In this document: positions 1 through 32,000 of the stretch, piece by piece | Layout of the letters: every line of letters begins with the position of its first letter | Position numbering within the stretch: the stretch's first letter is position 1 | Source: Pseudoalteromonas tetraodonis | GTDB taxonomy: Bacteria; Pseudomonadota; Gammaproteobacteria; Enterobacterales; Alteromonadaceae | Direction: 5' to 3' | Length of the DNA: 32,000 bases | Assembly: GCF_002310835.1 (NCBI RefSeq) | Contig: NZ_CP011042.1 | Location: 210,001 to 242,000 of the forward strand | Made by a program: the position numbers and the translations under genes | The notes under the pieces: model-generated | Databases searched by the model: none | What the model saw: only the letters and a program-made list of their open reading frames with translations | What the model was told of the DNA's origin: nothing

Positions 1-1
1 T

Positions 2-469
2 CAGGTGTATCGCAAAGCGATTGACGATGCGGTTGCAGGTAAACCATTCGATGCAGACTTATTTAAAACTCTTGAGAACCTTGCTCACCGCGGTTATACC
101 GAAGGTTTTTTAAAACGCCACGCCCATCAAGATTATCAAAATTACGAATATGGCCATTCAGTTTCTACCAAGCAGCAATTTGTCGGCGAAGTACTAGGGC
201 GTAATGCCACTGGTTTGGTTGAAATAGATGTAAAAAATAAATTTTGTGTTGGCCATTCATTAGAGCTAATGACGCCAAAAGGTAATATTAGCTTTGTGCT
301 TGAACGTATGGAAAACAAAAAAGGCGAAAGCATTACTGATGCCAAAGGTTCAGGCCATATCGTAAAAATTCCACTGCCTGACAACATCGATTTAGAGCAC
401 GCCATACTGATGCGCAATTTGGATGAAAACCAAGACACCCGCAACCCTTTCAAACAAGCTGTTTCATAA
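2..469 (+). CDS. U32-family peptidase (YegQ/TrhP-like), C-terminal part; 5' end lies outside the window
   Basis: Open frame from the window edge (frame of nt 2) to the stop at 467-469. The translated tail (GYTEGFLKRHAHQDYQNYEYGHS..VGEVLG..VEIDVKNKFCVGHSLELMTP) resembles the C-terminal barrel region of YegQ-type U32 peptidases. Recognised from memory, not searched. Confidence 0.6.
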   Translation, partial: QVYRKAIDDAVAGKPFDADLFKTLENLAHRGYTEGFLKRHAHQDYQNYEYGHSVSTKQQFVGEVLGRNATGLVEIDVKNKFCVGHSLELMTPKGNISFVLERMENKKGESITDAKGSGHIVKIPLPDNIDLEHAILMRNLDENQDTRNPFKQAVS

Positions 470-483
470 TAGAGAGTTTAATC

Positions 484-729
484 ATGGCTTTATTAATAAA
501 CAGCAAATGCATTAACTGTGATATGTGTGACCCCGAGTGCCCAAATGAAGCCATTTATATGGGCGCCAAAATCTACCAAATAGACCCTACAAAATGCACT
601 GAATGTGTGGGCCACTACGACAAGCCGACCTGCGTGAGCGTATGCCCCATTGACTGCATAAAGCCAGACCCTAATCATCGTGAGAGCTTAGATGAACTGG
701 CTGAGAAATATGTCAAATTGACGGGGTAG
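484..729 (+). CDS. yfhL: YfhL-type 2x[4Fe-4S] ferredoxin
   Basis: 81-aa ORF with two cysteine clusters (CINCDMCDPECP and CTECVGHYDKPTCVSVCP). Size and sequence are typical of YfhL. It starts 14 nt after the upstream stop. Confidence 0.85.
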   Translation: MALLINSKCINCDMCDPECPNEAIYMGAKIYQIDPTKCTECVGHYDKPTCVSVCPIDCIKPDPNHRESLDELAEKYVKLTG

Positions 730-773
730 TTTGTTAATTGGTTTTTTATGTTTCATCGGGTTACGAAGCTAAA

Positions 774-792
774 GTTGCGACACTGTCGCAAC
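774..792. terminator. Perfect inverted repeat GTTGCGAC-ACT-GTCGCAAC downstream of yfhL; possible terminator or protein-binding site
   Basis: 8-bp arms read directly from the sequence, about 45 nt after the yfhL stop. No U-tract follows, so the terminator call is weak. Confidence 0.3.
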
Positions 793-931
793 AATTAAAC
801 TGCTCGCATATTGCGTATTGTTATCGATAAAAACCTCCTCATATATTTTATAATTAACACTCAAAAACCCACGACCTTTGCTGTATGATAAGCCAATAAA
901 TTATATTGATATTCTTGCAAAGAGAGACCAC

Positions 932-2545
932 ATGGACGCTGCATCAAAAAAGCCTGCTACAAAAAAAGCCGCAAAAAAAACACAAGTCGGGTTTGAAGAA
1001 TCCCTTTGGGATGCCGCCAATAAACTGCGTGGCAGTGTTGAATCAGCCGAATATAAGCACATTGTTTTAAGCTTAATCTTTCTTAAATTTATTAGTGACA
1101 AGTTTGAAGCGCGTAAAAAAGCCATTATTGCCGAGTACGGCGACGAATACATCGACATGGTCGACTTTTACGCGATGGATAACGTGTTTTACCTACCAGA
1201 AGACGCACGCTGGTCGTACATTCAAGCCAACGCTAAGCAAGGCGATATTGCCGTTAAAATAGATACCGCACTACACGCGGTTGAAAAAAACAATAAATCA
1301 CTCGCAGGCGCATTGCCCGACAACTACTTTTCACGTTTAGGGCTTGATGCCAGTAAGCTTTCAGCGCTTATCGATACCATTAATAATATCGACACCATTG
1401 CCAACCAAAACGAAAAAACAGAAGAAGACTTAGTTGGCCGCGTGTACGAATACTTTTTAGGTAAATTTGCCGCATCTGAAGGCAAAGGCGGGGGCGAGTT
1501 CTACACGCCTAAGTCAATTGTTACCCTAATTGCCGATATGATAGAGCCATTCGAAGGTAAAATTTACGACCCCTGTTGTGGCTCGGGCGGTATGTTTGTG
1601 CAATCGCTTAAGTTTATTAATAGCCATAACGGTAACCAAAAAAACGTGTCTATTTACGGGCAAGAGTACACTAACACCACTTATAAACTGGCTAAAATGA
1701 ACCTTGCCGTGCGCGGTATTTCGGGCAACTTAGGCGATATAGCAGGCGATACCTTTTTTAAAGACCAACACCCCGACCTAAAAGCCGATTACATAATGGC
1801 AAACCCACCGTTTAACCAAAAACAGTGGCGCGCCGATAACGAACTAGTCGACGATGCCCGCTGGGCAGGTTACCCAACACCGCCTACCGGTAATGCCAAT
1901 TATGCGTGGATCATGCATATGATCTCAAAATTGAGCGAGCATGGCACCGCAGGCTTTGTATTGGCTAACGGCTCAATGAGTTCAAACACCAGTGGCGAGG
2001 GCGATATTCGCCAAAAAATAATCGAAAACGACTTAGTCGATTGTATGATAGCCCTACCAGGGCAGCTGTTTTACACCACACAAATTCCGGTGTGTTTATG
2101 GTTTATAAGTAAAGATAAACGCGGTAATAACGAAAAAGGCTTACTAAAACGCCGCGACCGCCAAGGCGAAACCCTATTTATAGACGCTCGCGAAATGGGC
2201 TCTATGGTTAACCGTACTTTAAAAGAGCTCACTAACGACGACATAGCTAAAATTACCCAAACCTATCACCTTTGGCGCGGCGAAGAGCTTGCGACAGATA
2301 ACGAGCAAAAATATGAAGATATCGCCGGTTACTGTAAATCAGCCACTCTTGCTGATATAAAAGCAAACGACTACGTACTGACCCCAGGGCGCTATGTAGG
2401 TGCTGCCGATATTGCAGACGATGGCATCCCGTTTGAGACTAAAATGAGCGAACTTAGCCAAACCCTTTATAGCCAAATGAACCAAAGCGATGAGCTTGAT
2501 AAAGCCATTCGTAAAAATTTGGAGGCGTTGGGTTATGGGGAGTAA
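932..2545 (+). CDS. hsdM: Type I restriction-modification system, N6-adenine DNA methyltransferase subunit HsdM
   Basis: HsdM N-terminal region (LWDAANKLRG, YKHIVLSLIFLKFISDKFE), AdoMet motif DPCCGSGGMF and catalytic NPPF at nt 1802-1813. ATG 932 is preferred over the track's TTG 878. The stop overlaps the hsdS start. Confidence 0.95.
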   Translation: MDAASKKPATKKAAKKTQVGFEESLWDAANKLRGSVESAEYKHIVLSLIFLKFISDKFEARKKAIIAEYGDEYIDMVDFYAMDNVFYLPEDARWSYIQANAKQGDIAVKIDTALHAVEKNNKSLAGALPDNYFSRLGLDASKLSALIDTINNIDTIANQNEKTEEDLVGRVYEYFLGKFAASEGKGGGEFYTPKSIVTLIADMIEPFEGKIYDPCCGSGGMFVQSLKFINSHNGNQKNVSIYGQEYTNTTYKLAKMNLAVRGISGNLGDIAGDTFFKDQHPDLKADYIMANPPFNQKQWRADNELVDDARWAGYPTPPTGNANYAWIMHMISKLSEHGTAGFVLANGSMSSNTSGEGDIRQKIIENDLVDCMIALPGQLFYTTQIPVCLWFISKDKRGNNEKGLLKRRDRQGETLFIDAREMGSMVNRTLKELTNDDIAKITQTYHLWRGEELATDNEQKYEDIAGYCKSATLADIKANDYVLTPGRYVGAADIADDGIPFETKMSELSQTLYSQMNQSDELDKAIRKNLEALGYGE

Positions 2546-4106
2546 AACTTTACCGGGTATGCCTAATATACCTAATGGCTGGTATTGGGCTCCTTTATCT
2601 GATTTATGTAAAAAAGTATCAGTTGGACATGTTGGAGAAACTAGTTCAGTTTTTTGTGGTCCGGAAGGTGTAACTTTTCTTAGATCTCAAAATGTCAGGC
2701 CAGGCCGGCTAGATTTGAATGATGTTAAATATGTAACTAAAGCATTTCATGAAAAAAGCAAAAAAAGCCAACTTAAAACAGGCGACATATTAGTTGTTAG
2801 GGTCGGACAAAATAGAGGCGATTGTGCAGTAGTTCCTGATAACGTAGGTGAAATTAACTGCGCAAATATTGTATTTGCCCAGCCAAAGGATATTCGATAT
2901 TCAGATTATTTAGGCTACTTCTTAAATTCAAGTTTTGGTCGAACTTCACTTTTAGCTGTAAGTACAGGCAGTGCCCAGGGAGTGTTAAATACAAAATCCG
3001 TAGCAAAAGTAGTAGTACCAGTCCCGCCAATTGATTTAGCAAAGAACATTGGGTATCGGCTTAAGCTAATCGATAACAAAATTGAACTTAACCAAAAAAC
3101 CAACCAAACCTTAGAACAAATGGCGCAGGCGTTATTTAAAAGCTGGTTTATTGATTTTGATCCGGTGTTCGACAACCTACTTGCGAGCGTTAATTTTAAC
3201 TTAGAAAACCTTGAAACTAGTCTGCCTGATGAGTTAAAACAAAAAGCACAGCGCCGCTTAGCGGCACTGAACAGCTTACACAATGCGGCCGAAGTAAAAA
3301 CCTCACTCAGTGCGCTCGCTCACGAATTACAAGCACTTTCAGCAACACAAGCAGCAGTGCAAGCCGCTGAAACACCCGTTAAAGCAAGCCTTAACGCCAA
3401 CCCTAAAATATTAGCGCAACACGCCAACACCCACGCCCACTTCCCCAATGAGTTCGAACACAACGAACAACTAGGCTGGATACCAAAGGGGTGGGGTGTA
3501 GGAGTAAGTGGAGATTTAGTAGATGTTAGGGATGGTACACATGATTCACCTAAGAAGTCCGAGAAAGGCTTTCCACTAGTTACTTCTAAACATATTACTT
3601 CAGGACGCTTAGATCTATCAGCAGCTTATTTAATCTCAGAGTTAGATTACAAAAAAGTCAATGAGCGCAGCAATGTTGAATATGGGGATATTTTGCTGAC
3701 CATGATAGGTACTGTCGGTGTTCCATACCTTGTGATGGATGAGCCCGCTAACTATGCAATTAAGAATGTAGGGCTTTTTAGAACATCACAAAATTTATAT
3801 TTGAAAAATTATCTACATATTTTACTAAAAACTGCTCATATGCAAGCTTACTTAAATGCAAGAGTTGCTGGCACCACTCAAAAGTACCTTTCGTTAAAAG
3901 TACTAAGAAATATAGATTTCCTATTACCTTCTAATATTGTTTTAGAGAAGTTTAATAGCATTGTAAATAATATGCTATTCAAAGAAAAATCAAATATTGA
4001 TCAAATTAATCAACTAACCAAGCTTCGTGACACTTTGCTACCCAAGCTCATCTCTGGCGAATTACAAATACCCGATGTAATCACAGATGAAGAAGTAGTC
4101 GATTAA
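2535..4106 (+). CDS. hsdS: Type I R-M specificity subunit HsdS (two TRDs, unusually long central spacer)
   Basis: Two target-recognition domains, each opening with IP(N/K)GW. A central conserved helix plus WFIDFDPV, and a C-terminal conserved helix LRDTLLPKLISGEL. ATG 2535 overlaps the hsdM stop (ATGGGGAGTAA). Confidence 0.9.
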   Translation: MGSKTLPGMPNIPNGWYWAPLSDLCKKVSVGHVGETSSVFCGPEGVTFLRSQNVRPGRLDLNDVKYVTKAFHEKSKKSQLKTGDILVVRVGQNRGDCAVVPDNVGEINCANIVFAQPKDIRYSDYLGYFLNSSFGRTSLLAVSTGSAQGVLNTKSVAKVVVPVPPIDLAKNIGYRLKLIDNKIELNQKTNQTLEQMAQALFKSWFIDFDPVFDNLLASVNFNLENLETSLPDELKQKAQRRLAALNSLHNAAEVKTSLSALAHELQALSATQAAVQAAETPVKASLNANPKILAQHANTHAHFPNEFEHNEQLGWIPKGWGVGVSGDLVDVRDGTHDSPKKSEKGFPLVTSKHITSGRLDLSAAYLISELDYKKVNERSNVEYGDILLTMIGTVGVPYLVMDEPANYAIKNVGLFRTSQNLYLKNYLHILLKTAHMQAYLNARVAGTTQKYLSLKVLRNIDFLLPSNIVLEKFNSIVNNMLFKEKSNIDQINQLTKLRDTLLPKLISGELQIPDVITDEEVVD

Positions 4107-4157
4107 TAACCTTAGCTGAGCGTTTAAAGGCCACAAAAACAAGAATAAGGATGTTTG

Positions 4158-7100
4158 ATGAAATTTACTGAAGCCAAATTAGAACAAGCGGTGGTTGAGC
4201 TATTAGGCGAGCAAGGCTACCCGCATTTATTGGGCGGTGAGCTCACCCGTAGTAACAGCGAAGTATTAATAAAAGAAGACCTCCGTGCTTTTTTAACCAA
4301 GCGCTACGCTAAAAATAATATTACCACCGGTGAAGTAGACTCAATAATTGCAAAGCTCGAAAAACTCCCTGCCAGTGATTTATACGAAAGTAATAAAACT
4401 TTTTGTAAGTGGCTAAGTGATGGATTCTTACTTAAACGGGAAGTACTTACACACGAGCGTGGCAGTTTAGCAGGGAGTAAATCACAAAAAGATTTGTATG
4501 TTCAGCTGCTTGATTACGACAACGTTGAGCAAGGCATTAAAAGTAGCCTAATAGCAGGCAGTGCTATGGCTGCTTTGGATAATGTGAATGAAGCCAGCGT
4601 TACTTACCTGCAAGACGATAATATTTATCGGTTTGTTACCCAGTTAGAAATAGAAAGCCCCACCAGTTACGACAATATTGAACTGCGTATTCCCGATGGC
4701 ATTTTATATGTGAATGGTTTACCACTAGTTGTGTTTGAATTTAAAAGCGCGATACGCGAGCAAGCCCCTATATTTGAAGCCTATGAGCAGTTAACGGTGC
4801 GCTACCGCCGCGCTATTCCGCAGTTATTTGTGTTTAATACCTTGTGCGTTATAAGCGATGGCGTAAACAATAAAATGGGTAACTTATTTGCGCCGTATCA
4901 GTTTTTTTACTCGTGGGGAAAAGTAACGGGACAAGAGCTAACCGCGCAAGAGGGGATTAACTCGTTACATACCTTATTGCAGGGCTTGTTTGATAAAGCG
5001 CGTTTGCGCGATGTTATGCGCAACTTTGTATTTTTTCCGGATTCTGATAATAAAAGCGCAGGCAAAAAAGAGATAAAAATTGTGCCGCGTTATCCGCAAT
5101 ATTATGCGGCTAATAAACTGTTCGAAAATATAAAACGCCACTTAAAGCCACAAGGCGATGGTAAAGGCGGTACGTATTTTGGCGCAACGGGTTGCGGTAA
5201 AAGTTACACCATGCAATTTTTAACACGTTTGTTGATGAAAAGCGTTGAACTTAAAAGCCCTACCATTATTTTAATTACCGACCGAACCGATTTAGACGAT
5301 CAGCTTTCGCAGCAGTTTGGCAATGCTAAAACCTACATTGGCGACGATACGGTAAAAACAGTGACCAGCCGTACTCACTTACGTGAGTTACTTGAAGGGC
5401 GTAACAGTGGTGGGGTATTTTTAACCACCATTCATAAATTTACCGAAGACACTCAGTTATTAACCGACCGCACTAACGTTATTTGTATTTCTGATGAGGC
5501 GCATCGTAGCCAAGTAAATCTTGATCAAAAAATTACCATTACCGAAAAAGGTGTAAAAAAGACCTTTGGTTTTGCTAAATACCTGCACGACTCATTACCA
5601 AACGCTACCTATGTTGGCTTTACCGGCACGCCAGTGGATGCGACTTTAGATGTGTTTGGTGAAGTGGTTGACTCGTACACCATGACTGAGTCGGTTAAAG
5701 ATGAAATAACCGTACGCATTGTGTACGAAGGCCGCGCCGCTAAGGTGTGTTTAAACAATAGCAAGCTGGCCGAAATTGAAGCTTATTACAAAGAATGTGC
5801 CGATGCAGGCAGTAACGAACTGCAAATAGAAGACAGTAAAAAAGCCACCGCTAATATGAATAGCATTTTAGGCGATCCTGACCGCATACGTGTATTAGCA
5901 AGGGACTTTGTTGAACATTACGAAAAACGCGTTGAGGAAGGTTCTACCATTGCAGGAAAGGCGATGTTTGTGTGTAGCTCGCGTGGCATTGCCTATCAGC
6001 TGTATCAAGAGTTAGAAGAATTACGCCCACAGTGGTTTGATGTAGTAGATACTGATGACGCGCAAACACTATCAGATACCGAGCGAAAGCGCGCTATTAG
6101 CGAGGGCCGTATTGCAGCCCCGTCTGAAAAAGTAAAAATGGTAATGACCCGTGGTAAAGATGACGTTGAACGCTTATATAATTTACTTGGCAGTAAAGAC
6201 GAACGTAAAGAGCTTGATAAGCAATTTAAAAACAAAAACTCAAACTTTAAAATAGCCATAGTGGTCGATATGTGGCTAACCGGTTTTGATGTGCCATTTT
6301 TAGATACCATGTACATAGATAAGCCATTGCAAAAGCACAGCTTAATACAAACTATTTCGCGGGTTAACCGCCAGTTTGAAGGCAAAGATAAAGGCTTAGT
6401 GGTTGACTACATTGGTATTAAATCTGAAATGAATAAAGCGTTAGCGCAGTATTCAAAAACTGACGAAACCAACTTTGAAGACATTACCGCCTCGGTTATT
6501 GAGGTAAAAAACCACTTGGCGTTACTTGCCGAGTTATTCCATAAATTTGACAGCAGCCCCTACTTTACAGGCGAAGCCGTTGCCCAGCTAAACTGTTTAA
6601 ACCACGCCGCCGAGTTTGCGCTAATTACCGAAAAACGGCAAAAGCGCTTTATGGATTTAGTTAAGCGTTTAAAAGCCGCTTACGATGTATGTTGCGGTAG
6701 TGAAAAAATAAACGAAAACGAGCGAAACCACATTCACTTTTACCTTGCCATTCGTTCTATTATTTACAAGTTAACCAAAGGCGAAGCGCCCGATACCGCG
6801 CAAATGAACGCCAAAGTACGTGAAATGATAAGTGAAGCCCTGCAAAGCGACGGCGTAAAAGAAGTATTTAAACTCGGTAATGAAGACGGCGGCGAAATTG
6901 ATATTTTTAATGACGACTACATCGCTAAAATAGAAAAAATAAAACTCCCCAACACCAAAATAAAAATACTGCAACAAATGCTAGCCAAAGCCATAGGTGA
7001 GCTTAAAAAAGTAAACCAAACCCAAGGTATCGACTTTACTAAACGCTTTGAATCGCTGGTACAGCGCTATAACGAGCGAAAAGAAGATGACGTACTGGTA

Positions 7101-7478
7101 AGTAGCGTACTTGATGAATTTTCAGACAGTATGGTTGATATGATTTACAGCGTACGCGACGAAATGAACGCCGGCGACGAGCTAGGCATTGATATTGAAG
7201 AAAAAGGCTTTTACGACGCCTTAAAAATGCTCGCCATTAAATACGACTTTGACTACCCCGAAGACAAGCTCATTGAGCTTGCTCAAGCAGTAAAAGTAAT
7301 TGTAGACGACAAAGTAAAATTTGTAGATTGGAACCACCGCGACGATATTAAATCAGCTTTAAAAGTAGAGCTGATTTTAATACTCGCTAAATTTAAATAC
7401 CCACCAATCAGCCGCGATGAAGTATACAAAGAAATATTTGAGCAAGCGCAAAATGTAAAAGCGAATAAAGAGGTGTAA
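4158..7478 (+). CDS. hsdR: Type I R-M restriction/translocase subunit HsdR
   Basis: About 1106 aa. N-terminal nuclease-type region (IPDGILYVNGLPLVVFEFKS), Walker A GATGCGKS (Lys codon 5199-5201), DEAH box at nt 5493-5504, FTGTP and QTISRVNR motifs. AAGGA lies upstream of ATG 4158. Confidence 0.95.
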   Translation: MKFTEAKLEQAVVELLGEQGYPHLLGGELTRSNSEVLIKEDLRAFLTKRYAKNNITTGEVDSIIAKLEKLPASDLYESNKTFCKWLSDGFLLKREVLTHERGSLAGSKSQKDLYVQLLDYDNVEQGIKSSLIAGSAMAALDNVNEASVTYLQDDNIYRFVTQLEIESPTSYDNIELRIPDGILYVNGLPLVVFEFKSAIREQAPIFEAYEQLTVRYRRAIPQLFVFNTLCVISDGVNNKMGNLFAPYQFFYSWGKVTGQELTAQEGINSLHTLLQGLFDKARLRDVMRNFVFFPDSDNKSAGKKEIKIVPRYPQYYAANKLFENIKRHLKPQGDGKGGTYFGATGCGKSYTMQFLTRLLMKSVELKSPTIILITDRTDLDDQLSQQFGNAKTYIGDDTVKTVTSRTHLRELLEGRNSGGVFLTTIHKFTEDTQLLTDRTNVICISDEAHRSQVNLDQKITITEKGVKKTFGFAKYLHDSLPNATYVGFTGTPVDATLDVFGEVVDSYTMTESVKDEITVRIVYEGRAAKVCLNNSKLAEIEAYYKECADAGSNELQIEDSKKATANMNSILGDPDRIRVLARDFVEHYEKRVEEGSTIAGKAMFVCSSRGIAYQLYQELEELRPQWFDVVDTDDAQTLSDTERKRAISEGRIAAPSEKVKMVMTRGKDDVERLYNLLGSKDERKELDKQFKNKNSNFKIAIVVDMWLTGFDVPFLDTMYIDKPLQKHSLIQTISRVNRQFEGKDKGLVVDYIGIKSEMNKALAQYSKTDETNFEDITASVIEVKNHLALLAELFHKFDSSPYFTGEAVAQLNCLNHAAEFALITEKRQKRFMDLVKRLKAAYDVCCGSEKINENERNHIHFYLAIRSIIYKLTKGEAPDTAQMNAKVREMISEALQSDGVKEVFKLGNEDGGEIDIFNDDYIAKIEKIKLPNTKIKILQQMLAKAIGELKKVNQTQGIDFTKRFESLVQRYNERKEDDVLVSSVLDEFSDSMVDMIYSVRDEMNAGDELGIDIEEKGFYDALKMLAIKYDFDYPEDKLIELAQAVKVIVDDKVKFVDWNHRDDIKSALKVELILILAKFKYPPISRDEVYKEIFEQAQNVKANKEV

Positions 7479-7577
7479 AGCCGATGATGATTCGTTTGTT
7501 TTGCTGACTGAGCTTGCAAGATTTCGGTTGAGTGCTTTTTATTTACTTTAATAAAATAACGGCCTAAGAAGGTTTAC

Positions 7578-8837
7578 ATGACAATAATAAACTGGGGTCT
7601 ACTTGGCCCTGATAAACTTGAATCTGAACGACGCACTCGCACCTTGGGTCTTGCAGTTGCTGTACGTGCATTTAATGACTTGGCAGTACCTAATTTAGGT
7701 GGGGTAAAATTTAGTAAAAATGTTTTTTTAGCCTGTTTGGGCATTCATGTGGCTGAAAAAGTAAGATTAGAGGATAAGCAGGTAAGTAACATACAAGTTG
7801 CAAATGCAATTGAAGCGCTCGGCTGTATTTTGTCGTTTGAAAAAAATAATTGGCAGTCTGATGAAAGGTTAAGGGGAAACTCCAAGTTAGCAGGTGCAAA
7901 GGATTTATCATTTAAAGTAGTTGGCGCTAACAATTATTATGTAACACAGCCTATGCGTATGGCTACTGTGCAATTATTACCAGGACTTGGGTTAGTTGAA
8001 TCACAAGGAGAGCGATTTAATAGCTATAGTTTGAACGACAACGGATTGAAGTTAGTTATTGCCGGCTGCGCTGATTTAAAATGTTATAACAGTAGTATTG
8101 TTAATTTTTTAGTTAAGTGGGTGCTAGGTAATCATAGAAACCCTAGAGTAAGTGGTTTAATAAAGGCGCTAGCGCCTATTTATAGTTTAGCGGCAGACGC
8201 TAAAGCCATTTTAAAAGACCGTTTGGTTTCTGGTAATGATGAGTCTGCACTTCGAAGAAGAAATGCATTAACGTGGGTTAGTAATATAAATACAAACCCA
8301 TGTATTAATTGGCGAAAACCATCAGAATTAACAGACTTACATTTTAAAGACATAAAAAGTGGAGCTTACTTTTTCATACTCAGAGATAGTGTGATGATGT
8401 TATTAGACGCTATTGAAACCGCAGTTGCTAATGATAAGTCGGGGAGTTTAGATTTACGTAAAGGCACTCCTTTAGTTTTGCAAAACGCATTAACGAGAGT
8501 GAAGTCGGCTGCAACTAGTTTTGTTAATTTAAGCCATGATCCTACGCCTGATAAATTAGCGCTGAGTTTTGCACGTGAATGCTTACAAAGTCAGGATGAA
8601 TTAATTATTTTAAGTATTGTTGAAAGAGATAATTTAGTACTTAAAGTAAGAGATAAAGCTGTTATTAAAGGATCTGCTTTTGGTGGAGTGCAGCAAGAAG
8701 CTAACGACGCTGGCGAAACAGAAAGCTTGTTTCCAAAAGGCGTTTCATTTCGTTTTTGGAACTTGTATTTACTGAATGTTGACTTCGATGGGCAGCTCGA
8801 TATGTGGCTAAATAAAAAGGAGAAAGCAGATGAGTAA
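7578..8837 (+). CDS. Hypothetical protein, 419 aa, first gene of the PLD/SNF2 module; no recognisable domain
   Basis: Long ORF with an AAGAAGG SD-like sequence before ATG 7578. Its stop overlaps the next start (ATGAGTAA). I recognise no catalytic or TM motifs. Confidence 0.7.
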   Translation: MTIINWGLLGPDKLESERRTRTLGLAVAVRAFNDLAVPNLGGVKFSKNVFLACLGIHVAEKVRLEDKQVSNIQVANAIEALGCILSFEKNNWQSDERLRGNSKLAGAKDLSFKVVGANNYYVTQPMRMATVQLLPGLGLVESQGERFNSYSLNDNGLKLVIAGCADLKCYNSSIVNFLVKWVLGNHRNPRVSGLIKALAPIYSLAADAKAILKDRLVSGNDESALRRRNALTWVSNINTNPCINWRKPSELTDLHFKDIKSGAYFFILRDSVMMLLDAIETAVANDKSGSLDLRKGTPLVLQNALTRVKSAATSFVNLSHDPTPDKLALSFARECLQSQDELIILSIVERDNLVLKVRDKAVIKGSAFGGVQQEANDAGETESLFPKGVSFRFWNLYLLNVDFDGQLDMWLNKKEKADE

Positions 8838-10797
8838 CTCATTACCACTTTCTTTATCGGCTTATTTTGTGCCACCGACAGATTGTATTGGTGAATTTGG
8901 CTTGTTGACTGGATATTCGGCAGATACTCACTTTTTTAATGATGCACTTGATAAGTTTACGCAAACAATTAAATCACAAAGAGCCTATGAAGGAAGTGGT
9001 TATTTAGCCATGATGTTAGACCCAAACCATCACCAGATATCTGCGGTTGACTGCCCTGGGTTGGTTCATTTACCAGCTAAATCTAATATAGAAAAAAAGT
9101 TTAGATTGTTACATGCTAAAGTAGCGTTATTACTATTTAAAAATAAGCTAACAGAGCAAAAAATTATTAGGGTTATTGTTTCTACGGGGAATTGGACACG
9201 CCAAACAATAGAAGACAGTTTAGATATGGTTTGGTCGATTGATTATGAAGTAGCCTATAGTGATGATCATCAAGTGCAAACTGATATTGCCAAGGTGTAT
9301 GATTTTATCAATCACACTTTAACTTTTTTTAATATCGATATATTAAATAGCGTAAGAATAGAAAATAAAGCAACAGCAACAGCGCTAAGGTTTAAACACT
9401 ATCAACATGTTTTAGGTGAAATTAAGCCAGTAAAAAATGTACAACCTCGCTTTTTTGATAATACAAAGCAGGCACTCATCACACAGTTACCACATTTAAT
9501 AAAAACACATAGTAATAATACAAAGTGCAATTATTTAGCCCTTGGTTCTGGTTTTTATGAAGGTGGAGATAATAAGAGCAAAGTGCCAAAAGTGATTTCT
9601 GAGATTGAAAAAGTATTACAGCAGGCTGGTCTCTTAACTAAAACAGCTGAAAAAGATATTTATGTCAACCCTGATAATTGTCAACTAGTCGCTCAAACTT
9701 TAGATATATTAAATACAAATGATTGGTCAGTTAGGCCTGCTTACGATGCTGTTTATCAAAGTAAAAATTATCAAAGATCATTGCATGCAAAGTTTATTTT
9801 TTCAGCCAAAAATGGAAATGACGATAGCTGCAAAAGCTCATGGTTGTATTTAGGATCAGGAAATTTAACAACGCCTGGCTTTTTAAGTAAAGCAAGTTTG
9901 CATGGCGGTAACCTAGAAGCGGGAGTTGTGTTTTCTCCAAAAGAATTGAGTTGGTATGGCGAAGATGACTCAACTAATTGCATTAGTGATAAATTGCCTA
10001 TTAATTGGGATGAAGAAAGTATTATTACAGATGCTACGCAGTTGTGCTCAGGGAAGGGGATGCCAGAACTTGAAGGTGAATTTGTAGCTGCACCGATAAG
10101 TTATTTTACTATTTGTAGCTTAACTAAGACAGGTTGCTTATTACGACCTGATACTGATGATACAAAAGGCTATCAAGTTTGGTACGCTGAAAATTATGCG
10201 TGTGAGTGTAAAGGTGAAAATATAATTTGGCCCGATAATACTCCAAGGCAAGTGAAAGTTACGTGGAATATTAAAGATGCGACGCACAGCATTTATATAC
10301 CTGTATTCGATGAGTTTGGACGAATGGCAGCAACCGCTTTGCCTGAGTTAGAGATAGATGACGCATGGAACTTACTAGGCGCATTCCCTACTTTGCCCGC
10401 AGAGGACGGTTTCGATGGCGAGGTGCTAGATGAAAGCCATTCAGTGGCATTAAATTGTCAGCATGAGGCATCAGGTTCTAATTATTATTTAAATAAAATG
10501 ATGTTATTGATTGAACATGTAGCACAAAAACAAACAGAACTTGATCCATTCAACTGGGAACAGTGGTGTTATCGTTTAGAACAAATATTTTGTCAAATGA
10601 GTAAGTCAGCAGTAATTTCTTACTTTAAAGAAATTAATATTAATCCATTATCCCCTTTATGGGCTGCCCCTTTTAGACCTCATTTTGCAGAAGATTCAAG
10701 TACTGAGCAAGGTCGTTTATATGAGTCATTATTAAGAAAAATTGAACATAGTTTGGAATTGAATCAGTTAATAACGCTTGGAGGCAAAGGTGAGTAA
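8830..10797 (+). CDS. PLD-superfamily (two HKD motifs) phosphodiesterase/nuclease with an uncharacterised C-terminal half
   Basis: Motif 1 is LLHAKV...VSTGNWT (His codon 9112-9114). Motif 2 is SLHAKFIF...LGSGNLT (His codon 9784-9786). SD AAGGAG at 8817-8822. Overlaps both neighbouring genes. Confidence 0.8.
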   Translation: MSNSLPLSLSAYFVPPTDCIGEFGLLTGYSADTHFFNDALDKFTQTIKSQRAYEGSGYLAMMLDPNHHQISAVDCPGLVHLPAKSNIEKKFRLLHAKVALLLFKNKLTEQKIIRVIVSTGNWTRQTIEDSLDMVWSIDYEVAYSDDHQVQTDIAKVYDFINHTLTFFNIDILNSVRIENKATATALRFKHYQHVLGEIKPVKNVQPRFFDNTKQALITQLPHLIKTHSNNTKCNYLALGSGFYEGGDNKSKVPKVISEIEKVLQQAGLLTKTAEKDIYVNPDNCQLVAQTLDILNTNDWSVRPAYDAVYQSKNYQRSLHAKFIFSAKNGNDDSCKSSWLYLGSGNLTTPGFLSKASLHGGNLEAGVVFSPKELSWYGEDDSTNCISDKLPINWDEESIITDATQLCSGKGMPELEGEFVAAPISYFTICSLTKTGCLLRPDTDDTKGYQVWYAENYACECKGENIIWPDNTPRQVKVTWNIKDATHSIYIPVFDEFGRMAATALPELEIDDAWNLLGAFPTLPAEDGFDGEVLDESHSVALNCQHEASGSNYYLNKMMLLIEHVAQKQTELDPFNWEQWCYRLEQIFCQMSKSAVISYFKEININPLSPLWAAPFRPHFAEDSSTEQGRLYESLLRKIEHSLELNQLITLGGKGE

Positions 10798-13366
10798 TTT
10801 TTTAGGTTGGGAAAAGGTTGCTGAAATAATAAAAGATACTCTCGGATTCAATGAGCGTCTGAACTCAACCCAAAAAGAAAGTGTAAATGCGATACTAGAT
10901 AGGATAGCTGACACGGGAGTAATTATTGCTGATGAAGTTGGCATGGGTAAAACACGAATAGCAGTTGAGCTTATCCATGCTGTTAAACAAGCAGGTGGTC
11001 GTGCAGCCATTATTGTGCCCACAACATTAGGATTCCAATGGCAAAAAGAGCTTAATGATCGCGAAGCAGATTTAGCGCCTCAGCACACAGTAAATAGTCT
11101 CTGGCGTTTTATGTCTGCTTGGGCTGATTGTGACAAGCAAGAGCATTGGGATAAACAGTCGGTTATTTTATTATCTCAAAATTTTGCGAATTGGCGTATT
11201 GGTGGTAATTCTCATTCAAGTCGTTGGGCACTGCTACCAGAAGTGTATGCACAGTGGCGAAAAGCTAAAAATAACAGGTTACCTAATGGTTACAATAGCC
11301 ATGAAGACCTAAAATATATGGATGCTAAATATTGCGCACGTAGAATTGTTGAACAAACATATTACCTATCGAATAATGATCCTAGAAAGAAAATTTTAAA
11401 TTGCATCATTGAAAACTTTGAATGGGGTGTAAATTCATTTGGCGGGGATAATTTTTCTGCTGGAAGTGAATACCGAGATTTGTTAGAAAAAACGGTAGGT
11501 TTAGGACTCGGTTCATTTGACTTAGTTGTTATAGATGAAGCACATAAAAGCCGAGGTGAAAGCAGTAGCTTAAGCCGAATTTTGAATGAAATTATTATTC
11601 AAAATGATAATGGTCGCCGGTTAGCTATGACGGCTACACCTGTTGAGTTAAATGTTGAGCAATGGCAACAAATGCTCAATAGAATTGAGTTATCCGAATC
11701 TGATCAGCAGCCTATTTTAAAGAGTGTTGATAACTATGCTAAAGCTGTTGCTAAACTCAAGTTATATTGGAAGGTCGATGAGCAATCTCGGTTGAGTTTT
11801 CAGCGGGCCGCTAGAGCGTTTGAAAACTCGTTAAAACCTTATTTATTAAGAAGAGATAAGCGACAAGACCCAACAATTCAAAAATTTCACTCTGTTTCAA
11901 ATTTACCAATTAATGAATATAGGAAGCATACCCAGGTTGAAATTAAAGTAGAAGAACTATCAGAGCAGTGGAAGCAAATAGTGTGCTCTGTTGAAGGGCT
12001 ATCTGCTGCTTCAATTATGCAAGATGCGACTTCAAAAAGAGCACGACTTACGCTAGCTAATGGTCACGGGATTGCTGGAATTATAGATAACTCAGCTTAT
12101 TCATCCCCTCAAGGTGACGATGACGAGCTAGAAAATGATTTGAACAATGATGATAGTAAAAAGCTTCAACGGGCTCACTGGTGGAAAAAACAGATTACTG
12201 AGGTATATGCAAGTGGAGATGAATCGTTATATCAACATCCTGCATTATTAAAAGTTATTTCAGAAATTGAAAATAATTTAATGTTGGGTCAAAAAGCATT
12301 AGTGTTTGGTAAGTTGACCAAGCCTATGAGGATATTAGTTAATTTATTAAATGCAAGAGAAATGCTACGCAGGCTAGATAAAAACGAGTTTTGGCCTCAA
12401 ACTAAAATTCATATCAGTGATAAAGAAAATGATGACTCTGAAGTGCATGCGGCCAAATTTGCGTCAAAGCAACTTGGTTTAAATTGGAGTATTAATGAAA
12501 TAAATGATCGTTTAAAACGTCAATATGAAAAGCATGCAAACCAAGTGGACCAAACTAAACAACACCTGATTGAAAATATTGAACACTCAATCTCTTTATT
12601 GGATACACGTTGTGAACAGCTCTTCAAAGCATTTAAAAAATCTGTTGAACAAGCCTGCTCAGAGGAACATTCTGTTCTTACTTTTATGACTCGTGCTATT
12701 TATGAGTTATCAGATTCAAGCGATTTTAATTTAACATCTGAAGAGGTTGCTCAGGGTTTTATTGATCTAATGGGTGCAGTCACAGCAGAGAATGAAGGTG
12801 ATGCCGATGGTGATGGTCAATTAGATGAAAAAGAAGCAAGCAAGCTTTGGCCCTGTATAGAAGCAAGGGTAAAAGAAGAGTATGAACATGTTAGAGGTGG
12901 CATGGCGCGCTTAATGTATGGGAATACATCAGCGGCAAGTCGTCGTATGTTACAGTTGGGTTTTAATCGTAAGAACAGTTTTCCTAATGTGTTAGTTGCA
13001 CAGTCAGTAGTTGGACGAGAAGGGTTAAATTTACATCAAGCTTGTCGGTTCGTATATTTATTGCACCCAGAGTGGAATCCTGGCGTTGTTGAGCAACAAA
13101 TAGGTCGTGTTGATAGGCTCGGATCTCGTTGGGAGAAAGAGTTTTCCGAGCAACAAGAGCAAGGAGGAGAGCTTCCGTTTATTGAAATTAAGCAGGTTAT
13201 ATTTAAGGGAACTTATGACGAATATAATTGGCAGGTATTGCATGCGCGCTGGGATCAACTTCGCTCACAATTACATGGAGTTGTCATCCCTATAAGTGAA
13301 CGAGATGATGCGTTTTCACATTATTATGATGAATTATGCTTAGCTGCACCGGATTTTACTCCTTAA
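10790..13366 (+). CDS. SNF2-family (SF2) helicase/translocase
   Basis: Motif I DEVGMGKT (Lys codon 10949-10951), motif II DEAH (11534-11545), MTATPVE, GREGLNLH and QQIGRVDRLGS. GTG 10790 follows GGAGG (10780-10784) and overlaps the PLD stop (GTGAGTAA). The track's TTG 10778 is the alternative start. Confidence 0.9.
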   Translation: MSNFLGWEKVAEIIKDTLGFNERLNSTQKESVNAILDRIADTGVIIADEVGMGKTRIAVELIHAVKQAGGRAAIIVPTTLGFQWQKELNDREADLAPQHTVNSLWRFMSAWADCDKQEHWDKQSVILLSQNFANWRIGGNSHSSRWALLPEVYAQWRKAKNNRLPNGYNSHEDLKYMDAKYCARRIVEQTYYLSNNDPRKKILNCIIENFEWGVNSFGGDNFSAGSEYRDLLEKTVGLGLGSFDLVVIDEAHKSRGESSSLSRILNEIIIQNDNGRRLAMTATPVELNVEQWQQMLNRIELSESDQQPILKSVDNYAKAVAKLKLYWKVDEQSRLSFQRAARAFENSLKPYLLRRDKRQDPTIQKFHSVSNLPINEYRKHTQVEIKVEELSEQWKQIVCSVEGLSAASIMQDATSKRARLTLANGHGIAGIIDNSAYSSPQGDDDELENDLNNDDSKKLQRAHWWKKQITEVYASGDESLYQHPALLKVISEIENNLMLGQKALVFGKLTKPMRILVNLLNAREMLRRLDKNEFWPQTKIHISDKENDDSEVHAAKFASKQLGLNWSINEINDRLKRQYEKHANQVDQTKQHLIENIEHSISLLDTRCEQLFKAFKKSVEQACSEEHSVLTFMTRAIYELSDSSDFNLTSEEVAQGFIDLMGAVTAENEGDADGDGQLDEKEASKLWPCIEARVKEEYEHVRGGMARLMYGNTSAASRRMLQLGFNRKNSFPNVLVAQSVVGREGLNLHQACRFVYLLHPEWNPGVVEQQIGRVDRLGSRWEKEFSEQQEQGGELPFIEIKQVIFKGTYDEYNWQVLHARWDQLRSQLHGVVIPISERDDAFSHYYDELCLAAPDFTP

Positions 13367-13381
13367 TATAAAAGTTTATTA

Positions 13382-14356
13382 ATGAATTCACATCGTCATT
13401 TATTGATTCTCGAGCTTGTGCCAATAGCGCCAAGCTCTATCTCGACTCAACAGCTACAGAAAAAGTTAGTTGAATGTGGCTTTGAGTTCCCCATTCGAAT
13501 GCTCCAGCGAGACCTCCAATCACTTTACGAGCAAGGTTGTTTTGGCCTTGAAAAAGACACGCGCAGTAAACCGTATGGTTGGTCTATTAATGCACAGTGG
13601 CGAGGTGGTAGCGCTAAAATTATGAGCTGCGAAGTAGCTGAGCATTATTTGTTACTAGAGCAGTTATTACCGCAATCTATACCGAGCGATGTTAAACGCT
13701 CAGTTCATATTAAAGCAGAACAAGCGCTTAAGCGTTTTAATGGCGATGTGCCTGACTGGCTTGCAACCCTGCCTAAACCGTCGTTAAAAGTGAATATTGA
13801 TAGCAAATTAGTTGCGCAAATTGAGCATGCGATTAAGCATAAGCGTGCTGTGAGCGCTGAGCTTTATAGAGTGCTTTACGATGAGGCGCACTGGTTAAAG
13901 TTTGCTGAATTAAGCTTTTATAGCTTAGTTGAGCAAGGTGGCGTGTTGATGGCGCAGTTTATGGTGGGGTCGCTTCACGATAAATGTTACCAGATGCCGG
14001 TTTATCGCATTCGCAATGTTCATATCCTGCAAAAAACACGACGTGAGCCAAGTGCTGAGCAGTTAAAGTCGTTACGCAGTGCGATTAATAAAGGTATGAA
14101 GCAAGAAGCGATTGAGTTAGTTGTGAAAGTACCCAGCCACTCGGTGGTTAATCAAGGGTTTATTGAGCTTGGAGAGCTGACTGACAAGCAACATATTGAT
14201 GAAAAAAATGTATTACTTACCTATCAAACTATTGATACTGAACAATTAACCGATGAGCTATTTAAATGTGCTCATTGGCTGGAAGTTATTAAACCTGAGC
14301 GCATTAGAAAAAGAATTACCACAAAGCTTAAAGCGGCTGCTAGTAACTATCAATAA
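13382..14356 (+). CDS. wHTH-WYL-WCX transcriptional regulator (BrxR/CapW/YafY-like)
   Basis: N-terminal winged-HTH pattern (ISTQQLQKKL..PIRMLQRDLQSL..G). Central WYL-like beta region (WLKFAELSFYSLVEQGGVLMAQF...VYRIRNVHIL). C-terminal WCX-like signature (HWLEVIKPERIRKRI). The architecture was recognised by eye. Confidence 0.75.
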   Translation: MNSHRHLLILELVPIAPSSISTQQLQKKLVECGFEFPIRMLQRDLQSLYEQGCFGLEKDTRSKPYGWSINAQWRGGSAKIMSCEVAEHYLLLEQLLPQSIPSDVKRSVHIKAEQALKRFNGDVPDWLATLPKPSLKVNIDSKLVAQIEHAIKHKRAVSAELYRVLYDEAHWLKFAELSFYSLVEQGGVLMAQFMVGSLHDKCYQMPVYRIRNVHILQKTRREPSAEQLKSLRSAINKGMKQEAIELVVKVPSHSVVNQGFIELGELTDKQHIDEKNVLLTYQTIDTEQLTDELFKCAHWLEVIKPERIRKRITTKLKAAASNYQ

Positions 14357-14371
14357 CGCTAATTAATTTTA

Positions 14372-14392
14372 GTGCGTCAATTTTTGACGCAC
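14372..14392. promoter_or_regulatory. Perfect palindrome GTGCGTCAA-TTT-TTGACGCAC between the WYL gene and the FtsZ-like gene; candidate operator (or weak terminator)
   Basis: 9-bp arms read from the sequence. It contains TTGACG and lies just upstream of a possible extended -10 (TGtTATGCT, 14398-14406). Only a poor T-tract follows. Confidence 0.35.
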
Positions 14393-14429
14393 CTATTTGT
14401 TATGCTCCTTTAAAAGTTAAGGAGTGGTT

Positions 14430-15527
14430 ATGTTTCAATTAATTCAGCAAAATGATGGTTTATCGATTGGTGTATTTGGCATTGGTGGGTGTGGCTGTAA
14501 TACGCTTAACAGTATTTTTGAACAACGCGAGTCTGAGCAGGCGCACTTATACAGCGTTAATACCGACAAAGTAGTGCTTGAGCATACACAGAGTGATGAA
14601 GCAGTACTGATAGGTGCAGAGCTCACTCATGGGTATGGTGCAGGAGCCGACCCTAAAGTTGGGCTGCAAGCGGCAGAAGAGAGTAAAGAGCAGCTTTTAA
14701 CGCTTATTAATGGCTGCGATATAATTTTGTGTGCAACAGGGTTGGGTGGCGGTACTGGGACTGGCGCTAGCCCGTATATTGCAGAGCTTGCTAGTGAGCA
14801 AGGTAAGCCCATTATATTTGTTGCTACACTGCCATTTAGTAGTGAAGGACAGTTTAGAAATAATATAGCGCAAGCAGGTTTAAATGAGCTTAAAGAGCAT
14901 GCTAATGCGGTTATTACGCTCCCTAACGATCAACTTATTGAAGTGCTTGGTAACGATATAGGATTATTCGATGCGTTTAAGCACTCAAACCAAATACTCC
15001 ACTCACTGATAAAATCACTCATCGATATGCTTTGTTTTCAAGGGCTTATAAATGTTGATTTAAACGATTTTGCTAAAATTATGGATTGCCAGGGTGATGC
15101 AGTCCTAGGTGTTGGTAAATGCGATGAAGAAAGCGAGCTTACTACTGCATTGGATAGTGCACTCAATAACCCACTTGTTAATCAAGTTGATATGTCATCA
15201 AGTACGGGTGTAATAATACAAGTAAATTGCAAAGATGAAATTTCACTCGGTAGTTATAACCTCATTACCGATACAGTGCGCCAGCGGGTCAGCCCAAACG
15301 CGTTAGTTATTTGTGGTGTTTCTAAAATTGAAAATTTAGCAATGAATTATGAACTGTTGATCATTGCAACCGGTGCAAGCGCTAAGATGATTGTTGAACC
15401 TTTCGATAATGCGCCTAGTAGCGAAGTCGAACAATCGCCAGCTGCAAGAGCTAAACCTCAAGCTTCTGATATTTTTGACATACCAGCGTTTATACGTAAT
15501 CAAGCACCAGCTCCTTGTGGAAAATAA
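14430..15527 (+). CDS. Divergent FtsZ paralogue (tubulin/FtsZ GTPase) retaining the C-terminal FtsA/ZipA-binding peptide
   Basis: GIGGCGCN, VNTD, GYGAGADPKVG, GLGGGTGTG (14739-14765), LPFSSEG, LPNDQL, T7 loop NVDLND (15051-15068) and terminal DIFDIPAFIRNQA (15468-15506). SD AAGGAG at 14419-14424, 5 nt before ATG 14430. No dcw-cluster neighbours. Confidence 0.9.
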   Translation: MFQLIQQNDGLSIGVFGIGGCGCNTLNSIFEQRESEQAHLYSVNTDKVVLEHTQSDEAVLIGAELTHGYGAGADPKVGLQAAEESKEQLLTLINGCDIILCATGLGGGTGTGASPYIAELASEQGKPIIFVATLPFSSEGQFRNNIAQAGLNELKEHANAVITLPNDQLIEVLGNDIGLFDAFKHSNQILHSLIKSLIDMLCFQGLINVDLNDFAKIMDCQGDAVLGVGKCDEESELTTALDSALNNPLVNQVDMSSSTGVIIQVNCKDEISLGSYNLITDTVRQRVSPNALVICGVSKIENLAMNYELLIIATGASAKMIVEPFDNAPSSEVEQSPAARAKPQASDIFDIPAFIRNQAPAPCGK

Positions 15528-15577
15528 CTATGTTACTGCTTTGAGAGTCTGAATACATTTTTCAGTGAGATAACCCT

Positions 15578-15904
15578 ATGAATGTATATTTAGATGATGA
15601 AAGAGAAACACCAGCCGGTTGGTTAAGAGCCTATTGGCCTAGTGAAGTGATTAAACTTTTGAAGACTGGTAAAGTAAAGCTGCTTAGCCTTGACCATGAT
15701 TTAGGGAATGATAATAAAGGCACTGGCTATGACGTTTTACTTTGGATTGAGCAGGCAGTGTTTATTGATGGCTTTGTACCGCCAACAATAGCCGTTCACT
15801 CAGCCAATAGCTCAGCACGAATTAAAATGGAACGCGCAATTACACAAATTAATTTACTGGCTAAAAATCAAAAGGGTTCTAAACGCTGTGATGGCGAGTG
15901 GTGA
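15578..15904 (+). CDS. Small receiver (REC/flavodoxin-like) fold protein with YLDDER...SLDHDLG...VHSAN motifs (cREC-like family)
   Basis: 108-aa ORF. The motif pattern matches a family of about 100-aa proteins that I recall being annotated as cyclic-phosphate-processing receiver domain, common in phages and conflict loci. The assignment is from memory only. Confidence 0.6.
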   Translation: MNVYLDDERETPAGWLRAYWPSEVIKLLKTGKVKLLSLDHDLGNDNKGTGYDVLLWIEQAVFIDGFVPPTIAVHSANSSARIKMERAITQINLLAKNQKGSKRCDGEW

Positions 15905-15931
15905 GCTTTGCAAGTAAACAGGAATATTTTT

Positions 15932-16651
15932 ATGAATACGTTATACATTACAGGAGCTGGTGTGAGTGCTGCTAGTGGTATTCCAACTTTTCGTGGTGAG
16001 GATGGCTTTTGGACTATTGGTAGTAAAAACTATACGCCAATGGAAATGGCGACACGTGCAATGTATGAAAATAACCCGAGTGAGTTTTTAGCTTGGTATT
16101 ATCATCGTTTTGCAACTTATCGTAATCATGGTCCTAATGAAGTGCATCATTGGCTTAGTGATAAAAACTTAATTACCCAAAATATTGATGGGCTAGATGG
16201 TAAGGCGGGTAATAAAAATTACATTGCGATTCATGGTCGGCTTGATCAAATGACGCTGTTTCATCATCAGGGCGATGATGTCACACCAGAAGCTACGCTA
16301 TGGAGTAATGTTGATGAGAGCAACTTACATCGCTCTCTACTTGCGTTATTCAATATTGAAAACCATCAGCCAAAGCTTAATCATTCTTTAAAGCCCTTTG
16401 TGTTGTTATTTGATGAATATTACACCGAGCTATACCGCATTACTGAAGCGCAATCGCGAATGATTGCGGCCGATAAAATGGTGTTTATGGGTACTTCGTT
16501 CAGCGTTAATATTACTCAAATGGCGCTCGAGATTGCGCGAAGTTACAGTATTCCTATTGAAATTGTTGACCCCGACCCTGCTCATGTATTGCACTCAAAT
16601 GTAAGCTATAAAAAAATGACTGCGTTGGAGTACATACAGCAACAAGGTTAA
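15932..16651 (+). CDS. SIR2/sirtuin-family NAD+-dependent enzyme lacking the Zn-ribbon cysteines
   Basis: GAGVSAASGIPTFRG Rossmann/NAD motif, QNIDGL, and catalytic His in IAIHG (codon 16232-16234). There is no Cys anywhere in the segment where sirtuins carry CxxC...CxxC. ATG 15932 with ACAGGA upstream is preferred over the track's TTG 15908. Confidence 0.9.
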   Translation: MNTLYITGAGVSAASGIPTFRGEDGFWTIGSKNYTPMEMATRAMYENNPSEFLAWYYHRFATYRNHGPNEVHHWLSDKNLITQNIDGLDGKAGNKNYIAIHGRLDQMTLFHHQGDDVTPEATLWSNVDESNLHRSLLALFNIENHQPKLNHSLKPFVLLFDEYYTELYRITEAQSRMIAADKMVFMGTSFSVNITQMALEIARSYSIPIEIVDPDPAHVLHSNVSYKKMTALEYIQQQG

Positions 16652-16806
16652 CTAGGTAAATAGGTTTTGTATTGCTGCTGGTATACATAACCTATTATGC
16701 GTTATTAATAATCAGTACAGCTTAGGCTATGTTATTGTTAGCCTTTAATTCACACTATGTACCGGTTATTTTAAGTACTAAAATACATTATAAGTAGACG
16801 ACAGCA

Positions 16807-17622
16807 ATGTTAAGTATTTCTCTTGGGCCTTTGGTTATTTCCATTTCACAGTTGATCATTTTTTTAGGGTTAGGCATTTTTTGGGGGCTTACCTATTTAT
16901 TAACACGCCAACATCCATTACAAAAAGCGATTTTAGACACTGTTTTTAAAGCAATTGTGGTGGGCTTTTTAGTCTCGCGGTTAGCGTTTGTGTTTACTAT
17001 GTGGGATGCCTATCAAGGTAACTGGTGGCAGCTTTTTAATATTAGCGATGGCGGCTTTATTGGTTATTATGGTTGGCTCAGCGGTATAGTGGTTTTAGCG
17101 TTTTATGCACGTGGTAAAAAAGCGGTAATGAAAAACTACGCTATTGCTGGGTTTGTTGGTTTTTGTTCAATGATTATTCCTAATTTTGCGCTGTCTATCT
17201 ACCAAACGGGTGTGCAGTTACCGCAGTCTGTTGTGCAAAATATTCAAGGGCAGCAAGTTAACTTACAAAACTTCAAAGGTAAGCCGGTGGTGATTAACTT
17301 TTGGGCGTCGTGGTGTCCGCCGTGTCGAAAAGAAATGCCGGTACTGCAAGCGGCTCAAAAAAATAATCCAAATATTACGGTGGCATTTGTCAATCAAGGT
17401 GAAGACTTACACACGGTAAAAGCGTTCCTTGATAAACAGCAACTCGACCTAAATCATGTGTTTTTTGATCAAAGTAGTAATGTGAGTCGCGAATCAGGTG
17501 CTGCGGGCATACCAACTACTTTGTTTTATAATAGCCAAGGTGAGTTAGTTACCAGTCATATGGGAGAGCTTTCTCATGCGAGTTTAGGCTATTATATTCA
17601 AGCTATTAGTGATAATAAATAA
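16807..17622 (+). CDS. Membrane-anchored TlpA/ResA-like thiol:disulfide oxidoreductase (thioredoxin fold, WCPPC)
   Basis: N-terminal half has about 4 hydrophobic helices. C-terminal thioredoxin domain has NFWASWCPPCRKEMP. Confidence 0.8.
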   Translation: MLSISLGPLVISISQLIIFLGLGIFWGLTYLLTRQHPLQKAILDTVFKAIVVGFLVSRLAFVFTMWDAYQGNWWQLFNISDGGFIGYYGWLSGIVVLAFYARGKKAVMKNYAIAGFVGFCSMIIPNFALSIYQTGVQLPQSVVQNIQGQQVNLQNFKGKPVVINFWASWCPPCRKEMPVLQAAQKNNPNITVAFVNQGEDLHTVKAFLDKQQLDLNHVFFDQSSNVSRESGAAGIPTTLFYNSQGELVTSHMGELSHASLGYYIQAISDNK

Positions 17623-17878
17623 CGGTGTATTGCTGTTTAATTGCGTCATTCCTTTTTATGCCCTTTTAAAAAGCAGCTAAATAGCAATTTTGCTGCTTAA
17701 CTTCCTACCTTTATTTGAATTGACTGTTTTTTGATAGTTTATTCAGTTACTTATCAGTTTGCATTAACAAACTATTAAGCTTGGTTATGTAAAATACAGC
17801 TACTTTTTTCGTACCATCTTTAGCTAGTACGATCATCTTTAAGTATTAACTGTATTTTAAAATGGAACTGTTAAAACT

Positions 17879-20806
17879 ATGACCGCTCATCGGATAACCC
17901 ACGCTGTACATCACTCTCTTCCACTTTTTATTAAATCAACGCTGTGCATCTCTATTTTATCTGTGATTAATCATGCATATGCTGATGAAGCAGAAGATAA
18001 AACATTAAAAAGCAAAGATATGGAAGTCATTGAGGTGCGTGGTATTCGTTCCAGTATGGCGGCTAATTTAGATATAAAGCGTTTATCGAGCTCTGTGGTT
18101 GATGCCATAACAGCAGAAGATATTGGTAAGTTCCCTGATAAAAATGTCGCAGATTCATTACAACGCGTACCAGGGGTAGTGATTGACCGTGACGGAGGCG
18201 AGGGCTCATCGGTAAGTATTAGGGGGTTATCATCTGAGCTAACCTTTTCTCAGCTAAATGGTAATTTTATTGCGTCATCACCAGGTGAGCCATCTCGTTC
18301 GTTTGATTATGCATTACTGCCCTCAGCCATGATTGAAAGCGTGGAAGTGTATAAATCACCAGAGGCACGTTTAGATGAAGGTGGCGTGGGCGGCACGGTA
18401 TTAATGCATAGTCGTAAGCCGCTAAGTATGGATGCAAACTCAGGGGTGATTAATATTGAAAGCACTTATGCCGATGTGACTGAAGAGTCTGAGCCCCAAG
18501 TAACCGCACTTTATTCTTGGAAGAATGAGGCTGATACTTTTGGTGTGTTGTTTGGTTACACCTCACAAAAACGCACTAACCGAACTCTCTCAGGAGGCAC
18601 AGATGCAAACGTATGGCGCTTTGCCGGTGATAACCCGATAGATACCAATGGCGAGCTGGTTGATAATAATAATCAGTGGGGCTCAATAAGTGATGCTCAG
18701 GGTAATAGTTATGACGATGTTTGGTTTCCTCAAGTGGTTCGTGGCTCAATTGTAAACGAATTACGTGAGCGAGAAGGGGTGCAATTTAGCACGCAGTGGC
18801 GCCCAACCAGCCGTGTTAAAATTGGCTTTAACTATTTTGGATTTTCACTTGATAAAAATAGAACTGAGTCGGTGATTGATATACCTGAATGGTCTTTAAA
18901 TCCTGACTTTTTAACCGATGTAAGTTTGGATGAGTCGGGCACTATTATCAATGGGATGCAATTTGATGCAGCTGCGAGTGGCGCAGAGAATGATATGCAA
19001 CTGCCGTGGATGCGAGGCTCTTATGTGCGTGAAGAGTCGACCTCAGACACTTTTGATTTTAATTTAACCTATGAAGGCGATTATTTTAAAGCCCGTTTTG
19101 TGGCGGGCAATACGCGCTCTGAAGGCGGGCCAAAGGAGAGTTGGGAAGCGGCGTATAAAAGTTCAAACGCCGGTGAAAATGAAAGCCGTATAGAAAATGC
19201 ATCGCAAACAGCGGGTTGGCAAATTAATGAAAACGATATTAGTTTAAATATAGACCCTAATACGCTAGCTAACTTACTAAATGGTGTGGGCGGTGGGCGC
19301 GATCCAGGCTCGTCAAATTCAAGCTTTGTACGCAGTGAACTCGAAGAAGATTACTATCAAGCTGACTTTGATATTTATACCGATTGGGGAATTTTAAGAA
19401 CAATTAAAACAGGGGTTAAGTACCGAGAAGCTACGCTGCATCGCGAAACCGGTAATACCTTCTTTTTAGATCCTAATTTTGATATTGCTGCAGCAGAAGC
19501 CAGCGAGTGAGGGATCACACGTTTTGACAGTTATCAGTGGAACAACGGTATGCCACTAGCACAAGACGTGTTTATTAACGAAGGTAACATTGCGGGTGGT
19601 TTTAATATTAACCAAATGCCCGGTATTGATTGGCAAAAATACCGCGATATTGTGACCAGTCATTATGTGCCGTATACACGCAAAGAAGATAACTTTATTT
19701 ATGATATTGAAGAGCAAATAGCGGCGTTTTATCTGCAAGGTGATTTTGAGTTTAATAGCGTGCGAGGTAATTTAGGGGTGCGGGTGGTACGCACTAAAAC
19801 CATGACATCATCAACCGACCTATATACTTATTTATTAGATCATACCAATGATGACAGCGGCGAGCCGGTAACCGGAGATGATCGATTTGTTGAAGACTAT
19901 CAACTTATTACTCAAGAGAGTACCGATACTCAAATTCTTCCTAGCTTTAATATTGCATGGGATATAAGTGATGATGTAGTGGTACGAGGCGCGGTTGCTA
20001 AAGTGATGTCACGACCTGATTATGCCGATTTAGGCGCACAACAACGCATTACGTTTGTCTCAGATGAGTGGGCAGACGATAGAGCTGAGTTTAATGAAAT
20101 TCCGGGTTTTAGTGGCAGTGGCGGTAATAAAAACTTAAAGCCATTTGAGTCGGTGCAAGCTGATTTATCTATTGAATATTATTACAGCGAAGGCTCTGCC
20201 ATTGGTTTAGCACTGTTTCATAAAACAGTTGATAATTTTGTTGTTCCCTTAGTTATTGACGTACAGCAAGATTTTGCTGGTAAAGAGGGCATAGTTGAGG
20301 CAGGAAATATTACTGTATCGCCATATAGCACAGTAGGTAATGGCACTGATGCCGTATCTAAAGGGGCGGAAGTATTTATACAGCATGCCTTTGATAGTGG
20401 TTTTGGTTTTTATGCAAACTACACTTATAACAAAACCAATAAAGCCGATGTAAGTGTAAATGGTGAAGAATTTGGCCAATCACCATTAATAGGCAGTGCT
20501 AAGTATCAATACAATACCTCGATATATTATGAGGGAGATGCCTTTAATGTTCGTGCTTCTTATAATAAACGCGGTGAAACCGTGTTGGGTTTAAACAGCG
20601 GCTTAAATGTATACCAAGACCCATACGAGCAAGTTGATGTAAATGCTTCGATTAATTTATTAGAGGATTTGAGTTTGACCGCTGCAGTTATTAATTTGAC
20701 TAAATCTGAGTCGGTAAAGCGCCTAGGTAATGATACAGAGTCTCGGTTATTAAACTCAAGCTATTCGGGAAGACGTTATTATGCGGGCATAAACTACCGT
20801 TTTTAA
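17879..20806 (+). pseudogene. TonB-dependent outer-membrane receptor interrupted by a single in-frame TGA (19508-19510)
   Basis: The track ORFs 17879-19510 (signal peptide plus plug: DAITAEDIGKFPDKNVADSLQRVPGV) and 19550-20806 (barrel ending ...YYAGINYRF) are in the same frame. Codons 19511-19549 contain no further stop. Confidence 0.8.
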
Positions 20807-20926
20807 GCTGAGTGTGTTGAGTTTGGGTAAACAAGCTGCTTTGTTGCTGTTTTAGCTTTTTCTTGTAAGTTATTACTTTATAATGAGCGTTATAAAAATT
20901 ATAGAATTAATAATAACAGGATTGAA

Positions 20927-21180
20927 ATGAGTGATTTAACGGCAATAGCCAACTTATCTATTTTATTAGTTGAGCCTTCTGAAGTTCAGTAAAAGCTAAT
21001 AAAAAATCACTGGCTCAGTGCGGTGTTACACAAATTGAAACGGCCAGCACTCAAGAAAACGCGCTGGCTGCTTTATCAAATTATCACCCTGATTTAGTCA
21101 TTAGCAGCCTGTATTTAAGTGATGGCACAGCTGATTCTTTATTACAGGCAATACGCAGTAATAGTAATACCGAGCAACAA
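20927..21180 (+). pseudogene. Decayed N-terminal receiver domain of a formerly tandem-REC response regulator
   Basis: ATG 20927 (ACAGGA upstream) encodes MSDLTAIANLSILLVEPSEVQ, then TAA at 20990-20992. The frame of the downstream REC gene is open from 20983. It reads ..LAQCGVTQIETASTQENALAALSNYHPDLVISSLYLSDG.., which is REC-like, but has no start codon before GTG 21181. Confidence 0.45.
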
Positions 21181-21573
21181 GTGGAACTAGAGCACTTTGA
21201 TGTGACGCTTCTTAGAGTGCTTGTGGTTGATGACAGCCGTTTTGCGCGAAAACATATAATACGTGTCTTGGCGGGGATGGGAATTCTAGCACCGGTAGAG
21301 GCCGAAGACGCTAAACAAGCGATTGAAATGCTAAACAGCCAATCATTTGATTTAATTGTTACAGACTACAATATGCCAGAAATGGATGGTAAAAAATTAG
21401 CTGAAACGGTAAGGCAATCGAATGCGTACTCGCATATTCCAATTCTGATGGTGAGCTCACAAGCTAACGATACCCATTTAGCTAATATTGCTCAAGCGGG
21501 TGTGGATACAATATGTGAAAAACCGTTTGAGCCTGCTACGGTGCGCGATTTACTCTTTAAAATCATGAGCTAA
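21181..21573 (+). CDS. CheY-like single receiver-domain response regulator
   Basis: VLVVDDSR, phospho-acceptor context DLIVTDYNMPEMDG, and conserved Lys in CEKPF. The GTG start is as in the track. Confidence 0.8.
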   Translation: MELEHFDVTLLRVLVVDDSRFARKHIIRVLAGMGILAPVEAEDAKQAIEMLNSQSFDLIVTDYNMPEMDGKKLAETVRQSNAYSHIPILMVSSQANDTHLANIAQAGVDTICEKPFEPATVRDLLFKIMS

Positions 21574-21584
21574 AACATAACTAT

Positions 21585-21612
21585 AAAAGCACTTTTTAAC
21601 TAAAGTGCTTTT
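21585..21612. terminator. Bidirectional rho-independent terminator between the convergent REC and GGDEF-EAL genes
   Basis: 11-bp perfect stem AAAAGCACTTT / AAAGTGCTTTT with loop TTAACT and T-runs on both strands. The right arm overlaps the last codons of the minus-strand gene. Confidence 0.7.
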
Positions 21613-23687
21613 AAGTAACGCAATGAAAAATTGAGCAGCTTGGCGGCCGGCAAGGGCTTACTTAAATAAAATCCCTGAGCAATATCGCAGTTTAGCTCGT
21701 TGAGTAAATCTAGCTGCTCTTTGGTTTCTACCCCTTCAGCTACTACTTTTATTTCTAGGCTGTGTGACATAGCTATGGCCGCTTTCACTAAATTACAGTC
21801 TGCCTTGTTATCTGTTATACCAGTAATAAAGCTGCGGTCAATTTTTAGCACATCAAAAGGGTATTCTCGTAAGTAACTTAATGATGAATACCCTGTGCCA
21901 AAGTCGTCCATTGACAGCTTTATGCCCAGCTCATCAATTTGCAATAAGGCATCATGAATTGACGCTTGGCTATTCATCAGCACCCCTTCGGTAATTTCCA
22001 GCTCTAAACATTCATTATTAATACTATTTTTATGCAGAGTGTGTTTAATTATATTGACCAGTTCCGGATCTCTGAATTGGCGCGGTGATAAATTAATCGC
22101 CATGGTATAGTTTTGCTTGTTAATTGATTGCCATTCATTTAAAAAGCGTAAGGCTTGTTGAAGAACAAATACACCAATAGGCGCAATTAAGCCGGTTTGC
22201 TCTGCAATTGGGATAAACTCATCTGGGGTGATTTCCCCTAACACTATATTATGCCAACGAAGCAAAGCTTCAGCGCCAACGATAGTGTTTGTTTTTACAT
22301 CTATTTGTGGTTGGTAATAAAGCTCAAATTCATTACGCTCTAGTGCACCATGCATTTGCTCTTCTATTTCAAAGCGGCGGCGCATGGCGACGTTCATTTG
22401 TGGGGTGAAAAAAGAGAACGTGTTTCGCCCCATGGTTTTTGCTTGGTACATAGCGGTGTCGGCATTTCGTAACAACACCGAGGCGCAGGTGCCATCCTTA
22501 GGGGAAATAGCAATACCAATACTTAATGTCAGTATTAAGTCTCTGCCTACAAGTTTAAATGGTTTCTTAAATGCTTGAAGTAACCGCTCAGCAATCGCTA
22601 AAGCATCGCTTTCATCATTTAAATTGGATATTAAAACAATAAACTCATCGCCGCCCAATCGGCCTATTGTGTCATTTTTTTTAAGTGTTTGCTGTAATCT
22701 TGCTGCTGCCGCAATTAATAATTTATCCCCCACTTCATGGCCTAAAGAGTCATTTACTTTTTTAAAGTCATCAAGATCTAAAAAGAACACGGCGGCTTTT
22801 TCGTGGCTCTTTTGTGCTTCCAGTAATATTTGTGATAAGCGGTCTAGAGATAAAAAGCGATTAGGCAAATCGGTTAAACTATCAAAGTGGGCCTGATGGC
22901 GAATTAGTTCAGCGGAGCGGTGTAGTTCGCTAATATCACGAATAATCACCATAATTTGGTTTGTTTTGGGCAATAAACGCAATCTCGCTTCGAAATAAAT
23001 TACGCCTTCAGGCATGCTTAATTCGTATTCAAAACTGACCATACTGTCTTGTGCTATCGTTTTTTCTATATGAACCTGAAACTTTTGCGCTATTTTTTCA
23101 GGTAATACATCCACCATTTTTTTACCAATAAACTGGTTAGGTGAAATATATAAATCGTTTTTATTGTTTGCATGGTAGTCAGTAATAGTGCCATTTTGCT
23201 CTAGTACAAAAAATAAATCAGGAATTGCCTCAAATAAAGTTTTGAGCATGGTGGCATTAAATACGGCTTCTGCTTGTGCTTTGTGAACCTCAGACAGATC
23301 AATATCAATACAGTACATTTGTTTGGTATTGTACTGATTGGTAAACATAACATGGCTTGAAAATACGGCTACATCATTGCCATTTTTATGTCTGAGTATG
23401 AGTTCTGATGCGGGAATTTCAATATCATACTTAATCCAATTACTATGCGCTTTAATAGCGGGCTCTCGCATTGGTGCGGGTATAATTAAATTTTCGAGTT
23501 TTTTGCCAATGGCTTCTTGGTGTGTATACCCATAAAGCAATTCACTGCCTTTGTTCCAATAAATAACACGTCTTTGCTCATCGTAACCTTGTACTGAGAT
23601 AGAATCGACAGCATCAAAAAGCTGGTGCAACGGGTCATTTGTAACATATTGATGAGTCGGTATATTATTAGTTTTATTGGGAGCCAT
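21600..23687 (-). CDS. PAS-PAS-GGDEF-EAL signalling protein (c-di-GMP cyclase/phosphodiesterase)
   Basis: 695 aa. Two PAS-like N-terminal segments, an intact RLGGDEF motif, and EAL domain motifs EALLRW, DDFGTGYSSL and EGVET. Confidence 0.95.
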   Translation of the reverse strand: MAPNKTNNIPTHQYVTNDPLHQLFDAVDSISVQGYDEQRRVIYWNKGSELLYGYTHQEAIGKKLENLIIPAPMREPAIKAHSNWIKYDIEIPASELILRHKNGNDVAVFSSHVMFTNQYNTKQMYCIDIDLSEVHKAQAEAVFNATMLKTLFEAIPDLFFVLEQNGTITDYHANNKNDLYISPNQFIGKKMVDVLPEKIAQKFQVHIEKTIAQDSMVSFEYELSMPEGVIYFEARLRLLPKTNQIMVIIRDISELHRSAELIRHQAHFDSLTDLPNRFLSLDRLSQILLEAQKSHEKAAVFFLDLDDFKKVNDSLGHEVGDKLLIAAAARLQQTLKKNDTIGRLGGDEFIVLISNLNDESDALAIAERLLQAFKKPFKLVGRDLILTLSIGIAISPKDGTCASVLLRNADTAMYQAKTMGRNTFSFFTPQMNVAMRRRFEIEEQMHGALERNEFELYYQPQIDVKTNTIVGAEALLRWHNIVLGEITPDEFIPIAEQTGLIAPIGVFVLQQALRFLNEWQSINKQNYTMAINLSPRQFRDPELVNIIKHTLHKNSINNECLELEITEGVLMNSQASIHDALLQIDELGIKLSMDDFGTGYSSLSYLREYPFDVLKIDRSFITGITDNKADCNLVKAAIAMSHSLEIKVVAEGVETKEQLDLLNELNCDIAQGFYLSKPLPAAKLLNFSLRYLKAL

Positions 23688-23833
23688 TAAATGGGTTCCA
23701 GTTATTAAATTACTTTATTTATATAATAGACATAAAATTGTGATTTAGCATGGTAAGCGGCGTTTCAATAAGTGATTTTTTATTGATTGAATAGATAGTG
23801 ATTTGAATAAAACACAGGTAAGCACTTTTATAG

Positions 23834-23859
23834 TAAAGGCCAATAAACATTGGCCTTTA
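23834..23859 (-). terminator. Hairpin downstream of the SDR gene (TAAAGGCCAAT-AAAC-ATTGGCCTTTA)
   Basis: Perfect 11-bp stem read from the sequence, 11 nt past the stop. The U-tract on the minus strand is poor. Confidence 0.5.
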
Positions 23860-23869
23860 CATTTTATTA

Positions 23870-24550
23870 TTAGTTGGTGGGCATTAAATAGATTTCGCGC
23901 ACGCTATTACGCTGATTAGCTTCAATGGCAAACAAAACGGCATCGGCCACGTCTTGAGGGTCGAGCTTATCTGGTTTTGCTTCATCAAAAAATGGTGTAT
24001 TCACCATGCCTGGGGCTATGGTTGTACATCGGCCATGCCAAGGTTTCATTTCTTCTGCAAGGTTTTGACCAAAGCCATGGGCAAACCATTTAGTCGCACC
24101 ATAAATAGAGCCGTCAATGGGTCTTCGCCCTGCTGCAGAGCTGGTTAAAATAAAATGTCCTTGGTTTTCACGTAAATGAGGCAAAGTGAGTTTAGCAGTC
24201 CAAAGCAATGCTTTAATATTAAGGTCAACCATGGCTGACCACTCATTGGGGTCGCCATTCTCGGTTCCAGGTGATGATACACCCATGCCTGCGTTAGCGA
24301 ATGCTACGTCTAATCGGCCAAATTTTTCAACGCCTTTACTCACTACATTCTCAAGCTCATTAAATGCAGTGGCATCGGCTGAAACGCTAAATGCATTTTC
24401 ATGGCCTAACTCGTCAACTAGTTTATTGAGTTTATCTTCGCTGCGCGCGGTTAAGATCACTTTGTGGCCATTATTAACTAATGTTTTGGCGGTTGCTTTA
24501 CCTATACCACTCGAAGCACCTGTAATGAGGACTATTTTTTCTTTCGCCAT
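23870..24550 (-). CDS. Short-chain dehydrogenase/reductase (SDR) family oxidoreductase
   Basis: TGASSGIGKATA cofactor motif, NAG, and catalytic YGATK. Confidence 0.9.
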   Translation of the reverse strand: MAKEKIVLITGASSGIGKATAKTLVNNGHKVILTARSEDKLNKLVDELGHENAFSVSADATAFNELENVVSKGVEKFGRLDVAFANAGMGVSSPGTENGDPNEWSAMVDLNIKALLWTAKLTLPHLRENQGHFILTSSAAGRRPIDGSIYGATKWFAHGFGQNLAEEMKPWHGRCTTIAPGMVNTPFFDEAKPDKLDPQDVADAVLFAIEANQRNSVREIYLMPTN

Positions 24551-24833
24551 GATTGTTTCTCCTATGTTTACATATTCAAAATGAGGACAGTATTTATAGT
24601 AACTTTTATACTAACACTAACAGTGTGCGATTAACCCAAATTGAATAGATACATCAGAGAAACCTAACCTTTATTTAATGCTTTAATTTAATATAAAAAC
24701 AATAGGTATAACTGATTTATAGCTATATACTCGCGCCGTTTTTAGTCATTAAGGTTAATTTGTGGGGTTAGCGTATTTAGCTTTGCTCCTTGTTAAATAG
24801 TGCTGAGTGTCAGCCCATTTTTTTGGAATATGT

Positions 24834-25691
24834 ATGAAAGATAAACTTATTGTGTTTTGGCAGAGCCATTCAGAAACCATTATCACTTTGGGTTACAAAG
24901 TGGTGTTAGCGTTGGCTATTTTAGTTGCGAGTGCACTTATTGCGCGCTCGGTTAAAAAAGCGATTAAAAACTCTAAGTCGCCATTAAAAAAGGTAGACGA
25001 AACACTTCTGCCGCTGTTATCGAGCATTGCAGGGTATTTAGTTTACATAATTGCTGGGCTGTTTATTTTAGATATTTTTGGCGTTAATACGGCAAGCTTA
25101 ATAGCGCTAATGGGCGCGGCGGGTTTAGCGATTGGTTTGGCGCTTAAAAACACCTTAAGTAATATTGCAGCCGGCATTATGTTATTAATACTTAGGCCAT
25201 TTAAAATAGGCGATTTTGTAGATGCAAGCGGCACGCTTGGCACAGTAAAAGAAATAAACTTATTTACGACCATTTTTAAAACCACCGACGGCCTTTATAT
25301 CGCATCGCCTAACGGTAAAGTATGGGGCGGCAACATTAAAAACTTTACCCGTAACGGTAAAAGGCGTATGGATATAGTGGTGGGAATTTCGTACGCCGAC
25401 TCTATTGATGTAGGCTTAAATGTACTCAAAGAACTCGCCGAATCAGAAAGCCGACTACTCGCAGAGCCTGCACCTAAAGTAATGGTGACCTCAATAGGCG
25501 AAAGCGCAGTAAATATACAATTACGTGCTTGGGCTGTAAATGGCGATTACTGGCAAACTGTGTGGGATTTAAATAAACGCGTTAAAGAGGCCATAGAAGG
25601 CGCGGGGCTGAGTATTCCGTTTCCGCAGCGAACGCTGCATATATCTGAGTCGATGGCATCGGCCCTAACGGTTAATACCAATCCGCAATAA
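24834..25691 (+). CDS. MscS-family small-conductance mechanosensitive channel
   Basis: Three N-terminal TM helices, pore helix GAAGLAIGLALKNTLSNIAAG, then RPFKIGDFV..GTLGTVKEI in the beta domain. ATG 24834 is preferred over the track's GTG 24807. Confidence 0.85.
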   Translation: MKDKLIVFWQSHSETIITLGYKVVLALAILVASALIARSVKKAIKNSKSPLKKVDETLLPLLSSIAGYLVYIIAGLFILDIFGVNTASLIALMGAAGLAIGLALKNTLSNIAAGIMLLILRPFKIGDFVDASGTLGTVKEINLFTTIFKTTDGLYIASPNGKVWGGNIKNFTRNGKRRMDIVVGISYADSIDVGLNVLKELAESESRLLAEPAPKVMVTSIGESAVNIQLRAWAVNGDYWQTVWDLNKRVKEAIEGAGLSIPFPQRTLHISESMASALTVNTNPQ

Positions 25692-25872
25692 TACTTAATC
25701 ATTTTGCGGGGCTAAACGTGTCGCTACCTGCGTTAAAAAATTCTCATTTAGAACAACTAAATAACGAATTTTTTGCCTAGTTATCAACACGTTTTTCCAG
25801 CCTCAAAATAGATCACTTAATTAAGCGAATTGGTATAAAAAACGTTTAAACTCTATTAGCATAAGCACAAAT

Positions 25873-25902
25873 AAAAATAGCGAGCCTTGGCTCGCTATTT
25901 TT
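25873..25902. terminator. Bidirectional rho-independent terminator between the convergent mscS-like and astB genes
   Basis: AAAAATAGCGAG-CCTTGG-CTCGCTATTTTT: a perfect stem flanked by an A-run and a T-run. Confidence 0.7.
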
Positions 25903-25929
25903 ATATTAACCTTTGTGTTGGTTGATGTA

Positions 25930-27276
25930 TTAACCTTCTAATTGAAAGTCGTACACTGAGCCTAAATTAAGCAGTTGGGTTAGTTCATCCAATGCTTGAT
26001 AACTTTCGGTTAATAACGCTGGATCGGCAAAGTCGTTAGCACCGAGTTTATCGCGGTAATGGCGCGTAGCCCAATCACATAATTGGATGTACTTTTGCTC
26101 ATTTAAAATAACCTCTGGATTTACCGCTGCTAATTCTTGGCTATTAAGCGCCACACGTAAACGCAAACAAGCAGGTCCGCCGCCATTTTGCATGCTTTGG
26201 CGTAAATCAAAAAACTGCACTTGATTTATGGGGTTATCGTCAATAATCATTTCTTCAATATACGCTTTTACAGCAGGATTACGCTGGCATTCTTGTGGGG
26301 CAACGAGCAACATTTTATCGTCACTAAGGCTAACCAGTTGGCTATTAAATAAATAGCTACTAACGGCATCTTGAATACTCACTTTGCTGGTTGGCACTTC
26401 AATAATATAAAGCTGTTTGTTACCTACATAGGCTTCGCGGATATCGTCTAATGCTTGCGTTTGATTTAAAAACGCCTGCTGATGGCATAATAAAACATTA
26501 GCGTTACCCACCGCGATTACATCATTATGGAACACCCCTTGGTCAATCACATCAGGGTTTTGTTGTAATAGTATTTGGCTGGTATCTTTTATATTGTGCA
26601 ATCGACAAATGGCTTCAGACGCTTCCAAGGTTTGCCTTGCAGGGAACTTAACGGGTTTAACAAGCTGACTGTTAAAGGCACTTGCACCAAATACAAATAA
26701 TTCTAGCCCGGTTTCACCATGGCTGTCGCACAGGCGAGTATGGTTTGCTGCGCCTTCATCACCAAAAAAACCTTGCTCAGGCAAATGTGAATGGTGTGCA
26801 AAGTATTGTTCGTTATTAAACATCGCTTTGAGCAAACGTGTAGTGGTGTTTGGCTCTAAAGAGCGATGAAATTTATTATTTAGATTAGCCGCAGTGAAGT
26901 GTACTTTGCCGTCGTTAGTATCAGGTGAAGGCGATACGGTGGCTGCATTAGCGGTCCACATGGCTGAGGCAGAGTAACAAGCGCGCAATAAAATAGGATC
27001 GGCTTTAAAGGCTTTATTAATGACTTGTGCATCGTTGCCAGTAAACCCTAAACGCCGCAATACATTTAAATCTGGGCGAGCATGAGGCGCAAATACCCCT
27101 TGGGTTAAGCCTTTATCGCGCATGGCTTTCATTTTAGCCAAGCCCTGCAATACTGCTTCTTGCGGATTTGAAAAGCTCGCCGCGTTATTTAACGAGGCAA
27201 CATTGCCATACGACAAACCTGCGTAGTTGTGAGTAGGGCCGACTAAGCCGTCAAAATTAACTTCTAAAGCATGCAT
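25930..27276 (-). CDS. astB: N-succinylarginine dihydrolase
   Basis: The N-terminus [22 protein letters not shown] and later blocks ([55 protein letters not shown]) match E. coli AstB as I recall it. ATG 27276 is preferred over the track's TTG 27294. Confidence 0.9.
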
Positions 27277-27661
27277 ACACGTTCCACTAACCAATTAAAT
27301 AGTCTTTTACAATACAACGCTATGACTTAGCTTGCAAAGTCTGTTCAAAAATAGTTTTTAACGCGAGTAGATACGCTCTTTCTCACTGGTGGTATGCGTA
27401 TTTGTTGGCTCATTAACTTGCCACACTGTGATATCTAAGCGCCATAAAAAATAAAGAGTGTTGTATAAATTAGACATAATTTTTTTCCTTGGTGTAACTA
27501 ATGACAATTAAATATAAGGAAGAAGTATGCCAATTGTTTATTGAATATTTTATGAATATAAATCAGATATTTACTATTATTTCTTTAATACCTAGTTTGG
27601 TTGAGGCACCAAATTGGGGGAGTGATTATAAAATATGCACTTTTTTGGTGTGATGTTATAA

Positions 27662-27685
27662 AGCCCTGCATTACATGACAGGGCT
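27662..27685 (-). terminator. Hairpin AGCCCTG-N10-CAGGGCT just past the stop of the beta-propeller gene
   Basis: 7-bp perfect stem read from the sequence, with a short U-tract only. Confidence 0.4.
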
Positions 27686-27705
27686 AGGGTAATTGCGTTA
27701 GGTTA

Positions 27706-28800
27706 TTAACGACCTACTTTACCTTTTACAAGGGGCGTAAACGACATCACTTTAAACTTATTAGGGTTTTGAGTTTTATCATTGCTTAACACCGGCGAGT
27801 TGTGCAAATCGTTTACTGTAAAATATATTTTATGATCTGCACCATAACTAAAGCCATCTGGCCAGCTTAGGCGATCATCTTTAAATAACACTTCATAGTC
27901 GCCATTTGGTTTTACGACGCCAATTGCACCATTGGTTATATCGGTCACATAGACGTTACCGCCCCCATCCACCGTAATGCCGTCGGAAATGGGTTTAGTG
28001 CCGTAGCGCATTACTTTAGCTTCTAGCGCTTTTGCTGAAAGCTGCTCGTTGTTAATTGCGCTGGTGGCAATACGATAAACCGAAGTCCCCGACATTGACC
28101 CAAAGTAAAGCCAGTCTTCGTTAGGATCAAGCGTAATTGGGTTAACACCTAAACGCGCAGGTTGTCCGCCTAGGCGCATTGTTCGGCCATTAATAACCAT
28201 ATCAATATTTTCGGCGGTGGTGTATTGGCTATCTTGTAATACTCTTCGCGCTTCACCGGTTTTTAGGTTTACTATAATAATCGCAGCCTGACTGCCTTGT
28301 GCTGTATCGGCAATGTAAATAACGCCGTGTTTATTATCGATAACTAAATCGTTTAAAAACGAGGTATCGGTAATTGTTGGTTTGGCTAGGTAAATAATTT
28401 TATGCAGTTGCTCTTGGTTGGTATCCCAACCAACTAATCTCCCCGCATGATCAGGCCCTGAGGTATCAAGCATCCACAGTATGCCGTCGCTTGATACATT
28501 AACACCGAGTACCCCGTAAAAGCCTTTACCCTTGTTGTATGCGTAAGCCCATTGCTCATTAGGGTAGGGTTTAGTGGTGCCATCACTTAATAGCTCCATG
28601 ATTTTTTGATTTTGCCCATAAAAACCATGTATAGATAAAAACTTACGGCCAGATGGCGTAATGGCTATGTTGCCAGGCGGGTGTTGTGCATCAAATGTCG
28701 CAACAGTGGTTAATTCACTATTATTGGCAAGTGCTCCATTACTTACCAGTAATGTAATGCTGTAAGTAATAGCAATAAGTCGTTTTTTTAAATGAGTCAT
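27706..28800 (-). CDS. Secreted beta-propeller protein, MRJP/yellow-like (alternatively SMP-30/gluconolactonase-like)
   Basis: Signal peptide (MTHLKKRLIAITYSITLLVSNGALA). Repeated propeller-blade patterns, including DGILWMLDTSG and VIYIADTA..AIIIVNLKTGEARRV, that resemble yellow/MRJP proteins. The family call is from memory. Confidence 0.55.
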   Translation of the reverse strand: MTHLKKRLIAITYSITLLVSNGALANNSELTTVATFDAQHPPGNIAITPSGRKFLSIHGFYGQNQKIMELLSDGTTKPYPNEQWAYAYNKGKGFYGVLGVNVSSDGILWMLDTSGPDHAGRLVGWDTNQEQLHKIIYLAKPTITDTSFLNDLVIDNKHGVIYIADTAQGSQAAIIIVNLKTGEARRVLQDSQYTTAENIDMVINGRTMRLGGQPARLGVNPITLDPNEDWLYFGSMSGTSVYRIATSAINNEQLSAKALEAKVMRYGTKPISDGITVDGGGNVYVTDITNGAIGVVKPNGDYEVLFKDDRLSWPDGFSYGADHKIYFTVNDLHNSPVLSNDKTQNPNKFKVMSFTPLVKGKVGR

Positions 28801-28847
28801 TAATTAACGCCTTGTTTGTTAAGTTATAGCTGGGTAAAGCTGGGTTT

Positions 28848-29282
28848 TTAGTCGGTCAGATCATTGACCACTAAGTCGAGTAACTGCATTAATTGTTGTG
28901 CTTGGGTTGTGTCGATACTGTCAAATTTGCAAAAAATCCTTTTTGGGATGTCGGCAGCTTCAAGTTTTAAAGAGTGACCCGTGTGAGTCAGTTGCACCAA
29001 ACGCTTACGCTTATCGTGTTCGTCTTTTATAACGTTAAGTAATGACTTGTCGGTCATTTTTTTTAATATTTGAGTAAGCGCGCCACCATCAATTGCGGTT
29101 TTATCTATTAGCTCAGCGATAGTTACTTCATCTTGTTCCCACAGCGCCATCATAACAACATACTGAGGATAGGTAAGGTTAAGCTCAGCTAGAGGTTCTC
29201 GATAGGCACGGGCTATGCTGTTGGACGCCATATATAAACGATGGCATAACTGATTTTTTAATTTTAACTGTTCAAACGACAT
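28848..29282 (-). CDS. ohrR: MarR-family organic hydroperoxide sensor/repressor OhrR
   Basis: Conserved sensing Cys context LKNQLCHRLY and a MarR wHTH core. It is divergent from ohr. The start at the internal Met (codon 29280-29282) is preferred because the track's longer ORF would cover the operator palindromes. Confidence 0.8.
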   Translation of the reverse strand: MSFEQLKLKNQLCHRLYMASNSIARAYREPLAELNLTYPQYVVMMALWEQDEVTIAELIDKTAIDGGALTQILKKMTDKSLLNVIKDEHDKRKRLVQLTHTGHSLKLEAADIPKRIFCKFDSIDTTQAQQLMQLLDLVVNDLTD

Positions 29283-29317
29283 CGCTTTATCCTTCATTTC
29301 AATACAGAGTATTTTAG

Positions 29318-29377
29318 TTTGCATGCAAAGTATTTGCAATCGGAATTTAGTTGATCTATTATTTTGCATGCAAAGTA
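29318..29377. promoter_or_regulatory. Two copies of TTTGCATGCAAAGTA (core palindrome TTGCATGCAA) in the ohrR-ohr intergenic region; candidate OhrR operators
   Basis: Identical 15-mers at 29318-29332 and 29363-29377, 45 bp apart, between the divergent genes. Confidence 0.5.
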
Positions 29378-29411
29378 ATTAACTTAGAAATTTTAATCTT
29401 AGGAGTTCACT

Positions 29412-29840
29412 ATGAATGTATTACAAAATGTAGCTTATACAGCAAAAGCAACGGCAACAGGCGGACGTGAAGGCGTTGCTAAATCGGATGATGGTCGTTT
29501 AAATATTAACTTATCAACACCTAAAGGGTTAGGTGGTGACGATGGACAAGGCACTAATCCAGAGCAATTATTTGCAGCAGGTTATGCTGCCTGTTTTATT
29601 GGTGCACTTAAGTTTGTAGCGGGTAGCGAAAAAATTGCGTTACCAAGTGATACTTACATTAACTCTGAAGTGTCTATTGGTGCGATTGATGCCGGTTTTG
29701 GTATTGCTGTAAAATTGGCTGTATCACTAGGTGATATGGACAAAGCAGCGGCACAAGCCTTGGTAGAGAAAGCACATCAAGTATGTCCATATTCAAATGC
29801 AACTCGTGGCAATATTGAAGTAGAGCTGTCGGTTATTTAA
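29412..29840 (+). CDS. ohr: Organic hydroperoxide resistance protein Ohr (OsmC/Ohr family peroxiredoxin)
   Basis: 142 aa. Both catalytic Cys contexts are present (AAGYAACFIGAL and HQVCPYSNATRGNI). SD AGGAG lies upstream. Confidence 0.9.
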   Translation: MNVLQNVAYTAKATATGGREGVAKSDDGRLNINLSTPKGLGGDDGQGTNPEQLFAAGYAACFIGALKFVAGSEKIALPSDTYINSEVSIGAIDAGFGIAVKLAVSLGDMDKAAAQALVEKAHQVCPYSNATRGNIEVELSVI

Positions 29841-29862
29841 TTAACCTCTTTATATTGTTTAT

Positions 29863-29897
29863 AAAAACACGCCATGAGTGATCATTGCGTGTTTTTT
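29863..29897 (+). terminator. Rho-independent terminator of ohr
   Basis: Stem AAAAACACGC / GCGTGTTTTT with an inner ATGA/TCAT extension, followed by a T-run. Confidence 0.8.
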
Positions 29898-29955
29898 ATT
29901 GGGCACACCTCTAAAAGCCAAACTTGAGTTGACGCGGAAAATAGATAACTTTACC

Positions 29956-29981
29956 TGAATATATGAAATTTCATATATTCA
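29956..29981. promoter_or_regulatory. Perfect 26-bp palindrome TGAATATATGAAA|TTTCATATATTCA upstream of arsR; candidate ArsR operator
   Basis: 13+13 perfect inverted repeat read from the sequence. A third half-site, TTTCATATATT, recurs at 30001-30011. Confidence 0.5.
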
Positions 29982-30041
29982 CTATTCCATATGTCTTTCT
30001 TTTCATATATTGTTGTTGTATGCAAAACAAGACTACACTGT

Positions 30042-30398
30042 ATGAATCAACTAAATCCTCTGCATTTTTTTAAATGTATCGCTGACGACACCCGCTTAAA
30101 GACAATACTGCTTATTGCGCATGAAGATGAGTTATGTGTATGTGAATTAGTGGCGGCACTTGATGTAAGCCAGCCTAAAATTTCACGGCATTTAGCTGTA
30201 TTACGTCAATGCGGTTTGCTTGCTGATCGTAAGCAAAATCAATGGGTGTTCTATAGCTTAAATAAATCACTACCTGATTGGGCGAAAGATGTAATTACAA
30301 AAACATTACATGCCACCCCTACATTTTATGAGCATCAATTACAGCGTTTAAATGTGATGGGCAAGCGTCCTCAGCGAATTTTAAAATGCTGTGACTAA
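30042..30398 (+). CDS. arsR: ArsR/SmtB-family arsenic-responsive repressor
   Basis: Metalloid-binding ELCVCEL motif in the wHTH, and DDTRLKILLI-type N-terminus. ATG 30042 is preferred over the track's 29991 start. Confidence 0.85.
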   Translation: MNQLNPLHFFKCIADDTRLKTILLIAHEDELCVCELVAALDVSQPKISRHLAVLRQCGLLADRKQNQWVFYSLNKSLPDWAKDVITKTLHATPTFYEHQLQRLNVMGKRPQRILKCCD

Positions 30399-30414
30399 CT
30401 AAAGGAATTTTATA

Positions 30415-31428
30415 ATGACGATTAAAGTAGGCATAAATGGTTTTGGACGAATCGGACGTTTAACCTTACGAGCGGCAATTGATTGGCCTGAGGTTGAATT
30501 TGTACATGTTAATGATGTGGCTGCTGATGCGAAAACACATGCCCATTTATTAGAATTTGACTCGGTTCACGGGCGCCTAAAATATGAGGTGCAAGCCGAT
30601 GATAATAGTTTTTCTGTAGCAAAGCATACGGTTAAAGTAACGAATAATAAATCGATTGCAGAGACTGACTGGTCACAATGTGATGTGGTGATTGAAGCCA
30701 GCGGTAAAATGAAAACCACAGAATTACTCAACGCTTATTTAGCGCAAGGTGTAAAGCGTGTGGTTGTTACTGCCCCAGTTAAAGAAGAGAGTGTTTTGAA
30801 TGTGGTAATAGGGGTGAACGATCATCTTTATAATCCGCAGTTACATAAAATTGTTACCGCGGCTTCATGCACAACAAATTGTTTAGCGCCTGTGGTAAAA
30901 GTATTGCAAGAAAAAGTAGGGATTAAGCATGGATCCATAACAACGATTCATGACATTACCAACACCCAAACCATTATAGATGCACCTCATAAAGATTTAC
31001 GTCGCGCGCGCTCATGCGGAACAAGTTTAATTCCTACCACTACCGGCAGTGCAACGGCTATTACGCAGATATTCCCTGAACTTAAAGGAAAATTAAACGG
31101 CCATGCGGTTCGAGTCCCCCTAACCAATGCATCAATTACTGATTGCGTGTTTGAACTAGAGCGTGGTGTAACCGAACAAGAAGTGAATGGATGGTTTAAG
31201 CAAGCGGCTAATAACGAGCTAAAAGGCATTTTAGGCTATGAAGAAAAGCCATTGGTATCTATTGATTACAAAACAGACCCTCGTAGCACAATTATAGATG
31301 CGCTTTCGACAATGGTTATAAACCACACTCAACTTAAACTCTATGCTTGGTATGATAATGAATGGGGTTATGCCAACCGGACTGCTGAGCTGATGCTCAA
31401 AGTAGGACAAAGTGATTTAGTAAACTAG
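30415..31428 (+). CDS. Glyceraldehyde-3-phosphate dehydrogenase, ars-cluster-associated paralogue
   Basis: [12 protein letters not shown] motif and catalytic SCTTNCLAP. It sits between arsR and an arsJ-like MFS gene. Confidence 0.9.
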
Positions 31429-31443
31429 TTCAGGGTATTGAAG

Positions 31444-32000
31444 ATGTTTTCGCAAATCGCCAATTTACCATCGGCTTTAAAACAGTATGGCATTATTACG
31501 GGTAATTACTGGGCTTTTACACTAACAGATGGCGCACTTCGCATGCTGGTGGTGCTGTATTTTCATCAGTTAGGGTATGGCGCGCTCGCGATTGCCATGC
31601 TGTTTGTGTTTTATGAGTTATTTGGGGTTATTACTAACTTAATTGGCGGTTGGTTAGGTGCGCATTTAGGTTTAAATAAAACCATGAACATAGGATTAGG
31701 GCTGCAAGTTGTGGCCTTAGCTATGTTGTGTGCACCAAGCGATTGGTTATCGGTAAGTTATGTAATGTTAGCGCAAGCCTTAAGTGGGGTTGCCAAAGAT
31801 CTCAATAAAATGAGCGCTAAAAGTGCGATTAAATATTTAGTTCCCGAAGGTGATAATCAGCAAAGCCAATTATACAAATGGATTGCTATATTAACGGGCT
31901 CTAAAAATGCATTAAAAGGAGTTGGCTTCTTTTTAGGGGGGCTATTACTTACTTTACTAGGATTTGTTGGAGCGTTAGTTGCTTTAATTATGCTTTTAAC
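31444..32000 (+). CDS. arsJ: ArsJ-like MFS organoarsenical efflux permease (3' end outside the window)
   Basis: Not in the ORF track because no stop is reached. My own translation from ATG 31444 gives MFSQIANLPSALKQYGIITGNYWAFTLTDGALRMLVVLYFHQLGY..YELFGVITNLIGGW... This is hydrophobic, open to the window end, and resembles ArsJ. Confidence 0.75.
   Translation, partial: MFSQIANLPSALKQYGIITGNYWAFTLTDGALRMLVVLYFHQLGYGALAIAMLFVFYELFGVITNLIGGWLGAHLGLNKTMNIGLGLQVVALAMLCAPSDWLSVSYVMLAQALSGVAKDLNKMSAKSAIKYLVPEGDNQQSQLYKWIAILTGSKNALKGVGFFLGGLLLTLLGFVGALVALIMLL

Follow-up and report, generated by a model that had tools for sequence, protein, structure and literature searches.

A three-gene module pairing a Tdp1-like PLD enzyme with an SNF2-family ATPase is a candidate defence system in Pseudoalteromonas tetraodonis

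What do three tightly overlapping genes next to a type I restriction–modification (R–M) system encode, and do they form a defence system in their own right? The genes lie in a 32,000-nucleotide stretch of the Pseudoalteromonas tetraodonis genome, called the window here. All three are on the forward strand: g1 (7578–8837, 419 aa), g2 (8830–10797, 655 aa) and g3 (10790–13366, 858 aa, GTG start), referred to below as the trio. Both junctions have an 8-nt overlap in the window. At the g1/g2 junction (8817–8837, forward strand; ATGAGTAA), the SD sequence AAGGAG (8817–8822) is followed by an ATG that overlaps the TAA stop; at the g2/g3 junction (10780–10797, forward strand; GTGAGTAA), GGAGG (10780–10784) is followed by a GTG that overlaps the TAA stop. 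The open reading frames and both junctions thus match the coordinates given in a preliminary description of this DNA, which had noted overlapping stop and start codons, each with an SD sequence. Because of the GGAGG at 10780–10784, GTG 10790 is the likely start of g3, in preference to the TTG at 10778 that opens the longest reading frame. The trio follows hsdR, on the same strand, after a 99-nt spacer. In this spacer between hsdR and g1, neither a terminator nor an operator repeat nor a structure (z = −0.28) is convincing, and promoter-like matches occur at chance level only. A gene for a WYL-type putative transcriptional regulator (13382–14356, forward strand; PADLOC WYL model, E = 6e-10; weak Pfam WCX match) starts 15 nt past the g3 stop and, in the window, probably belongs to the operon as its fourth gene. 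A terminator-like hairpin after it (14372–14392, forward strand; 9-bp stem with five G–C pairs), recognized by consensus match only, is likely to mark the end of the transcription unit.

The first protein, g1, is labelled 'hypothetical' in RefSeq, as is g2. The preliminary description had recognized no motif in it, and the domain and structure libraries bear this out: g1 has no match in Pfam, PADLOC 2.0, NCBIfam or the PDB sequences (sequence and profile searches), and a Foldseek comparison of its model with the PDB and BFVD gave nothing significant (best E = 0.5). A likeness to FokI (Foldseek rank 4, probability 0.13) was not usable. The predicted fold (AF2 pLDDT 85.5, pTM 0.84) is mostly helical with small β-hairpins, and the N-terminal tail is Arg-rich, conserved and predicted to be disordered. 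An alignment of 24 sequences contains 54 invariant columns. The family comprises 512 clusters at 50% identity, and members of the best 150 of these are stand-alone proteins of ~420–450 aa or fragments shorter than that; fusions are absent among them.

The second protein, g2, belongs to the Tdp1-like branch of the PLD superfamily, with a bilobed α/β fold and two HxK…N motifs. Motif 1 (9112–9192, forward strand) consists of His95-x-Lys97 and Gly120-Asn121, and motif 2 (9784–9918, forward strand) of His319-x-Lys321, Gly344-Asn345 and Glu363; both are invariant in 28 sequences. The preliminary description had proposed a bilobed PLD protein with two HKD motifs. The two motifs, the positions of their histidine codons (His95 at 9112–9114, His319 at 9784–9786) and the bilobed fold all stand; the motif type does not. 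Both motifs read H-x-K…G-N and have no Asp at +7, which makes them HKN type, as in Tdp1, and not classical HKD. The motifs of Tdp1 are HxK…N without the HKD Asp. Sequence and profile searches of g2 against PDB sequences gave no match, and the predicted structure (AF2 pLDDT 85.6) places the bilobed phosphodiesterase in residues ~1–400. The best Foldseek match is yeast Tdp1 (1q32; E = 1.4e-9, probability 1.0), and further top matches are PPK1 PLD-like domains and PLD3. In Pfam, Tyr-DNA_phospho scores 23.6 (cut-off 22), and PLDc_2, at 23.7, is below its cut-off of 27. Past the PLD part, g2 has a β-sandwich (~420–495), an acidic disordered linker (525–550) and a conserved helical C-terminal domain (~550–640).

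Judged by its sequence, the third protein, g3, is an SNF2-family ATPase/translocase with intact motifs. Walker A/motif I (DEVGMGKT, 10931–10954), motif II (DEAH, 11534–11545), MTATPVE (11627–11647), GREGLNLH (13013–13036) and motif VI (QQIGRVDRLGS, 13094–13126) all lie on the forward strand, and a script confirmed every motif position listed earlier for g2 and g3. Between the RecA lobes is a ~340-aa insertion, and g3 has acidic stretches at 12116–12154 and 12794–12829; the preliminary description had noted a long, partly acidic insertion between the lobes. The residues Lys54 (motif I), Asp249-Glu250-Ala251-His252 (motif II) and Arg773 and Arg776 (motif VI) are invariant. Pfam SNF2-rel_dom, ResIII and Helicase_C are above their cut-offs in all 21 g3 homologues (SNF2-rel_dom on g3 itself, 47.3 against a cut-off of 24.9), and the nearest solved relatives in a PDB profile search are RapA, SMARCA5 and ISWI.

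Do these proteins belong together? Wherever the contig is long enough to judge, in 66 of 66 genome loci, the order is g1–g2–g3, and homologous junctions have conserved overlaps, mostly of 4 nt and also of 1 nt. The pairwise distance matrices of the three proteins co-vary (r = 0.85–0.90; 0 of 999 permutations reach the observed value). The three-gene arrangement is far beyond chance. It occurs in Proteobacteria, Planctomycetota, Acidobacteriota and Nitrospirota, and also on plasmids, and the genes flanking it are not conserved between loci. Three Pseudoalteromonas species carry versions only 44–46% identical to that of the window, in different contexts, and this divergence points to horizontal transfer. 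A survey of co-occurrence, suggested earlier as a check, thus finds the trio strictly together elsewhere, in defence or mobile contexts. Searches of phage records, of viral contigs in IMG/VR and of genomes of E. coli did not find the trio, and hence no validated relative exists.

The surroundings of the trio were then compared across loci. In the window, it is located inside a 16-kb island with the type I R–M system and a SIR2 gene, with housekeeping genes on either side and a lower G+C content than its surroundings (0.37 against 0.40). The type I R–M system named in the preliminary description is real: NCBIfam matches confirm hsdM, hsdS and hsdR (HsdR, 447 bits, cut-off 284.6; HsdS-type matches present; HsdM, 187 bits, below the equivalog cut-off of 242.75). 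Elsewhere, the trio is often flanked by defence or mobile-element genes, which include WYL/WCX, LeoA/BC, DrmC/D, IetA, SspH, BrxF, IS66, integrases and TrwC, as well as BREX, CRISPR, R–M and conjugative plasmids. WYL genes lie within 6 kb in 22 loci, about one-third. A Haematobacter locus has BREX-1, a reverse transcriptase and an OLD-type nuclease nearby, and a Shewanella locus has an integrase, type III-B CRISPR and dynamin-like GTPases. Other neighbours are methylase/HNH, DUF2357-PDDEXK_7 and ABC ATPase genes, and some trios share an operon with a PD-(D/E)XK and UvrD (AddAB-like) pair. Counting against a defence reading, recognizable defence or mobile genes make up only ~1/4 of the nearest neighbours, and many of the others are ordinary genes.

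The position of the trio behind hsdR on the same strand, together with local similarity of g3 to DrmD, DpdE and BrxH, could mean that the trio is an accessory restriction arm of the type I R–M system, or a fragment of DISARM, Dpd or BREX, that needs a neighbouring methyltransferase. We consider this most improbable. Apart from the window, hsdR adjoins the trio only in a 98%-identical locus of Pseudoalteromonas neustonica and in 0 of the other 79 loci; the type I R–M neighbour is incidental, and we reject a functional tie to it, as the neighbourhood is not conserved. In addition, DrmA, DrmB (DUF1998) and a methyltransferase are found neither beside the trio in the window nor among the conserved neighbours of the 66 loci, and g2 and its 27 homologues have no DrmC match in PADLOC at E ≤ 0.1.

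A search with defence HMMs, the check that could have placed the trio in a named system, did not do so: in PADLOC 2.0, g1 matches nothing, g2 matches ZacB locally and g3 matches SNF2-type models locally. NCBIfam scores of the trio are far below every curated cut-off. Membership of PDC-M27 was rejected (g3 reaches only 88 bits over short stretches; g1 and g2 match no PDC-M27 model). Literature searches turned up no named PLD + SNF2 + WYL or Tdp1-like system that matches the trio.

The trio is therefore most likely an unnamed nuclease-plus-motor candidate system against phages or plasmids, with an Azaca-like architecture; the defence role is inferred from context. With a probability of roughly 0.6, we read it as an autonomous, horizontally mobile nuclease–translocase immunity module against foreign DNA, probably WYL-regulated in the window. 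This agrees with the earlier proposal of a nuclease–helicase defence module, Azaca-like or new, which is supported by the failure of the HMMs to place the trio and by its conservation in defence and mobile contexts. The overlapping genes would yield three proteins in fixed proportion, which may act as one complex. Within it, the SNF2 motor of g3 would track along double-stranded DNA using ATP, and g2 would cut or trim DNA through a covalent phospho-histidine intermediate, without metal. The protein g1 could be an adaptor or sensor that couples g2 and g3 and supplies target choice. Because no methyltransferase travels with the trio, self cannot be told from non-self by a methylation mark on host DNA that is dedicated to this purpose. 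More likely, the system would respond to some trait of the invader, such as modified bases, DNA ends or intermediates of replication, or would be gated at the level of transcription by the WYL protein.

Also counting against defence, the closest fold to g2 is a repair enzyme, Tdp1, and not a restriction nuclease, and WYL regulators and the AddAB-like partners of some loci occur in DNA-repair settings too. The trio could be a DNA-repair module. In that case, g1 would recognize the lesion, g2 would strip 3′ adducts or protein–DNA crosslinks, the SNF2 motor would clear away the stalled complex or remodel it, and DNA damage would switch on the operon through the WYL protein. The structural match of g2 to a tyrosyl-DNA phosphodiesterase, its HKN motifs, a Tyr-DNA_phospho score just over the cut-off and the operons shared with the PD-(D/E)XK–UvrD pair are in line with this, as is the control of damage responses by some WYL regulators (PafBC, DriD). 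However, vertical inheritance and stable contexts are the norm for core repair genes, whereas the trio has a patchy, transfer-like distribution (only 512 clusters at 50% identity over several phyla), exists in three divergent versions within one genus, and is found on plasmids and beside integrases, CRISPR, BREX and R–M. A repair role is therefore quite unlikely. Another reading keeps immunity and drops the kinship with Azaca: the trio would be a separate, previously undescribed system that applies Tdp1-type chemistry to the DNA termini or covalent protein–DNA linkages of invaders. It might act on relaxase-linked conjugative DNA, on phage genomes primed by a terminal protein or on 3′-blocked ends. 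In this version, g1 would serve as a sensor of a new type, with the SNF2 motor delivering the enzyme, and the AddAB-like-linked variants would be end-processing extensions of the same machine. We regard this version as improbable.

If the trio, as we favour, is an immunity module and protects cells, a widespread defence family of 512 protein clusters (50% identity) has been missed by present annotation tools. Two orphan families, g1 and g2, would gain a function, and an Asp-less Tdp1-like PLD enzyme would join the immune effectors, alongside an SNF2 motor.

Finally, we compare the trio with known systems. Tdp1 resembles g2 in fold, over residues ~1–400, and in having two Asp-less HxK…N motifs. 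Tdp1, however, is a repair enzyme of eukaryotes that stands alone, and its sequence is only ~10% identical to that of g2. A further ~250 residues are present at the C terminus of g2, whose gene is invariably accompanied by those for g1 and the SNF2 motor. Class 1 DISARM (DrmA, DrmB, the PLD protein DrmC, the SNF2 protein DrmD and DrmMI) resembles the trio in that a PLD-family nuclease and an SNF2 ATPase occur together in one operon, but g3 matches DrmD models only locally (66.6 bits, about one-tenth of the NF038317 cut-off of 610), and g2, which does not match DrmC, has HKN motifs and carries both lobes in one chain. Fused PLD–helicase proteins (NCBIfam NF042964; PADLOC PLD_Helicase) likewise use a PLD domain and an SF2/SNF2 helicase for defence. 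Their models match g3 locally (55.7 bits, cut-off 1100), and they are single polypeptides, whereas the trio has separate PLD and motor genes and a third, obligatory gene.

Azaca (ZacA–ZacB–ZacC), reportedly described by Millman et al. in 2022, is the closest comparison in architecture. It consists of ZacA (DUF6361), ZacB (PLD) and ZacC (SF2 helicase), and it does not cleave T4 DNA unless its three proteins and the Walker A motif of the helicase are all present (bioRxiv 10.1101/2025.07.10.664194); the preliminary description, which had named it as a combination of helicase and PLD domains, was correct by this source. Both are three-gene operons that begin with an accessory protein and continue with a PLD-family protein, a putative nuclease in the trio, and then an SF2 helicase. 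ZacB is the sole PADLOC family common to all 28 g2 homologues, and it aligns at a comparable relative position (model 291–337 of 586 against g2 residues 310–371 of 655); the match is local (E = 7e-10; best among homologues, E = 1.4e-10, 36 bits). ZacC also touches g3 (E = 1.2e-9), over motifs V–VI only. The trio might accordingly be a very divergent true Azaca, with g1 as ZacA, g2 as ZacB and g3 as ZacC, a mechanism identical to that of Azaca and hypermodified phage DNA as a possible target. We hold this to be unlikely: ZacA/DUF6361 is matched neither by g1 and its 23 homologues (E up to 10) nor by three distant plasmid homologues, the ZacB and ZacC similarity is limited to ~50 residues around the catalytic motifs, and PDC-M27C, DrmD and DpdE all outscore ZacC on g3. 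PADLOC 2.0 would not call the trio Azaca. Set side by side, the trio and Azaca could reveal which features are essential to three-part PLD–helicase systems, and how such systems choose their targets without a methyltransferase.

The trio comprises three forward-strand genes: g1 (7578–8837, 419 amino acids), g2 (8830–10797, 655 amino acids) and g3, which runs from a TTG at 10778 (862 amino acids) or a GTG at 10790 (858 amino acids) to 13366. The junction sequences, AAGGAG-N7-ATGAGTAA between g1 and g2 and GGAGG-N5-GTGAGTAA between g2 and g3, show an 8-nt overlap of each downstream start with the stop of the gene before it, and a Shine–Dalgarno sequence ahead of each such start; GTG 10790 is the likely start of g3. 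All motif coordinates in a preliminary description of this DNA were borne out by a script check. Upstream of the trio is a type I restriction–modification system (hsdM, hsdS, hsdR). Downstream, a WYL-type regulator gene (13382–14356, forward strand) begins 15 nt past the g3 stop and is followed by a terminator-like hairpin (14372–14392, forward strand), beyond which lie genes for an FtsZ paralogue, a cREC receiver-domain protein and a SIR2 protein. Housekeeping genes flank this 16-kb block (peptidase U32 and ferredoxin before it, a TonB receptor and a TlpA-like redoxin at the opposite end), and neither a tRNA gene nor an integrase was seen around it in the window. The trio is slightly more AT-rich than its surroundings (G+C 0.37 versus 0.40).

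The FtsZ paralogue (14424–16651 region) is divergent, scoring 281.5 bits, just below the ftsZ cut-off of 295.2; the genes that come after it within this region are a cREC_REC ‘cyclic-phosphate processing receiver’ gene and the SIR2 gene. Genes of its family are frequent in Pseudoalteromonas, Moritella, Colwellia and Vibrio, in variable, island-like contexts that include TOTE-system domains (Vibrio) and DUF87/FtsK_gamma (Moritella); the adjacent cREC and SIR2 genes are not kept in the three relatives looked up. A homologue of the cREC protein (59% identity) lies just downstream of the trio in Limnohabitans (locus L057, 16780–17073), with no FtsZ or SIR2 match near it. Further along the window, two consecutive same-strand ORFs (17879–19510 and 19550–20806) look like a single TonB-dependent receptor in two pieces, an N-terminal half with the Plug domain and a C-terminal half, and may represent a frameshifted or split gene.

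The preliminary description treated the three genes as a module, and they are indeed kept together elsewhere. Scanning one genome per species yielded 80 loci, 14 of which were left out of the synteny count because the contig ends inside the operon; in the remaining 66 of 66, homologues of g1, g2 and g3 are consecutive on one strand, align over their full length and share 34–62% identity, with junctions that are mostly 4-nt or 1-nt overlaps. The hosts include Gamma-, Beta-, Alpha- and Deltaproteobacteria, Planctomycetota, Acidobacteriota and Nitrospirota. Pairwise distances between homologues of one protein track those of the other two (matrix correlation r = 0.85–0.90; none of 999 permutations as high), indicating that the genes evolve and move together. 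Of the 80 loci, just that of Pseudoalteromonas neustonica (98% identical) has hsdR and the FtsZ gene alongside the trio. In two further Pseudoalteromonas species the trio is only 44–46% identical and stands in other contexts, which points to spread by horizontal transfer. Seven plasmids carry a g1 homologue, with the whole trio in all four examined. The trio was not found in phage records, in IMG/VR or, by blastn, in E. coli.

The g1 protein belongs to no recognised family in the sequence libraries searched. Clustered at 90%, its relatives number more than 770; almost all lack a name or are called ‘hypothetical’, and one carries an isolated annotation as ‘S49 family peptidase’. When 1.84 billion representatives were searched exhaustively with a profile, 512 clusters were recovered (E ≤ 1e-3), the best 150 of which are stand-alone proteins of about 420–450 amino acids or shorter fragments, with no fusions. 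The predicted structure is confident (pLDDT 85.5, pTM 0.84) and mostly helical, with short hairpins that, judging from the model, could be winged-helix wings; no structure in the PDB or BFVD resembles it. The first ~25 residues are predicted to be disordered, yet W6, G7, R19 and R21 within them are invariant, which suggests a docking peptide.

The AF2 model of g2 is also confident (pLDDT 85.6), and the best fold match for residues ~1–400 is yeast Tdp1 (E 1.4e-9, probability 1.0), followed by the PLD-like domains of PPK1 and then PLD3. Two motifs are present where the preliminary description placed two HKD motifs, with H95, K97, G120 and N121, and H319, K321, G344, N345 and E363, invariant. However, neither His is followed by an Asp seven residues on, and the motifs are therefore HKN, not HKD. 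HKN motifs are those of Tdp1. The PLD core is followed by a β-sandwich, then by a disordered acidic linker and a helical domain that is strongly conserved; for none of these can a relative be recognised.

The g3 family is an SNF2 ATPase in 21 of 21 homologues examined, with motifs I, II, III, V and VI invariant and RapA and ISWI/SMARCA5 as the closest solved structures. Residues 671–682 (12800–12835), in the second acidic stretch flagged earlier, read DADGDGQLDEKE and match the canonical EF-hand loop D-x-D-x-D-G-x-L-D-x-x-E. The strict pattern occurs in 10 of the 21 homologues and is degenerate in the others; from its sequence, it may be a metal-binding regulatory loop within the SNF2 insertion.

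Clustering the ORFs that flank trio loci revealed recurring neighbours: a WYL/WCX regulator no more than 6 kb away in 22 loci (in 15 of them upstream and co-directional), a double-AAA+ ATPase in 14 and, in some, a DUF2779 protein or a UvrD-like helicase. When 227 neighbours, nearest and second-nearest, were scanned for known families, they included WYL/WCX, defence genes (LeoA/BC, DrmC/D, IetA, SspH, BrxF, mad8 and HipA), mobile-element genes (IS66 transposases, integrases, TrwC and T4SS components) and numerous ordinary genes. The order on a Pantoea plasmid is AAA+ ATPase, WYL, trio and a NERD gene, and on a Desulfosarcina plasmid WYL and AAA+ ATPase genes precede the trio. In Shewanella baltica the trio has as neighbours an integrase, dynamin-like GTPases and a type III-B CRISPR locus; two metagenome contigs place it beside methylase/HNH, WYL and DUF2779, DUF2357-PDDEXK_7 and ABC ATPases. 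The double-AAA+ ATPase (about 700–745 amino acids) recurs with a WYL gene right beside the trio (L022, L023, L057, L061, L068, L081 5906–9004 and L083 5506–8851), joined in several loci by the DUF2779 protein; these genes may serve the trio as accessories or form a distinct module under WYL control.

Plasmids of Haematobacter (L082, 3258–14560) and Fuscovulum (L084, 3259–14779) carry a more distant trio (g1 identity 27–30%) in a five-gene variant, in which an AddAB-like pair, a PD-(D/E)XK nuclease (848 amino acids) and a UvrD-family helicase (about 1066 amino acids), overlaps head-to-tail with g1–g2–g3 as one operon, suggesting an end-processing extension of the system. The Haematobacter operon adjoins BREX-1, an OLD-type nuclease and a reverse transcriptase. 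A role in DNA repair is the main rival to immunity: it would suit the Tdp1 fold of g2 and the AddAB-like and WYL partners, but it is disfavoured by the distribution of the trio, which is patchy, mobile and island-associated. The best-supported reading is an autonomous, DNA-acting nuclease–translocase immunity module, in which the SNF2 motor would be coupled to the Tdp1-like effector through g1 as adaptor or sensor, in an operon probably often under WYL control. The trio does not travel with a methyltransferase, so discrimination would have to depend on features of the invader or on control of expression.

The preliminary description proposed a nuclease–helicase defence module, either an Azaca-like variant or a new type, and no named system claims the trio: in PADLOC 2.0, g1 has no match, g2 has a single local match to ZacB (the only consistent family, common to all 28 homologues) and g3 has local matches, the best to PDC-M27C (88 bits), DrmD and DpdE and a weaker one to ZacC; NCBIfam scores are about one-tenth of the curated cut-offs. 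Membership of DISARM was rejected: DrmA, DrmB, a methylase and a DrmC match are all absent, and the DrmD score is sub-threshold. Azaca combines ZacA (DUF6361), ZacB (PLD) and ZacC (SF2 helicase), and it cuts T4 DNA in vitro only when the three are all present, in a reaction that also depends on the Walker A motif of the helicase (bioRxiv 10.1101/2025.07.10.664194). Compared with Azaca through HMM models and its description, g1 does not match DUF6361/ZacA and g3 shows no specific likeness to ZacC, whereas architecture and gene order are shared and the HMM match ties g2 to ZacB by a specific but remote link. The trio family itself is unnamed in the libraries and literature searched, and its combination of helicase, PLD nuclease and accessory protein is a known class.

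What the first reader, a model, noticed from the sequence alone, without database searches (positions are those of the whole stretch)
13382..16651. WYL regulator + FtsZ paralogue + receiver-fold protein + Zn-less SIR2: candidate undescribed NAD-centred defence operon
Seen in sequence: four co-directional genes (13382-14356, 14430-15527, 15578-15904, 15932-16651) are separated by only 73, 50 and 27 nt. They sit immediately 3' of a type I R-M system and a PLD/SNF2 module. They are followed by 155 nt of non-coding DNA before an unrelated thioredoxin-like gene. Established knowledge: wHTH-WYL-WCX regulators (BrxR/CapW type) control anti-phage operons. SIR2 domains are NAD+-consuming effectors in Thoeris ThsA, DSR1/DSR2, SIR2-HerA and SIR2-pAgo systems. 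Inference: the neighbourhood and the SIR2 effector argue for a defence or abortive-infection module. Its putative sensor or scaffold, however, is an FtsZ/tubulin-superfamily GTPase, a pairing I do not know from any described system. I see three possible logics. (a) The paralogue is a decoy or guard for phage FtsZ inhibitors and triggers SIR2; lambda Kil and T7 Gp0.4 are known to target FtsZ. (b) GTP-dependent filaments scaffold and activate SIR2, as oligomerisation does for other SIR2/TIR effectors. (c) The paralogue poisons the divisome while SIR2 depletes NAD+.
Basis: partly seen in the sequence, partly recalled or inferred. Interest (0 to 1): 0.92.

Follow-up and report, generated by a model that had tools for sequence, protein, structure and literature searches.

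The report
WYL-regulated FtsZ paralogue in defence islands
The four genes are real, but they are not a conserved NAD-based defence operon: the conserved unit is an undescribed FtsZ (cell-division protein) paralogue paired with its own WYL-type regulator, sitting at the edge of variable anti-phage islands, while the sirtuin is an ordinary genus-wide gene that is adjacent only in this lineage.

Summary
Observation confirmed: four co-directional genes lie at the stated coordinates with spacers of 73, 50 and 27 nt, and all four domain calls hold (WYL/WCX regulator, FtsZ-like GTPase, cREC receiver-fold protein, cysteine-free SIR2). Across 17 Pseudoalteromonas loci, WYL and the FtsZ paralogue are adjacent in 17/17. 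cREC follows in about half. SIR2 is adjacent only in the window's lineage. SIR2 is a genus-wide class III/U-type sirtuin: it is present in 9/9 complete second chromosomes, usually behind a Kelch gene, and 4-35 kb from the paralogue where both occur. It has no PADLOC match. cREC is a mobile solo gene with a separate evolutionary history. What remains is a narrow, apparently undescribed FtsZ clade. Its T1 loop reads GGCGCN, its T7 loop NVDxNDF, all GTP-contact and catalytic residues are kept, and it has an FtsA/ZipA-type C-terminal peptide. It is under strong purifying selection and is paired with homologous WYL regulators in at least four lineages. It lies in defence islands or next to integrases in several genera. 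Most likely the WYL sensor controls a paralogue that acts on the divisome during DNA damage or phage/MGE attack. The direction of its effect is unknown.

The parts
13382..14356 (+). WYL-family transcription regulator (predicted wHTH-WYL-WCX), the dedicated partner of the FtsZ paralogue
   Evidence: PADLOC WYL models hit at 6e-10 (residues 134-320) and 1.6e-05 (residues 2-160). Pfam WCX scores 0.0029 for the window protein, and 13/14 family members match it (best 5e-07). It is adjacent to the paralogue in 17/17 Pseudoalteromonas loci, and homologues (28-45% identity) flank the paralogue in L194, L014 and L195. It occurs in exactly the same 6 of 9 second-chromosome records as the paralogue. dN/dS is 0.09-0.16.
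14372..14392 (+). Perfect 9-bp inverted repeat GTGCGTCAA-ttt-TTGACGCAC between WYL and the FtsZ paralogue: candidate WYL operator and/or attenuator hairpin
   Evidence: It is the only such site in the window, with 0.02 expected by chance. The arms are invariant in 17 loci while the centre and the upstream spacer vary. There are no compensatory changes, and the rare substitutions break pairing. The scan also flags it as terminator-like. It is absent upstream of the paralogue in other genera.
14403..14426 (+). Conserved hairpin pairing CTCCTT with the AAGGAG Shine-Dalgarno sequence of the FtsZ paralogue (possible translational damping)
   Evidence: it is present in all aligned loci. It has no Rfam match. 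Its function is inferred only.
14430..15527 (+). FtsZ paralogue of the 'GGCGCN' clade (365 aa): T1 loop at 14484-14501, T7 loop NVDLND at 15051-15068, C-terminal DIFDIPAFIRNQA at 15468-15506
   Evidence: It is 33% identical to E. coli FtsZ. All 120 best database hits share the GGCGCN signature. It retains 47 of the 54 positions that are universally conserved in FtsZ, including N207/D209/D212. dN/dS is 0.05-0.10. It is never in a dcw context.
15578..15904 (+). cREC (cyclic-phosphate-processing receiver-like) protein: a facultative passenger downstream of the paralogue in some Pseudoalteromonas
   Evidence: PF20274 scores 92 bits. The AF2 model has pLDDT 92.3 and its top 50 PDB neighbours are all REC domains. 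It matches phrog_1479 at 1e-23. It is present after the paralogue in 9/15 loci and in 0/9 second-chromosome records. It is solitary in Vibrio and Roseateles. Its dS is 2-6 times lower than that of the neighbouring genes.
15932..16651 (+). Cysteine-free class III/U-type sirtuin. It is adjacent here but NOT part of the module: a genus-wide syntenic gene.

Best explanation
The locus is a composite, not one operon.

(1) Conserved functional unit (shown). It is two genes: a WYL-family sensor-regulator (13382-14356) and an FtsZ paralogue (14430-15527). Between them lies a strictly conserved control region with a 9-10-bp-arm palindrome and a hairpin that sequesters the Shine-Dalgarno sequence. The paralogue belongs to a narrow clade of marine Alteromonadales. 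The clade is defined by a GGCGCN T1 loop and an NVDxNDF T7 loop. It keeps all GTP-contact and catalytic residues and a DIPAFIR-type C-terminal peptide like the one canonical FtsZ uses to bind FtsA/ZipA.

(2) How it works (inferred). The WYL protein binds the palindrome. In response to a nucleic-acid cue (ssDNA, as for DriD, or a phage/MGE-derived signal, as for BrxR/CapW) it switches on the paralogue, which is otherwise kept low. The paralogue polymerises and/or competes for divisome anchors through its C-terminal peptide. It thereby arrests or re-routes cell division while the cell deals with DNA damage, phage or a mobile element.

(3) cREC (shown). It is a mobile solo gene that has lodged downstream of the paralogue in some Pseudoalteromonas.

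(4) The sirtuin (shown). It is the genus-wide Pseudoalteromonas deacylase-type SIR2. It was brought next to cREC by lineage-specific loss of the intervening genes. It is not an NADase effector of this module.
For: Unit definition:
- WYL and the paralogue are adjacent in 17/17 Pseudoalteromonas loci from 13+ species.
- Both are found in the same 6 of 9 complete second chromosomes.
- Homologous WYL genes flank the paralogue in L194, L014 and L195, in different orientations.
- Nucleotide conservation begins at the WYL ATG and ends after the paralogue or cREC stop codon.

Control region: the palindrome and the Shine-Dalgarno hairpin are invariant in 17 loci and unique in the window.

Paralogue properties:
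- GGCGCN in all 120 top hits.
- 47/54 universally conserved FtsZ positions are kept, including the T1-T7 contacts and N207/D209/D212. 99/101 members carry the C-terminal peptide.
- omega is 0.05-0.10.
- The clade comprises about 8 clusters at 50% identity.

Context: neighbours are type I R-M plus SNF2/PLD, Drt1a plus type IV HNH, McrBC, viperin, IetA-like, PDC-M60A/B/C, HerA-like, and integrases.

Precedent: WYL regulators DriD and the Acinetobacter regulator activate division inhibitors after DNA damage (PMC9186387, PMC13010146). The only PDB matches of the WYL family profile are five weak hits: 7U02 and 7TZV are confirmed DriD entries, and 8TP8, 9CU3 and 9PFQ are DriD by my recall.

SIR2 excluded. 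cREC facultative.
Against: - No expression, binding or phenotype data exist. The signal, the sign of regulation and the effect on division are inferred.
- The DriD matches are marginal (E 0.036-0.12). The HTH is detected in only 2/14 family members. The AF2 model of the WYL protein failed (pLDDT 32.6).
- The palindrome could simply be the WYL terminator, and it is absent in other genera.
- In some lineages the paralogue has no WYL neighbour: L011, L012 and L015, and a HicB-like gene instead in the Colwellia-type clade.
- In Pseudoalteromonas the pair sits at a fixed chromosomal position. Its defence neighbours could therefore reflect an insertion hotspot rather than shared function.
- In the window lineage the 50- and 27-nt spacers have no predicted terminator. 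Co-transcription of cREC and SIR2 with the paralogue there cannot be excluded.
Confidence: 0.5

Rival explanations
1. A two-gene anti-phage system. The FtsZ paralogue is a decoy or guard for phage inhibitors of FtsZ (Kil- or Gp0.4-like), or an abortive-infection effector that freezes division. The WYL protein is a BrxR/CapW-type switch.
For: The paralogue is embedded in defence islands or next to integrases in several genera. It has a patchy distribution (6/9 second chromosomes). Strains named as the same species carry strongly divergent alleles, 87% versus 70% identity to the window protein. Its expression appears tightly controlled. WYL regulators are typical of defence loci (PADLOC WYL hit).
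Against: There is no PADLOC model for the paralogue and no literature report. It sits at a fixed locus, under strong purifying selection rather than diversifying selection. Colwellia-type members lie among housekeeping genes. No phage data exist.
Confidence: 0.25
2. One reading: one four-gene NAD-centred defence operon in which the FtsZ paralogue senses or scaffolds and the SIR2 depletes NAD+.
For: In this lineage the genes are co-directional with short spacers and no predicted internal terminator after the paralogue. The arrangement recurs in close relatives L002-L010. A cREC-sirtuin linkage is described in phages (PMC9503650).
Against: SIR2 is genus-wide and syntenic, and usually follows a Kelch or GGDEF gene. 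It is present where the paralogue is absent, and 4-35 kb away where both occur. Homology to other SIR2 loci starts exactly at the SIR2 ATG. It is a canonical-sirtuin type and not the defence SIR2 type. cREC is absent from about half of the loci and has a different history. Distant paralogues have neither cREC nor SIR2 nearby.
Confidence: 0.04
3. An inhibitor-resistant or stress-specific spare FtsZ. The paralogue substitutes for housekeeping FtsZ when that protein is blocked (by SulA, MinC, or prophage or phage inhibitors) or under particular growth conditions. It promotes division rather than blocking it.
For: The GTPase and polymerisation residues and the FtsA/ZipA-type tail are intact. The altered T1-loop and T7-loop surface residues (G21C, F210x, A211N, V213F) are where an altered response to inhibitors could arise. 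Selection is strongly purifying.
Against: It is only about 33% identical to gammaproteobacterial FtsZ, so full substitution in the divisome is doubtful. Its linker is short. Control by a WYL regulator resembles that of inducible inhibitors. Nothing has been tested.
Confidence: 0.12
4. A bystander. WYL and the paralogue are simply conserved genes flanking an insertion hotspot on chromosome II, or they act as a TubZ-like segregation system for that replicon. Neither role relates to defence or damage.
For: The position is fixed and both sides are variable in Pseudoalteromonas. The pair is located on the second chromosome.
Against: It is absent from 3/9 second chromosomes, so it is not needed for maintaining that replicon. 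Other genera carry it on 1.4-4.6-Mb contigs next to integrases or defence genes. Similarity to PhuZ/TubZ is negligible (2e-05).
Confidence: 0.1

Closest known systems
DriD-didA (Caulobacter) and the Acinetobacter WYL regulator-aciT damage checkpoints
   Same: A WYL-family regulator controls a dedicated gene that acts on cell division, and binds an inverted repeat at the target promoter (PMC9186387, PMC13010146). The only PDB matches of this WYL family profile are five weak hits, two confirmed as DriD and three DriD by recall.
   Different: Here the target is a full-length FtsZ paralogue, not a small membrane inhibitor. The genes are adjacent and lie in defence islands. The similarity to DriD is marginal (E 0.036-0.12). 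The signal and the direction of regulation are untested.
BrxR/CapW-type WYL regulators of anti-phage systems
   Same: A predicted wHTH-WYL-WCX architecture, location in defence islands, and a palindromic candidate operator.
   Different: Those regulators sit upstream of multi-gene defence systems (BREX, CBASS, R-M). Here the WYL gene lies downstream of the variable defence genes and is linked only to the FtsZ paralogue. No BrxR or CapW structure was matched.
Canonical FtsZ (TIGR00065) and known FtsZ paralogues (rhizobial FtsZ2, magnetotactic FtsZm, FtsZl-1; the last three named from memory)
   Same: Tubulin/FtsZ GTPase and FtsZ_C domains, the GGGTGTG motif, the T7 catalytic Asp residues, and an FtsA/ZipA-type C-terminal peptide.
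   Different: It scores below the equivalog cutoff (281.5 versus 295.2). Its T1 loop is GGCGCN, its T7 loop NVDxNDF, and its linker is short. It lies outside the dcw cluster, is accessory, and is linked to WYL genes and genomic islands. Unlike FtsZ2 and FtsZm, it keeps the C-terminal peptide.
Sirtuin-cREC modules predicted for RNA repair/ADPr processing in phages (Iyer et al. 2021, 2022)
   Same: A cREC gene lies next to a PF02146-type sirtuin, and a WYL gene is nearby (PMC7824862, PMC9503650).
   Different: There are no RNA ligase, 2H, Nudix, kinase or PIN genes. The sirtuin is the host's genus-wide gene, and the adjacency is lineage-specific.
Defence SIR2 effectors (ThsA, DSR1/2, SIR2-HerA, SIR2-pAgo)
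   Same: SIR2 superfamily with a catalytic His.
   Different: It has no PADLOC match. It matches canonical PF02146 and deacylase sirtuins with the GAGxS/TQNID/HG motifs. It has no fused or linked sensor and is core rather than accessory.

Membership tests
Defence-type SIR2 NADase systems (Thoeris/DSR/SIR2-HerA/SIR2-pAgo) | The SIR2 protein matches defence SIR2 profiles | tested here: not met
   It gives 0 PADLOC families. It hits canonical PF02146 and CobB-like NCBIfam models. Its best PDB matches are Sir2-Af1/Af2, SIRT5 and CobB.
Defence-type SIR2 NADase systems (Thoeris/DSR/SIR2-HerA/SIR2-pAgo) | Conserved linkage of SIR2 with its sensor or partner genes across genomes | tested here: not met
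   SIR2 is adjacent to cREC and the paralogue only in the window lineage. Elsewhere it follows Kelch or GGDEF genes, lies 4-35 kb from the paralogue, or occurs without it.
Defence-type SIR2 NADase systems (Thoeris/DSR/SIR2-HerA/SIR2-pAgo) | NAD+ depletion on phage infection | not testable with these tools
   This requires an experiment.
Canonical cell-division FtsZ (TIGR00065 equivalog) | Score at or above the curated cutoff | tested here: not met
   281.5 bits against a cutoff of 295.2.
Canonical cell-division FtsZ (TIGR00065 equivalog) | GTP-binding loops T1-T6 and T7 catalytic residues | tested here: met
   47/54 universally conserved positions are kept, including G19/G20/G22/N24, N43-D45, G103-G111, E138, N165, F182 and N207/D209/D212. 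G21 is replaced by Cys.
Canonical cell-division FtsZ (TIGR00065 equivalog) | Location in the dcw cluster (ftsA-ftsZ-lpxC) and universal presence | tested here: not met
   No ftsA or lpxC gene is adjacent in any of about 30 loci. The gene is absent from 3/9 second chromosomes.
Canonical cell-division FtsZ (TIGR00065 equivalog) | Conserved C-terminal peptide (DIPxFLR) for FtsA/ZipA binding | tested here: met
   The window protein has DIFDIPAFIRNQ. 99/101 clade members carry the motif. Actual binding has not been tested.
wHTH-WYL-WCX transcription regulators (BrxR/CapW/DriD/PafBC) | WYL and WCX domains | tested here: met
   PADLOC WYL model at 6e-10. WCX is matched in 13/14 family members (best 5e-07), though the window protein is sub-threshold (18.3 versus 23.9 bits). 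The family profile gives weak hits to DriD structures.
wHTH-WYL-WCX transcription regulators (BrxR/CapW/DriD/PafBC) | N-terminal winged-helix DNA-binding domain and a palindromic operator | tested here: inconclusive
   HTH_11 or HTH_12 is detected in only 2/14 members, although a PADLOC WYL model covers residues 2-160. The AF2 model failed. A conserved palindrome exists, but it could be a terminator.
wHTH-WYL-WCX transcription regulators (BrxR/CapW/DriD/PafBC) | Ligand (ssDNA or nucleotide) responsive regulation | not testable with these tools
   This requires EMSA or reporter assays.
cREC (PF20274, cyclic-phosphate-processing receiver domain) | Profile match above the cutoff, with conserved acidic residues | tested here: met
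   92 bits against a cutoff of 27. D6, D7, D39 and D41 are invariant in 40 homologues.
cREC (PF20274, cyclic-phosphate-processing receiver domain) | Receiver-like fold | tested here: met
   The AF2 model has pLDDT 92.3. Its top 50 Foldseek PDB hits are all REC domains, with TM about 0.5.
cREC (PF20274, cyclic-phosphate-processing receiver domain) | Conserved linkage to NAD+/ADPr- or RNA-end-processing genes | tested here: not met
   Close homologues are solitary in Vibrio and Roseateles. In Pseudoalteromonas most cREC copies have no adjacent sirtuin.
Class III/U sirtuin deacylases (CobB/Sir2Af/SIRT5-like) | GAGxS, TQNID and HG catalytic motifs | tested here: met
   The alignment to Sir2-Af1 covers residues 5-105 and includes GAGVSAASGIPTFRG, TQNIDGL and IHG. 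The catalytic residue is His101.
Class III/U sirtuin deacylases (CobB/Sir2Af/SIRT5-like) | Cys4 zinc ribbon in the small domain; equivalog-level score | tested here: not met
   The protein has 0 Cys. The best NCBIfam score is 114.6 bits against a cutoff of 243.
TubZ/PhuZ plasmid or phage segregation tubulins | TubZ/PhuZ-type sequence and a role in replicon maintenance | tested here: not met
   The PhuZ PHROG match is only 2e-05. There are no phage or true-plasmid homologues. The gene is dispensable for chromosome II in 3/9 strains.

The most novel reading that the evidence does not exclude
The WYL regulator and the GGCGCN-clade FtsZ paralogue together form a self-contained two-gene immune or checkpoint module. 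In it a cytoskeletal FtsZ homologue is the effector or decoy: it senses or absorbs phage or MGE attack on the divisome, or freezes division on a nucleic-acid alarm. This would be the first defence-island system built on an FtsZ/tubulin-family protein.
Probability: 0.22. Interest if true: 0.85.

Novelty: new variant of a known kind. Interest (0 to 1): 0.55.

Why it matters
If the re-scoped reading is right, marine gammaproteobacteria carry a regulated second FtsZ. It keeps the catalytic machinery and the divisome-docking peptide, yet it is accessory, associated with genomic islands and controlled by a WYL sensor. That would extend the principle of a WYL regulator controlling a division modulator (DriD-DidA, Acinetobacter AciT) to a cytoskeletal paralogue. 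It would also offer a natural FtsZ variant (G21C, altered T7-loop surface) for studying polymer interfaces and sensitivity to inhibitors. If a phage phenotype appears, it would add the divisome to the list of cellular targets guarded by defence islands.

The negative result matters as well. A sirtuin next to defence genes was not a defence NADase here, and the tight gene spacing in one genome was misleading. Conserved co-occurrence across genomes was the test that settled it.

Tried and rejected
- Metagenome scan with a clade alignment. It was swamped by canonical FtsZ through the generic GGGTGTG pattern, and only 2 of 80 loci (L110, L111) were useful.
- The genome scan returned 13 useful Pseudoalteromonas loci. 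The other 67 were unrelated canonical FtsZ genes.
- A degenerate GGCGCN DNA pattern searched in viral contigs gave one chance hit in a high-GC contig (L107). tblastn against phages found only canonical or contaminant FtsZ genes. The clade is therefore not phage-borne.
- A cREC scan of viral contigs found one distant locus (L200), which I did not pursue.
- Single-sequence AlphaFold of the WYL protein failed (pLDDT 32.6). No Foldseek search was run on it.
- Direct phmmer of the WYL and cREC proteins against the PDB found nothing.
- An Rfam scan of 13000-17000 found nothing.
- A supplement look-up for the cREC neighbourhood figure found no files held, so I could not check whether Iyer et al. drew a WYL-FtsZ-cREC neighbourhood.
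- The literature check of my recollection that SulA-resistant ftsZ alleles map to G21 was inconclusive. The claim is not used.
- The first specificity-residue analyses used only 5 canonical sequences. One search supersedes them.
- TubZ-like partition, the housekeeping FtsZ reading and the phage RNA-repair module reading were each considered and rejected (see the membership tests).

Full report
OBSERVATION

The spacers are 73, 50 and 27 nt, and 155 nt separate the last gene from a redoxin/LGT-like gene. The window derives from a Pseudoalteromonas genome (GCA_007991235.1), and public gene calls give the same four genes.

The profile searches confirm every domain call.
- Gene 2 has Tubulin (7.8e-41) and FtsZ_C (3.8e-14) domains. 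It scores 281.5 bits on the FtsZ equivalog TIGR00065, just under the 295.2 cutoff.
- Gene 3 is a PF20274 cREC_REC protein (3.9e-26).
- Gene 4 is a PF02146 SIR2 (2.3e-23).
- Gene 1 hits PADLOC WYL models (6e-10) and, below threshold, the WCX domain.

Upstream lie a type I R-M system and a trio of an unknown gene, a PLD-like gene and an SNF2 gene.

IS IT A CONSERVED FOUR-GENE UNIT? NO.

I collected 13 species-level Pseudoalteromonas loci from a scan of species-representative genomes, close relatives of the window and annotated second-chromosome records. I compared them by tblastn and ORF clustering.
- WYL and the FtsZ paralogue are adjacent and co-directional in 17/17 loci.
- cREC follows the paralogue in 9 of the 15 loci that were clustered.
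- SIR2 is adjacent only in the window's own lineage.

In L026, SIR2 lies 8 kb beyond cREC, after nine metabolic genes. In P. donghaensis it is 4 kb away, behind a Kelch gene.

A count over complete second chromosomes in PLSDB makes this quantitative.
- SIR2 is in 9/9 records, with Kelch upstream in 8.
- The paralogue is in 6/9.
- WYL is in exactly the same 6/9.
- cREC is in 0/9.
- The paralogue-to-SIR2 distance is 4-35 kb.

THE SIR2

The SIR2 protein has more than 100 database clusters at 83-99% identity across named Pseudoalteromonas species, annotated as sirtuin or deacylase. In species without the paralogue it sits in the same syntenic region (near SDR, MscS and AstB), directly after a Kelch or GGDEF gene. 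Nucleotide homology between these loci begins exactly at the SIR2 ATG, and the sequence upstream is unrelated in each arrangement.

It has the canonical GAGxS/TQNID/HG sirtuin motifs. Its best solved relatives are Sir2-Af1/Af2, SIRT5 and CobB. It has no PADLOC match. It is therefore a core, deacylase-type sirtuin, unusual only in lacking all cysteines. It is not a mobile NADase effector, and its position next to cREC is a lineage-specific junction.

cREC

The receiver-fold call is right. The AF2 model has pLDDT 92.3, and the 50 best PDB neighbours are all response-regulator receiver domains. The family was defined by Iyer et al. (PMC7824862), who predicted it to process cyclic phosphates or ADPr derivatives and noted links to sirtuins and WYL domains (PMC9503650).

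This particular sub-clade, however, is a solitary gene. It is unusually well conserved (65-74% identity) across unrelated Proteobacteria. It has no FtsZ or SIR2 neighbour in Vibrio or Roseateles, and it matches a phage family of unknown function (phrog_1479). Within Pseudoalteromonas its synonymous divergence (0.16-0.32) is 2-6 times lower than that of the adjacent paralogue (0.5-1.9). It therefore has a separate, more recent history at this locus. I treat it as a facultative passenger.

THE REAL UNIT: WYL PLUS A 'GGCGCN' FtsZ PARALOGUE

All 120 best database hits of the paralogue share three features: a T1 loop reading GGCGCN where canonical FtsZ has GGGGGN, a T7 loop reading NVDxNDF, and a DIPAxxR-type C-terminal peptide.

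I compared the clade with 74 diverse canonical FtsZ sequences.
- It keeps 47 of the 54 positions that are at least 90% conserved in canonical FtsZ. These include every nucleotide contact and the catalytic N207/D209/D212.
- The differences concentrate at G21C and around the T7 loop (F210, A211N, V213F).
- 99/101 members keep the C-terminal peptide.

The protein is only about 33% identical to E. coli FtsZ. It is equally distant from archaeal and bacterial FtsZ structures. An exhaustive search finds only about 8 clusters of the clade at 50% identity. Named members are all marine Alteromonadales: Pseudoalteromonas, Agarivorans, Moritella, Thalassotalea, Colwellia and Cognaticolwellia. The clade is absent from phage and true-plasmid collections. 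It is never in a dcw context. dN/dS is 0.05-0.10 for the paralogue and 0.09-0.16 for WYL, so both are maintained by selection.

Outside Pseudoalteromonas, homologous WYL genes (28-45% identity to each other) again flank the paralogue. In L194 the WYL gene is upstream and co-directional, next to three tandem integrases. In Thalassotalea L014 and in L195 it is downstream and convergent. A Colwellia-type subclade instead has a divergent HicB-like/RHH regulator and an 83-aa Cys4 protein. Three loci (L011, L012, L015) show no WYL gene.

The WYL family profile matches only five weak PDB entries. 7U02 and 7TZV are confirmed DriD structures, and 8TP8, 9CU3 and 9PFQ are DriD by my recall (E 0.036-0.12). 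13/14 family members hit WCX. The single-sequence structure model failed.

CONTROL REGION

The 73-nt spacer between WYL and the paralogue is the best-conserved non-coding DNA in the locus. It holds a palindrome, GGTGCGTCAA-nnn-TTGACGCACC (window 14372-14392), which is unique in the window with 0.02 expected by chance. About 10 nt downstream is a hairpin that pairs CTCCTT with the AAGGAG Shine-Dalgarno sequence.

Both elements are essentially invariant in 17 loci, including species whose paralogue is only 70% identical. Meanwhile the palindrome centre and the sequence just after the WYL stop codon drift. There are no compensatory changes, and the rare substitutions break pairing. That fits a protein-binding operator at least as well as a terminator, which is how the scan flags it. 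There is no Rfam match. The element is specific to Pseudoalteromonas.

Conservation starts at the WYL ATG and stops after the paralogue or cREC, so the variable DNA abuts the pair on both sides.

CONTEXT

Immediately upstream of WYL, different species carry different defence genes:
- type I R-M plus PLD-like/SNF2 genes (window, L021);
- Drt1a plus a type IV HNH nuclease (L002, L109), with viperin further upstream in L109;
- McrBC plus a CRISPR ring nuclease (L108);
- IetA-like and McrB-like ATPases.

Downstream there may be integrases (tandem pairs, or a P4-type integrase next to a tRNA-like remnant followed by Mrr and a type I R-M) or core metabolic genes.

In Agarivorans the paralogue lies between the PADLOC candidate system PDC-M60A/B/C, which has a REC-PNP effector, and an integrase. 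In Moritella it is next to a HerA-like ATPase cluster. The association with defence islands and MGEs therefore recurs across genera. In Pseudoalteromonas, though, the fixed position also fits a simple insertion hotspot.

MECHANISM

Shown:
- a two-gene unit conserved under purifying selection;
- a conserved palindrome and Shine-Dalgarno hairpin between the two genes;
- intact GTPase and polymerisation determinants and a divisome-docking peptide;
- an accessory distribution associated with genomic islands.

Inferred: the WYL protein binds the palindrome and, on a nucleic-acid cue, switches on the paralogue. The paralogue then polymerises and/or competes for FtsA/ZipA and alters division.

The closest precedents are WYL regulators that induce division inhibitors after DNA damage: DriD with didA (PMC9186387) and the Acinetobacter regulator with aciT (PMC13010146).

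Three questions remain open. Is the output division arrest, a decoy for phage inhibitors, or a resistant spare FtsZ? Is the biological setting DNA damage or phage defence? Are cREC and SIR2 co-transcribed in the window lineage?

COMPARISON AND NOVELTY

PADLOC v2 has no model for the paralogue, cREC or this SIR2. The library searches found no paper describing an FtsZ paralogue with WYL, in defence islands, or in Pseudoalteromonas. DefenseFinder could not be run. Kaur et al. [quoted passage not shown]

I classify the re-scoped finding as a new variant of known kinds, namely FtsZ paralogues and WYL-controlled division modulators. The four-gene 'NAD-centred defence operon' is not supported.

VERDICT

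Interest is 0.55. The spectacular reading falls. What remains is a clean, testable and apparently undescribed FtsZ clade with its own sensor-regulator in defence islands. I put roughly 0.2 probability on it being a new cytoskeleton-based immune module.

Noticed in passing
window 7578-13366 (after the type I R-M at 878-7478); also L021: A co-directional trio of a 419-aa unknown protein, a 655-aa PLD-like protein (weak PLDc_2/ZacB hits) and an 862-aa SNF2 helicase (PADLOC PDC-M27C 1e-25, DrmD-like). It recurs intact in P. neustonica and is a candidate defence system in its own right.
   Followed up: partly
window 15932-16651; L097-L102, L108: The genus-wide Pseudoalteromonas sirtuin has no cysteine at all (12 His), so it lacks the canonical Cys4 zinc ribbon. 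In most species its start overlaps by 4 nt the stop of a Kelch-repeat gene, which suggests a Kelch-sirtuin functional pair.
   Followed up: partly
window 17879-19510 and 19550-20806: The TonB-dependent receptor is split into two ORFs here (Plug and barrel parts) but is a single 975-aa gene in close relatives L003 and L004. It is probably a disrupted gene in this strain.
   Followed up: no
L029 about 11230-12700: A tRNA-like T-arm (GGGGGTTCAAATCCCCC) lies about 140 nt after the paralogue's stop codon. It is followed by a P4-type integrase, Mrr and a type I R-M, which marks an island integration site right beside the paralogue.
   Followed up: no
proteins P0361, P0363, P0364 (representative library): Tandem double-FtsZ polypeptides of 744-840 aa. 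In P0364 the first half carries the GGCGCN-type T1 loop and the second half a canonical one.
   Followed up: no
L110, L111, L190-L193: The Colwellia-type subclade of the paralogue has a divergently transcribed HicB-like/RHH 140-aa gene in place of WYL. It also has a conserved 83-aa Cys4 (zinc-ribbon-like) ORF 18 nt downstream, and the block is inserted beside the bioABFCD operon.
   Followed up: partly
L001-L029, L108, L109: junction upstream of WYL (window about 13366-13382): The variable island genes upstream are almost always co-directional with WYL and the paralogue. They end only 7-80 nt before the WYL ATG, which leaves no room for a conserved WYL promoter. WYL may therefore be read through from whatever cargo lies upstream.
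   Followed up: no
L011 1404-9679: In Agarivorans the paralogue sits directly between a complete PADLOC PDC-M60A/B/C system (the third protein is REC plus a PNP_UDP nucleosidase, an architecture I recall as Detocs-like) and a 570-aa integrase.
   Followed up: partly
window 15578-15904 versus L017-L026: cREC shows much lower synonymous divergence than the flanking paralogue and WYL genes. WYL and paralogue dS values are themselves discordant between loci, which points to mosaic recombination in this region.
   Followed up: partly

What the first reader, a model, noticed from the sequence alone, without database searches (positions are those of the whole stretch)
14430..15527. Island-encoded FtsZ paralogue keeps GTPase motifs, T7 loop and the FtsA/ZipA-binding C-terminal peptide
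Seen: every hallmark of a polymerising FtsZ is present.
- GIGGCGCN, a G-box with two Cys replacing Gly.
- VNTD and GYGAGADPKVG.
- The tubulin signature GLGGGTGTG (14739-14765).
- LPFSSEG and LPNDQL.
- The T7 synergy loop NVDLND with both Asp (15051-15068).
- A Pro/Ala/Ser/Glu-rich linker.
- A terminal DIFDIPAFIRNQA (15468-15506).

The terminal peptide matches the E. coli FtsZ C-terminal peptide DYLDIPAFLRKQA, recalled from memory. Yet the protein is clearly diverged from enterobacterial FtsZ across the core. It has none of the dcw neighbours (ftsQ, ftsA, lpxC). Established: that C-terminal peptide is the docking site for FtsA, ZipA, MinC, SlmA and ClpX. Inference: the paralogue could engage the host divisome or mimic FtsZ as a target, so it is either a divisome-directed effector or a molecular decoy. 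TubZ/PhuZ-type segregation tubulins do not carry this peptide.
Basis: partly seen in the sequence, partly recalled or inferred. Interest (0 to 1): 0.8.

Follow-up and report, generated by a model that had tools for sequence, protein, structure and literature searches.

The report
Second FtsZ under DriD-like control
This Pseudoalteromonas window encodes a genuine second copy of the cell-division protein FtsZ, outside the division gene cluster, paired with a DNA-damage-type (WYL/DriD-like) regulator whose binding site sits in its promoter, which suggests a stress-inducible switch acting on cell division that has not been described.

Summary
Window 14430-15527 (+) encodes a 365-aa FtsZ-fold protein, and every motif sits at the stated coordinates.

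It is not a one-off. It belongs to a discrete clade in Alteromonadales and Vibrio. The clade is defined by a two-Cys T1 loop (GxGGCGCN) and an FtsZ-type C-terminal peptide (D-I-P-x-Φ-x-R), found in 119 of 120 clusters. It is under strong purifying selection. None of about 20 contexts examined is a dcw cluster.

The new finding is the neighbour. The upstream 324-aa gene (13382-14356) is a DriD-like WYL regulator. A palindrome, CGWC-N7-GWCG, has the same architecture as the Caulobacter DriD box. It lies exactly 11 nt upstream of a -10-like hexamer in every WYL-linked promoter, whatever the gene order. It is absent where WYL is absent.

In Pseudoalteromonas the pair lies at the edge of a hypervariable defence-gene hotspot, mostly on chromosome II. 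SIR2 is a conserved flanking gene, not a partner.

Best reading: a paralogue induced by ssDNA or DNA damage that uses its C-terminal peptide at the divisome, most likely as a division brake. A spare FtsZ, a decoy and a segregation filament remain rivals. The function and the presence of a canonical ftsZ in this genome were not tested directly.

The parts
14430..15527 (+). CC-FtsZ: a 365-aa FtsZ paralogue of the GGCGCN clade, not the dcw FtsZ
   Evidence: Pfam Tubulin plus FtsZ_C. PDB FtsZ hits at 2e-63. AF2 model and Foldseek give TM 0.93-0.94 to FtsZ. NCBIfam ftsZ equivalog scores 281.5 bits, below the 295.2 cut-off. dN/dS is 0.06-0.15.
14478..14501 (+). T1 (G-box) loop GIGGCGCN, the clade signature (E. 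coli has GVGGGGGN)
   Evidence: C21 is invariant and C23 is at least 90% conserved in the family alignments. All 120 best homologues carry it.
14739..14765 (+). Tubulin signature GLGGGTGTG (T4)
   Evidence: The core G-GTGTG columns are invariant across the 69-member family alignment and GGGTGTG is fully invariant in the 14/15-sequence alignments.
15051..15068 (+). T7 synergy loop NVDLND (N208, D210, D213)
   Evidence: The columns are invariant in the family and shared with E. coli NVDFAD.
15387..15467 (+). Disordered, fast-evolving linker (about aa 320-346)
   Evidence: pLDDT is below 50 for residues 320-361. Against the 70%-identical alleles (L004, L215), linker pN is about equal to pS (0.58 vs 0.63 and 0.59 vs 0.44) while core pN is 0.18 against pS 0.81-0.83. 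Family linker length is 17-64 residues, median 39.
15468..15506 (+). FtsZ-type conserved C-terminal peptide DIFDIPAFIRNQA
   Evidence: The D-I-P-[AST]-phi-x-R motif is present in 119 of 120 family clusters. Against the 70%-identical alleles (L004, L215) pN is 0.07 against pS 0.54-0.69.
14375..14389 (.). Operator core CGTC-AATTTTT-GACG, inside the perfect palindrome 14372-14392. It has DriD-box architecture.
   Evidence: Perfect 9+9 inverted repeat, unique in the window. The arms are invariant and the spacer varies across Pseudoalteromonas loci. It is present in 30 of 32 WYL-linked loci and absent in 48 loci with neither a WYL gene nor an operator (mostly bio-type). The DriD site is ATACGAC-N7-GTCGTAT (PMC13004042).
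14401..14406 (+). -10-like hexamer TATGCT, 11 nt after the operator core. No -35 hexamer was recognised.
   Evidence: A TAnnnT-type hexamer lies exactly 11 nt after the core in 33 of the 36 complete operator copies (the exceptions are the distal second copies in L166/L175; one more copy is truncated). In one search L219 has TAACCT and L218 has CATACT.
14419..14424 (+). Ribosome-binding site AAGGAG, 5 nt before the ATG
   Evidence: Sequence read directly.
13382..14356 (+). DriD-like WYL/WCX transcription regulator (324 aa), the dedicated partner of CC-FtsZ
   Evidence: PADLOC WYL 6e-10 and Pfam WCX 0.003. PGAP names orthologues 'WYL domain-containing protein'. The family profile's best PDB hits are Caulobacter DriD, at 6e-6. 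Homologues flank CC-FtsZ in tandem, convergent or divergent order.
15578..15904 (+). cREC (cyclic-phosphate-processing receiver) gene: strain-variable neighbour, not a conserved partner
   Evidence: Pfam cREC_REC 3.9e-26. It follows CC-FtsZ in only some loci.
15908..16651 (+). SIR2-family gene: conserved chromosomal flank, not part of the module
   Evidence: Pfam SIR2. It is 81% identical to the Kelch-adjacent Sir2 that lies 7 kb from the pair in L004/L215.
878..13366 (+). Variable defence cargo upstream of the pair: type I R-M hsdM/S/R (878-7478), then a 419-aa unknown, a PLD-like protein and an SNF2 helicase (7578-13366)
   Evidence: Pfam and PADLOC. Other genomes carry different defence genes at this position: GmrSD; McrBC plus a ring nuclease; DarTG plus an AAA ATPase; HipA; another type I R-M.

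Best explanation
CC-FtsZ is a functional FtsZ-type GTPase able to form filaments. It is a paralogue, not the housekeeping division protein.

Its transcription is controlled by the adjacent DriD-family WYL regulator. That regulator binds a palindromic operator (CGWC-N7-GWCG) which occupies the place of the -35 element, 11 nt upstream of the -10 hexamer.

By analogy with DriD, PafBC and the Acinetobacter WYL activator, the regulator is probably switched on by single-stranded DNA. Such DNA is made during DNA damage, phage replication or mobile-element replication.

The induced protein carries the same C-terminal docking peptide as FtsZ. It would therefore go to FtsA/ZipA and other partners of that peptide, and co-assemble with or compete against the resident Z ring. 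The most likely outcome is a pause or re-programming of cell division until the stress has passed.

Shown here: the FtsZ fold and motifs, the conserved peptide, purifying selection, the gene pairing, and the operator with its fixed promoter geometry.

Inferred: the ssDNA signal, activation rather than repression, binding to FtsA/ZipA, and the effect on division.
For: Protein:
- FtsZ domains and fold.
- The GTP-contact and T7 columns are invariant or nearly so across 69 family members (all fully invariant in the smaller alignments with E. coli).
- The C-terminal peptide is present in 119 of 120 clusters.
- dN/dS is 0.06-0.15, with core and peptide constrained and the linker free. To my knowledge this is the canonical FtsZ pattern.

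Pairing:
- The WYL gene lies 62-81 bp upstream in almost every Pseudoalteromonas-type locus that has upstream flank (12 bp by my ORF call in L208).
- It is convergent in Colwellia hornerae, Thalassotalea and the P0093 lineage. It is divergent in one clade and tandem in the P0028 lineage.

Operator:
- It is present in 30 of 32 loci where a WYL gene is seen.
- It is absent from 48 loci that have no WYL gene in the available flank (mostly bio-type) and from the four WYL-less genomes.
- The background rate of the relaxed core is 0.12 per kb.
- A TAnnnT-type hexamer lies 11 nt after the core at 33 of the 36 complete operator copies.
- A second copy lies upstream of convergent WYL genes.

Homology of the regulator:
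- The best solved relatives are DriD structures.
- The DriD box ATACGAC-N7-GTCGTAT overlaps the -35 position at a fixed distance from -10 (PMC13004042).

Precedent:
- WYL regulators drive the division inhibitors didA and aciT (PMC9186387, PMC4211646, PMC13010146).
- In P. piratica a TM plus SPOR-domain gene directly precedes the paralogue.
Against: - Nothing here shows expression, GTPase activity, polymerisation or any binding.
- A pure brake would not need an intact catalytic T7 loop. To my knowledge, T7-defective FtsZ mutants are stronger poisons. Full conservation therefore fits a working filament at least as well as an inhibitor.
- Roughly a third of the clade has neither the WYL gene nor the operator: the Colwellia 'bio' type, P. 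piratica, Moritella, Agarivorans and V. chaetopteri. The regulator is therefore not obligatory for function.
- An operator at the -35 position fits a repressor (BrxR/CapW style) as well as an activator.
- The AF2 model of the regulator was unusable (pLDDT 41). Sequence similarity to DriD covers only the WYL-WCX part.
- The palindrome also scores as a weak terminator-like hairpin.
- Presence of a canonical ftsZ in this genome was not shown directly.
Confidence: 0.5

Rival explanations
1. Spare, inhibitor-proof FtsZ. The paralogue is a fully working division protein. It is induced under stress and builds or sustains a Z ring when the housekeeping FtsZ is blocked by SulA-type checkpoint proteins or by phage-encoded FtsZ inhibitors.
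For: All assembly and catalytic features, plus the anchor peptide, are kept under purifying selection. The fold is that of FtsZ. The core is only 34-35% identical to enterobacterial FtsZ, so inhibitor-binding surfaces could differ. It sits next to anti-phage genes. In Colwellia it occupies a stable, core-like locus.
Against: To my knowledge, regulators of this type drive division arrest rather than rescue. Inducing both an arrest and a bypass from damage signals seems contradictory. No co-conserved anchor or divisome gene accompanies it, apart from a single SPOR neighbour.
Confidence: 0.2
2. Immune decoy or guard. The paralogue mimics FtsZ so that phage FtsZ-targeting proteins bind it. This either soaks them up or triggers a neighbouring effector.
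For: In at least 8 Pseudoalteromonas contexts it lies directly downstream of swapping defence cargo. It keeps the FtsZ docking peptide. In some strains cREC and SIR2 genes follow it. Comparative-genomics papers link cREC, WYL and sirtuins in NAD+/RNA-end conflict systems (PMC7824862, PMC9503650).
Against: No effector is conserved with it. SIR2 is a conserved flanking gene, 81% identical in a locus where it lies 7 kb away. cREC is sporadic. The protein has no PADLOC match. The operator is found only at the paralogue's and the regulator's own promoters. The Colwellia orthologues sit by the bio operon, not in defence islands.
Confidence: 0.12
3. Segregation or positioning filament for the secondary chromosome or for a mobile island, working like TubZ/PhuZ.
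For: The gene is on 680-900 kb secondary replicons in six complete Pseudoalteromonas genomes. It is also on the 1.6-Mb replicon of P. piratica and on a 627-kb contig of P. haloplanktis. Tyrosine recombinases lie beside the pair in several loci.
Against: It is FtsZ-like, not TubZ-like: all 50 best fold matches are FtsZ, and the only PDB 'Tubulin-like protein' chain (7evh) scores 7.7e-5 against about 2e-63 for FtsZ. No TubR-like adaptor or centromere repeats were seen. It carries the membrane-anchor peptide. It also occurs on a 3.67-Mb chromosome (Xi13) and in Colwellia by the bio operon. No family member was found in phage or viral collections.
Confidence: 0.08
4. It is simply the organism's housekeeping FtsZ, displaced from the dcw cluster.
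For: PGAP names it 'cell division protein FtsZ'. All FtsZ hallmarks are present.
Against: It scores below the NCBIfam ftsZ equivalog cut-off, 281.5 against 295.2 bits. It forms a separate clade from generic FtsZ: about 260 bits and above for the closest single-domain relatives, 231-235 bits for two further GGCG-type representatives, then the generic plateau from about 220 bits down. It lies on secondary replicons and in variable contexts. A canonical Pseudoalteromonas FtsZ of 418 aa without any Cys codon is on record for P. luteoviolacea (PMC6913975 text and S7 table). The paralogue evolves fast within the genus, at 55-96% identity.
Confidence: 0.03

Closest known systems
Canonical bacterial FtsZ (E. 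coli FtsZ; TIGR00065)
   Same: Same two-domain fold (TM 0.93-0.94). Same GTP-binding loops, T7 catalytic loop and disordered linker. Same type of C-terminal peptide, DIFDIPAFIRNQA against DYLDIPAFLRKQAD.
   Different: Only 34-35% identical. T1 loop is GGCGCN instead of GGGGGN. The linker is shorter. It scores below the equivalog cut-off. It is never in a dcw cluster in the contexts examined. It has its own WYL regulator, and it lies on secondary replicons or next to defence genes.
DriD-DidA DNA-damage checkpoint of Caulobacter, and the Acinetobacter WYL activator with AciT
   Same: A WYL/WCX regulator whose closest solved relatives are DriD. A palindromic operator with CGAC-N7-GTCG architecture sits over the -35 position at a fixed distance from -10. 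The target gene is related to cell division.
   Different: Here the target is a full-length FtsZ paralogue, not a small membrane inhibitor. The regulon seen so far is only the paralogue and, in convergent arrangements, the regulator itself. DriD is reported not to regulate its own gene. The ligand and the sign of regulation are untested.
SOS-controlled SulA and prophage division inhibitors (Kil, DicB); from my own knowledge
   Same: A stress- or element-linked gene product expected to act on the Z ring.
   Different: Those are small proteins that bind FtsZ, MinC or ZipA. This one is itself an FtsZ with intact catalytic and docking features.
Other extra FtsZ copies in bacteria (Magnetospirillum FtsZm; Agrobacterium and Sinorhizobium FtsZ1/FtsZ3); from my own knowledge
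   Same: An additional FtsZ-family gene outside the dcw cluster, with a specialised role.
   Different: As far as I recall, those lack the linker and C-terminal peptide. This clade keeps the peptide in 119 of 120 clusters and has a dedicated regulator.
TubZ/PhuZ and the FtsZl-1/FtsZl-2 families (PMC2875224)
   Same: Tubulin-superfamily proteins encoded outside the division cluster.
   Different: Sequence and fold place this protein with FtsZ proper. No member was found on phages. The paper describing FtsZl-1/2 mentions no Alteromonadales or Vibrio paralogue.
BrxR/CapW-type WYL regulators that flank defence islands; from my own knowledge, plus PADLOC WYL models
   Same: A WYL regulator at the border of defence gene clusters.
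   Different: The operator sits in the paralogue's promoter, not in front of the defence genes. The pair also occurs without defence neighbours, and the best structural relatives are DriD.

Membership tests
FtsZ family (tubulin/FtsZ superfamily, FtsZ branch) | N-terminal tubulin/FtsZ GTPase domain plus FtsZ C-terminal domain | tested here: met
   Pfam PF00091 7.9e-41 and PF12327 3.9e-14, both above gathering score.
FtsZ family (tubulin/FtsZ superfamily, FtsZ branch) | GTP-binding loops including GGGTGTG, and the T7 loop NxDxxD | tested here: met
   Motifs located. The columns are invariant in alignment with E. coli FtsZ; across 69 family members all but the first two Gly of GGGTGTG (at least 90%) stay invariant.
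FtsZ family (tubulin/FtsZ superfamily, FtsZ branch) | FtsZ three-dimensional fold | tested here: met
   AF2 pLDDT 81.7 overall, core above 90. Foldseek: all top 50 hits are FtsZ, TM(target) up to 0.94, rmsd 1.7-2.0 A.
FtsZ family (tubulin/FtsZ superfamily, FtsZ branch) | Disordered linker followed by the conserved C-terminal peptide | tested here: met
   Residues 320-361 have pLDDT below 50. The peptide is in 119 of 120 clusters. The linker evolves neutrally while the peptide is constrained.
FtsZ family (tubulin/FtsZ superfamily, FtsZ branch) | GTP hydrolysis and GTP-dependent polymerisation | not testable with these tools
   Needs purified protein.
Housekeeping cell-division FtsZ (NCBIfam TIGR00065 equivalog) | Score at or above the curated equivalog cut-off | tested here: not met
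   281.5 bits against a cut-off of 295.2.
Housekeeping cell-division FtsZ (NCBIfam TIGR00065 equivalog) | Location in the dcw cluster (ftsQ-ftsA-ftsZ-lpxC) | tested here: not met
   No such neighbours in the window, nor in any of about 20 independent contexts of family members.
Housekeeping cell-division FtsZ (NCBIfam TIGR00065 equivalog) | The only or essential FtsZ of the genome | not tested
   The rest of the genome could not be read. Indirect evidence points the other way: secondary-replicon location, and a 418-aa Cys-free FtsZ reported for P. luteoviolacea.
Housekeeping cell-division FtsZ (NCBIfam TIGR00065 equivalog) | C-terminal peptide binds FtsA/ZipA | not testable with these tools
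   Only sequence similarity of the peptide is shown.
TubZ/PhuZ segregation tubulins | TubZ-type sequence and fold, a TubR-like adaptor, and a plasmid or phage location | tested here: not met
   The only PDB 'Tubulin-like protein' chain (7evh) scores 7.7e-5 against 2e-63 for FtsZ. There is no TubZ among the top 50 folds. No family member is in the phage or viral collections. No adaptor-like neighbour is conserved.
DriD-type WYL transcription regulators (for the neighbour at 13382-14356) | WYL and WCX domains homologous to DriD | tested here: met
   PADLOC WYL 6.1e-10. Pfam WCX 0.003, below gathering score. The family profile hits DriD chains 7u02/7tzv/9cu3/9pfq/8tp8 at 6e-6 to 2e-5. PGAP naming agrees.
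DriD-type WYL transcription regulators (for the neighbour at 13382-14356) | Full wHTH - three-helix bundle - WYL - WCX architecture | tested here: inconclusive
   AF2 model has pLDDT 41. Only the N-terminal helix-turn-helix-like part reaches 70-80.
DriD-type WYL transcription regulators (for the neighbour at 13382-14356) | Pseudo-palindromic target site CGAC-N7-GTCG over the -35 position, at a fixed distance from -10 | tested here: met
   CGWC-N7-GWCG lies 11 nt before a TAnnnT-type hexamer at 33 of the 36 complete operator copies. The DriD site and its geometry come from PMC13004042.
DriD-type WYL transcription regulators (for the neighbour at 13382-14356) | ssDNA binding in the WYL domain and transcription activation | not testable with these tools
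   Needs EMSA or fluorescence polarisation, and reporter assays.
Known anti-phage defence systems (PADLOC-DB 2.0) | Match of the FtsZ paralogue to any defence-protein model | tested here: not met
   0 families for the paralogue. Only the neighbours match, as WYL, R-M, and SNF2/PLD-like.

The most novel reading that the evidence does not exclude
A cytoskeletal protein serves as an inducible effector that travels with defence islands. In this reading a DriD-like sensor detects single-stranded DNA from phage or mobile-element replication, or from damage. It then switches on a second FtsZ that hijacks the FtsA/ZipA docking sites. This freezes or re-routes division of the infected cell, or it acts as a bait for phage proteins that target FtsZ. 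That would be a new class of immune or checkpoint output, built from a full-length FtsZ.
Probability: 0.2. Interest if true: 0.85.

Novelty: new variant of a known kind. Interest (0 to 1): 0.66.

Why it matters
FtsZ is the organiser of bacterial division and an antibiotic target. Extra FtsZ copies that keep the partner-docking peptide are, to my knowledge, not described in Gammaproteobacteria.

Here a whole clade keeps the catalytic machinery and the docking peptide. It is also wired to a regulator family known to sense single-stranded DNA and to control division inhibitors.

That gives a concrete, testable link between DNA-damage or infection sensing and the Z ring. The operator, the -10 element, the regulator and the target are all defined at base resolution. 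The module is small enough to move into E. coli.

The work also flags a defence-gene hotspot in Pseudoalteromonas, anchored by this pair. Seven searches of the held literature found no paper on this clade.

Tried and rejected
Only one family locus (L014) came back. A species-by-species presence table and a direct look for the canonical ftsZ were therefore lost.
- I could not obtain a canonical Pseudoalteromonas FtsZ sequence. The supplements of PMC6913975 gave only its length, locus tag and codon table.
- AF2 of the WYL protein with a shallow alignment failed (pLDDT 41). No fold search was run on it. A profile search for more diverse WYL homologues returned mostly sequences over 80% identical.
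- Viral contigs and GenBank phages held no family member.
- SIR2 and cREC as functional partners: rejected for SIR2 (conserved flank). cREC is sporadic.
- The palindrome as a mere terminator of the WYL gene: it does score as terminator-like. I rejected this as the main reading because the same motif occurs where no gene ends upstream, always 11 nt before a -10 hexamer, and again in front of convergent WYL genes.
- 'Strictly island cargo': rejected, because Colwellia orthologues sit in a syntenic bio-operon locus.
- 'Always on chromosome II': rejected by strain Xi13, where it is on a 3.67-Mb replicon.
Full report
**Observation**

The window holds a + strand ORF, 14424/14430-15527. Homologues all begin MFQL/MFEL, and an AAGGAG site lies at 14419-14424. 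The start is therefore the ATG at 14430, giving 365 aa.

The protein has the Pfam Tubulin/FtsZ GTPase domain (7.9e-41) and the FtsZ C-terminal domain (3.9e-14). It matches solved FtsZ chains at about 2e-63.

An AlphaFold2 model built on 69 family sequences has core pLDDT above 90. It superposes on E. coli, B. subtilis and M. jannaschii FtsZ with target-normalised TM 0.87-0.94. All 50 best PDB matches are FtsZ. Residues 320-361 are predicted disordered.

Identity to E. coli FtsZ is 34-35%. No ftsQ, ftsA or lpxC lies in the window.

**The organism and the surroundings**

The neighbouring 324-aa protein is 100% identical to a Pseudoalteromonas tetraodonis protein. All genes from 878 to 20806 are on the + strand.
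- 878-7478: a type I restriction-modification system.
- 7578-13366: a 419-aa unknown, a PLD-like protein and an SNF2 helicase, with partial PADLOC hits.
- 13382-14356: the 324-aa WYL/WCX-like protein.
- 14430-15527: the FtsZ paralogue.
- 15578-15904: a cREC gene.
- 15908-16651: a SIR2 gene.
- From 16807: ordinary genes.

**A discrete clade**

All 120 best database relatives share two features. One is a T1 loop G[VI]GGCGCN, where E. coli has GVGGGGGN. The other is a C-terminal D-I-P-[AST]-Φ-x-R peptide, present in 119 of 120 clusters. I call the clade CC-FtsZ.

Named members come from Pseudoalteromonas, Colwellia, Thalassotalea, Moritella, Agarivorans and Vibrio chaetopteri.

In an exhaustive search of 1.84 billion representatives, the closest single-domain relatives score about 260 bits or more. 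Two further GGCG-type representatives score 231-235 bits. The thousands of ordinary FtsZ sequences form a plateau from about 220 bits down. A neighbour-joining tree, without bootstrap, puts the clade outside generic FtsZ, including E. coli. The protein scores 281.5 bits on the NCBIfam ftsZ equivalog, below its 295.2-bit cut-off.

Pairwise dN/dS is 0.06-0.15. Against the 70%-identical alleles the pattern is clearest. Core pN is 0.18 against pS 0.81-0.83. Peptide pN is 0.07 against pS 0.54-0.69. In the linker, pN roughly equals pS. The closer alleles (L001, L214) are less clear-cut, and L001 looks like a recombination mosaic. To my knowledge this is the pattern known for canonical FtsZ. It argues that catalysis, assembly and peptide docking are all in use.

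**Context**

I examined about 20 independent genomic contexts plus 94 family loci from a metagenome scan. None is a dcw cluster. Three arrangements recur.

1. Pseudoalteromonas type. The WYL gene lies 62-81 bp upstream on the same strand in almost every locus that has flank (12 bp by my ORF call in L208).
   - What lies upstream of the WYL gene changes from genome to genome. Examples are type I R-M with PLD/SNF2; GmrSD; McrBC with a CRISPR-associated ring nuclease; DarTG with an AAA ATPase; HipA; and another type I R-M.
   - The pair therefore marks the border of a defence-gene hotspot.
   - In six complete genomes it lies on 680-900 kb secondary replicons. It is also on the 1.6-Mb replicon of P. 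piratica and a 627-kb contig of P. haloplanktis. In strain Xi13 it is on a 3.67-Mb chromosome.
   - Tyrosine recombinases sometimes adjoin it.
2. Colwellia hornerae, Thalassotalea and related lineages. A homologous WYL gene (28% identity, E 1e-33, full length) lies downstream in convergent orientation. One clade has it divergent.
3. Most Colwellia. The gene sits in a syntenic locus: bioBFCD, then a HicB-like gene on the opposite strand, then the paralogue, then a small zinc-ribbon gene. There is no WYL gene.

P. piratica, Moritella, Agarivorans and V. chaetopteri also lack the WYL neighbour. In P. piratica a TM plus SPOR-domain gene directly precedes the paralogue.

SIR2 in the window is 81% identical to a Sir2 gene that lies 7 kb from the pair, next to a Kelch gene, in other strains. 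It is a conserved flank, not a partner. cREC follows the paralogue only in some strains.

**The regulator and its operator**

PADLOC WYL models match the 324-aa protein at 6e-10, and Pfam WCX matches weakly. PGAP calls its orthologues 'WYL domain-containing protein'. A profile of nine diverse members finds Caulobacter DriD structures as its best solved relatives, at 6e-6 to 2e-5. PafBC follows far behind.

Between the two genes lies a perfect palindrome, GTGCGTCAA-TTT-TTGACGCAC, at 14372-14392. It is unique in the window. Across Pseudoalteromonas loci whose proteins are only 63-70% identical, the arms are invariant while the central bases vary.

The Colwellia and Thalassotalea lineages carry CGAC-N7-GTCG at the same place. 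Counts for the motif CGWC-N7-GWCG:
- Present within 260 nt upstream of the paralogue in 30 of 32 loci where a WYL gene is seen.
- Present in 11 further loci of the same clades, whose contigs end before the WYL position.
- Absent from 48 loci with no WYL gene in the available flank (mostly bio-type) and from the four WYL-less genomes.
- Background for the relaxed core is 0.12 per kb.

At 33 of the 36 complete operator copies, a TAnnnT-type hexamer begins exactly 11 nt after the core. Examples are TATGCT, TATAAT, TACACT and TACAAT. The three exceptions include the distal second copies in L166 and L175. The intervening bases differ between clades. Of the two further lineages checked, L219 has TAACCT and L218 has CATACT. 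This puts the operator over the -35 position.

Convergent WYL genes have a second copy in front of themselves.

The published DriD site is ATACGAC-N7-GTCGTAT. It overlaps the place of a missing -35 element at a fixed distance from -10, and DriD is activated by ssDNA (PMC13004042). The architecture here is the same.

I therefore regard regulator-target coupling as well supported. The ligand and the sign of regulation are inferred.

**Mechanism**

WYL regulators of this kind drive cell-division inhibitors after DNA damage. Examples are DriD with didA, and the Acinetobacter activator with aciT.

The paralogue keeps the peptide that, in FtsZ, docks FtsA, ZipA, MinC, SlmA and ClpX. That list is established knowledge and was not tested here.

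My preferred reading is this. ssDNA arises from damage, phage replication or mobile-element replication. The regulator then turns the gene on. The product joins or competes at the divisome through its peptide and pauses or re-programmes division.

The main weakness is that a brake would not need an intact catalytic loop. A spare, inhibitor-resistant FtsZ is therefore a serious rival. A decoy role has little support, because no effector is conserved with it. A TubZ-like segregation role is unlikely. Being the housekeeping FtsZ is very unlikely, though I could not read the rest of the genome. The indirect evidence is as follows.
- It lies on secondary replicons.
- It misses the equivalog cut-off.
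- It forms a separate clade.
- A 418-aa Cys-free FtsZ has been reported for P. luteoviolacea.

**Novelty**

Seven searches of the held literature found no description of this clade or of an FtsZ under WYL control. The parts are known kinds: FtsZ, a DriD-type regulator and a DriD-type operator. The combination is new, as is a gammaproteobacterial FtsZ paralogue that keeps the docking peptide. I class it as a new variant of a known kind, with interest 0.66.

Noticed in passing
window 17879-20806: The TonB-dependent receptor gene is interrupted by a single in-frame TGA at 19508-19510. An intact 975-aa orthologue, 97.6% identical and in the same frame throughout, exists in metagenome locus L160 (7205-10132). 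This is a likely nonsense mutation or a sequencing error.
   Followed up: partly
window 7578-13366: Three co-directional genes sit downstream of the type I R-M system: a 419-aa unknown, a PLD-like 655-aa protein and an SNF2-type 862-aa helicase. They recur as a block in L001-L003. They have only partial PADLOC matches (ZacB, PDC-M27C, ZacC, DrmD). This is a candidate uncharacterised defence system.
   Followed up: partly
window 15578-15904: A stand-alone cREC (cyclic-phosphate-processing receiver) gene lies between the FtsZ paralogue and SIR2. It is present only in some strains. Comparative-genomics papers link cREC with WYL and sirtuin genes, so a functional tie to the WYL regulator cannot be excluded.
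   Followed up: partly
L018 9971-11080 (Vibrio hepatarius): This is another FtsZ paralogue outside a dcw context. It has T1 loop GVGGGGTN and a degenerate tail SVPAFLTKESA, and is 36% identical to the window protein. Extra FtsZ genes may be more common in Vibrionaceae and Alteromonadales than assumed.
   Followed up: no
L154 7122-11349; L164 11658-13596; L204: Metagenome contigs carry two to four tandem FtsZ-like genes whose T1 loops match the same DNA pattern. They score only about 160 bits on the family model. Origin and function are unknown.
   Followed up: no
window 14430-15527 versus L001 10001-11098: Synonymous divergence is 0.72 in the core but 0.05 in the linker. The 3' end of the gene appears to have been exchanged between alleles by recombination.
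   Followed up: partly
L094-L211 (Colwellia-type loci, e.g. L104, L147): The orthologue lies in a conserved locus: bioB-bioF-bioC-bioD, then a HicB-like gene on the opposite strand, then the paralogue, then an 83-aa zinc-ribbon gene. It has neither a WYL gene nor the operator. A different, unexplored mode of control is likely.
   Followed up: partly
L007 7366-7917 (P. piratica, 1.6-Mb replicon): A 183-aa protein with a transmembrane segment and a SPOR (septal peptidoglycan-binding) domain is encoded directly upstream of the paralogue, on the same strand.
   Followed up: partly
L214 15131-16693; L218 1-2577; L009 7967-9679; L135/L197/L208: Tyrosine recombinase genes lie immediately beside the WYL-FtsZ pair in several genomes, with three in a row in L218. 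At least some copies of the pair may move as part of integrative elements.
   Followed up: no
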